A stretch of 64,000 nt of DNA from an uncultured Actinomycetes bacterium (GTDB taxonomy: Bacteria > Actinomycetota > UBA4738 > HRBIN12), in contig CAWGUD010000041.1 in NCBI GenBank assembly GCA_963825685.1, forward strand, positions 13,809 to 77,808. Reading direction: 5' to 3'. Both the position numbers and the translations under genes were made by a program. Of this stretch, positions 1-64,000 are shown piece by piece. A model generated the notes under the pieces. It saw only the letters and a program-made list of their open reading frames with translations. It searched no databases and was not told where the DNA came from. The stretch's first letter is position 1. Every line of letters begins with the position of its first letter.

Positions 1-2327
1 AGCAGCTCGCGGCGGACGGCCCCCAGCGCCAGGCCCTCGTCGTAGCTGCCCACGTACGTGAGCACCGGCTGGCGGTCCTCGGGCGGCGTGTCGATCGTGC
101 TCATCTCGCGGATGCCGGTGAGCGCCATCTCGAGCGTGCGCGGGATCGGCGTCGCCGTCATCGTGAGCACGTCGACGCTGGCGCGGAACTGCTTCAGGCG
201 CTCCTTGTGCGCGACCCCGAAGCGCTGCTCCTCGTCGACCACGAGCAGGCCCAGGTCCTGGAACGCCATGTCCTTGCCGAGCAGCCGGTGCGTGCCGATC
301 ACGACGTCGACCTTGCCCGCCTTCACGTCCTCGACGACCTGCTTCTGCTCGGCGTGGCTCACGAAGCGGCTGAGCATCCTCACCGTGACCGGGAACGGCG
401 CGAACCGCTCGCTGAACGTGATGAAGTGCTGCTCGGCGAGGAGCGTCGTCGGCACGAGCACGGCGACCTGCTTGCCCTCCATCACGGCCTTGAACGCCGC
501 CCGCACGGCGATCTCGGTCTTGCCGAACCCGACGTCGCCGCAGACCAGGCGATCCATCGGCTTGGGCAGCATCATGTCGGCCTTGACCTCGTCGATCGCC
601 GAGATCTGGTCGGTCGTCTCCTCGTGGGGGAAGGCGTCCTCGAGCTCCTGCTGCCACGGCGTGTCGGGGCCGAACGCGTGACCGGGCACCGAGAGACGCA
701 CCGTGTAGAGGCGCACGAGCTCGCCGGCCATGTCGCGCACGGCGCGCTTGACCTTCGCGGTCGCGCGCGCCCAGTCGCTGCCGCCCATGCGGTGCAGGCG
801 GGGGCTGTCGCCGCCGATGTACTTCGCGACCATGCCGACCGCGTCGCTCGGCACGAAGAGCTTGTCGCCGCCGGCGTACTCGAGCACGAGGTAGTCGCGC
901 TCGGCGCCGGCGAGCTCGCGGTGGGTGATGCCCGTGTACCGCCCGACCCCGTGGATCCGGTGCACGGCGAAGTCGCCCGTCTCGAGCTCGTCGGCGATCG
1001 AGTCCGTGCGCCGGCGCGTGAACCGCGGCGCCGTGCGCGTGTGCCGGCGGGCGCCGAACAGGTCCTCCTCGGTGACCACGGCCAGGCGCCCCGCCTGGAA
1101 CAGGAACCCGTCGGCGAGCGGCGACTCCACCGGCTCGACGGGCACGCCGTCGCCCAGCACCTCGCGGGCGCGCTCCAGGGAGCCGTGGCCGCGGGCCGAC
1201 AGCACGATGCGGAACCCGGCGCCGGCGAGCTCGCGCGCACGCGAGGCGAGCTCCGCGGCGTTGCCCTGCCCCGTGCCCCAGCTCGCGATGCCGAGATCGA
1301 GGCCCTCGGCGAACTCGGTGAGGTGCAGCCGCACGCGGTCACCGATCGCGTCGTCGAGCGTGTGCAGCACCCGGGCGGCGGGCCAGGCCGTCGCCTCGGC
1401 GAGCGCCTCGCCTTCCAGGTGCGCCGCCCGCGCCCGGTCGAGGGTGCGATGCGCGTGGGTGAGCACCACCCATCCGCCCTCGGGCACGAGCTCGGCCGGC
1501 GTGGGCATGCGGTCGAACAGGAACGGCGCGAGCGACTCCGCGCCCTCGACGAACAACCCGTCGGCCATGCGCGCGAGCTGGTCGGCGAAGCGCTCCGGCG
1601 CCTCGGCGGCCGCGGCGCGCGCGCGATCGCGCAGGGCGTCGTCGGGCACCAGCTCACGCGTCGCCGGCACCTCGGCGAGCGCCACCCGTTCGGTGGACAG
1701 CTGCGTCGACGGCACGAACTCCCTGATCGACTCGACCTCGTCGCCGAAGTAGTCCACGCGCACCGGGCGGCGCGCCGTGCCGGGGAAGACGTCGACCACG
1801 CCGCCCCGCACGGCGAACTCGCCGCGGTGCTCGACCACGTCGGACCGCGTGTAGCCGAGGTCGACGAGGCGTTCCGCGAGCGCGTCGGGCGGCAGATCGA
1901 GGCCGGCGACGAGCTGGAGGGCGGACGTGACGCCGAGCGTCGGGATCAGGCCCTGCATCGCCGCGAGCACCGGCGCGACCAGCACGAACGCGCCCTTGGC
2001 CTCGCGCATGCGGGCGACGGCGCTGGCACGCCGGGCCGCGACCTCGGGCGCGGGCGAGATGCCCTCGTACGGCAGGGCCTCCCACGCCGGCAGCAGCGCG
2101 ACCCGCTCGGGGCCGAGGAACGCCTCGAGATCGGCGGCGAGCGCCTCGGCCTCACGGGGGCCGGGCGCCACGGCGAGCAGGGGTGCCTCGAGCGCGGTCG
2201 CCACGCCCGCGACCACGAAGTCCTCGCCGGCCTCGGCCCTGGCCACGATCGGACGCGCACGCTCGAGCAGGAGCCGCTCGAACGGCTCGGAACGCACCAG
2301 CACATCGAGCGCGTCTCGCAGAGCCAA
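1..2327 (-). CDS. mfd: Transcription-repair coupling factor Mfd (3' end runs off the window)
   Basis: Manual minus-strand translation gives GDVGFGKTE (Walker A), DEEQRFG and VDVLTMTATPIPRTLEM. TTG start at 2327 follows a GGAGG RBS. Absent from the ORF track because it is open at the edge. Confidence 0.95.
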   Translation of the reverse strand, partial: MALRDALDVLVRSEPFERLLLERARPIVARAEAGEDFVVAGVATALEAPLLAVAPGPREAEALAADLEAFLGPERVALLPAWEALPYEGISPAPEVAARRASAVARMREAKGAFVLVAPVLAAMQGLIPTLGVTSALQLVAGLDLPPDALAERLVDLGYTRSDVVEHRGEFAVRGGVVDVFPGTARRPVRVDYFGDEVESIREFVPSTQLSTERVALAEVPATRELVPDDALRDRARAAAAEAPERFADQLARMADGLFVEGAESLAPFLFDRMPTPAELVPEGGWVVLTHAHRTLDRARAAHLEGEALAEATAWPAARVLHTLDDAIGDRVRLHLTEFAEGLDLGIASWGTGQGNAAELASRARELAGAGFRIVLSARGHGSLERAREVLGDGVPVEPVESPLADGFLFQAGRLAVVTEEDLFGARRHTRTAPRFTRRRTDSIADELETGDFAVHRIHGVGRYTGITHRELAGAERDYLVLEYAGGDKLFVPSDAVGMVAKYIGGDSPRLHRMGGSDWARATAKVKRAVRDMAGELVRLYTVRLSVPGHAFGPDTPWQQELEDAFPHEETTDQISAIDEVKADMMLPKPMDRLVCGDVGFGKTEIAVRAAFKAVMEGKQVAVLVPTTLLAEQHFITFSERFAPFPVTVRMLSRFVSHAEQKQVVEDVKAGKVDVVIGTHRLLGKDMAFQDLGLLVVDEEQRFGVAHKERLKQFRASVDVLTMTATPIPRTLEMALTGIREMSTIDTPPEDRQPVLTYVGSYDEGLALGAVRREL

Positions 2328-2364
2328 CCCGGAACCTCCCGAACAGCGACCGGACACCAAGAAC

Positions 2365-2391
2365 AGGCCTCGCCGCGTGCCGGCGGGGCCT
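2365..2391 (-). terminator. Possible intrinsic terminator downstream of pth
   Basis: Minus-strand hairpin AGGCCCCGCCG-gcacg-CGGCGAGGCCT (one mismatch) followed by GTTCTT. Confidence 0.45.
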
Positions 2392-2436
2392 TGGGAGAAG
2401 CAGTCTAGTCCTGCGGGACGCGACGCCGTGAGCCGG

Positions 2437-3015
2437 TCAGCCCTGAGGCGTCTGGCGGTTGAACCGGTCCTGGGTCGGGGTGAGCCCCTCGGCGATCAGG
2501 CTGCGCACCGCGTCGGCCGCGTGGTCGACCCAGATCGCGACGTCGGCCTCGAGCTTCTTCCCGATCGGCGTCAGCACGAAGTCCGCGGGGTCCTGACGCC
2601 CGGGCGGGCGTCCGATGCCGATGCGCACGTGCAGGAAGTCCCGGGACGCCAGCGCCTGCTGCAGCGACTTCACGCCGTTGTGGGAGCTGCCGCCGCCGAG
2701 CTTCACGCGCAGCTCGCCCGCGGGGATGTCGAGCTCGTCGTAGACCGCGATCAGCCGGTCGGGCTCGACGTGCTGCTTGTGCGCGAGGCTCGCGTACGAC
2801 GGGCCCGACTCGTTCATGAACCGCGTCGAGGCCGCGAGCAGCACGCGATCGCCGCCCTCGCGGACCTCGGCGAGCTCGACCGGCAGGAACCGCACCTTCT
2901 TGAACCGCTCGCCGTGCGCGCGCGCCAGCTCGTCGACGACCATGCGGCCGACGTTGTGCCGGGTGTTCGCGTACCGATCGCCGGGGTTGCCGAGACCGGC
3001 GACGAGCCAGGTCAT
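2437..3015 (-). CDS. pth: Peptidyl-tRNA hydrolase
   Basis: GLGNPG..Y..TRHNVG, FMNESG, HNGVKS, RIGIGRP motifs; follows rplY. Confidence 0.97.
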   Translation of the reverse strand: MTWLVAGLGNPGDRYANTRHNVGRMVVDELARAHGERFKKVRFLPVELAEVREGGDRVLLAASTRFMNESGPSYASLAHKQHVEPDRLIAVYDELDIPAGELRVKLGGGSSHNGVKSLQQALASRDFLHVRIGIGRPPGRQDPADFVLTPIGKKLEADVAIWVDHAADAVRSLIAEGLTPTQDRFNRQTPQG

Positions 3016-3030
3016 GGGAGCGGCAGGGGG

Positions 3031-3735
3031 CTAGCCCTCGCCACCCTCGCCTTCGGCAGGAGCCTCGCCGCCCTCCGCGGGAGCCTCCCCCTCGACGGCC
3101 GCCTCGGCACCTTCCTCGGCCTCGGCCACGGGCACCTCGACACCCTCCTCGCCGGGCACCGACAGGTCGGCCTCGACACGGAGCGCGGCCGGGGTCACGA
3201 CCGAGAGCACGGCGTCCTCGGGGCTCGTGAGGATCGTGACGCCCTTGGGCGTCACGAGGTCGCTCACGTGCACCATGTCGCCGAGCTCCACGTCGGTGAT
3301 GTCGACCACGATCTCGTCGGGCACGTCCTGCGGCAGGCACTCGATCTGCACCTCGCGCAGGTGGTGCTCGACCACCCCGCCTTCCTTCACGCCGGCGGCG
3401 TCGCCCGTCTCGTGGACGGGCACGTTCACGGTGATCGTCTCGGTGCGGCTCACCGCGAGGAAGTCGACGTGCACGAACTTCGAGTGGATGTGATCGCGCT
3501 GGATCTCACGCGGGATCGCCAGGTGCTCCTCGCCGTCGACCATGAGGTCGACGAGCACGTTCGATCCGGCGCTGCCGTGCAGCAGGTGGCTCAGCTCGCG
3601 GGAGTCCACGGTGAGCGGCGTCGTCTCGAGGCCCTGTCCGTAGAGCACGGCCGGGATCTTGCCGGCGGCGCGGAGCTTGCGGGCGACGCCCTTGCCGGCG
3701 TCGGAGCGACGTTCTGCGGTGAGTTTCGTGTCCAT
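3031..3735 (-). CDS. rplY: 50S ribosomal protein L25/general stress protein Ctc
   Basis: MDTKLTAERR..GKGVARKLRAAGKIPAVLYG..HVDFL, acidic tail; ATG at 3735. Confidence 0.95.
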   Translation of the reverse strand: MDTKLTAERRSDAGKGVARKLRAAGKIPAVLYGQGLETTPLTVDSRELSHLLHGSAGSNVLVDLMVDGEEHLAIPREIQRDHIHSKFVHVDFLAVSRTETITVNVPVHETGDAAGVKEGGVVEHHLREVQIECLPQDVPDEIVVDITDVELGDMVHVSDLVTPKGVTILTSPEDAVLSVVTPAALRVEADLSVPGEEGVEVPVAEAEEGAEAAVEGEAPAEGGEAPAEGEGGEG

Positions 3736-3851
3736 GGCGAAGAGGAGCCCTTCGTATCTGTGGGAGGCGGATCGGTCGTTTCGAGAACGTGGGGATGGTA
3801 CAGGAAAGCGCAGGTGGGCGGCATCGCTCCCACGTTGCGGTGCATCCGAGC

Positions 3852-3877
3852 GATACCTTCCGGCCCGACCGTGCGTC
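3852..3877 (+). promoter_or_regulatory. Possible ECF-type autoregulatory promoter
   Basis: GATACC-N16-CGTC just upstream of the ECF sigma ATG; CGTC is typical of ECF -10 elements. Confidence 0.3.
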
Positions 3878-3889
3878 TTCACTGATGAG

Positions 3890-4441
3890 ATGGCGGAAGG
3901 AACGGGATTGGGCGTCGAGGAGCGGCCCACGGAGGCATCGGAGCCCGATGTCTCGGACGGCGGGCTCGACGAGTTGTACGCGCGCCACATCGGCGCCGGC
4001 GTGCGGCTCGCGTTCCTGTTGACCGGCGATCGCCCGCACGCCGAGGACCTCGCGCAGGAGGCGTTCATCCGATGCGTCGGTCGCTTCCGGCACCTGCGGC
4101 GTCCCGACGCGTTCGAGGCGTACTTCCGCCGGGCGATCGTGAACCTGCACACGTCGGGGCTGCGTCGTCGACGCTTGGAGCGCGCATGGCTCTCGAAGGA
4201 AGGCGCCGAGTCGGCGCGACGCGTGTCGTCGCAACCCGACGTCGGAGCCCGCGAGGACCTGTGGAAGGCGCTCGCGACGCTGCCCGCTCGGCAGCGCGCG
4301 GCCCTGGTGCTCCGGTACTACGAGGACCTGTCCGAGCGCGAGACCGCCGAGGTGCTCGGGTGCTCGGTGGCGGCCGTGAAGTCGTTGGTGGCCCGCGGCG
4401 GCGGCGCCCTGCGCGAGCTGATCAGAGGTGAGGACGCATGA
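3890..4441 (+). CDS. ECF RNA polymerase sigma factor (SigE-like family)
   Basis: Region 2 (AEDLAQEAF) and region 4 (LPARQRAALVLRYYEDLSERETAEVLGCSVAAVKS). Confidence 0.92.
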   Translation: MAEGTGLGVEERPTEASEPDVSDGGLDELYARHIGAGVRLAFLLTGDRPHAEDLAQEAFIRCVGRFRHLRRPDAFEAYFRRAIVNLHTSGLRRRRLERAWLSKEGAESARRVSSQPDVGAREDLWKALATLPARQRAALVLRYYEDLSERETAEVLGCSVAAVKSLVARGGGALRELIRGEDA

Positions 4442-5982
4442 ACGACGTCGAACACGACCTGCGCGAGCTCTTCGAACGGAAGGCGTCGTCGGTGGGCGGC
4501 GTGGCGCCGAGGCTGCCCGAGCCGGTGCGGAAGCGTGGCCGACGCCGTCAGCTCGGCACCGCGTTCGTCGGCGGCGTGACGGCCCTGGCCGTCGTCGTCG
4601 GCTCCGTCGCCGCCCTCCGCGCGATCCAGACCAACGCGGACCGTGGCCAGACGCCGGTCGACGATCCCTGGGCGGGCTACGAGGTCTTCGAGCGCACGGC
4701 AACGATCGGCAACTTCACGATCTCGAGCCCGAGCGACTGGTACCTCGTGAACCAATGGCCGTGGGCTCGCACCCCTGCTGTTCGGCTGGAGCTCCGGGCC
4801 GGCAACCGCCTGACGCCGATCCTCCTCCTCAGCGACACCGATCGCGGTCTCGAGAGTTCCCCCTGTCTCGACTCCTCGTTCGCCATCGGGCCGGGCGATG
4901 CGGTCATGACGCTCGCGTTCGACAACGCGCACTTCGCCGCGAACTTCGGCGCCGGCGACCGCACGCAGTGGCCCGTGCCGTTCGATTCGTCGTCCGACGC
5001 CGAGCGCCCGTGGTGCGGACCCGGTACCTATGTGTACTTCGCCGGTGGCGACATCCCCTACGTCGCGCACTTCGCCTTCGGCGATGCGGTCCCCGACGAC
5101 GAACGACAGACCCTGATCGACGCGTTCGAGGGCATGGAGGTCGCCGACTCGCAGGAGGTCCTCATGGAGGAATCCCAACCCGACGACACCTCGGCCTACG
5201 TGATCGCCGGGGGCGAGAATGCCGCCGGCCCGTGGACGCTGGAGCTCCGCCCACAGACCGACCCGGGATCCGTCACGAACGTCCGACTCGAGCTCACGAC
5301 CGCAGAAGGAAGCGGGGCCGTCGCCGGCGGACCCTTCACGGTGGGCGAGGACCGCCCGATCGAGCAAGCCGGTGGCGATCCTGTCTTCGGCGCGGTGACG
5401 AAGGAAGCCGCAGGAGTCGAGATCAGAGGCAACGTCATGCTTCCCGGTCCCGCCGCGACGATCGTTCCGCTCCCTCCGAGCCTTCCGTTCGACTTCGATC
5501 TGTTCTTCGCTTCGCACGAGGGCGACCAGCCACCGTTCGCGGTGCCCGTCGACGGCGACGGCAACCCCATCGGCAACACGGCCGGGATCTCTGAGGGCAA
5601 CGACATGACCTTGTTCGACATCCTCGGGACCGAAGGCGCGATCATGACCGACCGTTCGACGGGCATCACCTGCTACGTGGTCTCCTCCGAGCACGGCGTC
5701 GTCGATGGCTGTGCCGACGAGATCACGCTGCAGACGATCCCGGTTCCTGAGGACCGGGGGCAGATCCTCGTGTTCTCGCACCTGGATGCGATCAAGTTGA
5801 GCGGGATCGAGCTGGACGTCGATGGGGCTGAGACGATCGCCGGGTCGAAGTGCCACGGACCGGTCTGCGTCATCGGGATCCCACCAGGGTCCGGGACAGG
5901 CACGCTGTGGCTGCTTCAGAAGGGTCAACGCGCCGACTCGGACACCATCGCGTGGACGCCCGAAGGGGTCGAACGCACCTAG
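4438..5982 (+). CDS. Putative membrane-anchored anti-sigma factor with a large extracytoplasmic domain
   Basis: ATGA overlap with the sigma gene; N-terminal 'EHDLRELF', Arg cluster, one TM, about 450 aa extracellular part. Confidence 0.7.
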   Translation: MNDVEHDLRELFERKASSVGGVAPRLPEPVRKRGRRRQLGTAFVGGVTALAVVVGSVAALRAIQTNADRGQTPVDDPWAGYEVFERTATIGNFTISSPSDWYLVNQWPWARTPAVRLELRAGNRLTPILLLSDTDRGLESSPCLDSSFAIGPGDAVMTLAFDNAHFAANFGAGDRTQWPVPFDSSSDAERPWCGPGTYVYFAGGDIPYVAHFAFGDAVPDDERQTLIDAFEGMEVADSQEVLMEESQPDDTSAYVIAGGENAAGPWTLELRPQTDPGSVTNVRLELTTAEGSGAVAGGPFTVGEDRPIEQAGGDPVFGAVTKEAAGVEIRGNVMLPGPAATIVPLPPSLPFDFDLFFASHEGDQPPFAVPVDGDGNPIGNTAGISEGNDMTLFDILGTEGAIMTDRSTGITCYVVSSEHGVVDGCADEITLQTIPVPEDRGQILVFSHLDAIKLSGIELDVDGAETIAGSKCHGPVCVIGIPPGSGTGTLWLLQKGQRADSDTIAWTPEGVERT

Positions 5983-5993
5983 TCCAGCTCAGA

Positions 5994-6975
5994 CTAGACC
6001 TGGTTCGCGCCGCCGAAGATCTCGCTCACGCTCGCGTCCTCGAACACGGCGCGCAGGCCGCTCGCGATCAGGGGGGCGATCGAGAGCACCCTGAGCTTGT
6101 CGAACTGGCGTTCCTCGGGGATCGGCAGCGTGTTCGTCACGACGACCTGCTCGATCGGGGCTTCCTCGAGCAGCTGGCGCGCCTTGCCGCTGAAGATGCC
6201 GTGCGTCGCGCCGACGAAGATCGGACCGGCGCCCATCTCCGCGAGCACGTGCACGCCCGCCGAGATCGTCGACGCGGTGTCGATCATGTCGTCGACGATC
6301 ACGCACGGCCGGCCCTCGACCTCGCCGACGACCGCCATCTCCTCGATCTTGTGCGCCTCGTGGCGGCTGCGCCGCTTGTAGAGGAACGCCAGGTCGGCGT
6401 GGAGGTACTCGCGCAGCTTCTCCGAGGTCTTGATGCGGCCCGCGTCGGGCGCCACGACGACGAGGTCGTCGCCGTGCAGGCCGAGCTCGCCCGAGAAGTG
6501 GTTCGACAGGATCGGCAGGGCGGTGAGGTGGTCGAACGGCGAGTCGAAGTAGCCCTGGATCTGACCCGAGTGCAGGTCGACGCTGACGACGCGGTCGGCG
6601 CCGGCGGTCGACGAGCAGGTCGGCGACGAGCTTCGCGCTGATCGGTTCGCGCGAGAGCGCCTTGTGGTCCTGCCGGGAGTATCCGTAGTACGGGATCACG
6701 GCGGTGATGCGCTTGGCCGACGCGCGCTTCATCGCGTCGATCATGATCAGCTGTTCCATCAGCGCCTCGTTGACGGGCTCGTAGTGGGTCTGCACCACGA
6801 ACACGTCGGCGCCGCGCACGCTCTCCTTGGCCCGGAAGTAGATCTCACCCGAGGCGAAGCGGCGCAGGTCGGACTCGCTCACCGGGATGCTCAGGCAGTC
6901 GGCGATCTCGTGGCCGAGCGCCGGGTGGATGGTGCCGGTGAACAGCATCATCCGCTTCTTGGTGATGATCTCCAC
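5994..6975 (-). CDS. prs: Ribose-phosphate pyrophosphokinase (frameshift near 6605)
   Basis: FASGE, ITAVIPYYGYSRQD in the 5' ORF; APDAG and VDDMIDT in the 3' ORF. Confidence 0.95.
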
Positions 6976-6987
6976 GGCCCGCTCCCC

Positions 6988-8425
6988 CTAGGTTGCCTTC
7001 TTCTTCCGGCTCGTCCGCCGGCGGCGCTCCGCGTCCTTGCGCTCGCGGTATCCCTCGACCGTGCGCTGCTCGCTGCGCTCGACCGCCAGCGCGCCGTCGG
7101 GCACGTCCTTGGTGATCACCGATCCTGCTCCCGTGTTGGCGTCGCGACCGATCGTCACGGGCGCCACCAGCATCGTATCCGAACCGATCCGGGCCCCGGA
7201 ACCCACCTTGGTCGTGTGCTTCGCGTAGCCGTCGTAGTTCACGGTCACCGTGCCGGCGCCGATGTTCGCCCCGTCGCCGATCTCGGCGTCGCCGAGGTAG
7301 GTGAGGTGCTTCGCCTTCGCGCCCCGGCCGAGCGTCGTGGCCTTCACCTCGACGTAGTTGCCGACCTGCGCGCCGTCGTCGAGCACCGTTCCCTCGCGCA
7401 GGCGCGCGAACGGCCCGACCTCGCAGCCGCGTCCGACGGTCGCACCCTCGAGCACCGAGAACCGCACGACCGAACCGTCGCCCACGGTCGAGGCCGACAT
7501 CGCGACCGACGGGCCGATACCGCACGCCTGGCCGATGCGCGAGCCCCGCTCGAGGAACGTGTTCGGGAAGATCACGGAGTCGGCGCCGATCTCGACGTCG
7601 ACGTCGATGTAGGTGGCGCGGGGATCGACGAGCGTCACCCCGTTCGCCATGTGTCGCGCGTTCACGCGCTCGCGCACGACGGCCTCGACCGCGGCCAGCC
7701 CGGCACGGGAGTTCAGCCCCATCGCGCCACCGGTGTCGACGGTCACGGCGTTCACCTTCTGCCCGGCGGCGAGCATCGCCGGGATCACGCGGTTCAGGTA
7801 GTACTCGCGCTGGCGGTTCTTCCGGTCGAGCAGGGGAAGCGCCGCGAACAGGTCGCGCCGGCGGAACGCGAACAGCACGATCGAGACCTCGCGGATCGCG
7901 CGGACCTCCGGGCGTGGCGTCGAGGTCCTCGACGACCTCGACGAGCCGGGATCCGCGACGCACGACCCGGCCGTAGCCACCGGGGTCGTCGAGCACGGTC
8001 GAGGCGATCGTCGCCGCGGCGTTCGACCGTCGATGCGAGGCGACGAGTCGCTTCACGTCGTCGCCCGTGACCGGGTCGTAGTCGCCGCCCATCACGAGCA
8101 CGTCGTCGACGCGGCCGACGGCCCGCTCGGCCACCTGCACGGCGTGGCCGGTGCCGAGCTGCTTGGACTGCTCGACGAAGACCGGCTTCGGGGTGAGCTT
8201 CCAGCTCGCGACTTCGGCCCGCACGTCGTCGGCGCCGTGGCCCACGACGACGATCACCTTGGTCGGCTTCGCGGCGAGCCCGGCCTGCAGCACGTGCCAC
8301 AGCGCAGGCCGTCCGCAGATCGGATGCAGCACCTTGGGAGTGACGGACTTCAGACGCTTGCCCTTGCCGGCGGCGAGCACCACCAGGGCGAGGGAACGAG
8401 GTCTGCGGTTCGTGGTCTCAGCCAA
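6988..8425 (-). CDS. glmU: Bifunctional UDP-GlcNAc pyrophosphorylase/acetyltransferase (frameshift near 7910; start may be 8470)
   Basis: LAAGKGKRLKS, QLGTGHAV, then EYYL, hexapeptide repeats, HLTYLGDA, NYDG. Confidence 0.95.
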
Positions 8426-8600
8426 CCGTCTGTCGTCCAGGGTCGAAGGCCAGTGGCGAAGGGCCGTCATGGTCCCACATCGGCCACGACGGTGACGAGA
8501 CGGGCGCGCTCGAGAGTGGGTCCGACCGGGGCACGACGCATCCTAATATCGGTAGCCTCATCTTCCGTTCCCTGGCTGGACATCACGACGAAAGAGACCG

Positions 8601-9932
8601 ATGGACCAGATCGACACGACGACGGCCGCTGGGGAACCGCCCCGACGGCGGCTCGGCCTGGATCGGCTGCGGCTTCGATTCCGCGACCCGGAGCTCGAGT
8701 CGGCCTTCCGTGCCGATCAATTCCGCCACCACCTAGGGAACATCCGCTTCGCCTTCCTGGCGGGGATCGCTCTCTGGGTCTCCTGGGGTCTGCTCCTGCG
8801 CCCCTACATCCTGGCACTCTCCGAACTGCGCCTCGACCGGATCATGCGGTGGGGCGTGTTCATCCCCATGCTGGTCGTGGGCCTCGCACTCACGTTCACG
8901 CCGTTCTTCGGCCGGATCTGGGAGTGGGTCGCGGTCGCCATCGCGACGGCGACGATCGGCTCGTGGGTGTTCTACACCTCGAACATCCAGACCCTGCCCG
9001 CCGAGTTCGGGTACGTCGGTGTCATCTTGATCACCGCCTTCACCTACACGCTGTTGCGACTGCGGTTCGTCCTGGTCTTGCTGATCACGCTGATCGGCAT
9101 CGGTGCGTACCTGCCGTACGCCTTCACCACGCAGTACGTCGCACCGGTGAGCGGCGTGCTGGCGACGCTCTACCTCGTCTCGTTCGGGTTCCTGGGCGGC
9201 CTGGCTGCGCATCGGATGGAGCGGTTCACGCGAACGCTGTTCCTGCAGGAGCGTCAGCTCGACCAGGAGCGCCTGCGATCCGACGGCCTGCTCCTGAACA
9301 TCCTGCCGCAGGTCGTCGTCGACCAGCTCAAGGTCACGCCCGGCCGGAGGATCGCGCAGGCGTTCGATCAGGTGACGGTGATCTTCGTCGACGCCGTCGG
9401 CTCGACGCAGCAGGCCGCTCGCTCGTCGCCGGACGAGTTCGCGCATGCCTTGGACGAGCTGTTCAGCCGGTTCGACGAGATCGCCGACCGGCACGGTCTC
9501 GAGAAGATCAAGACGATCGGAGACGCGTACATGGCCGTCGCCGGCGCGCCGGTCGCGATGGCCGATCATGCGGGAGCCGCCGTCGCGATGGCCGTCGACG
9601 TCATCCGAGAGGCGGGTGCGGTCCGATGGCCGTCGGGCGACCGGATCGTGGTCCACGGCGGTGTGGCCACCGGGCCGGCCGTCGCCGGCGTGATCGGGCG
9701 CAGGAAGTTCGCCTACGACCTGTGGGGCGACACGGTGAACGTCGCGAGCAGACTGGAGGAGCAGGCAGAGCCGGATGAGGTTCTGGTGTCGGAGGCGACA
9801 GCCGTTCAACTGGAGGGTCGGTACGACTTCGGGCCGACCCGGATCCTGGACCTGAAGGGCAAGGGGCGGACGCCCGCCCGGGTGCTTCTCGGCCCCAGCT
9901 CGAACGTTCCTCTCGAGGCGCCGTCGACGTGA
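8601..9932 (+). CDS. Membrane-bound class III adenylate cyclase with about 6 TM helices
   Basis: Hydrophobic N-terminal half; LLLNILP, FVDAVGST, KIKTIGDAYM, YDLWGDTVNVASRLE. Confidence 0.92.
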   Translation: MDQIDTTTAAGEPPRRRLGLDRLRLRFRDPELESAFRADQFRHHLGNIRFAFLAGIALWVSWGLLLRPYILALSELRLDRIMRWGVFIPMLVVGLALTFTPFFGRIWEWVAVAIATATIGSWVFYTSNIQTLPAEFGYVGVILITAFTYTLLRLRFVLVLLITLIGIGAYLPYAFTTQYVAPVSGVLATLYLVSFGFLGGLAAHRMERFTRTLFLQERQLDQERLRSDGLLLNILPQVVVDQLKVTPGRRIAQAFDQVTVIFVDAVGSTQQAARSSPDEFAHALDELFSRFDEIADRHGLEKIKTIGDAYMAVAGAPVAMADHAGAAVAMAVDVIREAGAVRWPSGDRIVVHGGVATGPAVAGVIGRRKFAYDLWGDTVNVASRLEEQAEPDEVLVSEATAVQLEGRYDFGPTRILDLKGKGRTPARVLLGPSSNVPLEAPST

Positions 9933-10846
9933 GTCGCCCCAGCCTCGTCGCCGCCGCAGCGATCGTCCTTGCCGGCACACTCACGGCCGGGTGCATCAGC
10001 TCCGGCCCGGCAGGAACCGGGCATGCGACGGACGCGAGAACGATCGTCGTCGGGGTGTCCGGCGCCTTCGCCGAGAACCAGCTCATCGCGGAGATGTACG
10101 CGCAGGTCCTGGAGCGCGCCGGTTACACGGTCGGGAGAGAGTTCGACCTGAGGTCTCGCGAGGTCTCACAGAGCGCATTGGAGTCGGGCCAGATCGATCT
10201 GAAGCCCGAGTACATCTCGTCGCTGCTGCTGTTCCTCGACTCCAAGGCGCAGGCGTCGAGCGATCCGACCGATGTCGCGAGGCAGATCGGCGAGCGTCTC
10301 CGGCCTCGAGGCATCACGGTGCTCACGCCATCGCCGGCCGAGGACACGAATCAGTTCGTGGCGAACGCGAAGACGGCGCAGGAATTCAACCTGACCACGC
10401 TGAGCTCGCTCGCCCCCGTCGCCGACCGGCTGACGATCGCTGCGCCGCCCGAGTGTCCGCTCCGACCCTTCTGCCTGCCGGGCCTTCGGGACGTCTACGG
10501 CATCCTCTTCGAGGACTTCGAGCCGCTGGACGCCGGAGGGCCGCAGACCGTCGCCGCGCTCAGGAGCGACGAGGTGCAGATCGGCTTGATGTTCTCGACG
10601 GATCCGAGCATCGAAGCGAACGGGTTCATCCCGCTCCTCGACGACAAGCACCTCCAGGACGCGGAGAACATCACGCCGGTGATCCGCACCGAGAAGCTGA
10701 ACGACGAGGTTCGGCGGCTGCTCGACGCGGTGAGCGCCCGACTGTCCAGTGACACGGTGACCGAGCTCGTCGGAAAGGTCGTGATCGACGGGCAGGATGT
10801 GGCCGCTGTCGCGAAGGCGTTCCTCGCCGCGAACGGCCTCCTCTGA
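9929..10846 (+). CDS. Osmoprotectant (glycine betaine/choline-type) ABC substrate-binding lipoprotein
   Basis: Lipobox LTAGC; ENQLIAEMYAQVLE, GQIDLKPEY, FSTDP, LLDDKHLQ typical of the OpuAC/OsmF family; GTGA overlap with the cyclase. Confidence 0.88.
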   Translation: MSRPSLVAAAAIVLAGTLTAGCISSGPAGTGHATDARTIVVGVSGAFAENQLIAEMYAQVLERAGYTVGREFDLRSREVSQSALESGQIDLKPEYISSLLLFLDSKAQASSDPTDVARQIGERLRPRGITVLTPSPAEDTNQFVANAKTAQEFNLTTLSSLAPVADRLTIAAPPECPLRPFCLPGLRDVYGILFEDFEPLDAGGPQTVAALRSDEVQIGLMFSTDPSIEANGFIPLLDDKHLQDAENITPVIRTEKLNDEVRRLLDAVSARLSSDTVTELVGKVVIDGQDVAAVAKAFLAANGLL

Positions 10847-11229
10847 TCGGTCATCTGGATCGATCACGGCACCGACGGCCGCCTCAAGGCGTGTCTTCTC
10901 TTCCCAGGGGAGGCGTGCGGAGCGGCTGCCAAACGGTAGCGTGAGAGAGCGGCTCGCCACGTACGCTAGACACCCCGCTGCAGGCATTCCTCTGCCACGC
11001 TCACGGCAGGAACGGCCGGGGTGGGGTGAGGGGGTCGGAGAGGCTCGTTGAATCCGTCCATCCGTCCTTGCAAGTTAGCCTGACGAAAGTGGATGCCAGC
11101 GCTCAGCGTCAAGGGCGGCGTCTCGCAGGTCGGTAGCTCGTCCGGGTCGACACATGCGGGAGCAGGCCCGGTCCGCCGTCGACCTGAGGCAGGGCGAGCA
11201 CGTGGGTCAAGCTGACAGGGTCGAGCCAG

Positions 11230-11760
11230 GCTGCGGACGGACAGCGGTCGCGCGAGCCATCGAGGCCGCCAGCGACCACTCCTGCACGGCCACGGGCATC
11301 GACAGCAGGACTCTGCTCGGTGGAGACGGCGCCGATGACTCGCGTACATCGCGAGCAGGTCGGCGTCCGCGTAGAACGGGATCCCCGCGAGCACGACGAC
11401 CGCGCTCCAGCGGGGGACGAGGCGCAATCGGTAGAGCAGGACGTAGAACAGCGGCGCCGAGGCAGATCACGAGCGTCGAGCGACGACTCTCGACCGCGTC
11501 AGGGTCGATACGAGGCTGCCCAGACGCACGCCTGCGGGTGACGCCGTGCCCGGTCCTGCCGACATGGCCTCGCCCAGTGGACGAGCAGCAGCCACGCTGA
11601 CGCGAGGATGACGTAGCACGGCCGTCTCGACCGCTCCTCCCACGATCAGGTAGCCGATCGCCAGCACTTCGTCCACCCGGCGCAGCACCGGGAAGAGCAC
11701 CACCGGGACGAACGCGAGCGACAGCCCCATGACGAGCACGAGCAGCGCGCCCGTCACGAC
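11230..11760 (-). pseudogene. Degraded DUF4386-like membrane protein remnant
   Basis: Fragments in several frames (TGALLVLVMGLSLAFVPVVLFPVLRR, RLVPRW, DLLAMY, LLSMPVAVQE); N-terminus missing. Confidence 0.55.
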
Positions 11761-11764
11761 GCGC

Positions 11765-12043
11765 CGGAGGCGCGGCGGAGGCCCGGGCTCGTTCGCCGAG
11801 CCCTATCGCCGCCGTCACGACGAGGACCGCCGTAGCGGCGAACAGCAACAGAATGCCGCCGAGGACCCATTCGGGACCGTCAGACAGCCCGCTCAGCTCC
11901 TGACTAGCGAAGGACAAAGTCTCGTTCGTTGGCTCGATTCGATAGAACGGCAGGAACGAGCCAACCAGGAACGTGGCGACGCCTGCCAGGATCACCGCCT
12001 GACCGTTCCGCGTCCTGCCGCGCTGTTCGCCGTGCGCCTGCAT
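11765..12043 (-). CDS. Small membrane protein, apparently truncated at the junction with the DUF4386 remnant
   Basis: Two hydrophobic segments (VILAGVATFLVGSFLPFY; VLGGILLLFAATAVLVV), after which the reading loses protein-like character. Confidence 0.4.
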
Positions 12044-12215
12044 AGGCTCATCCTGGCGTTCTTACCGACGTACGTCGAACGGATGGCCAACGGGACTGCG
12101 GCGTCGGTACTCGCTGTCACGACGACGTTGACAATGGCCTCGGTGGCTGGGACGAGCCGTCTCTGCTCCGGGACCCTTAGTTGCGGCACTGGCCCATCCG
12201 GGGAAGGATTCGAAG

Positions 12216-13574
12216 GTGGACATCCCCGAGACCCGTTACGCGAAGACCGCGGATGGTGTTCACATCGCGTACCAGACTGTGGGCACCGGTCCGGTCGATA
12301 TCGCCTTCGTGATGGCCTGGACCACCCACATCGAGCTGATGTGGAAAGAGCCGACGCTCGCGCGATTCCTCTCGCGGCTGGCAGCGTTCTCACGGTTGAT
12401 CCTCTTCGACAAGCGCGGTACGGGACTCTCCGACCGCGTGCCCGACGACCGGCTCCCGTCTCTCGAGGTTCGGATGGATGACGCGAGAGCTGTCATGGAC
12501 GCGGTCGGCTCAGAGCGCGCCATCGTGATGGGCTTCTCGGAGGGTGGTCCGATGGCCACGCTGTTTGCCGCGACGTATCCGGAGCGGACCATCGCGCTTG
12601 TCCTGTTCGGGACCAGCGCATGCTGGAGACCGACGATCGACTACCCGTTCCCCGTACCCACCGACGAGCAGCATGAGCGCGACGTCGAGGAGATCGAGCG
12701 GATCTGGGGTACGCGGGAGTTCGCGGCGCAAGAATTGCGGGACTGGGGCGCGCCCACGCTTGCCGAAGATGACCACATGATCGGTTGGCTGGCGGACTAC
12801 CTTCGTCACGCCGCGAGTCCCGGAGCTGCGATCGCGCTCGAGCGGATGAACCGCGGGATCGACATCCGCCCGGCGCTGCCGGCGATCCACGTCCCGACGC
12901 TCGTGCTTGCCCGCGACGGCGACCTCCTGTTCACCGCCGAAGAGTCGAAGTGGATGGCGGATCAGATCCGCGGCGCACGCTTCGTCTCGTTCCCCGGCGT
13001 CGACCACTTCTATTGGGCAGGGAACCAGGACGAGCTGCTCGTCGAGATCGAGCGGTTCGTGGCGGAGGTCGGCGACGAGGAGACCGACCTCGACCGCGTG
13101 CTCGCGACGGTGATGTTCACCGACATCGTGGACTCGACGGCGCAGGGAGCGGCGCTCGGGGACAGAGCCTGGGCCGAGGTGCGAACCCAACACGACCAGA
13201 TCGTGCGGTCGAACCTCGTCCGGTTCCGCGGCCGTGAGATCAAGACGATGGGCGACGGGTTCCTCGCGACCTTCGATGGCCCGGCGCGAGGGGTCCGATG
13301 CGCGGAAGAGATCGCCGCGCAGGTGCAGCCGCTGGGCGTCGAGATCCGGGCCGGCCTGCACACCGGGGAGGTGACGTTCGAAGGCGATGACGTCGCCGGG
13401 CTCGGCGTCGCGATCGGGGCGAGGGTGGGCGCGAAGGCGGATGCGAACGAGGTCCTTGTCTCCCAGACCGTCAAGGACCTGGTCGCCGGCAGCGGCCTCA
13501 CCTTCGAAGACGCAGGCGAGCACGACCTGAAGGGCATACCCGACCGCTGGCACCTCTACCGAGTCGTGAAGTAG
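12216..13574 (+). CDS. Alpha/beta-hydrolase-class III cyclase fusion (LipJ/Rv1900c-like)
   Basis: FDKRGTGLSD, GFSEGG nucleophile elbow; RVLATVMFTDIVDST, KTMGDGFLATFDGP, GLHTGE. Confidence 0.92.
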   Translation: MDIPETRYAKTADGVHIAYQTVGTGPVDIAFVMAWTTHIELMWKEPTLARFLSRLAAFSRLILFDKRGTGLSDRVPDDRLPSLEVRMDDARAVMDAVGSERAIVMGFSEGGPMATLFAATYPERTIALVLFGTSACWRPTIDYPFPVPTDEQHERDVEEIERIWGTREFAAQELRDWGAPTLAEDDHMIGWLADYLRHAASPGAAIALERMNRGIDIRPALPAIHVPTLVLARDGDLLFTAEESKWMADQIRGARFVSFPGVDHFYWAGNQDELLVEIERFVAEVGDEETDLDRVLATVMFTDIVDSTAQGAALGDRAWAEVRTQHDQIVRSNLVRFRGREIKTMGDGFLATFDGPARGVRCAEEIAAQVQPLGVEIRAGLHTGEVTFEGDDVAGLGVAIGARVGAKADANEVLVSQTVKDLVAGSGLTFEDAGEHDLKGIPDRWHLYRVVK

Positions 13575-13629
13575 GTCGCTTCGCGCGCGTGATGTCAGTC
13601 ACGGCTGCTCCGGCGCACCGTCCATCCGG

Positions 13630-13700
13630 TTCCGGGGGGAGGAATCGAACCTCCATTCCAGGCTCCAAAGGCCCGTGTCTTGCCGTTAGACGACCCCGGA
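13630..13700 (-). tRNA. tRNA-Gln (anticodon TTG), CCA not encoded
   Basis: Reverse complement TCCGGGGTCGTCTAACGGCAAGACACGGGCCTTTGGAGCCTGGAATGGAGGTTCGATTCCTCCCCCCGGAA folds as a cloverleaf; usual position upstream of glmU. Confidence 0.95.
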
Positions 13701-13722
13701 TCGAGACGCGCGTGCCGTTCGA

Positions 13723-14275
13723 TTATCCCGCGTCGGCCGTGCGCGCGGTCGAGCGACGCCACACGACCTCGCCGTCGACGATCTCGTCGGTCGCGACCAG
13801 CCCCGCGTTGCGCGCGACGCCGGCCGAGGCTTCGTGCTCGGGATGGACGTACGCCTCGACGGTCGTGCACGCCCTCACCGACGAGCCACCCGACGATCGC
13901 CCGGGCCGCCTCGGAGCCGATACCTCGGCCCTGCTCCGCCGAGCCGATCGTCCACGCGACCGCCGCACGCAGATCGCCGTGATCGCGCTCGACGGTCGCC
14001 TGCGTCGTGCCGAGGACCCTGCGGTCGTCCGCCGAGCGGACGAGCCAGTTCAGCCACGCTTCCTGCCCGTCGGGTGAGCGCTCGGAGCCCCACGCGACGA
14101 GCCGGGCGCGCAGCTCCTCGATCGTGTCGGGGCGCCCGCCGGTGAACGCGTGCAGCCGCTCGTCGTCGAGCACGGGGAAGAGCGCGTCCGCGTCGTCGGG
14201 AGCGAGCGGCGTCAGCCTGAGGCGTTCGGTCTCGATGCCGTCGGCGCGCGGCAGCCCGTCGACGGGATCGATCAC
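13723..14275 (-). CDS. GNAT (RimJ/RimL-type) N-acetyltransferase (frameshift near 13868)
   Basis: IETERLRLTPL, QGRGIGSEA, then HPEHEASAGVARNAGL in a shifted frame. Confidence 0.8.
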
Positions 14276-15181
14276 GCCGACGGTCCGCGATCGCCTCTCG
14301 CAGGCGGACCGCTCACCACGATCGACCCGGGCACCGCGGCCGCCAGCGTGTCGGCATGGCCGAGGTGACGGGCGAGCGCGGCCACCGTCGGACCGCTGCC
14401 GCTCATGAACGCGCCGAGGGCGCCGGCCTCGAGGAACGCGTCGATCGTCCGCTCGACCTCGGGGTGGTGCGCGACGACGCCCGGCTGCAGGTCGTTGAAG
14501 AGCGCGTCTCCGAGCAGCTCGACGTCGCCGATCTCGAGCGCCGCGATCAACACGCCCGGATCGGGCCCGGTGACCGGGGCGTCGTCCCACCACGCGTAGG
14601 CGTCGGCGGCCGACACCCCGAACCCGAAGGGCTTCAGGACCCACCAGATGCTCGCCGCGTGCACGGCGATGAGGCGCTCGCCGCGACCCGACGCGAGCAC
14701 GGGCTCGTCCGCGAGCATCGCCGGCACGTCGGACCCGAGCGCGGCGCCGAGCTCGGCGAGCGCGAACTCGTCGAGACCGCACGACCAGACCTCGTCGACG
14801 GCGAGCAGCGCGGCCGCCGCATCGGCGCTGCCCCCGCCGAGGCCCGCGGCCACCGGGATGCGCTTGTCGAGCCGGAGCGACGACCCCGGGCGACGAGCCG
14901 TCGCGGCCCATCCGCCGGGCGAGCGCCTCCACGGCCCGCCCGGCGAGGTTCTCGCCGGGCACCGTCGAGACGAGGCGCGCGAGCTCCGCGTCCCCCTCGA
15001 CCTCGATCGACACCTCGCCCGGCGCCGCTTCCGTCGCCGTCACGACGTCGTGCAGCGAGATCGGCAGCACCACGGTCTCCAGATCGTGGAAGCCGTCGTC
15101 TCGGCGGTCCATCACGCGCAGGAACACGTTGACCTTCGCGTGGGCCCTGCGCGTCACGGCCCTGGGTGCGAGCGGGCTCAC
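14272..15181 (-). CDS. ispE: 4-diphosphocytidyl-2-C-methyl-D-erythritol kinase (frameshift near 14880)
   Basis: AHAKVNVFL, DGFHDLET, AAGLGGGSADAAA, LGSDVP, MSGSGPT. Confidence 0.93.
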
Positions 15182-16028
15182 GCCGCCACCCGCTCGGCGA
15201 TCGCCGCGAACCCGGCGAGACCGACCTCCTCGGGACGGGCGCTCGGCGAGATCCCGGCGTCCGTCAGCACCTCGTCGGCCGTCTCGCCGTCGAGCCCGAG
15301 GCGCCGCAGCGCGTTGCGCATCGTCTTGCGGCGTTCGGCGAACGCGCCGTCGACCACGCGCCAGAGCGATCGCTCGTCGACGGTGACCGGCGGCGCGGCG
15401 AGCCGGTCGAGCCGCACCACGACCGAGTCGACCTTCGGCCGCGGCCAGAACACGGTGGCCGGCACCCGGCGCACGACCGCGGCCGACGCGCGGTAGGCCA
15501 CGCGCAGGCTCGCGGCGCCGAAGTGCTCGTCGCCCGGCGCCGCCGCGAGCCGCTCGCCGACCTCACGCTGCACCATCACGACCCATCGGTCGATCGCGGG
15601 CACCTCGGCGAGGGTGTCGAGCACGAGCGGCACGGCGATGTTGTACGGGAGGTTGGCGCAGAGCGTCCAGTGGTGGGTCCCACCGAGCTCCGATCGCCAG
15701 TCGAGCTTCATCGCGTCGGCGTGCAGCACCCGCACGCGTGGGAGGCCGGCGGTCACCTCCTCGAGCGCCGGCATCAGTCGGCGATCGAACTCCACGGCGA
15801 GCACCTCGGCCCCGGCATCGGCGAGCGCGACGGTCAGCGAGCCGAGCCCCGCCCCGATCTCGACCACCCGGCTCCCCGCACCGACGCCGGCATCGGCGAC
15901 GATCGCCCGCGCGAGGTTCGGATCGATCAGGAAGTGCTGGCCGAGCGACTTCGTGGGGCGGATGCCGTGGCGGGTCGCGAGCTCGCGGATCGCCCCGGCC
16001 CCGAGCGCCGCCGGGCGCCCGGCCTCAC
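15178..16028 (-). CDS. rsmA: 16S rRNA dimethyladenosine transferase KsgA (start uncertain)
   Basis: KSLGQHFL, VEIGAGLGSLT, ANLPYN, MVQREV, FWPRPKVDS. Confidence 0.93.
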
Positions 16029-17194
16029 CAGGCGATCGAGACGTCGAGGACCCCTGCCCCGAGCGGCTGGAGGACCGCGAACGCCTCGGGCGAGAGGTCG
16101 ATGATCCTCCCCGTGCCGAACGGTCCCCGGTCATTGATCGTGACCGTAACGGAACGGCCGGTCTCGTCGTCGGTCACGGTGACGAGCGTGCCGAACGGCA
16201 GCGTGGGATGCGCCGCCGTCAGGCCCGCCCACGGGGGGTCGTACCACGTCGCCAGCCCCGACTGCGCGTCGCCGACGGCGCCCGGCACCTCGGTCGTGCC
16301 GCCGTACATCGACTGGGGCGGCGAGAGCCGCATCTCGGTGACCGGCTCGCGCTCGATCCACCGACCGATCAGCCGGCGGGACTCGATCTCGCCGTTGACC
16401 GACGTGACGAGGAACGTGCCGATGCCGCGACCGTCCCGGCCTTCCTCGAGCACCTTCACGGGCGTGCCGGGGGTCATGCGCGGCGTGTACTCGGTCTGCA
16501 CGTCGAACGGGATCGTGACGGCTTCCATCTCGGTCACGACGCGGACCTCGTCGAAGGTCACCGTCGTGCCGGCGTGAAGGGGGGTCTCGGGTGATGGCCG
16601 AACGCGGTCGTCAGCGTCGGGTTGGATCCCCATGGCCGAGAGGAGTTCCCCGGTCGTGTCCGCGTTGGTCAGGACTTCGCGCACCTTCCCCAGCACGACG
16701 ACCTGCGCGGACACGGCCGGGGACGTTCCGGCGCTCGAGGCGGAGAAGTCGCTCTCGACGAGCAGGTCCGTCAAGGACACGGAAGCCTGGCCCGTCCCGG
16801 CCATCACCCAGACCCCCACATCTGTGGGGCTTTCGAACACGGCGGCGGTGTCGCCGGTGGCGTTCGCCGCGCTCGCGTCGAGGAACGCCTCGGCGCCGGC
16901 CGCGACGCGCGCCGGGTTCACCACCACGGTCATGCCGTCGGCGATCACGCTCGTCGGCGACGGCTGCACCAGGACCGCCGACGTCAGCGCGATGCCTTCG
17001 TCCGTCAGCAGATCCCGTACGGAGTCGGACGTCGTCGACACGGTCTGATGCTCGCCGTCGACGACGAGGGTCACGTGCTTGCGCAGGGACAGGTTGACGA
17101 CGCCGGCGACGAGCACGATGCCCACGACGACGGTGGCACCCATGACCGCTCGGTGGGTCCGCAGTCGGCGAACCCTCGTGGCGCGGATCGGCAA
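16025..17194 (-). CDS. RpfB/YabE-like cell-wall protein: TM, DUF348 repeats, G5 and a C-terminal RlpA-type DPBB domain
   Basis: Between tatD and rsmA; VTLVVDGE (DUF348), IPF..EGRDG (G5), GLATWY..TAAHPTLPFGT..INDRGPF..RIIDLS (RlpA). Confidence 0.85.
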   Translation of the reverse strand: MPIRATRVRRLRTHRAVMGATVVVGIVLVAGVVNLSLRKHVTLVVDGEHQTVSTTSDSVRDLLTDEGIALTSAVLVQPSPTSVIADGMTVVVNPARVAAGAEAFLDASAANATGDTAAVFESPTDVGVWVMAGTGQASVSLTDLLVESDFSASSAGTSPAVSAQVVVLGKVREVLTNADTTGELLSAMGIQPDADDRVRPSPETPLHAGTTVTFDEVRVVTEMEAVTIPFDVQTEYTPRMTPGTPVKVLEEGRDGRGIGTFLVTSVNGEIESRRLIGRWIEREPVTEMRLSPPQSMYGGTTEVPGAVGDAQSGLATWYDPPWAGLTAAHPTLPFGTLVTVTDDETGRSVTVTINDRGPFGTGRIIDLSPEAFAVLQPLGAGVLDVSIAW

Positions 17195-17309
17195 CCTTCC
17201 TCCAGGTGTCTGAGGAAGGCCTCGCGGGGAAGCGGCTGTGCCGGATCGAAGCCTTCAAGCACGGAAGCACCACGCTAACAAACCCTCAACTCTCACTGCA
17301 ACCTTGAGA

Positions 17310-17325
17310 ACGAACATATGTTCGA
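17310..17325. promoter_or_regulatory. LexA SOS box-like palindrome upstream of the RpfB-like gene
   Basis: ACGAACATATGTTCGA fits the Gram-positive consensus CGAAC-N4-GTTCG; a TTGCAG-N18-TAGCGT minus-strand promoter lies at 17272-17301. Confidence 0.65.
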
Positions 17326-17367
17326 TGCGCGAGCTGCCCTTCGTCGGTCTGGTTCTCGGTGGATCCC

Positions 17368-18189
17368 TTAGCGCAGGCCGGGGAATGCCGCACGCGAGTT
17401 CTCCGAGGTCGCGGCGACGAGTTTTTCCACATCGTCGCCGCGGACGCGCGCGAGCTCGGCGAGCGTGATCATCACGTTCGCGGGATGGTTGTCGGTCCCG
17501 CGCTTCTTCTGCGGCGACAGGAACGGCGCGTCGGTCTCCACCAACAGCCTGTCGAGCGGCACCGCGGCGGCCGCCTGCCGCAGATGCTCGTTCTTCGGGT
17601 ACGTGACGTTGCCGGCGAAGCTCGTGAAGTATCCGCGCGCCGCACACTCGCGAGCGATGTCGGCGTCGCCCGAGAAGCAGTGGATCACCACGTGCTCGGC
17701 CGAACCCTCATCGAGCACTCGAAGCACGTCGGGCCACGCGTCGCGCACGTGCACCACCATCGGCTTGCCCGTCTCGTTCGACCACCCGATGTGCGTGCGC
17801 AGCGTCCGGATCTGATCGGCCTCGGGCGAGTGCATGCGGAAGTAGTCCAGGCCACACTCCCCCACCCCGATCACGCGTGGATCGCCGAGCATCTCCTCGA
17901 TGCGCGCGGCCGCCTCGGCGTCGAACCCGCTCGCGTCGTGCGGGTGCATGCCCGCGGTGGCGAACACACCCTCGAGGGTGTCGGCGAGCTCGGCCGAACG
18001 AGCGCTCGTCTCCACGTCGACACCGACGCAGATCAGCCGATCGACGCCGGCGGCCTTCGAGGTCTCGACCACATCTGCAGGTTCCAGGTCGAGCAGGAAC
18101 AGGTGGCAGTGGGTGTCGACGGCTCCGGTATCAGCCGGGAGTTGAAGGTTCCGGTCGGTCACGAGCGCCGAGACTACACGGGTCTCCAC
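17368..18189 (-). CDS. tatD: TatD family hydrolase
   Basis: DTHCHL, GMHPH, GECGLDY, HCFSG, ETDAPFL; start may be slightly downstream. Confidence 0.93.
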   Translation of the reverse strand: METRVVSALVTDRNLQLPADTGAVDTHCHLFLLDLEPADVVETSKAAGVDRLICVGVDVETSARSAELADTLEGVFATAGMHPHDASGFDAEAAARIEEMLGDPRVIGVGECGLDYFRMHSPEADQIRTLRTHIGWSNETGKPMVVHVRDAWPDVLRVLDEGSAEHVVIHCFSGDADIARECAARGYFTSFAGNVTYPKNEHLRQAAAAVPLDRLLVETDAPFLSPQKKRGTDNHPANVMITLAELARVRGDDVEKLVAATSENSRAAFPGLR

Positions 18190-18206
18190 ATACGGTCGAT
18201 GGGGGG

Positions 18207-18222
18207 AGCTTCACGTGAAACA
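18207..18222. other. parS-like ParB-binding site
   Basis: AGCTTCACGTGAAACA, 14/16 identity to TGTTTCACGTGAAACA; intergenic between tatD and metG. Confidence 0.6.
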
Positions 18223-18296
18223 TGATTCTTGGAAGCCTCACCCCGAAGTGCAGGGGGGTGGAAAACGGTGGAAGACTCCGCCCGAGCTATCCCGAG

Positions 18297-19840
18297 CTAT
18301 CCGGCCTCGAGTCGGGGGAAGAGCGAGTCTCCCTTGGTCGTCGTCGGTACCCACGGCGAGGCCTCCCCACACCCCTGCGGCCGGAAGTCGCTGGGCGTCG
18401 AGCGGCTCGGCGATGCCGAGCTGAGCCCACAGCGCCTGTGCCGCTCGCGGCATGATCGGCGCGACCGCGACGGCCAGCACGCGCAGGGTCTCCGCGGCGG
18501 CGTAGAGCACGCTCGCGAGCTCGTCGCGGTTCGCCGGGTCCTTCGCGAGCTTCCACGGCTCCTTCTCGACCAGGTAGTGGTTCGCCCGGGCGACGATGTC
18601 CCAGACCGCGACGAGCGCGGGCTGCAGCTGCACGGCGACCATGTGCTCGTCGTAGCGGCGGAGCGCGTCGTCGATCACCGTCGGCAGGTCGCTCTCGGCG
18701 CCCGGCGTCACCGGCTCGGGCACCGCGCCGTCGAAGTTGCTCGCCAGCATCGCGAGCACGCGGCTCGCGAGGTTGCCGAGGCCGTTCGCGAGGTCGGCGT
18801 TGTGGCGCTCGGTCATCGACTCCCACGAGAAGTTGCCGTCCTGGCCGAACGAGATCTCGCGCATGAAGTAGTAGCGGTACGAGTCCGTGCCGAAGTGGTC
18901 GATCAGGTCGAACGGGTGGATGCCCGTGAGCTTCGTCTTCGACATCTTCTCCCCGCCCACGAGCAGGTACCCGTGCGCCCACACCTGGGTCGGCGGCTCG
19001 AGCCCGGCGGCCATCAGCATCGCGGGCCAGTAGACGGCGTGGAAGCGGACGATGTCCTTGCCGATCAGGTGGATGTTCGCCGGCCACTCGCCGCGCGAAC
19101 CGCTCGGGGTCGTTCGCGTAGCCGGCCGCGGTGATGTAGTTCGTGAGCGCGTCGAACCAGACGTAGGTCACGTGCTCCGGGTCCCAGGGGATCGGCACGC
19201 CCCAGTCGAACGTCGTGCGGCTGATCGAGAAGTCCTGGAGCCCTCCCTCGATGAGGCTCAGCACCTCGTTGCGGCGCACGTCGGGCTCGATCGCGGACGG
19301 GTGCGCCGTGTAGTGCTCGAGCAGGCGGTCCGCGTACGCCGAGAGCCGGAAGAAGTAGTTCTCCTCGCGCATCTGTTCGACGGGCCTCCCGTGGATCGGG
19401 CAGTTCCCCTCGATCAGGTCGTCCTCGGTGTAGTAGGCCTCGCACGCGACGCAGTACAGGCCCTCGTACGTGCCCTTGTAGATGTCGTCGCGGCCGTTGT
19501 CGTGCACGGCCTGCAGGATCTTCGCGACCGCCTCGTAGTGGCGCGGCTCGGTCGTGCGGATGTAGTCGTCGTAGCTGATGTCGAGGCGCTGCCAGACCTC
19601 GCGCCAGCGGGGCTCGAGGGAGTCGGTCCACTCGCGCGGCGTGACGCCGTTCTCCTCGGCGGCCCGCGCGACCTTGAGCCCGTGCTCGTCGGTGCCGGTC
19701 AGGTAGCGCACGTCGTCGCCGCGCAGGCGCCGGTAGCGCGCGATGAAGTCGCTCGCGACCTCGGTGTAGGCGTGGCCGATGTGGGGCACGTCGTTCGCGT
19801 AGTAGATCGGCGTGGTGATGAAGAAGACGTCCCGGCCCAT
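18297..19840 (-). CDS. metG: Methionyl-tRNA synthetase (frameshifts near 19090 and 18345)
   Basis: ITTPIYY, HIGH, GTDEHG, C-x2-C, YVWFDAL, KMSK, C-terminal KGDSLFPRLE. Confidence 0.95.
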
Positions 19841-19985
19841 GGTCGGGTCATGATACGGGTTGGGGTTGCTAGTCTGGGCCAGACTAGTGGCGTAGGCTGG
19901 AGCGGGGCGCTGGGCGGCTGGGCCGCCACGACTTCGTCCCGAGTGTGACGAGCGTCACGGAACCGAGGCCGGGGTGGGCGTAGCG

Positions 19986-20001
19986 TCGAGCGCATGTTCG
20001 A
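19986..20001. promoter_or_regulatory. SOS box-like site upstream of the HNH gene
   Basis: TCGAGCGCATGTTCGA, one mismatch to TCGAAC-N4-GTTCGA. Confidence 0.55.
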
Positions 20002-20031
20002 GGTGTGCGGGTCTCCGAGGCAGGTGCGGCC

Positions 20032-21264
20032 GTGAGCGAGCTCCGGTCGGTGATCGAGGCGTTCCGCAGCGAGGAGGTCTCGGGGCTCCCCGATGCCCGC
20101 GTCGAGGAGGACTTCGGCGAGCTCCAGGCGGCGGTGGAGGCCCTCGAGGCCGAGCGGCTCCGGCGGCTGGCCGAGATCGACCGGCGCCGGTCGTTCGAGC
20201 GCGACGGGTACCTCTCGGCGGCGGCATGGCTCGCCGGCAGGTTCCGGGTCGCCTGGAACGATGCGCGTCGCGGGGTGGCGTTGGCTCGAGGTCTCGACCG
20301 GATGCCCCGGGTGCGCCGAGCGTTCCACGACGGCGCGATCTCGCTGTCGGCGGTGCGCGTCCTCGGCGAAGCCCAGCAGGCCGAGCCCGAGGGGTTCCAG
20401 GTGTCGGAGCGGTTCCTGGCCGACGCTGCGTCACGGCACTCGATCGGCGACCTCCGTCGGGTGGTGGTGCACTGGCGCCACGTCGTGGAGCGCGAGCGAG
20501 CGGGAGCCGAGGGGCTCGATGCCGCGCTCCGGGCGCGGCGACGACTGCACACGTCGGTGACGCTCGACGGCATGGTGCGCCTCGACGGCGACCTCGATCC
20601 CGAGACCGGAGAGACGGTCCTGACCGCCCTGCGAGCCGTGCTCGACGCCGAAGCCAGGACCGAGCACGCGTCCGACGACCGCGCACCCGCGCAGCGTCGC
20701 GCCGACGCCCTCGGCGAGGTCTGCCGCGGATGGCTCGATCGCGCCGATCGTCCGGAGGTCGCAGGGGAACGCCCGCACCTCACCGTGACGGTGCCGGTCG
20801 AAGCCCTCGCGGGCATCGGGACGAGCGCCGCGTCGCAGAGGGCGGGCGACCGGGGCGTCGCGCCCTCGCTGGACCATGTGGGGCCGATCGACGCCGCGAC
20901 CGTGCGCCGACTCGCCTGCGATGCCTCGGTGACCAGGATCGTGCTCGGGCCTCGGTCGGAGCCACTCGACGTCGGCCGCAGGACCGCGGTCGTTCCGCCC
21001 GCGATCAGGCGTGCGGTGGTCGTGCGCGACCGGCGATGTCGGTTCCCGGGATGCGATCGACCGCCTCCATGGTGCGACGCGCACCACGTCACACATTGGG
21101 TCGACGGCGGACGGACCTCGGTCGACAACCTCGTCCTGCTCTGCCGTCGCCATCATCGACTCACCCACGAGCGGTTCGCGCTCGAGATGACCGATGGCCG
21201 GCCGGTGTTCCGCAGGCCCGACGGATCGGTGCTCGACGACGGACTCGACCGGGCGCCGCCCTAG
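20032..21264 (+). mobile_element. DUF222 + HNH endonuclease protein (REP13E12-like); start may be 20005
   Basis: AQRRADAL, RLACDA, PLDVGR, RDRRCRFPGC..CDAHH..W..GG.T...NLVLLCRRHH. Confidence 0.88.
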
Positions 21265-21268
21265 TGGA

Positions 21269-22915
21269 CTACTTCTTGCCGAAGAGGGCACCGAAGACGG
21301 TGCGCAGGGTGCGGCGACCGTCGGCGGTGGTGAGCATGTCCTTGGCGAAGCCGACGCCGATGTCCTTCACGTCGTCGCCCAACCCGCTTGCGGAGTCCGC
21401 CTTCGGCTTGGGCTTCGTCTTCGTCGAGACCTTCGCCCTGCCCGACGGCTTCGGCGTGGCCTTCGGCGCCGGCTCGGACGTGGGCGGCGGGGTTCCGGGC
21501 GGGGGCGGCGGCAGCGGAGCCCCGGCGGGGTCCGCCGAGGGCTCGCTCGCGACGACCTCGGCGGCGCCGTTCAGGCGGGCCGTGATCATCTCGTGGGCGC
21601 TCTCTCGGTCGACCGCCTCGGCGTACTTCGCCCGCAGCGACCCCGCCTCGATCAGCTGCGCGCGCGTGGCCTCGTCGACGGCGTCCATCAGCGAGTCGGG
21701 CGGCACGAGGCGCGTGGCGGCCAGCGGCGTCGGCACGCCCTTGGGCGTCAGCACCGTGACGAGCGCCTCCCCGATGCCGAGCGACGTCAGCGTCTCGCCG
21801 ACGTCGTAGTGCTCGCTCTTCGGGAACGTGCGCACCGTCTTGCGCAGGTTCGACTCGTCCTCGGGCGTGTGCGCTCGCAGCGCGTGCTGCACCCGGTTCC
21901 CCAGCTGGGAGAGCACCGACGACGGCACGTCGGTCGGCCCCTGCGTCACGAAGTAGACGCCGACGCCCTTCGAGCGGATCAGCCGCGCGGTGAGCTCGAT
22001 CTGCTCCATCAGGGCGTCGCTCGCGTCGTCGAACAGCAGGTGCGCCTCGTCGAAGAAGAACGCGAGCTTCGGCTTCGGCAGGTCGCCTTCCTCGGGGAGC
22101 TGGGCGTAGAGCTGGGCGAGCATCCAGAGCATGAACGTCGAGAACAGCCGGGGCCGGTCCATCACGTCGGCGAGCTCGAGCAGCGTCACGATGCCCCGGC
22201 CGTCCTCGGTCGTGCGCATCAGGTCGTGCACGTCGAACTCCGGCTCGCCGAAGAACGCGTCGGCGCCGGTCGACTCCAGCTCGACGATCGAGCGCAGCAG
22301 CACGCCGATCGTGGCCTTCGAGAAGCCGCCGTACTCCTCGAGCACGGGCTTGCCCTCGTCCGACGAGAGGAACTTCAGCGTCGTGCGCAGGTCGGCGAGG
22401 TCGAGCAGCGGCAGCCGCTGGTCGTCGCAGTAGGCGAAGACGAGCGTCAGCACCGAGACCTGCGTCTTGTTCAGGTCGAGCACCTTGCCGAGCAGGATCG
22501 GCCCGAACGACGAGACCGTGGCGCGCACCTGCGCGCCGAGCGCCCCCGAGAGCGAGAGCAGCTCGACGGGGTGGCCCTTCGGCTCGTACGTGATGCCGAG
22601 CTGCTGCGCCCGCTCCACGATCGGACCGGCCGTCGCGTCGCCCGGCTGGGAGAGCCCCGTGAGGTCGCCCTTCACGTCGCTCACGAACACCGGCACCCCG
22701 GCGTCGGAGAGCTGGCCGGCCAGGATCTGCAGGGTCTTCGTCTTCCCCGTGCCGGTCGCGCCGGCCACGAGCCCGTGGCGGTTCACCATCGACAGCGGAA
22801 GCCGCACGGGCGCGCTCGCCGCGACCTCGCCGTCGAGCATCGGCGCCCCGAGCAGCAGCGACGGCTCGTCGAACGCGTACCCCTCGGACATCTCCTCGAG
22901 GAAGGTCTCGTCCAT
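21269..22915 (-). CDS. HerA-like/DUF853 P-loop ATPase (YjgR family)
   Basis: NRHGLVAGATGTGKTKTLQ, DVKGDL, FFFDEAHLLF, IRSKGVG, QLGNRVQHALRA. Confidence 0.92.
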   Translation of the reverse strand: MDETFLEEMSEGYAFDEPSLLLGAPMLDGEVAASAPVRLPLSMVNRHGLVAGATGTGKTKTLQILAGQLSDAGVPVFVSDVKGDLTGLSQPGDATAGPIVERAQQLGITYEPKGHPVELLSLSGALGAQVRATVSSFGPILLGKVLDLNKTQVSVLTLVFAYCDDQRLPLLDLADLRTTLKFLSSDEGKPVLEEYGGFSKATIGVLLRSIVELESTGADAFFGEPEFDVHDLMRTTEDGRGIVTLLELADVMDRPRLFSTFMLWMLAQLYAQLPEEGDLPKPKLAFFFDEAHLLFDDASDALMEQIELTARLIRSKGVGVYFVTQGPTDVPSSVLSQLGNRVQHALRAHTPEDESNLRKTVRTFPKSEHYDVGETLTSLGIGEALVTVLTPKGVPTPLAATRLVPPDSLMDAVDEATRAQLIEAGSLRAKYAEAVDRESAHEMITARLNGAAEVVASEPSADPAGAPLPPPPPGTPPPTSEPAPKATPKPSGRAKVSTKTKPKPKADSASGLGDDVKDIGVGFAKDMLTTADGRRTLRTVFGALFGKK

Positions 22916-22962
22916 CGTGGGCGCGAGCCTAGCGGACCGCTCCGCCGGCGTCGGCGACCGCG

Positions 22963-23448
22963 TCAGTGCTCGAGCGTGTCGACGACCTCGAAGCCGAGCG
23001 ACGCGTAGATCCGCTCGGCGGGCTCGTTGCCGGCGGTCACGACGAGGTCGACGTGAGGCTCGCCGGCCGCGGCGAGGGCGTGCAGGGTCGTCGTCAGCAG
23101 CGCCGTCGACAGACCGCGGCCCTTGTGGTCCGCCCGCGTCATCGTGAACGCGACGAACGGCGCCCCTTCGAAGCGCGTCACCAGGCACGCGCTGACGATC
23201 TCGCCGCCGTCGCTCGCGAGGAACGACGCCTCGGGCATGAACTCACCGTAGGCGCCCGCGAACGTCTCGGCGATCTCCCGGCGCGCGTCGTCGAGGCCCT
23301 GGCCGGGCTCCGCATCGATCGCGCCGCGGTAGGCGTCGTCCATCAGCACCGCGAGCGCCTCGGCGTCGTCCGCGCTCGGGGTGCGCACCGAGACGCCGGC
23401 CGGCACGGCGGGTGCGCTCGCCGTGGCGTCACCGAGCGAACGGCGCAT
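22963..23448 (-). CDS. GNAT family N-acetyltransferase
   Basis: HKGRGLS acetyl-CoA loop; NEPAERIYASLGF. Confidence 0.8.
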   Translation of the reverse strand: MRRSLGDATASAPAVPAGVSVRTPSADDAEALAVLMDDAYRGAIDAEPGQGLDDARREIAETFAGAYGEFMPEASFLASDGGEIVSACLVTRFEGAPFVAFTMTRADHKGRGLSTALLTTTLHALAAAGEPHVDLVVTAGNEPAERIYASLGFEVVDTLEH

Positions 23449-23487
23449 GCGATGGCGGATCAGGCTCGCCCCTCGGTCGATCGGTCG

Positions 23488-24315
23488 TCAGCGCACGTCA
23501 TCGAGGAGCGCACGATACAGCTCGTTCACGCTCACGCCGTGGCGCTCGGCCACGGCGTGCGCCGCGTCGCGCTTGCGCATGCCGCCCGCCACCAGCTCAC
23601 GCGCCTCGTCGGCGCAGGCCGACATGTCGGGCGCCGGGCGCACCCGCTCCCCGTCGATCACCACGACGACCTCGCCCTTGAGCTCCCGATCGGCGACGCG
23701 CGACAGCACCTGGCTCACGCGACCGCGTTGGACCTCCTCGTGCAGCTTCGTCAGCTCCCGCACCACCGCGACCTCGCGGTCGCCGATCACCACGAGCACG
23801 TCGCGCAGCAACGTCTGCACGCGCAGCGGGGACTCGAAGACGACGATCGTGCGCGGTTCGTGCCGCAGCGCCTCGAGGCGGCGCACGCGCTCGCCCTGCT
23901 TCTTCGGCAGGAACCCCTCGAAGACGAACCGGTCGGTCGGCAGGCCCGACACGACGAGCGCGGCGATCACCGCGGAGGGGCCGGGCACGACCTGCACCTC
24001 GACGCCCGCGTCGATGCAGGCGCGCACGAGCCGGTAGCCGGGGTCCGAGACGGCCGGCGTTCCTCCGTCGGTCACGAGGGCCACGTCGTCACCGTTGCCG
24101 AGGCGCACGAGCAACTCGTCGACCCGCTCGCGCTCGTTGCCCTCGAAGTAGGACACGAGCGGCACCTTGACCTTGATGCCCGCCAGCAGGCGACCGGTCC
24201 GTCGGGTGTCCTCGCACGCGACCAGGTCGACCTGGCCCAGCACCTCGCGGGCACGCGTCGACAGATCGCCCAGGTTGCCGATCGGGGTCGCGACGAGCCA
24301 CAGCGTTCCTCCCAT
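23488..24315 (-). CDS. rsmI: 16S rRNA C1402 2'-O-methyltransferase
   Basis: LVATPIGNLGD, CEDTR, DGGTPAVSDPG, FEGFLP, RELTKLHEE. Confidence 0.96.
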   Translation of the reverse strand: MGGTLWLVATPIGNLGDLSTRAREVLGQVDLVACEDTRRTGRLLAGIKVKVPLVSYFEGNERERVDELLVRLGNGDDVALVTDGGTPAVSDPGYRLVRACIDAGVEVQVVPGPSAVIAALVVSGLPTDRFVFEGFLPKKQGERVRRLEALRHEPRTIVVFESPLRVQTLLRDVLVVIGDREVAVVRELTKLHEEVQRGRVSQVLSRVADRELKGEVVVVIDGERVRPAPDMSACADEARELVAGGMRKRDAAHAVAERHGVSVNELYRALLDDVR

Positions 24316-24452
24316 ACGTCCCAGGGTGACAGGATGTGCCCCGAGCGCCTACGGGCGGAAGGACCACGACGGGGACGCCATGGCCGAGGGACACAAGGAC
24401 TACCCAGGCTCCCCCGTGCGGCTGCGCGAACGGCCGCCGGTACCCTGACGCG

Positions 24453-26016
24453 ATGCCGGGCCTGTCGAAGCGCATGAACCGACCGGTGGTGGCCGTGCTG
24501 GCCGTCGCCGCGATCGCGGGCGTGATCCGGTTCGCGGCGATCGACGACCCGCGGGAACTCGTCTTCGACGAGACCTACTACGCCAAGGCCGGGTGCATCC
24601 AGGTCACCGACGCCAGGCCCAAGGAGTGCAGGATCGACTCGGGCGACGAGCGGTACTGGCTCGACAACGAGTGGGACACCGGCTCCTGGGTGCATCCCCC
24701 GCTCGGCAAGCTCACGATCGGGCTCGGCATCAGGGCGTTCAGCATGAGCTCGTTCGGGTGGCGGTTCACGTCGGCGCTCGCCGGCATCGGCGTCGCGGTC
24801 TTCACCGCGCTGATGGCGCAGCTGCTGCTCGGCAAGCCCGTGTGGACGTTCGTCGCCGGCCTGCTGATCGCGGTCGACGGCCTCAACGTCGTGCACTCGC
24901 GGATCGCGCTGCTCGACATCCACCTGGCGTTCTGGGTCTCGCTCGGGTTCCTGCTGCTGCTGCTCGACCGGCGCTGGATCGACCGGCGCACCGCGAGGGC
25001 CCTCGCGCCGCCGCAGGAAGTCGCCGAGCCCGAGGTCGACGGCCCGAGTCGACGAGGCCGAGGCTGCGAGGCCGCTGAGCCTCCCCGACGGGTGCCCTCC
25101 CCGTTCCTGCGGCCCTGGCGACTCGCCGCCGGCGCCGCGTTCGGGGCGGCGATGGCGGTCAAGTGGTCCGGCGCGATGGCGATCCCCGCCGCCGTGCTGC
25201 TCACCTACATCTGGGAGACGACGCGGCGGCGCCACGAGGGACGGACGCGAGGCAGCGCCTTCGTCCGGTCGCTCGGCATGGAGACGCTCGGGGTCGTGGT
25301 CGCGTTCGCGATCGTGCCGGTCGTCGTCTACACGCTCGCGTGGATCCCGTGGTTCACGCACTTCGAGCCGAGCCTGGCCGACTTCTTCACGCAGCACCGC
25401 GACATGTGGCGCTACCACCGCGACCTGCGAGCGACCGCGCTCGACGCCGCCACCGACACGTACACGCCCACGCACGGCTACTACTCGAAGGCGTGGACGT
25501 GGATCCCGATGCTGCGCCCGGTGAACTACTTCGTCGAGGACCTCGGTCCCGACATCCGCCAGATCCTCGCCGATCGGGAACCCCGTGCTGTTCTGGGGCA
25601 CGATCTGGACGATCCCGTACTGCGCCTGGGCGTGGTGGCGCAAGCGCGACTGGACGCCCGGGTTCATGGTGGTCCCGTTCGCCGGCCTCTACCTGCCGTG
25701 GCTCCTCGTCGCGCGGCCGCAGTTCTTCTTCTACGCGCTGCCGTTCACGCCGTTCATGGCGCTCGCCGCCGTGTACACGCTGCGCGACCTCGCCGCTGCC
25801 CACCTCGTGATCCGCGATCACGAGACGGGCGACGTCGCGCTCGACCCCGACACCGGCGAGCCCGCGATCAGCCGTCGCCGGCCCTACCTGCCGTTCGTCT
25901 GGGGCTACGTCGCGGCCGCGGTCGGGCTGTTCCTGTGGATGTGGCCGATCCTCACGGCGAGCCGCATCTCCGACACGATGTGGAAGGCGCGCGTCTGGTT
26001 CCGGGGCTGGACGTAG
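24453..26016 (+). CDS. pmt: Protein O-mannosyltransferase (PMT, GT39; frameshift near 25575)
   Basis: VFDETYY, VHPPLGK, FGWR, SRIALLD, KWSG; divergent from rsmI as in other actinobacteria. Confidence 0.88.
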
Positions 26017-26087
26017 CCCGTCGGACCTGACCGCCGGTCGCATCGGCATCGGCCGGGGCCGGGCCCCGCGCCGGTACCCTCGCCGCC

Positions 26088-28080
26088 ATGACGAGCCCGG
26101 GGTCCACGAGCAAGCAGCACGTCGTCGATCGAGATGGCCGACGGCGTCCGGCTCGCCGCGACCCTCTACATGCCCGAGGGCGACGGTCCGTGGCCGGCCG
26201 TGCTCGAGGCGCTCCCCTACCGCAAGGACGACATCACCGGGCGCTCGCGCAGCGAGTACCGGCGCCTCGCCGAGGCCGGCTACGTGCTGTGCCGCGTCGA
26301 CGTGCGCGGCACCGGCTCGAGCGAGGGCATCGCGACCGACGAGTACCCGCTCGTCGAGCGCACCGACATGGCCACCGTGATCGACTGGCTCGCGACCCGG
26401 CCGTGGTCGCTCGGCACGGTCGGCATGTACGGCTACTCCTACTCCGGGTTCAACAGCATCCAGATCGCGATGGAACGCCCGCCCGCGCTGAAGGCGATCA
26501 TCCCGATCTACGCCACCGACGACCGGTTCGGCGACGACGTGCACTACCAGGGCGGCGTCGTGAAGCAGCTCGACCAGATCGACTACCCGAGCTACATGGT
26601 CGCGAGCAACGCGCTGCCGCCGGCGCCGCCGATCTACGGCGAGGGATGGCGCGAGGAGTGGGCGCGCCGCCTCGAGGGCACGGAGCCGTGGGTGCTCACG
26701 TGGCTCGAGCACCAGCGCCTCGACGACTACTGGAGGCAGGGCTCGCTCTGCGTCGACTACGAGGCGATCGCGTGCCCCACGATGATCGTCGCCGGCTGGG
26801 CCGACGGGTACCGCAACAACTCGTTCCGCACGTTCGAGCGCCTGACGTGTCCGAAGCGGCTGGTCTTCGGGCCGTGGGCGCACGCCGGGACCGACACGTC
26901 GCTGCCCGGACCGAACCACGACCTGCTGCCCGAGCACATCCGGTGGTGGGACCGCTGGCTGAAGGGCGTCGACAACGGCATCGACCGCGAGCCGCCGATC
27001 GTGCTGTACGCGCAGCGCTCGACCCTGCCGGCCCCCGACCGCCCCGTCGTCAACGGCGAGTGGCGGTACGAGCCGACCTGGCCGCCCGAGCGGCTGCGGC
27101 CCGAGACGTGGTCGCTCGCCGACGCGACGGCGAACCGCCCCGGCGACGGCCCCGACGAGCTCGACGTGCGCGGCGACGTCGGATGGACCGCGTGGATCTC
27201 GTGCGCCGGCGTGCTGCCGTGGGGCCAGCCCGACGACCAGCGCCCCGACGAGCTCCACTCCCTCACGTACACGTGGGCGCCGTTCGAGCGGGAGTTCGAG
27301 ATCCTCGGACACGCGCGGGTGCGGGTGCGCATCGCCTCGAGCGAGCCGGTCGCCTACCTGTCGGCGAAGCTCTGCGACGTCTTCCCCGACGGCACCTCGT
27401 CGCTCGTCGCGCGCAACGTGTTGAACCTCACGCACCGCGACTCGCGGGAGCAGCCGTCGCCGATGCCGGTCGGCGAGCTCGTCGACGTCGAGCTCGAGAT
27501 CGAGGCCACGTCGTGGACGTTCGAGCCCGGCCACGCCCTGCGGCTCGACCTCGCCGGCACCGACTGGCCGAACACGTGGGCGCCGCCGCGCCCGGTGACG
27601 CTCACGATCGACCGGGCCGCGACGACGCTCGAGCTCCCCGTGATCGACGGCCCGAGCCCGATCGAGGAACGCCCGGTGCTGCCCCCGCCCCATCGTGCGG
27701 CGACCCCGACGAGGACGAGGACGACGACCCGGTGGCCGGCGTTCGCTGGTCGTTCACGCCACGACGCGCTCCGGCGCATCACGTCGGCGAACGCCGGCAG
27801 CACGTTCGAGGAGGAGCCGGTCGAGCACGTGCCGTCGATGCACAGCCACTACGACGGCGTCGTGTCGGTCTCGACGACCGACCCGGGGAAGGCGTCGACG
27901 CACGGCGAGGCGGCGTTCGAGATCCGATGGCCCGAGGCGACCGTGAACTCCCGGGCCGACGTGGTGATCGAGAGCGACGCCGAGGCGTATCGCGCGACGA
28001 TCGACCTGGTCGTGCACGAGGACGGCGAGGAACGGTTCCGGCGACGCTGGGAGCGGACGATCCCGCGGGATCTCGCCTAG
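26088..28080 (+). CDS. CocE/NonD family serine hydrolase (possible frameshift near 26130)
   Basis: DGVRLAATLY, PYRKDD, DVRGTGSSEG, GYSYSG, GWADGY, GPWAH. Confidence 0.9.
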
Positions 28081-28109
28081 GGGCGGGCGACGCCCGCCGA
28101 ACCGACCCC

Positions 28110-28144
28110 AGAAACACGAATCCCCGGCGCGCTGGCCGGGGTTC
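28110..28144 (-). terminator. Intrinsic terminator-like hairpin
   Basis: Minus strand GAACCCCGGC-cagcgc-GCCGGGGATTC followed by GTGTTTCT. Confidence 0.55.
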
Positions 28145-28170
28145 GGTCTTGATGGGATATCCCGACTCCT

Positions 28171-28199
28171 ACGGTACGCGCTGGCTCCGACATCGGCAA
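28171..28199 (-). promoter_or_regulatory. Promoter-like element (sigmaA -35/-10 with an embedded PafBC-type motif)
   Basis: Minus strand TTGCCG-N17-TACCGT, containing TGTCGG-N10-TA-N3-T. Confidence 0.45.
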
Positions 28200-28246
28200 G
28201 CGTGGCGCCCGGCCGTCACGGAACGTTCATGACTTCGCCTCGCGGC

Positions 28247-28786
28247 TCAGCCGATCGCGGGGTGCTCGGGTTCGGGCCGCACCGCCCAGAGGTTGCCGCG
28301 GCGGGTGCCGACCGGTTCCCGCTTCATCGTGTCGGTCGTGAGCGCCGTGATCACGACCGGGTCGTCGCCGAACAGCTCGTCGGTCTGCAGGCACACCAGC
28401 GTGCCGGGCGTGCCGGCCGGGAACACCACCTGATCGCGGCCGGCCACCTCGCGATCGACGAACGTCGGCATCAGCAGGAACAGCCCGAGCGGCGGCCACG
28501 AGTCGGGGTCGAACTCGGGGACCTTCCGCCTCAGCTCGTCCCTCGTGGCGAGGCGGGCGTCGGGGTCGTTCATCGCCCGCCGGGCGAGGGTGAGGTCGAG
28601 CCGACGATCCCACGGCACCACCATGAGGGCGAACCCGAAGCGGTTCGAGACCACCTCGGTGCGCACCAGCTCGTCGACGTCGAGGCCGTGGCGCTCGGCG
28701 ACCTGCTCCGGCAGCTCGGCCTCGGGATCGGGGAACACCACGAACGGCACGGCTCGCCCGCGCAGGTAGTCGAGCACCGAAGACAT
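28247..28786 (-). CDS. YbaK/EbsC-like aminoacyl-tRNA deacylase domain protein
   Basis: ARLAT..EL....P......PPLG, FVD, VVFPAGT pattern. Confidence 0.7.
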   Translation of the reverse strand: MSSVLDYLRGRAVPFVVFPDPEAELPEQVAERHGLDVDELVRTEVVSNRFGFALMVVPWDRRLDLTLARRAMNDPDARLATRDELRRKVPEFDPDSWPPLGLFLLMPTFVDREVAGRDQVVFPAGTPGTLVCLQTDELFGDDPVVITALTTDTMKREPVGTRRGNLWAVRPEPEHPAIG

Positions 28787-28891
28787 CGCCTGTGTGACCT
28801 CCGTCCGCCCGATCGGCGGAGCCGCATCGTACCCGCCGTGAGCCCGCGAACGGAACCCCCGATCGGCCCAGGAACCGGCCGAGAATCCGGC

Positions 28892-29689
28892 CTAGAAACC
28901 GGGCAGCCGATCGCGGAAGAGGATGTAGCCGAGCCCCGCCGCCACGTCGAGCAGGAAGTGCGCCACGACGAACGGCCACGTGCGACGCCACCGAAGGAAG
29001 AGCACGGAGAACAGCAGGCCCATCGCGAGGTTCCCGAGGAAGCCGCCCCACCCCTGATACAGGTGGTAGGACGCCCGCAGCGCCGAGCTGCCGACGACCG
29101 CGGCGAGCGGCGACCACGACAGCTGGCGCAGCCGCGTCACGAGGTAGCCGAGCACGATCACTTCCTCGACGAGGGCCGCCTCGAGCGCCGAGAGCAGCAG
29201 CACCGGCACGGTCCACCAGTGCCCGAGCGGCGGCGCCGGGATCACGAAGCGGTTCACGCCCAGCTCGACCGCCGCCAGGTACAGACCGAGGCCGGCGAGC
29301 CCGACGACCGCGAACAGACCGAGGCCCTTCGCGAGGTCGGGCCCGGGGCGGTCGGCAGCGAGCCCGATGCCGTCGAGGCCCTCGCCCGAGCGACGCACGA
29401 GGTGCACGACGAGGAACACGGGGGCCAGGCCGAAGACGAACCCCGCGAGCTGGCGGGCGAGCTGCGTGCTCTGGTTCGCCGAGGCGACGATCGTGCCGGC
29501 GAGCGGCGCCTCCAACAGGCTGAGGATCGCGTACACCGCGCTCGCGAGCAGCGAGAGCAACAGCACGACGACGACCTCTTCGGCGAGCGTCCGCCGGTCG
29601 GCCGGAGCCGGAGGGGTCGGCGCCTGCGGACCGAGCAGCCGTGCGCCGCGGAAGGGTTCGAGCTGCTCCATCGGGCTGACTGTACGCAT
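28892..29689 (-). CDS. CPBP (CAAX-like) intramembrane metalloprotease
   Basis: EEVIVLGY, RASYHLYQG, AHFLLD; multiple TMs. Confidence 0.88.
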   Translation of the reverse strand: MRTVSPMEQLEPFRGARLLGPQAPTPPAPADRRTLAEEVVVVLLLSLLASAVYAILSLLEAPLAGTIVASANQSTQLARQLAGFVFGLAPVFLVVHLVRRSGEGLDGIGLAADRPGPDLAKGLGLFAVVGLAGLGLYLAAVELGVNRFVIPAPPLGHWWTVPVLLLSALEAALVEEVIVLGYLVTRLRQLSWSPLAAVVGSSALRASYHLYQGWGGFLGNLAMGLLFSVLFLRWRRTWPFVVAHFLLDVAAGLGYILFRDRLPGF

Positions 29690-29773
29690 GCCGGCGTTCC
29701 TCGGGGCTCGGGGGCTCCTCTAGACTTCGGCGGCGGCGACCGACGGGTTCGCCCGGAAGGGGATCGAGGGGCG

Positions 29774-30995
29774 ATGGCGAGAGGCGACGCGGCCGACCTC
29801 GTGGTGGTCGGCGCCGGCACCGTCGGCGGCTGGGCCTCGGTCTTCGCGCGCGAGGCCGGCCTCGACCGCGTCGTCGTGATCGATCGCGACCTCGCCGGCC
29901 TCGGCGCCTCGAGCCGCGCGGCCGGCATGGTGCGCGCGCAGGGCGGCTCGCCCGACACCGTGCGGCTCGGCACGTGGTCGATCGGCTTCTACGAGGACCA
30001 GCACGACCGCTACGGCACCGACTCCGGCTTCGTCGGCCGCGGCTACGTGATCCTCGCGGCGACCGCCGCCGACGAGCGCGCGGCCCACGAGCGCATCGCG
30101 ATGCAGCGCGCGACCGGCCTCGACGTCCGCTGGGTCGACGCCGACGAGGTGCGGCGGCTGATCCCGGCGATGGCCGAGGGACGCGGCTTCCGCGGCGGCT
30201 CGTACGTCGCGACCGACGGCTGGGTCGATCCGCCGCGGAACGTGCGCGCGTACGGGCTCGCGATGCAGCGCGCCGGCGTCGAGCTGCGCGAGCGCGTGGC
30301 GTTCACGGGGCTCCGCACCCGCGCCGGGACGCGGCGGCCGGCGCGTCGTCACCGGCGTCGAGACCACGGCGGGCACGATCGCCACCGGCCGCGTGCTGCT
30401 CACCGGCGGCCCGGCCCTGCAGGCGGTCGCGAAGGCCGCCGGCGCCCGCGCCTGGGTCGGCTACGCGCGCCACCAGGTCGTCGTGACCGAGCCGAGCGAG
30501 GCCCTGCACCCCGACACGACGGCGATGGCGTTCGACATCGCGAAGGGCATCTACTGGCGGCCCGAGGAGGGCGGCTTCCTCTGGGGCATGTCGAACCCCG
30601 CCGAGGAACCCGGCCCCGGCCGCTCGATCGACTGGCCGTACCTGCGGGCGATGGAACGCCGGCTGCACCGCCTCGTGCCGGCGACCCGCGGGCTCGGCAT
30701 CAAGAAGGCGTGGGCCGCGACGATCGAGTACACGCCCGACCACCAGCCGCTCACGGGACCGCTCGTGCTGCGCGACGGCACCGAGGTCGAGGGCGCGTCG
30801 ATCGCGAGCGCGTGCGGCCACGGCATGATGTGGGGCCCGGCCGTGTCGCGGATCGCCGCCGACCTGCTGCTCGAGGGCCGCACCGACGTGGTCGAGCACG
30901 TCGAGCACTTCCGCATGGATCGGTTCGACGAGGAAGGACGCTCGCCGTTCGTCGACCCGGTCGCATTGCCGTTCCCGGTCCGCGTCGACGAGTGA
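29774..30995 (+). CDS. FAD-dependent oxidoreductase, sarcosine oxidase/DAO family (frameshift near 30335)
   Basis: VVVGAGTVG, GASSRAAG, YTPDHQP, GHGMMWGP. Confidence 0.88.
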
Positions 30996-31114
30996 CCGAG
31001 CCACAACATCCTGGATCGTGGGCGAGACGACCGATGAGAACCTGACACGCGGTCTGTCGTACCTGAAGAAGCGACGAGGCGGCCGGGTGGTCGCTGGACA
31101 AGGAGACGAACACG

Positions 31115-31454
31115 ATGGCGCGGTACCTGATCTCGTTCGACGACGGATCGATGGACTTCCCCGAGGAGGACCTCCCGGCGGTCGGTGAGGCATCCCGCCG
31201 GGTGGTCCAGGGGGCCAAGGACGCCGGTGTCTGGATCTTCGGCGCCGGAGTGGCAGCGTCAGCAGGCGAGCATCGTGGCCACCGACGGCACGGTCACGGA
31301 CGGACCGTTCCCCGAGACCAAGGCGGTCGTCGGCGGCTTCTCGATCATCGAGGTCCCGTCGCGCGAGGACGCGCTGATGTGGGCTGCGAGGATCGCCGAG
31401 GCGTGCCGGTGCGCACAGGAGGTGCGCGAGATCATGTACGACCCCGAGAGCTGA
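31115..31454 (+). CDS. YciI/DGPF-domain protein (frameshift near 31255)
   Basis: VTDGPFPETKAVVGGFSII..EVRE. Confidence 0.8.
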
Positions 31455-31479
31455 GCCCTCGACCCGAGGAGCCCTGCCT

Positions 31480-32194
31480 CTACCGGTCGATCACCGCGAC
31501 GTCGACGAGGATCAGCTCCGACGGGCGCCGACGCCACGATCTCGATCGTCGGCTCGTCGGTGATCTGCGCGGCGTCGCCCGTCTCCATGCGCTCGCCGTT
31601 CACCGCGACGTCGCCCTCGATCACGTACAGGTAGACGCCGCGTCCCGCCGGCAGCTCGTGAGTGACCGTCGCCGCCGGCGTCAACCGCGACACGAACACG
31701 TGCGCGTCCTGGTGCACGAGCACGGCATCGCCGCCGTCGCCGGAGATCACGCGCAGCAGCGTGTCGGTGCGGTCCTCCGGCGTGAAGACCTTCTGCTCGA
31801 CGCCGGGCTCGAGGCCCTGTTCCCGCGGCATGATCCAGATCTGGATGAACCGCATCGGGTCGGTCTCGCTCGCGTTCTGCTCGGAGTGCCACGCGCCGCG
31901 GCCGAGCGTCATGCGCTGCACCGAGCCGGCGGGCAGCGGGCCGGGCGCGCCGCCGACGTCGTCCTGGTGGCGGAACGAGCCCTCGACGACGTAGGTCAGG
32001 CCCTCGATGTCGCGGTGCGGGTGCATCGGCCAGATCGCGCCGGGCACGAGCCGGTCGTCGTTGAACACGCGCATCGACCCGAACGAGACGTAGTCGGGGT
32101 CGCGGTAGGAGTCGAACGAGAAGTGCCAGCGCGCGCGGAACCAGTCGCCGTCGACGTCGCTGATCTCGTCGTCGCGCCGGATCGCGATCGTCAC
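31480..32194 (-). CDS. Pirin family protein (frameshift near the C-terminus)
   Basis: HFSF..Y, RVFNDD, HPHRDIE, HSEQN, FIQIWI. Confidence 0.92.
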
Positions 32195-32196
32195 GA

Positions 32197-32460
32197 CTAC
32201 AGCAGCAGCACCGGGCAGGTGAGCGTGCGCGTGATGCCCTCGAGCTCCTGCATCGGCATGACGGTCGCCTTCGCGAGCTGGTCGAGGTCGGCGGCTTCCG
32301 CACGGGCGACCACGTCGTAGGGCCCGGTCACCGGGTCGACCTGCACGACGCCGTCGATCGCTCGGATCTGCTCGGTCACCTGGCCGGCCTTGCCGACCTC
32401 GGTCTGGATCAGGATGTACGCGTTGACCACGACGCCCCCCTTATCCCTCGGCCCCGCCAT
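32197..32460 (-). CDS. Lrp/AsnC ligand-binding domain protein
   Basis: AYILIQTEVGK, VTGPYDVV, ITRTLTCPV. Confidence 0.88.
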   Translation of the reverse strand: MAGPRDKGGVVVNAYILIQTEVGKAGQVTEQIRAIDGVVQVDPVTGPYDVVARAEAADLDQLAKATVMPMQELEGITRTLTCPVLLL

Positions 32461-32821
32461 CGGTGGCGCCGTCGTCGGCGGCGCCGCCCGCGTCCTTCTT
32501 GCTGTCGAGCATGCCCTTCGCCTTGTCGAGCAGGTCGCCGCTGGCTCCGACCGCCTTGTCGACGACCGGCTGCACCTTCACGACCAGGTCGCCGGCGGCC
32601 GCGCGGGCCTTGTCGAGCACCGGGTCGGCCTTCGACGAGAGGTCGCCCGTCGCGTCCTTCGCCTTGCCGACGACCGGCTGCGCCTTCTCGACCAGGCCGC
32701 CGGCGGTCTCCGCCGCCTTGCCCGCGAGCGTGCTCGCCGTGCCGGCCGCCTTGCCGGCGAGATCGCCGGCCGTGCCCTTCGCCTTGTCGACGATGCCCTT
32801 GTCCTTCTGAGCCTCACCCAT
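32441..32821 (-). CDS. Ala/Lys/Asp-rich repetitive helical protein (LEA/apolipoprotein-like)
   Basis: GAGGA RBS; 126 aa with roughly 18-aa repeats V-x-(D/G)-K-A...G-D-L..K. Confidence 0.7.
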   Translation of the reverse strand: MGEAQKDKGIVDKAKGTAGDLAGKAAGTASTLAGKAAETAGGLVEKAQPVVGKAKDATGDLSSKADPVLDKARAAAGDLVVKVQPVVDKAVGASGDLLDKAKGMLDSKKDAGGAADDGATDGGAEG

Positions 32822-32889
32822 CGGTCCTCCTCGATCGCGCCCTGGCCCTTCATCGTCCCGGCGGCGGCGTCCAGCTGCAAACGCGCAGG

Positions 32890-33788
32890 TCAGGACGCTG
32901 GTCGGCCCGGCCGGCCGAGCACCGCCAGTCGTGCACGGAAGCCCGCGAGCCCCGCGTCCACGAACTCCGCGACGCTCGACCTGCAGGCCGTGGTCGAGGT
33001 CGTGCAGGGGCATCAGCACGTAGGAGAGCCGGGCCCGCGTCGCGAAGCCCGGGTCGGGGGCGCCCCCGTAGGCGGCCAACGCGCGCTCCCCGACGGCGGG
33101 CATCTCGTGCACCCACCAGGCGAAGTCCCACGCCGGATCGCCGATGCCGACCTCTTCCCAGTCGAGCACCCCCGAGAGGTCGCCCGAGGCCGACACGAGC
33201 ACGTGCTCGGGACCGAGGTCGCCGTGGGTCACGCACGGGGCGAACCGCCATGCGGCGTCGTCGTCCAGCACGCGCGTCGATCGCCGTCGACGCGGCGTCG
33301 AGCTCGTGCGCCTGCAGGTGCCCCGCGGCGAGATCGCGCAGGCGCGCCCACTCGGCCCGCACCCCCTCGCGGACCGTGTCGGCGGTCGCCGACCGCATGC
33401 CGAGGAACTCCGGCGGCACCATGTGCAGGTCGTACAGGAAGCGCCCGAGCCGCTCGGGCCACAGGCCGTCGTCGCCGACCGTGTCGCACGGGTCGCCGGG
33501 CAGCGCGCGATACGCCATGCACACGGGCTCTCGCGAGACGAGCTCGGGCATCGGCACCGCCGCCGAGACCTCGGCGGCGAGCTCCGGCAGCACCTCGATC
33601 TGGCGGAGCAGCCGTTCCCGCGCGTACGGCGTGCGAGGGAGCTGCACGATCCACTCGCGATCGACGCGGTACGTGTCGCACGTCCACCCGCCGACGATCG
33701 GTTCGAACTCGTCGAGCGCGAGCTGCGGGAACAGAGCGGCCACGAGATCGCGGTGCGCCGCGACCGTGCGCGCCTCCGATCCGCTCAC
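32890..33788 (-). CDS. Aminoglycoside phosphotransferase (APH)-like kinase (frameshifts near 33270 and 32975)
   Basis: GGWTCDTY, HGDLGPEH, GVLDWEE..IGDPAWD. Confidence 0.8.
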
Positions 33789-33792
33789 GACC

Positions 33793-35041
33793 TCACCCCA
33801 GCGGCTCCGGCGGCGCGATCGAGGGATCGGCGGGCACGTCGTCGGCCTCGGTGAGCGGACGGTCGAGCTCGGGGCCGCGCAGCGCGAACCAGGCCACGAC
33901 ACCACCGGCGAGCGCGAGCGCCGACGCGCCCGCGTACAGGGTCATCGGCCCCGCGGTCTCGTAGACGAACCCGCCGAGGCCGGCGCCCGAGGATCGGGCC
34001 GAGGCCGAAGCCGACCATCTGGGCGACCGAGTTCCCGGTCGAGTACAGCGACGAGGGCAGCAGGCGGCCGACCACGACGACGCCGGTCGTGAACAGCATG
34101 CTGAACGCGATGCCCTCGAGCACGGTGAGCAACGACACGATCGTGGGGTTCGAGATCGACCCCCAGAGCAGGAACCCGAGCGCGTAGACGGCACAGCCCA
34201 GCACGTACACGCGACGCAGCCCGAGCCGGGCCTGCAGACGCGAGCTCGAGCGCATCATCGGCACCTCGATCAGCCCGCCGACGGCGGTCCCGATGCCGAT
34301 CAGCAGCGGGCCGCCGCCCTCGCTCGCGATCTTGAGCCCGACGAAGTTCCACGCGGCGTTGAACCCCGTCCACACGAGGAACAGCGCGGCCAGGAACCCC
34401 CAGAAGCGGGGCGCGTGATGGAACACCGCCCCCACCGTGCCGAGGCGGCTTCCCCCGGTCGCGGCCTCGTGACGGGGGATGTCGCGCGGCACCGTGAACG
34501 ACCAGGCGAACACGAGCACGCTCGCGAGCGCGTAGATCGGCATCGCCCACTCGATGCCCGCGGTCTGGAAGAGCCAGCCGAGGGTGAGGCACCCGATCGC
34601 GTAGGTGAAGCTCTCCCACGAGCGGATCTTGCCGTAGTCGCTCATGCGCTCGGCCCCGAGGTGCTCGAGCGTGATCGCGTCGATGTTGGGCCCGGTGCTC
34701 ACCATCGCGCCCGCGAGGAAGAACCCGGCGACCGCGATCGCGACCATGCCGTCGACGCCGGCCAGCACGAGGCCGAACACCGCCGAGAGGAACGCCCCGA
34801 TCTGCAGCGACGTGCGACGCCCGAGGGTCGCGTCGGCGAGGTGACCCCAGAGCGGGTTCAGCACGACGCGCGCGACGGCCATCGCGGCGATCACGAGACC
34901 GATGCCGCTCTCCGTGAGCCCCTTGTCGTCGAGGTAGAGCGCGAGGAACGGGAAGAACGCCGCGATCACGAACCCGAACGTCAGGAAGAGCCCGCGCACG
35001 GCGGCGTCGGGGCGGATCTCTCGGGCGCGTTGACCGACCAC
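33793..35041 (-). CDS. MFS transporter (frameshift near 33985)
   Basis: About 12 TMs; PFLALYL, WGHLAD, YGKIRSW, EVPMM. Confidence 0.88.
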
Positions 35042-35095
35042 GTGAAGTGACCTCTGCGGACGTTGGGACGGCGATTCCGGACCGGGACAGTATGC

Positions 35096-36034
35096 CTACG
35101 CCTGTCGCACCTCGGCCTGGGCCGCGAGCGCGGTCGCGCGGGCCGGCTCGAGCATCCCGGCGCCCGGCAGCTCGGCGTTCGCCGTGGCCGCCCCGAGGCC
35201 GAGCCGCAGGGCGGCGTCCCAGCCGTCGCCCCGATCGAGCGCCGTCACGAGCCCGGCGAGGAAGGCGTCGCCGCTGCCGACCGGGTAGCGCCCGCGCACG
35301 TAGAGGCGTCCCTCGAACAGGGTGCCGTCGGGCGCGGCGAGCACGACGCCCTCGGCGCCGCGGGTCACGACCCCGGCGTGGCCGTCACCGCCGGCGAGGT
35401 CGCGCAGCTTCGCCGCCGCTGCGAGCGCATCGTCGCGACGCGACGTCGGCACCCCGAGCAGTCCTCTCGCCTCCAGGGCGTTGACCTTCACGACGTCGGG
35501 CTGGGCCTCGAGCCCGAGCCGCAGGCGGTCTCCCTCGGCGTCGAGCGCGACCCGCACGCCCTCCACCCGCCCGTCGCGGACGAGATCGCGGTAGCCCTGG
35601 TCGGGAGCGCCGACGGGGGTCGAGCCGCTGATCGTGAGCCACCCCCCCGGCGCCCAGGTCGACTCGACCGCGTGCAGCAGCTCCGCCCAGGCCGCCGACG
35701 GCACGTCGGCGCCGTGCTCGTAGAACTCGGTCAGCCCGCCCGTCTCCCGGTCGGCGACCGAGAGCGACGAGCGGTTCTCGCCGTGGGTCCACACGGCGCG
35801 GACGGGCACGCCCTCGACGCCGAGCATCTCCTCGATCCACTTGCCCGTGTGACCTCGGAGCAGCGCGACCGCGACGACCTTCGCCCCGAGCGCGGAGGCC
35901 GCTCGAGCGGCGTTGAGCCCCTTGCCGCCGGGGACCTGCACGAACCCCTCGGGCCGGTGGATGTCGCCGCGCACGAGCCGCTGGATCTCGAAGAGCTTGT
36001 CGACCGACGGGTTCGCGGCGAGGCAGACGATCAC
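35096..36034 (-). CDS. 1-phosphofructokinase/tagatose-6-phosphate kinase family (PfkB)
   Basis: [33 protein letters not shown]. Confidence 0.88.
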
Positions 36035-36969
36035 GCGGGGCTCCCGGCCGAGATCGCGCCGAGCGCCTCCTGCATCGTCGGCTGCCCGTCGACGCCCCCG
36101 GCCGCCCGGGTCGAGAGCGCCCCGCACGCGTTCGCGACCGCGAGGCACCGCTCGAGGGGCTCACCGCCGAGCATCGCCGCGACGAAGCCGGCGTCGAACG
36201 AGTCGCCCGGCCCCCGTCGTGTCGACGGTCTCGACCGGCACCGCGGCCACCTCGACGCGCTCGCCGGGACCGGCGGCGATCGCGCCGCGCGCGCCCGCCT
36301 TCACCACGACGAGCGGCCCGCGAGAACGGAGCGTGGCGATCGCCGCCTCGAGGTCGGACGTGTGCGCGAGGCGGGCCGCCTCGATCTCGTTCGGCAGCAG
36401 CACGTCGACCGAGGGCAGCAGGGCGTCGAGCCCGCCGTTCCATGCGCCGCTCGGGTCCCAGTTCGGGTCGACCGACGTGGTCGCGCCGCGCCCGCGCGCG
36501 TCGGCGAACAGTCGCGGCAGGTCCTGCGCGAGGCCCGGCTGCAGGAAGTAGGAGCTCACGTGCACATGGCGCGCCGATGCCAGCAGGCCGGCGTCGATCG
36601 ACGCCGCCCGCAGGTCGCCGATCGTGCCGGGCGCCGTGAGGATCGCCCGGTCGCCGGGGCGCGAGAGCACGACCGTGACCCCGGTCGGCCGCTGCGGATC
36701 GACGGCGAGCCCCGAGACGTCGACGCCGCGGGCGACGAGCTGCTCACGCATGTACGCGCCGAAGAGGTCGTCGCCGACGACGCCCACGAACGCCACGCGC
36801 AGGCCGAGCCGGGCGGCGGCGCACGCCATGATCGCGCCCGAGCCCCCGACGGTGAGCCGCGCGTCGTCGACCAGGCGCTCCGCCTGCCCGAACGCCGGCG
36901 TGACGTCGTCGCCCCGCATCACGAGATCGGGGTTGGCGTCGCCGAGCACCGCAGCAGGTCGAGGTCCAC
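36031..36969 (-). CDS. PfkB family carbohydrate kinase (frameshifts near 36950 and 36210)
   Basis: GDANPDL, GGSGAI, VGDDLFG, PNEIE, DTTGAG(DSF). Confidence 0.85.
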
Positions 36970-37042
36970 GACGTGAGACTACCGACGGCACCCGGCCCGC
37001 GCGTCGGGCGATGGTCTCGAACCTCCGCCGGCGCTCCGTACG

Positions 37043-37584
37043 ATGGACGACGTGACGACCCTCATCGAGCTCGTGCACGGCGACATCACCGCGCAGTCGG
37101 TCGACGCGATCGTGAACGCGGCGAACACGGCGCTGCGCCCGGGTGGCGGCGTCGACGGCGCGATCACGCGAGCGGCAGGTCCCGAGGCGCTCGCCGACCG
37201 CGAGCGGGTGATCCGCGAGCGCGGGCCGACCCCGCTGCCCACGGGCGAGGCCGTCGCGACGATCGCCGGCGACCTCGACGCCCGATGGATCATCCACACG
37301 GCGGGCCCGGTCTACTCGGGCTCGGCGCGCGACGCCGAGCTGCTCGCGAGCTGTCACCGCTCGGTCCTGCGCGTGGCCGACGGGCTCGGCGCCCGCTCGG
37401 TCGCGTTCCCGGCGATCTCGACCGGCATCTACGGCTACCCCGTCGACGGGCGGCCCCGGTCGCGATCGCCACCGTCATGGACGCCGTGACCGCGGTCGAG
37501 CAGGTCCGGTTCGTGCTCTTCTCCGAGCGCGACCTCGGCGTCTTCCGCGACGCGCTCGCGAGCCCCGGGGAGCGGTCCGGATGA
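37043..37584 (+). CDS. Macro domain O-acetyl-ADP-ribose deacetylase (frameshift near 37450)
   Basis: [35 protein letters not shown]. Confidence 0.92.
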
Positions 37585-37616
37585 AGTCCACCTCGCTGGT
37601 AGCATTTGCACCTGCA

Positions 37617-37968
37617 ATGAGCGACCAGACCACGAACGAGGCCCTCACCGACGTCCGCACGGTCCACGACCGGCTGGCGGAGATCCAGCTCGTCGACTGC
37701 CGGGAGCTGTACGAGTGGGAGGCGGGCCGCATCGACGGCGCCGTGTACCTGCCCCTGAACTCGATCATGGCGGGCGCGGGCTCCGACCTCGACACGTGAG
37801 ACGCCGATCGCCGTGATCTGCCGCAGCGGCAACCGCAGCGAGCTCGCCACGATGATGCTGCAGGCCCGGGGCTTCGAGGCCTACAACGTCGAGGGCGGCA
37901 TGGAGGCCTGGGCCGCCGAGGGCCTGCCGTTCAGCGCCGGCGACGGTTCCCCCGGCCGCGTCGCCTGA
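37617..37968 (+). CDS. Rhodanese-like domain protein (frameshift near 37795)
   Basis: DCRELYEW..GRIDGA, then VICRSGNRS..NVEGGMEAW. Confidence 0.85.
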
Positions 37969-37972
37969 TCGC

Positions 37973-38410
37973 TCAGCCCTTCCACCGCCTGTACACGGGC
38001 GAGCCGCCGCCGGGGTACGTCGTGCCGACCGCCTCCTCGACCGAGCAGGCGTAGATCGCGAGCTCGTACTCGGCCTCGTAGGGCACCGCGACCGCGCCCG
38101 GATGGTCCGGCGAGACCTGCTCCATCCACCCGCGCACGAGGAACTCGCCGCCCTCGCCCTCGTGGTTCTCGGGGTCGATCGCCGAGTGCATCGCGTAGCG
38201 CCCGTCGAGCGCGACCTCCTCGTTCTTCGGGCTGCGTGCCCGGAAGCCGACGAGCAGCAGGCCGGCGCCGAACCACGGCGAGACCGGGTGCAGGCGGGGC
38301 GCGCCGTCACGGCGCAGCGTCGCGTGGAAGACGACCCTCCCCTCGAACCGCTCGCGCCCGAACGCCGCGAGCTCCGGGTCGCCGACCTCGAGCTCCGCCC
38401 ATGCACCCAT
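37973..38410 (-). CDS. Pyridoxamine 5'-phosphate oxidase-like split-barrel protein
   Basis: ATLRRDGAPRLHPV..SPK..DGRYAMH. Confidence 0.78.
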   Translation of the reverse strand: MGAWAELEVGDPELAAFGRERFEGRVVFHATLRRDGAPRLHPVSPWFGAGLLLVGFRARSPKNEEVALDGRYAMHSAIDPENHEGEGGEFLVRGWMEQVSPDHPGAVAVPYEAEYELAIYACSVEEAVGTTYPGGGSPVYRRWKG

Positions 38411-38432
38411 GGTCGAACGGTAGCCTGCGGTC

Positions 38433-39902
38433 ATGGCCGACGTCGACGCCGCCCGCCGCGAGCTGGAAGCCGCGCTCGGCCCCGAGGCGGTGCTCTCCGA
38501 TCCCCTCGCCCGGCGCCTGTACGCCCGCGACGCGTCGATGGTCGAGGGCGGATGCGCGCTCGTCGCGTTGCCGACGACGCCCGAGCAGGTGCAGGCGTGC
38601 GTGCGAGCGGCCGCCACCCACGGGCTGCCGATCGTGCCCCGGGGAAGCGGCACCGGCCTCGCGGGCGCCGCCACGCCGATCGGCGACTCCCTCGTGGTCA
38701 CGACCGCGCGCATGACCGGCATCCTCGAGGTCCGCCCCGAGGACCGCCTCGCGTGGGTCGAGCCGGGCGTGCCGAACCTCGATCTCGCGAACCATCTGCG
38801 GGCGATGGGCTGGAGCTACGCGCCCGACCCGTCGAGCCAGCAGACGTCGTCGATCGGCGGGAACGTGAACACGAACGCGGGTGGCCCGCACTGCCTCGCG
38901 TACGGCGTCACGAGCGCGCACGTGCTCGCGCTCGACGTCGTGATGGCCGACGGGTCGATCGAGCGCCTCGGCGCCGAGGGACCGGAGGCCGCCGGGTACG
39001 ACCTGCGCGGCGTGGTCGTGGGGAGCGAGGGCACCCTCGGCCTCGTGACCCGGGTGTGCGTGCGCATCCTGCCGGCGCCCCCCGCCGTGCGGACGATGCT
39101 GTTCGGCTTCGACACGGTCGAGGCGTGCGCCGCCACCGTCTCGGCGATCATCGCCCGCGGGGTCGTGCCGGCGGCGGTGGAGATGATGGACCAGGGCATC
39201 GTGCGCGCGGTCGAGACGTTCGCCCACGCCGGCTACCCGGTCGACGCGGCCGCCGTGCTGCTGGTCGAGGTCGACGGCACCGCGGCGGGCGTGGCGGCAC
39301 AGACGCACGAGGTGGAGGCGTCGGCCGACGCGAACGGGGCGTCGAGCGTGCGGGTCGCGAGCGACGAGACCGAGCGGGCGCTGCTGTGGAAGGGTCGCAA
39401 GTCCGCGTTCGGCGCGATCGCCCAGATCGCCCCCCACTACCACCTGCACGACTGCGTGGTGCCGCGCACGAAGCTCGTCGAGGTGATGCGCGGCGTCTAC
39501 GCGATCGCCGAGCGCCACGGGCTGATCGTCACGAACGTCTTCCATGCCGGCGACGGCAACCTGCACCCCCTCTTCTCGTTCGACCGGTCGGTGCCCGGCA
39601 CGCTCGAGCGGGTGCTGCAGGCGAGCGACGAGGTCGTGCGGCTCTGCGTGGACGCCGGCGGGGCGCTCAGCGGCGAGCACGGCATCGGGCTCGAGAAGCG
39701 CGACTTCATGCCGCTCGTGTTCAGTGCCGAGGACCTCGCCTCCCAGGCCTGCGTGCGAGCGGCGTTCGATCCCGACGGGCGCATGAACCCGCGCAAGGTG
39801 CTCCCCGACGGCGCGCGGTGCGGCGAGTTCGCGCTGGCCGCGGCCGGATCGGGAGATGCGGCGTCCGACGCGGCCGACCTGCCGGAGGGCTCGTGGATCT
39901 GA
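38433..39902 (+). CDS. glcD: Glycolate oxidase-type FAD subunit
   Basis: PRGSGTGL.G, PDPSS...SIGGNV, GSEGTLG, HAGDGNLHP, GEHGIG. Confidence 0.88.
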   Translation: MADVDAARRELEAALGPEAVLSDPLARRLYARDASMVEGGCALVALPTTPEQVQACVRAAATHGLPIVPRGSGTGLAGAATPIGDSLVVTTARMTGILEVRPEDRLAWVEPGVPNLDLANHLRAMGWSYAPDPSSQQTSSIGGNVNTNAGGPHCLAYGVTSAHVLALDVVMADGSIERLGAEGPEAAGYDLRGVVVGSEGTLGLVTRVCVRILPAPPAVRTMLFGFDTVEACAATVSAIIARGVVPAAVEMMDQGIVRAVETFAHAGYPVDAAAVLLVEVDGTAAGVAAQTHEVEASADANGASSVRVASDETERALLWKGRKSAFGAIAQIAPHYHLHDCVVPRTKLVEVMRGVYAIAERHGLIVTNVFHAGDGNLHPLFSFDRSVPGTLERVLQASDEVVRLCVDAGGALSGEHGIGLEKRDFMPLVFSAEDLASQACVRAAFDPDGRMNPRKVLPDGARCGEFALAAAGSGDAASDAADLPEGSWI

Positions 39903-40939
39903 TCCATCCGCGCACCGTGGCCGACGTGGCCGAGGCGCTCGGCACCGCGTCGCGGGACGGCATCAGGGTGCTGGTCGTCGGCGGGCGTCGCCACCTCGAC
40001 AAGGGGAACCCCACCGAGGTCGACGTGGAGATGTGGACCACCCAGCTCGACCAGGTGGTGGCCTACGAGCCGGACGAGATGCTCGTCGTCGTCCAGGCGG
40101 GCATGCGGTGCGGAACCCTCGCGGAGATGCTCGCCGAGCACGGGCAGGAGTGGCCGGCCGACGCCCCGGCCGACGCGACGGTCGGCGGCGTGATCGCGTC
40201 GGGCTCGACGTCGGCGCGGCGCCTGCGCGTCGGCGCGCTGCGCGACACCGTCGTCGAGATGGAGCTCGTCACCGGCGACGGGCGCACCGTGCACAGCGGC
40301 GCCCGCACCGTGAAGAACGTGACCGGCTACGACCTGCACCGCCTGATGACCGGCTCGCTGGGCACCCTGGGCGTGATCACGCAGGTCGCCCTGAAGCTGC
40401 GGCCGCTGCCCGAGCGCCGGCGCACGCTGGTCGCCCCGGGCGACCTCGCGCTCGCGAGGACGATCGCGGCCGAGGTGCCGCTCGTCGCAGGGGTGCTGGG
40501 CACGCAGGACGGCCTGGAGGTGCGGCTCGAGGGCTGGTCGGACGAGATCGAGGAGCTCGCGGCGGCGGTCGTGAGGCTCGCCGGCGACGCGGTCCCGTCG
40601 GACGACGAGGCGACCTTCCCCCGGACCCCGTGGTGGACGTGGCCCGACCGCGGCACGGTCCTCGAGGCCGCCGTCGTGCCCTCGTCGCTTCCAGAGATAC
40701 TTGCGGAGTCAACGATCTACGCCGCGCTCGCGGGCGTCGGCATCGCGTGGGTCGGGGCGGCGGATGCCGACGAGATCGCGGCGGTGCGCCGGCGCGTCGA
40801 GACGATCGGGGGCATCGCACCGGCGGTCCGCGGCCCCGGAGGCCTGGGCGGCACGCTCCCAGTCCCCGCCGTGCACCACCGTCTGAAGGCCTCGTTCGAC
40901 CCCGCGAACGTGCTGGCCCCCGGTCGCATCTGGACGTGA
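39893..40939 (+). CDS. glcE: Glycolate oxidase-type FAD-binding subunit
   Basis: ATVGG, VKNVTGYDL, GSLGTLG, LKASFDP; overlaps glcD. Confidence 0.82.
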   Translation: MDLIHPRTVADVAEALGTASRDGIRVLVVGGRRHLDKGNPTEVDVEMWTTQLDQVVAYEPDEMLVVVQAGMRCGTLAEMLAEHGQEWPADAPADATVGGVIASGSTSARRLRVGALRDTVVEMELVTGDGRTVHSGARTVKNVTGYDLHRLMTGSLGTLGVITQVALKLRPLPERRRTLVAPGDLALARTIAAEVPLVAGVLGTQDGLEVRLEGWSDEIEELAAAVVRLAGDAVPSDDEATFPRTPWWTWPDRGTVLEAAVVPSSLPEILAESTIYAALAGVGIAWVGAADADEIAAVRRRVETIGGIAPAVRGPGGLGGTLPVPAVHHRLKASFDPANVLAPGRIWT

Positions 40940-40996
40940 GGCCCAGGCGCACCTGCTACAACCTCCTCAGGAGCTGAAGCGGAGGGGAACGAGAGC

Positions 40997-41716
40997 GTGG
41001 GTCGTTTCAAGAACGTCGAATGGGAAGCCGTCGCTGGGGTGGCTGCCGCGGTGCTCGCCCTGGTCCTGCATCTCCTGCACGTCGTCGACGAGGGCGTGCT
41101 GCTCTCGGTGATGTTGGTGCTCCTCGCGTTGCTCCTGCTGCGTGGGGTACGGGGAGAGAGCCGGGAGCAACGGGTAGACGACACCCTGCGGACGGTGGCG
41201 ACCGATCTCGCGACGGTGCGCGCCACCCTGACCCCGCCCGACGCGATCCTCGTGGGCCCCCGATCGCTGCGCACCGAGAGCGAGCGGTTCGCGAAGGGGG
41301 CTCGCGGAGACATGACCTGGTTCAACGTCTGCCTGCGGATGTTCGCGCCACAGTCGTTGTTCGACGCGATGCTGCGTCCCGCGATCGAGAATCCCGAGGT
41401 GCGACGGATCCGATTCGTCCTCGACGAGCGCGAGCGCGAGGCCTGGTCCACGCAGGTCCTCCCGAAGATCCAGGCCTGCACGGGGGCCGAGAAGGTCGAC
41501 GAACCGGTGTGGCGTTCCCTGCCCGAGACCGTCTCGTTCATCCTGGCCGGCACGGCCGACGGGTCGACCGAGGCGCACCTGAGCTTCTGGGGTGAGCCGT
41601 TCATGTCGCACTCCACGGGTCACGACATCCCTCGGTACGTCTTCCACGTGCAGGGCCATTCCGAGCTGATCGGCCGTCTCTCCGACGTCGAGCGAGACAC
41701 CGCCGCCGGCGCCTGA
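40997..41716 (+). CDS. Hypothetical protein with 2 N-terminal TMs and a soluble domain
   Basis: GGAGG RBS region; clean 239-aa ORF; no family recognised. Confidence 0.7.
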   Translation: MGRFKNVEWEAVAGVAAAVLALVLHLLHVVDEGVLLSVMLVLLALLLLRGVRGESREQRVDDTLRTVATDLATVRATLTPPDAILVGPRSLRTESERFAKGARGDMTWFNVCLRMFAPQSLFDAMLRPAIENPEVRRIRFVLDEREREAWSTQVLPKIQACTGAEKVDEPVWRSLPETVSFILAGTADGSTEAHLSFWGEPFMSHSTGHDIPRYVFHVQGHSELIGRLSDVERDTAAGA

Positions 41717-41752
41717 CTCGCCCCGAACGGCCGACGTCAGGCATCACATCCC

Positions 41753-41861
41753 AACGGACCGATATGGCCCATTGGTCCCGTCCGAACCGGGACCTCCGGC
41801 AGCACATCGTGCCCCCGAGGAGCGCTACGGTCGCCCCATCAACGGAGTGAACTAGTCCGTT
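41753..41861. promoter_or_regulatory. Two copies of a 21-bp imperfect palindrome (AACGGA-N9-YCCRTT), candidate operator
   Basis: 41753-41773 AACGGACCGATATGGCCCATT and 41841-41861 AACGGAGTGAACTAGTCCGTT upstream of nosZ. Confidence 0.55.
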
Positions 41862-41917
41862 ACCACTCCGTGAGAGGCCGGGCGGATGAGACCCGGCCCG
41901 GAGCAAGGGGGTTCGCG

Positions 41918-44008
41918 ATGGGTGAGGACGGAGAGCGGATCGACAGCGGCGACGAGCACGTCGAGCTGCCGCCCCCCGGCGAACGGCCGATCAAGCGCCG
42001 CGGCCCGGTGGTCTCACGTCGGGCCGCGCTGGGCATGATGGTCGGGGGCGCCGCGGTGGGCGTGGTCGGCGCGCGCGTCGGCTTCGGCTCGTCGAGCGGT
42101 GGCGACCTCAGCGGCATCGCGAACGCGCGCGGCCTCGACGGGGCGCAAGCGGAGGCGGCGCTCAAGACGTACGTGCCCGGCGGCGAGTTCGACGAGTTCT
42201 TCATCATGTCGTCGGGCGGTCACTCGGGGAACGTCTACGTGATCGGGGTGCCGTCGATGCGCATGCTCGAAGGAGATCCCCGTCTTCACGCCGAACGCCT
42301 GGCAGGGCTACGGCTACGGCACCGACCAGGGCGACCTCGTCCTGGCCGAAGGCGCCGACCCCGCGAAGAGCGAGGACCTTCGGTGGGGCGACACGCACCA
42401 CCCGGCGATCTCGGAGACCGACGGCACCTACGACGGCCGCTTCCTCTACATCAACGACCGGGCCAACGGCCGCATCGCGATGGTCGACCTGCGCGACTTC
42501 AAGACGAAGCAGATCCTCGACATCGCGAACCTGCAGACCTCCCACGGCGGGTGCTTCGTCACGCCGAACACCGAGTACGTGCACATCTCGTCGATGACGC
42601 CATGCCCGGTCACCGAGAGCGGGTACGCGCCGCTGTCGCGGTACAAGGAAGACTTCCGCGGGTTCTCGACCTGGCTGCGCATCGACCAGGACACCGGCCG
42701 GTTCGTGATGGACGAGAGCTTCCAGATCGAGCTGCCGCCCTACACGCAGGACCTCGCCGACGCCGGGAAGCTCGCGAGCTTCGGGTTCGGGTTCATCAAC
42801 ACCTACAACACCGAGATGGCCACGGGCGGCAACCTGCACAACGGCCACAGCGACCCCGCCGCATCGCTCGAGGCGGCGGCGACGATGAACGACTACGACC
42901 TGATGAACATCATCGACTGGCAGAAGGCCGAGGAGTTCGTCAGGCCGGCGCCGGGGTGAAGACGCTGAACGGCATGCGGGTGATCCCGCTCGAAGCCGCG
43001 GCGGCCGAGGGCATCCTGCACTTCGCCCCCGAGCCGAGGAACCCGCACGGCGTCGACGTGAGCCCCACCGGCGACTACATCGTCGTCTCCGGCAAGCTCG
43101 ACCCGAACGGCAACGTGTACTCGGCCGAGCGCATCAAGGACGCGATCGCGAACCAGGACTACGACGGCACCGACCCGTTCGGCGTGCCGATCCTGAAGCT
43201 CGACTCGGTGCTCGAAGCCCAGGTCGAGCTCGGCGCCGGGCCCCTGCACTCGCAGTTCGACGACGAGGGCCACGCCTACACGTCGCTCTTCGTCGACACG
43301 GCGATCGCGAAGTGGACGCTGGGGCCCAAGGCTGGGCACGAGGGCGAGGACGCTTTCAAGCTCGTGGAGAAGCTGCCGGTGCAGTACAACATCGGCCACC
43401 TCGTCACGGCCGAGGGCGACACCGTGACGCCCGCCGGGAAGTACATGGTGGCGCTGAACAAGTGGTCGATCGACCGGTTCCCTCCGGTGGGCACACTGCA
43501 CCCGCAGAACTTCCAGCTGATCGACCTCGACTCGCCGCAGCTGACGGTGCTCGCGGACATGCCGATCGGCATGGGCGAGCCGCACTACGTGCAGATGATC
43601 CACCGCGACAAGCTGAAGAGCGTGATCCAGGTGTACGAGCCGGGCACCGACCCGCTCACCTGGACGAGGTCCGAGTTCGCGATCGCCGCAGGCGAGGAAC
43701 GCGTGGAGCGGCAGGGCGACGACCTGCACGTGTACATGAGCGCCCAGCGCTCGCACTTCACCCCCGACGTGGTCGAGGCGAAGCTCGGCGACACGCTCCG
43801 CCTGCACCTGACGAACGTGGAGCAGACACCCGACGCCACGCACGGGTTCGCGATCCCGGCCTACAACATCGAGGCCTCGATCGACCCTGGCGAGGTCGTG
43901 AACATCGACCTGCCGCTCATCAGGGCCGGCACGTTCGGCATGTACTGCTCGGAGTTCTGCTCGGCCCTGCACCTGGAGATGCAGGGCTGGCTCGAGGTGG
44001 CTCCGTGA
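41918..44008 (+). CDS. nosZ: Nitrous oxide reductase, clade II-like (two compensating frameshifts near 42270 and 42945)
   Basis: SGGHSG..IGVPSMR, (shifted) IPVFTP..GYGYG, WGDTHHP, TSHGG, NPHG, GPLH, NIGH, EPHY CuZ histidines; CuA motif THGF..YCSEFCSALHLEM. Confidence 0.95.
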   Translation: MGEDGERIDSGDEHVELPPPGERPIKRRGPVVSRRAALGMMVGGAAVGVVGARVGFGSSSGGDLSGIANARGLDGAQAEAALKTYVPGGEFDEFFIMSSGGHSGNVYVIGVPSMRMLEGDPRLHAERLAGLRLRHRPGRPRPGRRRRPREERGPSVGRHAPPGDLGDRRHLRRPLPLHQRPGQRPHRDGRPARLQDEADPRHREPADLPRRVLRHAEHRVRAHLVDDAMPGHRERVRAAVAVQGRLPRVLDLAAHRPGHRPVRDGRELPDRAAALHAGPRRRREARELRVRVHQHLQHRDGHGRQPAQRPQRPRRIARGGGDDERLRPDEHHRLAEGRGVRQAGAGVKTLNGMRVIPLEAAAAEGILHFAPEPRNPHGVDVSPTGDYIVVSGKLDPNGNVYSAERIKDAIANQDYDGTDPFGVPILKLDSVLEAQVELGAGPLHSQFDDEGHAYTSLFVDTAIAKWTLGPKAGHEGEDAFKLVEKLPVQYNIGHLVTAEGDTVTPAGKYMVALNKWSIDRFPPVGTLHPQNFQLIDLDSPQLTVLADMPIGMGEPHYVQMIHRDKLKSVIQVYEPGTDPLTWTRSEFAIAAGEERVERQGDDLHVYMSAQRSHFTPDVVEAKLGDTLRLHLTNVEQTPDATHGFAIPAYNIEASIDPGEVVNIDLPLIRAGTFGMYCSEFCSALHLEMQGWLEVAP

Positions 44009-44040
44009 CCCGCGACCGACGAGGAAGGAAGGACGGATCG

Positions 44041-44505
44041 ATGAAGGCGAAGTGGATGACGTTGGTGCTGGCGCTGATGCTGGCCGTGACCCTGGCGGCC
44101 TGCGGCGGCGGTGACGACGGTGGAGACGACGGCGCGGCCGACTCGACCACCGAGACCGAGACGGAGACCGATGCCGACGACGGCGGCGGCGCGAGCACCG
44201 AGCTCACGGTGACGGCGCCCGTCGGCGCCTCGAACGACGGGTTCGCCGAGACGACCCTGACCGCGCCGGCGGACACGGCGTTCACGATCACGTTCAACAA
44301 CGAGGACGAGGGCATCCCGCACAACGTCCAGATCTTCGAGGGCGACGACACCTCGGGCACCCCCGTGTTCGCACCCGAAGGGAACGAGCTGATCACCGGA
44401 CCGGACACCGCCGTGTACGAGGTCCCGGCCCTGGCGGCAGGCACCTACACCTACAACTGCCTGTCGCACCCCACCACGATGGTCGGCACGCTCACCGTGG
44501 AGTGA
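44041..44505 (+). CDS. Cupredoxin (type-1 Cu) lipoprotein
   Basis: Lipobox LAAC, acidic linker, PHNV..YNCLSHPTTMVGTL. Confidence 0.88.
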   Translation: MKAKWMTLVLALMLAVTLAACGGGDDGGDDGAADSTTETETETDADDGGGASTELTVTAPVGASNDGFAETTLTAPADTAFTITFNNEDEGIPHNVQIFEGDDTSGTPVFAPEGNELITGPDTAVYEVPALAAGTYTYNCLSHPTTMVGTLTVE

Positions 44506-44539
44506 CGCGAGGCAAGGAGCCCGAGAGGAGGCGACGGGG

Positions 44540-45196
44540 ATGGCGGACGCGAAGGCGACGACCCGCGAGCAGCGCGGCCTGCGGATCGTCCTGGGCCTCG
44601 CGGCCGCCGTCCTCGTCGTCCTCGCGTGGCGACTCCCCGTGTGGGAAGCCCGCCTGACCGCGCCCCAGTACCCGCAGGGGCTCTCGCTCACCGCGAGCGC
44701 GACCGGCGTCACCGGCGACATCGACGAGGTGAACGAGCTCAACCACTACGTCGGGATGCAGGCCTTCGAGACCTCGGACGCGCCCGAGATGGCCTTGTGG
44801 ACGCCGACGATCGTGCTCGCCCTGATCGCCGTGGCCCTGGCCGTCGCGCTCCCCCGTCACCTCGTCGGGCGCCTGGCGAAGATCGCCCTGTGGGCGATCC
44901 CGATCGGCGCGCTGCTCGACGTGCAGTACCGGCTGTACCAGTACGGCCACGGGGTCCAGCACGACGCGCCGATCCGCCTGGAGCCGTTCACCCCGCTCGT
45001 CGTCGGCCCGACGAAGGTGCTGAACTTCACGACCTGGGCCTATCCGGGCCTCGCGATCTGGTGCCTGTTCGGGGCGGCGTTCCTGGTGACGTTCGCACCG
45101 GGGCTCGTGCGCCGCGCGCGCGACCGCTGGCAGCACCGGCCGGTGTACGTCTCCGACGACGAGTTCGAGGCGCTCGAGCGAGCCGGCCGGGTATGA
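44540..45196 (+). CDS. nosB: NosB-like membrane protein of clade II nos clusters
   Basis: P.W...L.APQYP.GL, NELNHYVGM, LYQYGH, FTP..G.TK..NF; about 4 TMs. Confidence 0.8.
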   Translation: MADAKATTREQRGLRIVLGLAAAVLVVLAWRLPVWEARLTAPQYPQGLSLTASATGVTGDIDEVNELNHYVGMQAFETSDAPEMALWTPTIVLALIAVALAVALPRHLVGRLAKIALWAIPIGALLDVQYRLYQYGHGVQHDAPIRLEPFTPLVVGPTKVLNFTTWAYPGLAIWCLFGAAFLVTFAPGLVRRARDRWQHRPVYVSDDEFEALERAGRV

Positions 45197-46717
45197 GGCT
45201 CGCGCGGGCGCTCGCGGCGTCGCTCGTGGTGCTCGCGGCGACGACCTCCCCCGCGTCCGCGCAGGAGACGGATCACTCGGGTCACGACGAGGACGCGCAC
45301 GTCACCACACCCGACGGCATGGTCTCGATGCCCGCCGAGCACCTGCAGGTGATGATCGAGGAGACCCCGCCCGGCGGCACGCTGATCGTGCCGGAGGCCG
45401 TCTACGTCGGCGCGGTCACGATCGATGAACCCGTGACCCTCGAAGGTGAAGGGACATCCCGTGATCGACGGGAACCTCGAGGGCTCGGTCGTGACGATCA
45501 CCGCGCCCGACGTGACGATCCGGGGACTGACGCTGCGGCGCTCGGCGATCGGACCGTTCGACTCCCCGTCGGGCCTCATGCTCGAGCAGGCGGACCGGGC
45601 CACGATCGAGGACGTCACGATCGAGCAGAGCTACATCGGCATCACCGTCCGGCTCTCCGATGGCGTCACGATCGACCGCGTCTCGATCCGCGGTCAGGGC
45701 GTGATCACCGGCGAGGAACACGTCGTCGAGACCGACGACGAAGACGAGCACCGACAGCACGCCGCCGCCGACCAGGGCACGCAGATGCACACCGACGCGC
45801 AGGTCCGAGGTGACGGCATCTGGCTCTGGAACGCGACCGGCGCGATCGTCCGCGACACGACGATCGACGAGGCACGCGACGGCATCTACGTCTCCTACGG
45901 CGCCGGCAACCTCCTCGAACGCGTCCGCATCAGCGACAGCCGGTACGCGGTGCACGACATGTACGCCGAGGACCTCACGGTCCGTGCCAGCGTGCTCGAG
46001 GGGAACCTCTCGGGGCTCGTGCTGATGTACGGCGGTCCGGTGCACGTGACGGACACCACGATCATGGAATCCGGGAGCCCGTCGACCGGCTTCGGCGTGC
46101 TCGTCAAGGACGTCGGCGGCGTGACGGTCCAGGGCAACGTCGTCGCCGACAATCGCGTCGGCGTCCAGGTCGACGACGCCGGTCGCACCGGCGGCGAGCC
46201 GACGCTCGTGCTCGGCAACACGATCGCGATGAACCAGATCGGGCTGCTGCTGATGCCGTCGGCCGACACCGTGGTCGCCGGCAACGGGTTCATCGAGAAC
46301 TCCACGCAGGTGACGATGGGCGGACAGGGCGGCACGCAGGCGATCTGGAGCCGCGACGGGGTCGGCAACTACTGGAGCGACTACGGCGGGTTCGACGCCG
46401 AGGGCGACGGAACGGGCGATCTGGCCTACGTCGAGAGCGGACGGATGAGCGAGCTCCTGGCGTCCGAACCCCTGCTGCTGGCGCTCGCGTCGGGTCCCGC
46501 GTTCAGGCTGCTCTCGTCGGTGGAGAGCAAGTGGTCCCCGTCGGAGCCCCTCGTGCGTGACGATGCCCCGCTCGTCGCCGCACCCGGCCCGGCGCTGCGG
46601 GGCGACGGCCGCGGCGCGCCCGTGCCTCTCTGGCTGCCGGGACTCGCCCTCACCCTCGGATGCGGCTGGCTGCTGCTGCGCGCGCGCAGGCCGCGACGGG
46701 CGGTGTGGGTCCGATGA
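45193..46717 (+). CDS. nosD: NosD N2O reductase maturation protein (frameshift near 45450)
   Basis: Signal peptide; beta-helix RGDGIWLW, RDGIY, RYAVH.MY, GNYWSDY.GFD..GDG.GD; C-terminal TM. Confidence 0.9.
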
Positions 46718-47413
46718 CCGCCCCCTTCCTCGAGGTCGCGGGTCTCACCAAGGTCTACCGCGGCGGGTGGGGTCTGCACGACGTCTCCCTCTCGCTGCCC
46801 GCCGGCGTGATCGCCGCGCTCGGCGGCCCCAACGGCAGCGGGAAGTCCACGCTGCTGCGCTGCCTCGCCGGGCTCGCCCGGCACGAGGGCGAGGCGCGGT
46901 TGCTCGGAGAGCGGCTCGGGTCCGAACCGGCCGTGCGCGAGCGGGTGGGGTTCCTCGCACAGACCGTCGACCCTTCCCGAGCAGGCCACGATCGGCGAGG
47001 TGATCGACCTCTTCGCGCGCCTGCGCGACGCGGACCCGCGACGGATCCCGCTGCCGCCCGGATTCGTCCGGCCCGACGACGATCTGATCGGCGAGCTCTC
47101 GGGTGGCCAGCGGCACCGCGTGGCGCTCGCGGTCGCGCTGCTCGGTTCGCCGGTGCTGCTGTTGCTCGACGAGCCGGTCGCGAACCTCGACGAGGAGGGC
47201 CGCGAGGCCTTCTGGGACGTGCTCGGCACGCTGCGCGACCGCGACGGCGTGACCGCGATCGTGTCGAGCCCCTCGCCGTCGGAGCTGCGTGACGTCGCCG
47301 ACGTCGGGCTCTACCTCGACGACGGCCGCCTCGTGCGCGAGGAAGACTTCAGCGGCCGGAGCGCGACGATCGTGCATCCCTTCGGCCGCGACGACGCGGA
47401 GGCGTGCTCGTGA
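46714..47413 (+). CDS. nosF: ABC transporter ATP-binding protein NosF (frameshift near 46975)
   Basis: [20 protein letters not shown]; between nosD and nosY. Confidence 0.82.
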
Positions 47414-48240
47414 GCGCCCGGCCCGTCTCCGTGATCGCGGCATGGGAGTACCGGACCGCCGTGCGTGCGAAGTGGGTGCTCACGATGGCCGTCGTGTTCG
47501 GCCTGCTCTGCGTGATGGTCACGCTGCTCGCGTTCCGCACGGTCCGCGAGCTGGGGCTCTCGGGCATCGGCCCCGCCTCGGCGACGCTCGTGAACCTCGG
47601 GGTGCTGCTGCCGTCGCTGATGGGGCTGTTGCTCGGCGCCGGCTCGCTCGTGGGCGCGCGTGAGCAGGGCATGCTCGCGATGGTGTGCGCCCAACCGCTC
47701 CGCCGCTCCCAGGTGGCGACGGGCGCGTTCCTCGGGCTCACCGCGTCGCTCTGCACGACGCTCGGCATCGGGTTCGGGGTCGCGATGCTGATCATCGCCG
47801 GCGTCGCCACGACGAGCGACGTGCCGGCCCTCGTGACGCTGATCGTCGCGACGCTCGGCGTCGGGGCGGCGAGCGTGGCGATCGGCGTGGCGATCAGCTC
47901 CCTCGTCTCGAGCCGCGTGCAGGCGGTCTCGATCGCGGTCGGCCTGTGGATCGTGCTCTCGCTCGGCGTCGACCTCGCGCTCGCCGCCCTCGCGCCGAGC
48001 GTGCACCTCGGCCCCACCGGGCTGCTCGTCGCGATCCTCGCGAACCCCTTGGAGGCAGGACGCATCCTCGCGCTGCTCGGCACGAACCTCGAGGGCACCG
48101 CCCTCGGGCCGTTCGGCGCGTACCTGATCAGCACGTTCGGCCGATGGGGGACGATCGCCGTGCTCGTCGGGGACCTGGTGGCATGGACGCTGGTGCCGCT
48201 CGGCGTGGCACGATGGGCACTGCCACGCAAGGACCTGTGA
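47410..48240 (+). CDS. nosY: ABC permease NosY
   Basis: Multi-TM; REQGML...[12 protein letters not shown]. Confidence 0.82.
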
Positions 48241-48265
48241 CCTCGACCGCCCGGAGGAGCGCCCG

Positions 48266-48709
48266 ATGCGACTCGCCCGCGAGAGCCGGTACGCGATCGA
48301 AGCCCTGGTCGTGCTCGCCGACGCGCCGCCCGGCGAGATGATGGAGGCCCGCGAGATCGCGGCGCTCGCGCACCTGCCGGCGGCCTTCCTGTCGAAGATC
48401 CTGAGGCTCCTCGCGATCGGTGGCGTGCTCCGGTCGCAGCGGGGCAAGGGGTACGAGCTCGCTCGGCCGCCGGAGCGGATCGCGCTCGGGGACGTGCTGC
48501 GCGCCGTCGAGGGCGACGAGGTGATCTGGGAGACGTGCATCTTCTGGCGCGAGGAGTGCGACACGGAGCACCCGTGCCCGTTGCACTTCCGGTGGACCGA
48601 GCTGAAGCCCGGCATCCAGGACGCGATGGGGTCCGTGACGCTCGCCGACATCGCCCGGCACGGCTTCGAGCCCGACGCGAGGGTCGGCGAACACCGCGAC
48701 GGTCGCTGA
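48266..48709 (+). CDS. Rrf2 family Fe-S transcriptional regulator
   Basis: YAIEAL, FLSKIL, S.RGKGY.LAR; C-x6-C-x5-C-x2-H (CIFWREECDTEHPCPLH). Confidence 0.92.
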   Translation: MRLARESRYAIEALVVLADAPPGEMMEAREIAALAHLPAAFLSKILRLLAIGGVLRSQRGKGYELARPPERIALGDVLRAVEGDEVIWETCIFWREECDTEHPCPLHFRWTELKPGIQDAMGSVTLADIARHGFEPDARVGEHRDGR

Positions 48710-48786
48710 CCACGGCCGTGTGGGAAGGTGCGAGCACCACCCCGGTGTTGGACGCTGTCGAGACCGGACACGAGGAGACGAACACG

Positions 48787-49179
48787 ATGCTGAACGATGC
48801 CGACCGAGCGATGCTCGACGCACCGAACTTCGCGAGCCTCGCCACGACGATGCCCGACGGCTCGCCGCAGGCGTCCGTCGTCTGGATCGACCGAGACGAC
48901 GACTCGATCCTGGTGAACACGGCCGAGGGACGCACGAAGACCGAGAACATGCGCCGCGACCCGCGTGTCGCGATCTGCCTGTTCGACCGGAACGACCCGT
49001 ACCGCCAGCTGATGGTGCGCGGTCACGTCACCGGCTACGAACACGACGGCGCCGACGCGCACATCGACTTCCTCGCGAAGAAGTACACGGGCGCCGACGT
49101 CTACGGGGACCATCGTCCCGACCAGCAGCGGGTGATCGTGCGCATCGAGGTCGACGGCGTCGCCCGCATGGGGTACTAA
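48787..49179 (+). CDS. PPOX-class F420-dependent oxidoreductase-like protein
   Basis: ATTMPDGSPQAS.VW, GR.K..N.RRDPRV, LAKKY.G. Confidence 0.88.
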   Translation: MLNDADRAMLDAPNFASLATTMPDGSPQASVVWIDRDDDSILVNTAEGRTKTENMRRDPRVAICLFDRNDPYRQLMVRGHVTGYEHDGADAHIDFLAKKYTGADVYGDHRPDQQRVIVRIEVDGVARMGY

Positions 49180-49188
49180 GTCTTCAGA

Positions 49189-50170
49189 CTACTTGAGAAG
49201 ATGCCGATCGATCTCGCGGAGGAGGTCGAACTTCGCGACGGCCGGAAGCTGCTCGTCACGGCATCGGCGAACGCTGCACCTATCGAGCGAAGCCATTCGC
49301 GAGGACGCGTACTCCATGCCACTCTCGTGTAGCGGATCGTCCATGTTCACCGACACCAGCATGCCTTCCTGATACATCGCGCGCAACGGATGTATCTGGA
49401 GTCCTTGTCGATCAGCTCGGACGACGGACACGGTGAACGCGTCTCGTTCCTCTCAGCTCGCGGATCGTGTCGAGGTCGTCATCGCCGAGAGTCCGTGGTC
49501 GATGCGCTTCGGCACCATCGACAGCGCGATCCGAAGGTCGTCGGCGATCGCTCGTCGTGGCTCGCGAGCATCGGAGCCGATGTGCTTGGGACCGGCGTCC
49601 TCGGCGCAGTCGCTGAGTCGCCCGCGAGCTTCGTCGACATCGGTCCCGGGCGATGCTCGTGGTGCCGCGGCGACGCTCCTCGCCATCGTGGCGTCGATCG
49701 GCGCCCGATCGTACGCGAACCGGTCGCAAGTCACGATCAGCACCCCGACCAGCTGAAGTCGGGGCGAGCGTCCGAGTCCATCACGGCGGATGGTCGCGCG
49801 TTGTGCGGCGTGCTGGCGGCGGTCGCGGAGCCGTGCCCGTCACCGTCGAGGATCGATCGTACGCGAGTCGGTACCAGTCATCCGAGGGTTCGCGAGCGAC
49901 GCGTCTGCCCCTGCCGGCAATCGTCGAGGTAGTCGTTCAGGCTCTCGTAGTCGACGAGCTGCGCCGCGGCGCTCGTCGCAGGATGGTCGCCGTCCGCAAT
50001 CGACGATCGCCTTGCCTGCGAGCTACGTTCACGGTCGAGGACGAAGCGCCCTCGGCATGCAGTACAGCTCGAGCTCGGGATCCGGCAACGAGATCCGGCA
50101 GCGAATCGCGTCTGCATCATGCCCCGACGCGAGCTCGCGGCACCTACGGATCCTGTATTGTCGCATCCGC
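49189..50170 (-). pseudogene. Heavily degraded adenosine deaminase-family gene
   Basis: Scattered fragments in order: LPDPELELY (cf. LPKAELH), YESLNDYLD, KRIDHG, HPLRAMYQEGMLVSVNMDDP. Confidence 0.6.
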
Positions 50171-51402
50171 GTCGGACGATGAACGCTCCGACCGATCCGG
50201 CAGGTCAACCGACGCACATGGCGTGCGATCGCTCACCGTCGCGCCGAGTCGCTCCCCCGCGGCTTCCAGGGTCTCGACGCGCTTGCAGAACGCGAACCGC
50301 AGCAGGTGCGCCCCGTCGGCGGGGTCGGAGACGAACGACGAGCCGGGCACGGTCGCCACGCCGACGTGCTCCACGAGATGGCGAGCGGTCGCGACGTCGT
50401 CACCGAGGCCGAGGTGGGAGCAGTCGGCCATCACGTAGTAGGCGCCCTCGGGCGGCGACGCCACCTCGAAGCCGCTCTCGGCGAGCACCCGAAGCATCAC
50501 GTCACGCCGTTCCGCGTAGTCGGCGCGCATCCGCTCGAAGTAGCTCGGCGGCAGCTGCAGGGCGGTGATGCCCGCGACCTGCAGCGGGGCCGCCGCCGCC
50601 ACGGTGAGGAAGTCGTGCACGGGCCGGATGCCCGCCATCAACGGCGCGGACGCGATCGCCCACCCCACGCGCCACCCCGTGACCGAGTACGTCTTCGAGA
50701 GCGCGCTGATCGTGATCGTGCGCTCCGCCATGCCGGGGAGCGTCGCGATCGGCACGTGCTCGGCGTCGTCGTACGTGATGTGCTCGTAGATCTCGTCGGT
50801 GATCGCGATCGCGTCGTGCTCGACGCAGAGCTCGGCGATCGCGGCGAGCTCCTCACGCGTGAACACCTTGCCGGTCGGGTTGTTCGGCGTGTTGATCACG
50901 ATCGCGCGGGTGCGCGGTCCGAACGCGGCGCGCAGCTCGGCCTCGTCGAACGTCCAGTCGGGCGGGCGCAGCGACACGAGCCTCGGCACCGCGCCGGCGA
51001 TGATCGAGTCGGGCCCGTAGTTCTCGTAGAACGGCTCGAACACGACGACCTCGTCGCCGGGGTCGAGCACGCCGAGCATCGACGCGATCATCGCCTCGGT
51101 CGATCCGCACGTGACGCAGATCTCGGTCTCGGGGTCGACCGTCATGCCGTGGTCGCGCAGCGTACGCGGCCGCGATCGCCTCGCGGAAGCGCCGGCACGC
51201 CCCACGTGATCGGGTACTGGTTGTGGTCCTCGGCGATCGCACGCGCGGCGGCGTCCTTCAGCTCCTGTGGCGCCGGGAAGTCGGGGAACCCCTGCCCGAG
51301 GTTGATCGCGCCGTGCTGGTTCGCCAGCCGCGTCATGTCGCGGATCACCGACTCCGTGAACGACGACGCCTTCGCCGACGCGTGCAGCCTCGAGTCGTTC
51401 AT
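50144..51402 (-). CDS. Class I/II PLP aminotransferase (YbdL/kynurenine aminotransferase-like; frameshift near 51160-51200; stop uncertain)
   Basis: AINLGQGFPDF, NQY, NTPNNPTG, DEIYEH, SKTYSVTGWRVG, RFAFCK. Confidence 0.9.
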
Positions 51403-51450
51403 GAGCGAGCAGCCTATCCTCGGGGCAGTCGACCGGCAGGAGGGATCGCG

Positions 51451-51939
51451 ATGACCGGGAAGGCAGCGTTCACCGACGAGGAGTGGGAGCGGGTGCGGCG
51501 AGCCCCCACCGTGGCCGGCATGGCGATCTCGCTCGCCGATCCGGGCGGCCCGATCGAGCTCTCGAAGGAGACGATGGCGACCCTCCGCGGCATCGGCGCA
51601 CCGCCCACCCAGGACGAGCTGCTGATCACCGTCTCGCAGGAGGTCATGGCGATGGGCCAGCAGCGCGAGAACCCGATGAAGGGCTTCACGGTCGCCGACA
51701 AGAGCCAGGTCGGGGCATCGGTGCTGCAGGAGCTCCGCGAGGCGCAGGACCTCGTGGAGGCCAAGGCCACCCCCGAGGAGGCGTCGGCGTTCGCGCGCTG
51801 GATGGTCGAGGTCGCGCAGGACGCCGCGAACGCCGCGAAGGAAGGCGGCTTCATGGGCTTCGGCGCCGAGCAGGTGAGCAAGGGTGAGCAGGACATGCTC
51901 GACCAGCTCCGCACCACCCTCGGCGTCACCGAGGGCTGA
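51451..51939 (+). CDS. Conserved hypothetical protein
   Basis: GGAGGG RBS; FTDEEW..AAKEGGFMGFG..VS..E; helical; function unknown. Confidence 0.75.
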   Translation: MTGKAAFTDEEWERVRRAPTVAGMAISLADPGGPIELSKETMATLRGIGAPPTQDELLITVSQEVMAMGQQRENPMKGFTVADKSQVGASVLQELREAQDLVEAKATPEEASAFARWMVEVAQDAANAAKEGGFMGFGAEQVSKGEQDMLDQLRTTLGVTEG

Positions 51940-52117
51940 CCACCGCCCGGAGGCGAGGCGTTCCGCCACGAGGAACGAGAGCCGGAATCGGGTCAGGGTC
52001 AGCCGGGTCCCTCGACCTCCCGTGACTCGCGATCGGATGCGTCCCGCCCACCTCGGCGTGCCTGGCCAAGGTAGCGATCCATCACAGCGCCCCGCCTGGC
52101 GAGCATCGATCGGTCGG

Positions 52118-52306
52118 TCAGCTCGTCGACTCGAGCAGCGCCAGGACAGTTGCGTACTGCCTCATGTAGGCCATGAGGAGTTCTCGTTCCGCGATCTCAT
52201 GCGTCTTCGCGGCGTCCGTGTTGGCATAGCCTCTGGAGTACTCGCGGAGGGCGCGGTCAACGACGTCTCGGATCCTCGCCAACCGCTCGTCGTTGGTCGG
52301 TCCCAT
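52118..52306 (-). CDS. Small hypothetical protein (62 aa)
   Basis: MGPTNDERLARIRDVVDRALREY..., protein-like composition only. Confidence 0.4.
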   Translation of the reverse strand: MGPTNDERLARIRDVVDRALREYSRGYANTDAAKTHEIAERELLMAYMRQYATVLALLESTS

Positions 52307-52386
52307 CAGCCGTAGGGTACTGGCGCCTTCTCGACGGGAAGGCCTGGGCCTGAGCGCTCGACCCTCGGCGGACGTCGGCGTGGAAC

Positions 52387-53197
52387 TCACAGGCGGCTCC
52401 GCAGGCCCCACAGCTCGGGGAAGCAGCGCTTGTCGAGGGTCGAGCGCAGGTAGCCCACGCCGCTCGACCCGCCGGTGCCGCGCTTGGCGCCGATCTCGCG
52501 TTCCACCATCAGCACGTGCAGGTAGCGCCACTGCGCGAGCGCCTCGTCGTGGTCGAGGAGGCCCTCGCTCACGGCGAACACCTCGCCCTGCTCGCGCGCC
52601 ATCGCGACGAGCGACGTCGCGCGCGCCCTCGGCGTCGTCGTCGGGCATCGGATAGCCGTGCGTGCGCATCATGGTCAGGAACCCGTCCCAGAGCGTGGGC
52701 TCGGCGAGTCGCCGCGCGAGGCGTTCTCGCTCCTCGGACTCCGCGGCGAGGTCGTCGAGGAACCGCTCGTCCTTCAGGCCGCTCACGAACTCGAGCTCGC
52801 GGAACTGCGCGGACTGGAAGCCGCTCGCGGGCGTGAGCACCGCCCGGAACTCGAGGAAGTCCTGCGGGGTCATCGTCTGCAGCACCTGGATGTGCTCGAT
52901 CAGCACGCGCTCGATCGCCTGCACCCGCACGAGCAGGTGACGCGCGCGCTCGGGGCGGTCGGCGACCATCGCGTCGCGCGCGGCTTCCAGCTCGAAGAGC
53001 ACCTGCTTGAACCAGAGCTCGTAGGCCTGGTGCACGACGATGAAGAGCAGCTCGTCGTGGACCGGCGGATCCGACCGCAGCTGCTGCAGCGAGAGCAGCT
53101 CGGGGATCTTCAGGTACGAGCCGTACGTGAGCAGTCCCTGCTCGGCCTGCTCGGTGAGGCGCCCGAACCGTCGCTCCTGCCGCTCCCCCTCGGTCAT
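52387..53197 (-). CDS. kynA: Tryptophan 2,3-dioxygenase (frameshift near 52620)
   Basis: YGSYL, HDELLFIVVHQAYELWFK, PASGFQS.QFR, W...H..MVER.IG.K.GTGGSSG. Confidence 0.95.
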
Positions 53198-53259
53198 GGC
53201 GGCACGGTAGGCAGGCGACGCACCTCGGTCAAACCACCCGGGCGTGTGAGGATGGGCGC

Positions 53260-54561
53260 GTGACCGATCGCGCCGCCGAGCCGACGCCGCTGGGGACCGA
53301 GATGCCCGAGGGGGTGCGGTTCGTGGGACGCGAGGGCGTCGTCACGCCGAACTGGCTCGGCGACGACCACCCGGCCGATGCCGATCTCGATGCGTGCGTG
53401 GCGTGCGGCCTGTGCCTGCCGCACTGCCCCACCTACCGGCTCACCGGCGAGGAGACGGCGTCGCCGCGGGGGCGCATCGCGGCGATGCGGGCGGTCGCGG
53501 ACGGCCTCGCCGAGGTCGACGACACGTTCGCGGCGTTCATGGATCGATGCCTCGTCTGTCGCGCGTGCGAGGACGTCTGCCCGTCGCACGTGCCGTTCGG
53601 CCGCATGATGGAAGCACGCGCGCACCGAGCTGGAGCCGCGCCGCAGCGCCGGCGCCCGGCTGGTGCGATGGCTCGGGCTCGACGTCGTGCTGCCGCATCC
53701 GTCGTTGATCAGGGCCGCCGCCGTGCTGCAGCCGATCGCCCGACCGCTGATGCCGCGCCGCATGCGAGCACTCGTGCCGCGCCGGACGGCGCCGCTGCGA
53801 CGGCTGCCGGCGCTCACCGAACCACCGGCGGGCGTCGAGGTGCGCGGCACGGTCGCGCTGCTCGCGGGCTGCGTGCAGGACCGGTGGTTCCACGACGTGA
53901 ACCTCGCCACGATCCGGGTGCTCGCGCGCACGGGGTGGCGCGTGGCGGTGCCGCGGGACCAGCGGTGCTGCGGCGCCCTGCAGGCGCACAACGGGAGGCT
54001 CGAGACGGCACGCCGGCTCGCCCGCCGCAACGCGCGGGCGTTCTCGGGCGTCGATCACGTGATCGCGAACGCGGCCGGCTGCGGCGCGCACATGCAGACG
54101 TACGGCGAGCTCGCGGACGGCGCAGAGCTGCCCGTGCGCGACGTGATCGCGTTCCTGCACGACGAGGGCCTGGGCACGGTCGAGCTCGGGCCGGCCGGCG
54201 TCGAGCGCGTCGCCTACCACGATGCGTGTCACGCGCTGCGCGCGCAGGGGATCCACGCCCAGCCGCGGGCGCTGCTGGGCGCGATCCCGGACCTGCAGGT
54301 CGTCGAGATCCCCCAGGGCGACCGATGCTGCGGCGCCGCCGGCCTCTACAACGTCACGGAACCCGAGCTCGCCGAACGGCTCCAACGCGACAAGGCCGAG
54401 GCCGTCCGGTCGACGGGGGCGCGGGTGATCGCGAGCGCGAACCCCGGCTGCACGATGCAGCTCCGTGCGGGTCTCGCGTCGCTCGGGGTCGACGCCCGCG
54501 TCGTGCATCCCGATCGAGCTGCTCGACGTCGCGATCGAGGCCGGCCGACCCAGCGCCTTAG
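53260..54561 (+). CDS. glcF: Glycolate oxidase Fe-S subunit (frameshifts near 53620 and 54510; end approximate)
   Basis: CVACGLCLPHCPTY, SPRGRI, CLVCRACEDVCPS, CCG motifs, HDACH, ANPGC. Confidence 0.85.
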   Translation: MTDRAAEPTPLGTEMPEGVRFVGREGVVTPNWLGDDHPADADLDACVACGLCLPHCPTYRLTGEETASPRGRIAAMRAVADGLAEVDDTFAAFMDRCLVCRACEDVCPSHVPFGRMMEARAHRAGAAPQRRRPAGAMARARRRAAASVVDQGRRRAAADRPTADAAPHASTRAAPDGAAATAAGAHRTTGGRRGARHGRAARGLRAGPVVPRREPRHDPGARAHGVARGGAAGPAVLRRPAGAQREARDGTPARPPQRAGVLGRRSRDRERGRLRRAHADVRRARGRRRAARARRDRVPARRGPGHGRARAGRRRARRLPRCVSRAARAGDPRPAAGAAGRDPGPAGRRDPPGRPMLRRRRPLQRHGTRARRTAPTRQGRGRPVDGGAGDREREPRLHDAAPCGSRVARGRRPRRASRSSCSTSRSRPADPAP

Positions 54562-55970
54562 CGTCCGGCCCTGAACGACAGTCCGAGCCGCCGAAGGGCC
54601 GGTGACACCGGCTCCGGGCCCAGCACACCTTCGAGCCATGCGGCGGCGAGTCCTCCGGTCGACCCGGCATCGCTCGCGGCCAGCGACCCCGCCGTCGCGG
54701 ACCACGCTCCCGCGATCGACGCCCGGGCGATGACCCCGTCGACGTCGATGCCCGTCATCGGTTCCTCGCCCGCATCGGCCCCGGGGAGGATCATCACCGC
54801 GTTCACCACGGATCGCTCGCCCCCGGGGTCGGAGGGCGAGTTCACGATGCCCCTGCCCTTGATCCACATCGCCGAGCTGCCGCCGCCGTCGAGGTTCACG
54901 GCCTCGACGGCTCCGAGGTCGAGGAAGGTGCGGGCGAACCGCCGCAGGGTCATGCCGACCGACCGTCGCGACCGGCCGTCGACGACGACGAGCAGCAGCC
55001 TGCCGTCGCTCGTGACCCCGATGCCCGTTCGTGGATTGCGCCGGCAGAACGACGACCTGCACCTCGGAGCAACGGACCTACCGTCGTCGACGAGCTGGGG
55101 CATGCCGCCGATCGTGTCGAGCACTCGCGGCCACCCGACCGACCACGAGAGGCGGACGCGATCGCCGGGTTGCATCGCCTCGATCGCGTCGGCCCCTTCC
55201 CCCCAGCGCCTCGACGCGAGGACGACCCCCCGAGATCCCACCCGCCTGGGCGGGGAGACGCATCGGACGACGTCGACCGTGTAGCGCCTCGACACCCCTG
55301 CCTCGAGCGCGGCCCACCCCAACGGTCCGTCCGCATCGAGCCGCGCCGCGCACCCGCTGTCGGGAGGCCGGTGGATGCCTCCCCCGTACCGCGTGAACGC
55401 CGCGATCCCATCCTCAGCGGGACGATGTGAGTTCCACCCGGAGACCGGGAAGCCGACGTTCCCCGTCTCGAGCAGCCCGTCCACGACCGGATGTGGTGGA
55501 CCGACGAACGCCGTGGTCTCGTCGTGGGCGACCGCGAAGCTCGTCCCGTTCTGCACGCCCCGGCCCATCAGGGTCCCGTCCATCAGGAACGGGTGGATCG
55601 GGTACCCCTCCAGGAGCCCGAAGTCCCCGTTGATCGCGATCAACGCACCGTGCGCCCGGCCGATCACGCTCGGCCGTGAGAACGAGCCCATCGTCGGGCC
55701 GCCGGCGCCGAGGTCGACGGTCGTCGCCTGCAGCGGATCGAGACGTACGACGTGCACGACCACCGGTCCCGTTCGGTCCGTGATGCGCTCGTAGGTGAGC
55801 CCGGCGCCGAGCCGCACGGGCGAGGAAGCGGGGCGCGACGCGGCGCGCGCCGGCACGACCGTCGTCACCGTGAGCACCGACGTCATCACGATCGCCGCCG
55901 CCGTACTCACGGCCGCACCTGCCCTCGAGGCTCCGCCCATGGTCCGGACATCGGAGCGCGGTGCCGTCAT
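54558..55970 (-). CDS. Secreted phosphodiester glycosidase (NAGPA/DUF2233) family protein
   Basis: AINGDF, NPRTGIG, VDGR, AVNLDGGGSS. Confidence 0.85.
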   Translation of the reverse strand: MTAPRSDVRTMGGASRAGAAVSTAAAIVMTSVLTVTTVVPARAASRPASSPVRLGAGLTYERITDRTGPVVVHVVRLDPLQATTVDLGAGGPTMGSFSRPSVIGRAHGALIAINGDFGLLEGYPIHPFLMDGTLMGRGVQNGTSFAVAHDETTAFVGPPHPVVDGLLETGNVGFPVSGWNSHRPAEDGIAAFTRYGGGIHRPPDSGCAARLDADGPLGWAALEAGVSRRYTVDVVRCVSPPRRVGSRGVVLASRRWGEGADAIEAMQPGDRVRLSWSVGWPRVLDTIGGMPQLVDDGRSVAPRCRSSFCRRNPRTGIGVTSDGRLLLVVVDGRSRRSVGMTLRRFARTFLDLGAVEAVNLDGGGSSAMWIKGRGIVNSPSDPGGERSVVNAVMILPGADAGEEPMTGIDVDGVIARASIAGAWSATAGSLAASDAGSTGGLAAAWLEGVLGPEPVSPALRRLGLSFRAGR

Positions 55971-56083
55971 CCTGAAGCGGAGCGCGCGGCCCGCTGCTCC
56001 GGGCCATGCTTGACCGGGCTGACCCGCGGCCCTAGCGTCGGGTCGCCCGTGGGGAGAACCCCCGCCGGACGAGGGACGAGCAC

Positions 56084-56632
56084 ATGCGATACATCGGGGT
56101 GGGAAGACGGTTCGTCGCCCTCCTCATCGACGGCCTGATCACCGGACTCGCGTGGGTGCCGTTCGCCGAAACGTCGTCCGTGGACGGAGTCTATTCCATC
56201 CGCTGGGAGGGCATGGACTTCGTGATCCCCCTGGCGATCACCCTGGCCTACTTCGTGATCCTGGAAGGCGCGTTCGGGGCCACGATCGGGAAGGTCGTGC
56301 TCGGCATCAGGGTGCGGCGACCCGACGGTTCCCGCATCGGGTTCGGTCCTGCCGTGATCCGCAACCTGGCCCGGGTCGTCGACGCGTTCCCGTACGTGAT
56401 CCCCTACCTGGTCGGGGGCATCGCCGTGAACCGATCGGACACGAAGCAACGGTTCGGCGATCGGTGGGGGAAGACCGTCGTGATCCTGGTGGGAACCGAC
56501 GCGAACCTCACGGCCGAGCCCCCCGCGATGGCCGCGGCGCCCGACCCGTTCGGGCTGCCATCGCCGCCACCCGGTGCGCCGCCGGTCGACCCCGATGCGG
56601 GCACGCTTCCCCCGCCGCCCCGCGAGACGTAG
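56084..56632 (+). CDS. RDD family membrane protein
   Basis: RRFVALLID, TIGK..LGIRV, QR.GD...T.V. Confidence 0.88.
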   Translation: MRYIGVGRRFVALLIDGLITGLAWVPFAETSSVDGVYSIRWEGMDFVIPLAITLAYFVILEGAFGATIGKVVLGIRVRRPDGSRIGFGPAVIRNLARVVDAFPYVIPYLVGGIAVNRSDTKQRFGDRWGKTVVILVGTDANLTAEPPAMAAAPDPFGLPSPPPGAPPVDPDAGTLPPPPRET

Positions 56633-57145
56633 CTACCAGCGAGGGTCGCGCGCGTCGAGCGCCTCACGCGCGGTGCACTCGGTGCCCACGCCGTAGAGCG
56701 GATCGTCGCGACCGACGACGAGCTTCAGGTAGAAGCACGCGTTGGGCCGCGCGCTCACAGCCGCCGCCCACGTGGTGGCGTCGGCGTACACGCTCACCTC
56801 GCCGAGCCCCGATGAGGTCTCGTCGGGCCCGACCACGCGCAGCGCGCCGCCGTCGAGGCTCGCAGCATCGAGCGCCTCGGCATCGGCGCCGTCGAACGCG
56901 CCGGTCGCGTCGAGCACCGACCTGGCTTCGGTCTCTGCGGTCCGCAGGTCGTACTGCGCTCGACCGATCGTCTCGGCGATCGGGCGGTTCGCGAAGATCT
57001 CCACCATGAGGATGGCGCTCGCCGCGACGATCGCGCCCAGCACGAGCCAGAACCCCCGGTTCGAGCGCCGCGGCTCGGCAGGCGAGTGCGGCGCGTCACC
57101 GATCTCCCGCTCGTAGGCTTCGATGATCTCGTCGTCGTCGCGCAT
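56633..57145 (-). CDS. Hypothetical single-TM protein with a pilin-like N-terminal helix
   Basis: RGFWLVL hydrophobic helix, AQYDLRTA, C-terminal Cys pair. Confidence 0.6.
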   Translation of the reverse strand: MRDDDEIIEAYEREIGDAPHSPAEPRRSNRGFWLVLGAIVAASAILMVEIFANRPIAETIGRAQYDLRTAETEARSVLDATGAFDGADAEALDAASLDGGALRVVGPDETSSGLGEVSVYADATTWAAAVSARPNACFYLKLVVGRDDPLYGVGTECTAREALDARDPRW

Positions 57146-57187
57146 CGTCGTCCACCAGCCTAGCCGCCTCGAGGCGCAGGCCCCGGC

Positions 57188-58385
57188 TCAGCCGCCCAGG
57201 GTGGCGGCCAGATGCTCGAGGCTCTCCAGGTTGTGCCCCGACAGGAACACATCGACGCTCGGCAGCGCCGCCGCCATGCCGCGGGCGAGCGGCTCGTACC
57301 GGGGCGAGCCCTTCAGCGGGTTCACCCAGATCACCCGGTGGGCCAGCCGACGCAGTCGCGCCATCTGGACCCGCAACAGCTCCGGGTCGCCGCGTTCGAG
57401 CCCGTCGGAGCAGAACACGACCACGGCGCCGCGCAGCGCGGCGCGTTGGCTCCAACCGTCGAGCAGCGTCTTCAGCGACTCGCCGATGCGCGTGCCTCCC
57501 TCCCAGTCCTCGACCTGGCGCCCGATCTCGTGCAGGGCTCGATCGGGGTCCTTCGTGCGGAGCGTGCGCGTCACTCGCGTGAGCCTCGTGCCGAACACGA
57601 ACGTCTCGACCCGCCTGCCTGCCGCCATCGCCGCGTAGGCGAACTGCATCAGCGCCCGCGAGTACGGCGCCATCGAGCCGCTGATGTCGAGGATCAGCAC
57701 GAGCGGGCGGCGGCGCGCGGTCCGGCCCCGCCAGGCGCGGTCGAACGGCTCGCCCTGGGTGCGCAGGGACCGCCGCAACGTCCGTCGCAGGTCGAACCGC
57801 TCCCCTTTGGACGCAGGGCGGGTCCGGCGCGTGCGCTCGACCGGCACCCGCAGACGCAGCGACCGGATCAACGCCGCGACACGTTCCCGCTCCTCCTCGG
57901 TGAGCTCGCCGAACGACTTCGACCGCAGCACCTCGGCGCCGCTCGCGACGATCCGGATCGACGACTCGTCCCCCGGCTCGACCTCCTCGTCGTCGTCGAC
58001 GCCGTGCCACTCCGACGCCGCGGCGACCTGGACCTCGAGATCGTCGGGCTCCGGTCCCCAGTCGATCGCCTCATCGTCGCCCTCGGGCGGGGGCATGGGC
58101 AGGTTCAGCTCGACGCGCAGGTCGTCGGCCGTCCGCAGCGACCGGTACCAATCATCGAACACCTCGTCGTAGGCGTCGAGGTCGTCGCGGCGCGCGATCA
58201 TCGTCGTGCGGCCGGCCCAATAGAGCGAATCGCGGTCGGTGAGGCCGAGAGCCGCGACCGCCCGCACGAACGTCAGGATGCGCCCGGTGCCCACGGGCAG
58301 TCCGCGCGCCCGCAGGTCGCGACCGAGCACGATCAGCGGCGGGAGTGGGCCTCCTCCCCCGCCGGCGCCCGGGAACGTCGCTCGA

Positions 58386-58393
<8 letters not shown>
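57188..58393 (-). CDS. VWA-domain protein, CoxE-like
   Basis: LDISGSM MIDAS, FGTRLT, GGTRIG, SDGL, W.NP. Confidence 0.9.
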
Positions 58394-59268
<875 letters not shown>

Positions 59269-59306
59269 GCGCACAGGGTACCGGCGAGGCGAGGGCCGCG
59301 CAGCGC

Positions 59307-60206
59307 CTACAGGCCGATGCCTGAGCCGCCGGGCTGGGTCATGGCGCCGGCAACCGGCGGCACCTTGATGCCCTGCTCCGTGATGCGCGCCGTGATCCGC
59401 TCCCGCAGGAACCGCTCCGTCTCGAGTCGGTTCCCGGGCCGCGTCTGCGCGACGACACGGACGACCTGAGCGACGTCGGTGAGCTGCACGACGCCCAGCA
59501 CCGAAGGTGCCTCCCGGAGCCACGACCGCAGCGGCTCCTCGTTCGCGAGCTCCGCCAGCAGGTCGTCCAACGCCTGCCGAACGCGGTCGGGGTCCTCGGA
59601 GAGCGCGACCCGGACGTCGACGATCGCCCGTCCCCACCCGCGGGTCTTGTTGCTCGTCACCTGGATCGAGCCGTTCGGCACGATGCTCAGCGTGCCGTCG
59701 TACTGGCGCACCGAGGTGATCCGCAGCGTGAGCCCTTCGATCGTGCCGCTCACCGGACCCCCCTCGGTCTGCAGGTCGACCACGTCGCCGATGTCGAACT
59801 GACCCTCTAGCGCGATGAAGAGTCCGGCGAGCGTGTCCTTCACGAGCGTCTGCGCACCGAAGCCGAGCGCGACCCCGGCGATGCCGGCGCTGGCGAACAG
59901 CGGTCCGAGCGGCACCCCGAACTCCGCGAGCAGGAAGAAGCCGATCGTGATCCAGATGATCACCTGCAGGGTCGCCGAGATGAGCCCGGCGATCGTGGCG
60001 AGGCGTCGTCGGCGCGGCCCCTCCATCGAGTCGTCGGCTTCCGCCTCCGCGCGGCGCTCGCAGCGCCGGACCCACGCACGGAGCAGCAGCGTCGCGATGA
60101 GCGCGAGCACCACCGCGAGACCGAGCCTGATGCCGAAGTCGCGCCACCAGTCGGCCGAGTAGCGGGCGGCGTCGCCAGAAGCTTGGGCGAGAACCTGGGC
60201 GAGCAT
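59307..60206 (-). CDS. Small-conductance mechanosensitive channel (MscS family)
   Basis: AGIAGVALGFGAQ.L.KD..AG, G.IE...LR.T, VPNG. Confidence 0.92.
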   Translation of the reverse strand: MLAQVLAQASGDAARYSADWWRDFGIRLGLAVVLALIATLLLRAWVRRCERRAEAEADDSMEGPRRRRLATIAGLISATLQVIIWITIGFFLLAEFGVPLGPLFASAGIAGVALGFGAQTLVKDTLAGLFIALEGQFDIGDVVDLQTEGGPVSGTIEGLTLRITSVRQYDGTLSIVPNGSIQVTSNKTRGWGRAIVDVRVALSEDPDRVRQALDDLLAELANEEPLRSWLREAPSVLGVVQLTDVAQVVRVVAQTRPGNRLETERFLRERITARITEQGIKVPPVAGAMTQPGGSGIGL

Positions 60207-60271
60207 CGGCCCACTCCAACAGACAGCGACCGGCAGCGTCAAAGCCGTCCGTCCGATCCGACGTGATCGCG

Positions 60272-61636
60272 CTAAACAGTCCGGTAGCGGGCCACCGCGA
60301 ACCGGCCGTCGATGCGATCGGCGGCCACCCCGTCGACGTCTCCGGCGACCACGATCCGACCGTCGGTCTGCAGCGCGACCGAGCTGGCCCACGACCCCAC
60401 GATCTCGATCTGCTGACCGGGCTGGACGCCTCCGACACGGGTGCGCAGCTTTCCGTCATCGCCGAACGAGGTGTCCAGCATGCCGTCGGTGCGGTACCGC
60501 GCGAGCGCGAACGTCGCCTGGCGCCCCCAACCGAACCCCGCCACACCGACGGCCACGATCATCCCGTCGGCCTGGATCGCGAGATCGCTCGCGCTGTCGT
60601 CCCACCTCGTGAAGTTCGTGACGGCCGTGCCGTCGCCGCGGAACGACGGGTCCAGCGAACCATGCTCGTCGAAGCGAGCGAGGCCGAACCTGCTCGTGTA
60701 CTCCGCGGCGCCGCCCGCGTCACCGGCGACCACGATCGCGCCGTCCGGTTGGATCGCGATGGCGCCGACGCTGTCGCCTCCCCCGTCGGTCCCCTCGGTG
60801 AACTCGGCGGCCGCGACGCCGTCGATCCCGAATCCCTGGTCGACATCCCCGTCCGACTCGTATCGGACCACGTCGATCCCGTCGAATCCTGTCAGGGTCC
60901 ACGACTGTCCCCCGACGACGATCTTCCCGTCGGGCTGGATCGCGACCGCCGACGCCGCGGCGAGCGCACCGCCGAACCCGGTGGTCACGGTGCCGTCGCC
61001 GTGGAACGTCGGGTCGAGGGTGCCGCCCGGATCGAGTCGGGCGAGTGCGAAGTCATGGGCGGCGGACGTCGTCCCGACGATCACGATCTTCCCATCGGTC
61101 TGGATCGCCACGTCGTTCGCGACCTCGTGGCCGTCACCCGCGGCGACGTCGACGGTCACGGTGCCGGCGTCTCCGAAGCTGCGATCGAGCCCGCCGCCAC
61201 GTCGGTAGCGCGCGGCCACGATCGCGTCCCACCCCGCCACCGTCGCGGTGCCGGCGACGACGATCTTGCCGTCGGACTGGATCGCGACCGCCGACGCAGC
61301 GTCTTCTCGCCTCGCGATGTTCGTGGTGACGACCCCCTCGTCGCCGAACCGGTCGTCGAGCCGCCCATCGGTGCGGTACCGCACGACGGCGACGGACCCG
61401 TACCCGCCGTGGGAGCTCACTCGGCCCACGACGACGATCTTCCCGTTCGCCTGGATCGCGACGTCGCCGACGTTCTCGTTCCACGGGGTGAGGTTCGTGA
61501 TGACCGTGCCGTCGTGACGGAACGTGCGATCGAGGTCACCGGGCGCACCCTCGGCAGCGGTCGCCCACACCACGGCGGCGACGAGCGCCAGTATGAGGGT
61601 GGGTCGACCCCTTCGGCTTCGTGCCCGGGACGTCAT
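60272..61636 (-). CDS. Secreted delta-60-repeat beta-propeller protein
   Basis: Signal peptide; about 7 repeats AIQ.DGKIVV.G...ARY...G.LD.SFG.DG. Confidence 0.88.
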   Translation of the reverse strand: MTSRARSRRGRPTLILALVAAVVWATAAEGAPGDLDRTFRHDGTVITNLTPWNENVGDVAIQANGKIVVVGRVSSHGGYGSVAVVRYRTDGRLDDRFGDEGVVTTNIARREDAASAVAIQSDGKIVVAGTATVAGWDAIVAARYRRGGGLDRSFGDAGTVTVDVAAGDGHEVANDVAIQTDGKIVIVGTTSAAHDFALARLDPGGTLDPTFHGDGTVTTGFGGALAAASAVAIQPDGKIVVGGQSWTLTGFDGIDVVRYESDGDVDQGFGIDGVAAAEFTEGTDGGGDSVGAIAIQPDGAIVVAGDAGGAAEYTSRFGLARFDEHGSLDPSFRGDGTAVTNFTRWDDSASDLAIQADGMIVAVGVAGFGWGRQATFALARYRTDGMLDTSFGDDGKLRTRVGGVQPGQQIEIVGSWASSVALQTDGRIVVAGDVDGVAADRIDGRFAVARYRTV

Positions 61637-61734
61637 CACCGGCGCTCCTTCGCTCTGCCGCCATCGTGGCAGGTACACGGCCGGTGAGGAACGACGAAGG
61701 ACCCGTGTGCGGAGAGCCGTTCGCCCGCGGTCGA

Positions 61735-62457
61735 TCAGCCCTTGCGGAGCACGAATGCGTAGGTCGGGCCGGCTCCCTCGATCACGTCGTCGAGCGTCCA
61801 GCCGGTGTTCTCGATCAGTCGATCGAGCTCACGCACCGACGTGAAGAGGTAGTCGAACCACGGCGTCGCGAGCCGCTGGAAGCGCGCCCGGATCCTGACC
61901 TGACCACCCATGCGTCCCCGCCGCCGGTTCCATCGGTGATAGTCGATGTGCGCCGGGTCGGCCGTGTCGTACGGGTCCAGGGTGCTCGCGAGCACGACCG
62001 CGTCGCTCCCGGTCACGCCGGCGAACCGTCGAAGCAGCCAAGGAGCGTGACGAGCGTCGCGGAGCAAACCGGAGTTGTTGCCGAACATCACGATCGTGTC
62101 GAACGGCCCGTCGGCGCGGCGGACGCCAGACGCCGAGAGCAGCCGGACGTCGCGGACTCCCCGCTCCCTGGCCGTGCGGATCGCGCCGGGCGAGACATCG
62201 ATGGAGACGACCTCGTGCCCACGAGGTTCCAGGTGGATCGCCACACGACCGGCACCGCACCCGACGTCCAGCACCCGCCCTCGCACCCGTCGCATCGCCG
62301 CTCGCTCGTGTGACGACCAGCGCCGGTACGGTGCGACGTAGTCGTAGGAATCGAGATCCACCAATCCGTCGTCGCGTTCGATCACCAGTCGGGCGTCGTC
62401 GCCCTTCCAGCGTGCGTGCATCGCGGCGCCGAAGGCGTCCTCGGCCTCGGGGATCAC
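61735..62457 (-). CDS. Class I SAM-dependent methyltransferase
   Basis: VLDVGCGAGR, IDVSP, FDTIVM. Confidence 0.88.
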   Translation of the reverse strand: MIPEAEDAFGAAMHARWKGDDARLVIERDDGLVDLDSYDYVAPYRRWSSHERAAMRRVRGRVLDVGCGAGRVAIHLEPRGHEVVSIDVSPGAIRTARERGVRDVRLLSASGVRRADGPFDTIVMFGNNSGLLRDARHAPWLLRRFAGVTGSDAVVLASTLDPYDTADPAHIDYHRWNRRRGRMGGQVRIRARFQRLATPWFDYLFTSVRELDRLIENTGWTLDDVIEGAGPTYAFVLRKG

Positions 62458-62462
62458 CGTGC

Positions 62463-62788
62463 TCAGCCCCCTTCGAACGCCTCGAACGACCCGATGTGCA
62501 CCTCTCGCTGCGGGTCAGGTCGTCGTTCGCCGCGTCCAGTCTTTCGTACGCCTCTCGGTGCTCGGTGAGGAAGCGTTCGTAGTCCTCCCTCGAGGACCAG
62601 CGATCGATGGTGAGGTAGTGACCATGTCGCCCGGCCTCGAGGAACAGTTCCGTCCCGAGGTAGCCCACGCCACGCGTGAAGAGCCTCGCCCAGGCGCCGG
62701 AAGAGCCGTACGCCTGCTCGAACGCCTCGGCCCGCTCGGGGTCGACCTCGTACCGCCAGATCGTCGCGAACCCAGCGCTCGTCGTTAC
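62463..62788 (-). CDS. Antibiotic biosynthesis monooxygenase-like protein (frameshifted)
   Basis: IWRYEV..FEQAYG..G.W..LF; GYLGTEL, YLTIDRW. Confidence 0.65.
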
Positions 62789-63606
62789 GCGAGCGCCTCC
62801 TCGAGGGCTCGGCGCACCAGCACCTTGGAGACTTCCTTGCGGTACTCGGCGCTGCCGAACGCATCTGAGGGCGGCGCGGTGCCCTCGTCGGCGCGCTGCG
62901 ACGCGGCGGCCGGATCGGCGCCGCCGGCGAGCGCCTCCTCGACACCGGCGGCTCGGATCGGCGTCTCGCCCATGTTCGTGAGGGCCACGCTCGCCGAGCC
63001 GTTCCGTTGCACAGCTGCCACCCCGACCATCGCCCAGTCGATCGCCCGTCGATGGAACTTCAGGTAGCTCCAGCCGCCGGTCGTCTTCGGGACGCGGATC
63101 TCGGTGAGCACCTCGTTCGCCGCGAGGTCGGCGTGGAACAGCCCCTTGAAGAAGTCACCCGCCGCGACGGTGCGCGACGCCCCACCGGCGCCGCGGACCA
63201 CGAACGACGAGCCGAGTGCCAGCATCACGGTGCCCATGTCGCCCGCCGGGTCGGCGTGCGCGATCGAGCCGCCGATCGTGCCGACGTGGCGCACCTGCGG
63301 GTCGCCGATCTGCTCGGCCGTGTCGGCCACGATCGGCACCGCCTGCTGCAGCAGCTCGCTGGTGGCGACGTCGTGATGGCGCGTGAGCGCCCCGATCGCG
63401 ATCTGGTCGTCGTCCTCGCGGATGTACGACAGGTCGCCGATGCGGGTGATGTCGACGAGCATCGACGGCTGCGCCAGCCGCGTCTTCATCAACGGGAGCA
63501 GCGAGTGCCCGCCGGCCAGGATCTTCGCGTCGTCGGCGCCGCCGAGCAGCTCGATCGCGTGGTCGACCGACTCGGCCCTCGCGTACTCGAAGGGAGCCGG
63601 GATCAT
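62785..63606 (-). CDS. Xanthine dehydrogenase/CO dehydrogenase family FAD (medium) subunit, CoxM-like
   Basis: PAPFEY, LAGGHSLLPLMK, VR..GTIGGS.AHADP. Confidence 0.92.
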   Translation of the reverse strand: MIPAPFEYARAESVDHAIELLGGADDAKILAGGHSLLPLMKTRLAQPSMLVDITRIGDLSYIREDDDQIAIGALTRHHDVATSELLQQAVPIVADTAEQIGDPQVRHVGTIGGSIAHADPAGDMGTVMLALGSSFVVRGAGGASRTVAAGDFFKGLFHADLAANEVLTEIRVPKTTGGWSYLKFHRRAIDWAMVGVAAVQRNGSASVALTNMGETPIRAAGVEEALAGGADPAAASQRADEGTAPPSDAFGSAEYRKEVSKVLVRRALEEALA

Positions 63607-64000
63607 GCCGGACCTCCCTTCGCATCCTGGATCGCTCGCCACACCCGTTCGGGAGAAGCGGGCTTGTCGATGTGGTTCACACCGAGGTGCGAGACCGCGT
63701 CGATCACGGCGTTCACGACGGCCGGCGGCGACGCGATCGTTCCGGCTTCCCCGATGCCCTTCACGCCGAGCGAGTTCGTGGTCGACGGCGTGACCGTGCG
63801 GTCCTGGGTGATCGTCGGCACCTCGACCGCGGTGGGCACGAGGTACTGGGTCATCGACGACGTCGTCAGGTTGCCCGATTCGTCGTAGATCGCTTCCTCG
63901 TACAGCGCTTCGGCCACGCCTTGCGCGACGCCCCCGTGCACCTGGCCCTCGACGATCATCGGGTTGATCACGTTGCCGCAGTCGTCGACCGCCACGTACT
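63603..64000 (-). CDS. C-terminus of a molybdopterin large subunit, CoxL-like (partial)
   Basis: DCGNVINP..VEGQ.HGG..QG, KGIGEAG...SP.AV.NA. Confidence 0.9.
   Translation of the reverse strand, partial: YVAVDDCGNVINPMIVEGQVHGGVAQGVAEALYEEAIYDESGNLTTSSMTQYLVPTAVEVPTITQDRTVTPSTTNSLGVKGIGEAGTIASPPAVVNAVIDAVSHLGVNHIDKPASPERVWRAIQDAKGGPA

Follow-up and report, generated by a model that had tools for sequence, protein, structure and literature searches.

Closest described nitrous oxide reductase systems

Clade II nitrous oxide reductases (NosZ), the 'atypical', Sec-type enzymes that occur with the membrane protein NosB, are known from Wolinella succinogenes, Bacteroidota, Gemmatimonadota, and Bacillota. 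Clade I is represented by the enzymes of Pseudomonas stutzeri and Paracoccus denitrificans (TIGR04244; PDB 3sbp and 1fwx), and in clade I systems pseudoazurin-like small copper proteins, soluble or anchored, can donate electrons. PMC11388526 describes NosB as spanning the membrane with 4 or 6 helices, and nosL as frequently missing in Bacillota. In Chloroflexota, a subgroup of clade II NosZ combining a twin-arginine (Tat) signal with nosB has been reported (PMC11409646).

Gene content of the nos cluster

Here we analyzed a 64,000-nucleotide stretch of DNA (the window) from an uncultured soil actinobacterium. Positions 41918–48709 of the forward strand hold a nos cluster consisting of nosZ (41918–44008), a gene for a lipoprotein cupredoxin (44041–44505), a gene for a NosB-like integral membrane protein of 218 amino acids (44540–45196), nosD encoding a periplasmic beta-helix maturation protein (45193–46717), nosF encoding an ABC ATPase (46714–47412), nosY encoding an ABC-2 type permease (47404–48240), and a gene for an Rrf2-family transcription regulator (48266–48709). 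nosB overlaps nosD, and nosD overlaps nosF, through ATGA. All of these genes had been named in an earlier note on this DNA, and each was found in place and co-directional. The same note called the cluster complete; nosZ, nosD, nosF, nosY, and the NosB-like gene are indeed present, but nosL is missing, making the word generous. Very probably, the locus is a clade II-type nos operon carried chromosomally by an uncultured member of Actinomycetota from soil, and its five one-base frameshifts arose in an assembly prone to indels and are not signs of decay. Judging from its sequence, the cluster would serve N2O reduction.

The reading frame of nosZ falls into three pieces (41918–42265, 42270–42941, and 42944–44005) matching positions 1–36, 38–239, and 244–578 of the 578 positions of the clade II model TIGR04246. 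The pieces scored 42, 225.2, and 418.3 bits, which sum to 685 bits against a cut-off of 625; because of the frameshifts, no single piece exceeded this cut-off. The summed score was 359 bits with the Tat/clade I model TIGR04244, and the L-NosZ (clade III) model gave 174 bits. The intact NosZ ortholog of a 94%-identical congener (G022), sharing 99% amino-acid identity with the window NosZ, scored 723 bits with TIGR04246, and the intact orthologs of G001, G006, G022, G032, and G038 scored 723–769 bits, above the cut-off. Together with the NosB-like gene after nosZ and the lack of a NosR-like gene in the cluster (none was seen between 38.4 and 51.2 kb), the ranking of the models bears out the clade II type that had been proposed. 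The mechanical 712-amino-acid ORF of nosZ has its middle third out of frame and stays open because of the 70% G+C.

The motifs WGDTHHP, TSHGG, NPHG, GPLHS, IGHL, EPHY, DATHGF, and CSEFCSALHLEM were found in the window NosZ, so that motifs for all seven CuZ histidines and for the CuA ligands (His, two Cys, His, and Met) are present. These His/Cys motifs align to their counterparts in a solved NosZ (PDB 9f8x_A); the assignment of residues to the coppers follows the structural literature. No C-terminal haem domain is present on the window NosZ. Its N-terminus carries a twin-arginine motif, SRRAALGM, followed by a hydrophobic stretch; the motif is kept in all orthologs of its own order, and TatC is encoded in the genome. 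On the strength of the motif, the signal appears Tat-like and not Sec-type as expected of clade II. NosZ would be exported via the Tat pathway through SRRAALGM and is probably held at the external side of the membrane by the N-terminal hydrophobic segment.

The NosB-like protein, so named from its position and homologs, both of which are conserved across phyla, has 3–4 hydrophobic segments (Kyte-Doolittle) and matched no Pfam or NCBIfam family. By tblastn, 72 of 80 clade II loci have a homolog; 70 loci have all three genes, and in 69 of these the homolog is flanked by nosZ and nosD. The nearest Atlas clusters are likewise without a Pfam family, and their phyla recur among nosZ-bearing loci. 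In the comparison with G022, NosB is far more diverged than its neighbors (56/214 residues; dN/dS 0.5). NosD matched PF05048 (121 bits) and TIGR04247 (260 bits) and has a signal at its N-terminus and a hydrophobic anchor at its C-terminus. nosF was recovered in two pieces at ABC_tran profile positions 1–67 and 101–137, and NosY matched PF12679/ABC2_membrane_2 with 66 bits over positions 3–283 of 283. NosDFY and NosB would mature CuZ, the copper-sulfide site, with no help from a NosL chaperone. Downstream, a PNPOx-like ORF (pyridoxamine-5′-phosphate oxidase fold; 48703–49196, forward strand) was assigned through its G022 ortholog, which matched PF01243 (E = 8e-17). This ORF is kept within the genus only, and its membership in the nos system is uncertain.

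Frameshifts in the cluster

The two compensating nosZ frameshifts described in the earlier note exist in the assembly, as an extra base (+1) near 42269 and a missing base (−1) near 42942. Further one-base frameshifts, each an extra base, were found in nosD (ca. 45449), nosF (ca. 46969), and the PNPOx-like ORF (ca. 48740). All genes of the cluster are intact in G022, where the nosD ortholog is an uninterrupted 500-amino-acid ORF, and in comparison with it these five sites are the only coding indels in the cluster whose length is not a multiple of three.

The frameshifts of nosZ, nosD, and nosF could be true mutations of a recently inactivated, decaying remnant of a locus undergoing loss in the genus. 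In line with this, the five frameshifts lie within 7.4 kb, a density above the genome-wide rate of ca. 2 per 10 kb given by a codon-HMM, a method which detected three of the five cluster frameshifts and whose rate is an underestimate. Additionally, nosZ to nosY are deleted from the co-binned allele C3, and nosZ occurs in only 4 of the 24 other genomes of the genus sampled. However, the codon-HMM counts 710 stop-less same-strand frame switches over the whole genome, the essential single-copy genes metG, ispE, glmU, and prs of the same window are split alike, with profile coordinates contiguous on either side of the break, and the flanks show nine indels not divisible by three in ca. 9.8 kb against G022, ca. 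one 1-bp indel per kb. The cluster has no premature stops and no excess of amino-acid changes; NosZ remains 99% identical to that of G022, and dN/dS values of 0.045 (nosZ), 0.044 (nosY), 0.12 (nosF), and 0.17 (nosD) show purifying selection. Such decay is therefore improbable.

Independent soil contigs also hold frame-restoring forms. Logan contigs from four runs (X1–X4) of four studies on other soil metagenomes, representing relatives at ≥90% likeness, carry such indels at at least four of the five sites among the matches listed. One base is omitted at 42269/42272 in X1, X2, and X3, at 46969 in X1 and X4, and at 48740 in X1 and X4, and one base is inserted at 42940 in X2 and X3. The contigs spanning a site without an indel are X4 at 42269, X1 and X4 at 42940, and X2 and X3 at 48740; for 45449 in nosD, no Logan contig was among the matches listed. 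The earlier note had allowed that the nosZ frameshifts might be real in the strain; from these comparisons, the frameshifts are most likely assembly errors.

Host and integrity of the contig

Five matches to WhiB (PF02467) above the cut-off were found in the genome, while Corynebacterium alone was positive among the control genomes. The nearest named carriers of the same cluster, with 71–97% NosZ identity, are titled Actinomycetota or Actinomycetes. The WhiB genes and these relatives agree with the actinobacterial host that had been suggested from the window.

A possible objection is that the cluster is foreign to this host, either through chimerism or mis-binning of the contig or through very recent acquisition from another phylum, such as Chloroflexota. 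The bin is 92% complete with 7.95% contamination and holds 0.79 Mb in duplicated blocks, an 814-bp stretch just upstream of the cluster is unique to this contig, and NosZ of Chloroflexota (Limnocylindria) is nested in the same 28-row subclade. These observations are outweighed by the following. In G022 (on a 1.8-Mb contig), G018, and G006, the cluster is bordered by the same genes as here; since both sides are syntenic with these relatives, the contig is not chimeric at the cluster borders, a weakness that the earlier note had considered. The cluster has a G+C content of 68–73%, like the rest of the window, and the NosZ tree places the sequences of its own genus, family, and order in clades that are nested and well supported. 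The bin is a mix of two strains, and the duplicated contig C3 comes from the same genus, being allelic and 92–97% identical. A foreign origin is thus very hard to credit, and we treat the cluster as belonging to the actinobacterial chromosome. C3 has nirK and lacks nosZ to nosY, and this loss in the sister allele indicates that the locus is dispensable.

Cupredoxin and NosL

The small copper protein encoded after nosZ has the lipobox LAAC and the type-1 copper ligand pattern H...C..H..M. It matched PF00127 (E = 4.6e-7) and PF13473 (E = 5.8e-8), as well as plastocyanin/azurin and amicyanin-type models. Of 85 loci, 26 have a cupredoxin gene between nosZ and nosB, and these 26 belong to a single NosZ subclade of Actinomycetota and Limnocylindria (support 99*). 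NosL (PF05573) was found neither in the genome, which is 92% complete, nor in any of five nos-bearing relatives. As the genome is 92% complete and ca. 8% contaminated, genes absent from it may be merely unassembled.

We propose that the cupredoxin is the electron donor of NosZ; lipid-anchored, it would take up electrons at the respiratory chain and pass them to the CuA site. It might instead be a copper-delivery factor that replaces the missing NosL, with electrons arriving by another route, e.g., through the bc complex and its dihaem cytochrome. None of the six nos-bearing genomes examined has NosL, the cupredoxin is a predicted lipoprotein as NosL is, and its gene fills the slot of an ORF in the Tat-type Dehalococcoidia loci that we take to be NosL-like, judging its motifs by eye. 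On the other hand, the protein has the complete His-Cys-His-Met set typical of electron carriers of the blue-copper type, from which chaperone-type copper sites differ, and matches the carrier-type models given above. A homologous cupredoxin domain is also fused to the C-terminus of the nirK-like enzyme, where it is usually read as an electron carrier. A role in copper delivery is accordingly the less favored one and rather unlikely, and electron donation is the role we prefer for the cupredoxin.

Regulator and upstream elements

The Rrf2 protein scored 93.5 bits with TIGR00738, above the cut-off of 73.3. Its assignment as NsrR was rejected, since PRK11014 gave 32 bits against the 182 required and the Rrf2 superfamily model alone passed. 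The protein has three clustered cysteines (C-x7-C-x5-C), and on C3, the allele lacking nosZ to nosY, its gene remains linked to nirK. It is a candidate Fe-S sensor controlling nos and nirK.

Two elements lie upstream of nosZ on the forward strand. The inverted repeat GGTCCCG-N7-CGGGACC (41774–41794), a candidate regulatory element or 5′ hairpin, is kept in all six aligned relatives. GGTCCCG-N5-9-CGGGACC has one further exact match in the genome, within a coding stretch of contig C20, and a relative of the repeat with one arm mismatch is retained beside nirK on C3. The perfect 6-9-6 palindrome AACGGA-N9-TCCGTT (41841–41861), ca. 57 nt 5′ of the nosZ ATG, is a candidate operator and is kept with ≤1 mismatch 5′ of nosZ in G022, G001, G006, G018, L022, and L024. 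In its degenerate form, AAYGGA-N9-TCCRTT, it has exactly two matches in the 3.6-Mb bin, where 0.15 would be expected: one at nosZ and one 5′ of the nirK-like gene of C3. The Rrf2 protein may control transcription through this palindrome.

Genotype and distribution

A genome search for nirK, nirS, and nor, suggested in the earlier note, found a nirK-like gene in a sole copy on the nos-less C3; neither nirS nor narG was found in the genome. Two COX1-family genes exceeded the Pfam cut-off, and two weaker PF00115 matches scored 24 and 21 bits. Having no nar, nirS, or nor, and with the nirK-like gene on C3 only, the nos-bearing strain would consume N2O without being a denitrifier.

A sample of 300 other genomes from the phylum contained 9 with clade II nosZ, and according to PMC12569097 terminators make up 1% of the Actinomycetota genomes carrying denitrification genes. 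Both figures agree with the rarity of N2O reduction in Actinomycetota asserted in the earlier note. Its claim that the cluster has a layout of its own holds in that the layout departs modestly from textbook clade II, but this layout is common to the whole NosZ subclade and extends beyond one genome. Actinobacterial nos clusters can already be counted in public genomes.

Comparison with known systems

Compared with clade I, the window locus shares the NosDFY-dependent maturation and the Tat-dependent export predicted from the motif. It differs in the model scores of NosZ (359 vs 685 bits), in lacking nosR, nosX, and nosL, and in having the NosB-like gene.

With the Wolinella-type clade II systems, it shares TIGR04246 as the best model, the copper-ligand motifs, the placing of the NosB-like gene after nosZ and ahead of nosD, nosF, and nosY, a cluster without nosR, and the genotype of a non-denitrifier. 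In contrast, the window NosZ has a twin-arginine motif in place of the Sec signal and no C-terminal haem domain, nosL is missing from the genome, and the cluster has a lipoprotein cupredoxin in the slot of NosGH, NosC1/C2, and a cytochrome c gene.

Chloroflexota clades are the nearest non-actinobacterial neighbors in the NosZ tree. The Tat-type group of Dehalococcoidia differs from the window lineage in the twin-arginine region (TRRELI vs SRRAALGM) and in having the NosL-like ORF where the window lineage has the cupredoxin. The Chloroflexota Tat-plus-nosB group and the window lineage are not sisters; actinobacterial NosZ without the RR motif fall between these two Tat-type groups and have the same hydrophobic GARxGFG segment. 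The Chloroflexota subgroup and the window locus are alike in that a NosZ of clade II type is joined with a twin-arginine signal and has a nosB or nosB-like gene nearby.

The nos gene cluster and its NosZ

The nos cluster named in an earlier note on this sequence is real, and all its genes lie on the forward strand of the window at 41918-48709. These are nosZ (41918-44008, read in three pieces), a gene for a lipoprotein cupredoxin with a His-Cys-His-Met pattern (44041-44505) between nosZ and nosB, a gene for a NosB-like membrane protein of 218 aa (44540-45196), nosD (45193-46717), nosF (46714-47412), nosY (47404-48240), and a gene for an Rrf2-family regulator (48266-48709). ATGA start/stop overlaps were found at two junctions, nosB/nosD and nosD/nosF. 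A PNPOx-like ORF on the same strand, 3' of the Rrf2 gene, ends at 49196; the ORF at 48720-49193, considered as a hidden nosL, was ruled out by its PNPOx fold. No genes for cytochrome c, NosGH, or NosR were found in the cluster, and the NosB-like protein matched no Pfam or NCBIfam family. The window spans positions 13809-77808 of contig C41 in a bin (G000) that comprises 3.61 Mb in 44 contigs, with 70% G+C, 91.8% completeness, and 7.95% contamination.

The pieces of NosZ scored 685 bits in sum on the clade II profile TIGR04246, versus 359 bits on the Tat/clade I model and 174 bits on the clade III L-NosZ model; intact orthologs in relatives scored 723-769 bits on TIGR04246 (cut-off, 625). The clade II type proposed earlier is thus borne out, this assignment being based on HMM scores; the NosZ tree, built by a quick method and leaving out duplicates (L023, L025, and L120) and fragments (L059 and L067), was midpoint-rooted within clade II. 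In an alignment with a solved NosZ (PDB 9f8x_A), the motifs WGDTHHP, SHGG, NPHG, GPLH, IGHL, EPHY, DATHGF, and CSEFCSALHLEM pair with their counterparts, and we take them to hold the seven CuZ histidines and the CuA ligands. At its N-terminus, NosZ has (S/T)RRAALGM and then a hydrophobic segment; every ortholog of the order keeps this arrangement, as does an Ilumatobacteraceae record. In other actinobacterial members of this NosZ subclade, a homologous hydrophobic GARxGFG segment is present without RR. TatC is present in the genome. A Tat-plus-nosB exception inside clade II is known from Chloroflexota, according to the available part of PMC11409646.

Three Actinomycetota genomes (G269, G086, and G167; loci L114, L115, and L116) encode clade II NosZ of a different subclade, with lipoprotein-type signals and no cupredoxin. 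These NosZ form a group with a record from Anaerolineales, close to the Planctomycetota clade. Therefore, nosZ entered Actinomycetota more than once.

Reading frames of the cluster genes

The earlier note had described two compensating frameshifts in nosZ. Both are borne out by the profile, since the three pieces cover contiguous TIGR04246 positions (1-36, 38-239, and 244-578 of 578). A mechanical ORF of 712 aa over nosZ, which stays open because of the high G+C content, was rejected as the gene since its middle third is off-frame. One further shift each was found in nosD, nosF, and the PNPOx-like ORF. We aligned window positions 41751-49197 with the cluster of a congener (G022), in which every cluster gene is intact (93.8% identity). 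Relative to G022, the G000 sequence gains one base at each of 42269, 45449, 46969, and 48740 and loses one at 42942, and all remaining coding indels in the cluster are multiples of three.

Similar breaks occur outside the cluster. In the same window, metG (profile positions 4-247 and 253-481), ispE (8-91 and 98-284), glmU (2-155 and 158-450), and prs (8-124 and 128-324) each fall into two parts with contiguous profile coordinates, and single-base frameshifts also split the aminotransferase gene and two more genes downstream of the cluster. These split genes lie within 5997-8392, 14317-15178, 18337-19849, 50234-51408, 52390-53212, and 53215-54568. Across the whole bin, a codon-usage HMM flagged 710 changes of reading frame on one strand with no stop close by (ca. 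2 per 10 kb), which is an underestimate because the HMM detected three of the five nos sites. The flanks differ from G022 by nine indels that are not multiples of three in ca. 9.8 kb (36786, 36950, 37447, 37797, 51159, 51189, 52624, 53612, and 54513), and the cluster has five in 7.4 kb, showing no enrichment relative to the flanks. These results indicate that the assembly of this bin is indel-prone throughout.

The dN/dS values against G022 were 0.045 for nosZ, 0.044 for nosY, 0.12 for nosF, 0.17 for nosD, 0.10 for the Rrf2 gene, and 0.22 for the cupredoxin gene, and the NosZ proteins share 99% identity; the cluster is under purifying selection. We also compared Logan contigs of four runs (X1-X4), each from a different soil or rhizosphere study, among the matches listed at positions 42269, 42940, 46969, and 48740. 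One base is left out at 42269/42272 in X1, X2, and X3, one base is put in at 42940 in X2 and X3, and one base is left out at both 46969 and 48740 in X1 and X4. The change was not seen in X4 at 42269, in X1 and X4 at 42940, or in X2 and X3 at 48740. These contigs come from relatives in other samples, so they tell that intact forms circulate rather than reading the DNA of this strain.

Because of the broken housekeeping genes, the genome-wide frame switches, the flank indels, the purifying selection, and the frame-restoring soil forms, the frameshifts are most likely assembly artefacts and not biology. Programmed or otherwise real compensating frameshifts in nosZ were rejected, as like single-base indels break housekeeping genes and flanks. 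We consider a real, very recent inactivation of the cluster very improbable. The clade II nos cluster of this soil actinobacterium is genuine and very probably functional.

By contrast with NosZ (dS 0.11), nosB (44540-45196, compared with 10099-10758 of the G022 locus L016) differs at 56 of 214 residues, with a dS of 0.43 and a dN/dS of 0.5. This divergence above that of its neighbours suggests allele replacement or relaxed constraint.

Host, gene neighbourhood, and distribution

Five WhiB genes scored over the cut-off in the bin; among the control genomes, only Corynebacterium was positive. The nearest named records with the cluster (NosZ identities of 97, 89, 80, and 71%) are titled Actinomycetota bacterium or uncultured Actinomycetes bacterium. 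Both lines agree with the actinobacterial host proposed earlier. FAD-linked oxidase genes upstream and an aminotransferase gene downstream flank the cluster, and the same neighbours are found in G022 (on a 1.8-Mb contig) and in two further nos-bearing relatives, G018 and G006. Therefore, the contig is not chimeric at the cluster borders, a possibility that the earlier note had raised. An 814-bp stretch (40937-41750), which separates the FAD-oxidase gene from the nosZ promoter, occurs on this contig alone, being absent from G022, G018, and G006 and having no further copy in the bin; it contains a coding-like frame of 245 aa (ORF 40979-41713) without a Pfam family.

Among 24 other genomes sampled from the genus, 4 carry clade II nosZ (in one of the four, G018, it is also in pieces), as do 2 of 16 genomes from other families of the order and 9 of 300 genomes drawn evenly from the phylum. 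The rarity in the phylum stated in the earlier note is thus supported and agrees with the available part of PMC12569097, in which 98% of the Actinomycetota genomes with denitrification genes are initiators and 1% are terminators. In 20 public soil or rhizosphere runs of 11 studies, 28-39% of the 31-mers of window positions 41700-49300 were present, and none reached half; such shares point to close relatives and not to the strain itself. These matches indicate that close relatives of the cluster are widespread in soils.

Cupredoxin, NosB, and NosL

Of the 85 loci holding both nosZ and nosB, 26 have a cupredoxin gene between the two (3 of the 26 are duplicate rows). All 26 fall in one subclade of 28 rows, supported at 99*, which consists of Actinomycetota and Limnocylindria. 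Homologs of the NosB-like protein were found in 72 of 80 clade II loci, the other eight loci ending shortly after nosZ, and the gene lies between nosZ and nosD in 69 of the 70 loci holding all three genes. A search for NosL gave no match in G000 or in five nos-bearing relatives; nosL is also often missing in Bacillota, according to the available part of PMC11388526.

In Tat-type Chloroflexota loci (Dehalococcoidia and relatives; L041, L043, L045, L047, L050, L052-L054, and L056-L058), an ORF between nosZ and nosB has a C-terminal motif that is NosL-like by eye. This ORF occupies the slot of the actinobacterial cupredoxin.

A nirK-bearing allele and a candidate operator

A search of the bin yielded no nirS or narG. 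Two COX1-family genes scored over the Pfam cut-off and two matches fell below it (24 and 21 bits); no nor gene was found among those over the cut-off. A nirK-like gene was found only on a second contig, C3 (35368-36807; 1330-2769 of locus L102). Its product of 479 aa, the one good match, scored 181 bits on TIGR02376, below the cut-off of 296, and consists of an N-terminal anchor, two multicopper-oxidase domains, a Pro/Glu/Ser linker, and a C-terminal cupredoxin domain. C3 (ca. 27.7-39.7 kb) is an allelic copy of the window at 37-55 kb, 92-97% identical to it, in which the Rrf2 gene and the PNPOx-like ORF come immediately after a FAD oxidoreductase gene and nirK; of the stretch from nosZ to nosY, only about the last 40 nt of nosY are left. 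In G018 and G006, nirK and nos are adjacent, with the nirK ortholog divergent next to nosZ, and G022, G001, and G032 have nos only. Duplicated contig blocks of at least 1.5 kb make up ca. 0.79 Mb of the bin, which is therefore a composite of two related strains. The nirK of C3 should not be attributed to the nos-bearing strain.

The palindrome AAYGGA-N9-TCCRTT (6-9-6) occurs exactly twice in the 3.6-Mb bin, versus 0.15 occurrences expected from base composition: at 41841-41861 of the window upstream of nosZ, and at 35367-35387 of C3 upstream of the nirK-like gene. C3 also keeps a near-copy of the nosZ-upstream inverted repeat with one arm mismatch, and the palindrome is kept upstream of nosZ in relatives. 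It is a candidate common operator of nosZ and nirK for the linked Rrf2 regulator.

Discussion

To our knowledge, NosZ is the sole biological N2O sink, and Actinomycetota are among the most abundant soil bacteria. The cluster is predicted from its sequence to support N2O reduction, and we infer the export route, electron path, and regulation as follows. NosZ would be exported by Tat and then tethered to the membrane, its CuZ site would be matured by NosDFY with NosB, the anchored cupredoxin would pass electrons to CuA, and the Rrf2 protein would control transcription. Alternatively, the cupredoxin might replace NosL as a copper carrier; we regard this as unlikely and take electron transfer to CuA as its presumed role.

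Taken together, we tentatively suggest, as a possibility short of an even chance, that soil Actinomycetota and Limnocylindria share a distinct clade II N2O-reducing form, wired via a membrane-anchored blue-copper protein without cytochromes or NosGH, with NosL-free maturation and, in the order of this bin, Tat export. Within its genus, nirK and nos would make up a single variable locus, both controlled through one palindromic operator linked to Rrf2, and co-occurring strains would have nirK only, nos only, or both. If so, the steps of denitrification would be split at the strain level, and nos-only strains would be net N2O sinks in soils and rhizospheres. Public genomes and surveys already show that such genes occur; modestly new and testable are the Tat-type layout with a cupredoxin and without NosL, and the allelic variation of nirK and nos. 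In the open-access main texts searched, we found no description of an actinobacterial nos cluster, of a cupredoxin in a clade II cluster, or of a Tat-type clade II NosZ in Actinomycetota; PMC13094547, PMC13653607, and PMC11828985 offered nothing specific. In the available part of PMC12569097, Actinomycetota are counted almost wholly as N2O producers. A conserved nos cluster in a soil genus, with near-identical stretches in 20 runs, hints at an uncounted guild of consumers. NosZ of this lineage would also be wrongly placed where clades are told apart by signal peptide. Testable hypotheses on how monoderm bacteria assemble and feed NosZ come from the link to a cupredoxin, the lack of NosL, and the presence or absence of nirK and nos between alleles. 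As a caution, compensating frameshifts in indel-prone long-read bins should not be taken as biology.

The layout departs from textbook clade II in three respects. Textbook clade II NosZ is of the Sec type, whereas the NosZ described here has a twin-arginine motif. Textbook clade II clusters include NosL, which was not found in G000 or in five nos-bearing relatives. Finally, in place of the cytochromes of textbook clade II, this cluster has a lipoprotein cupredoxin.
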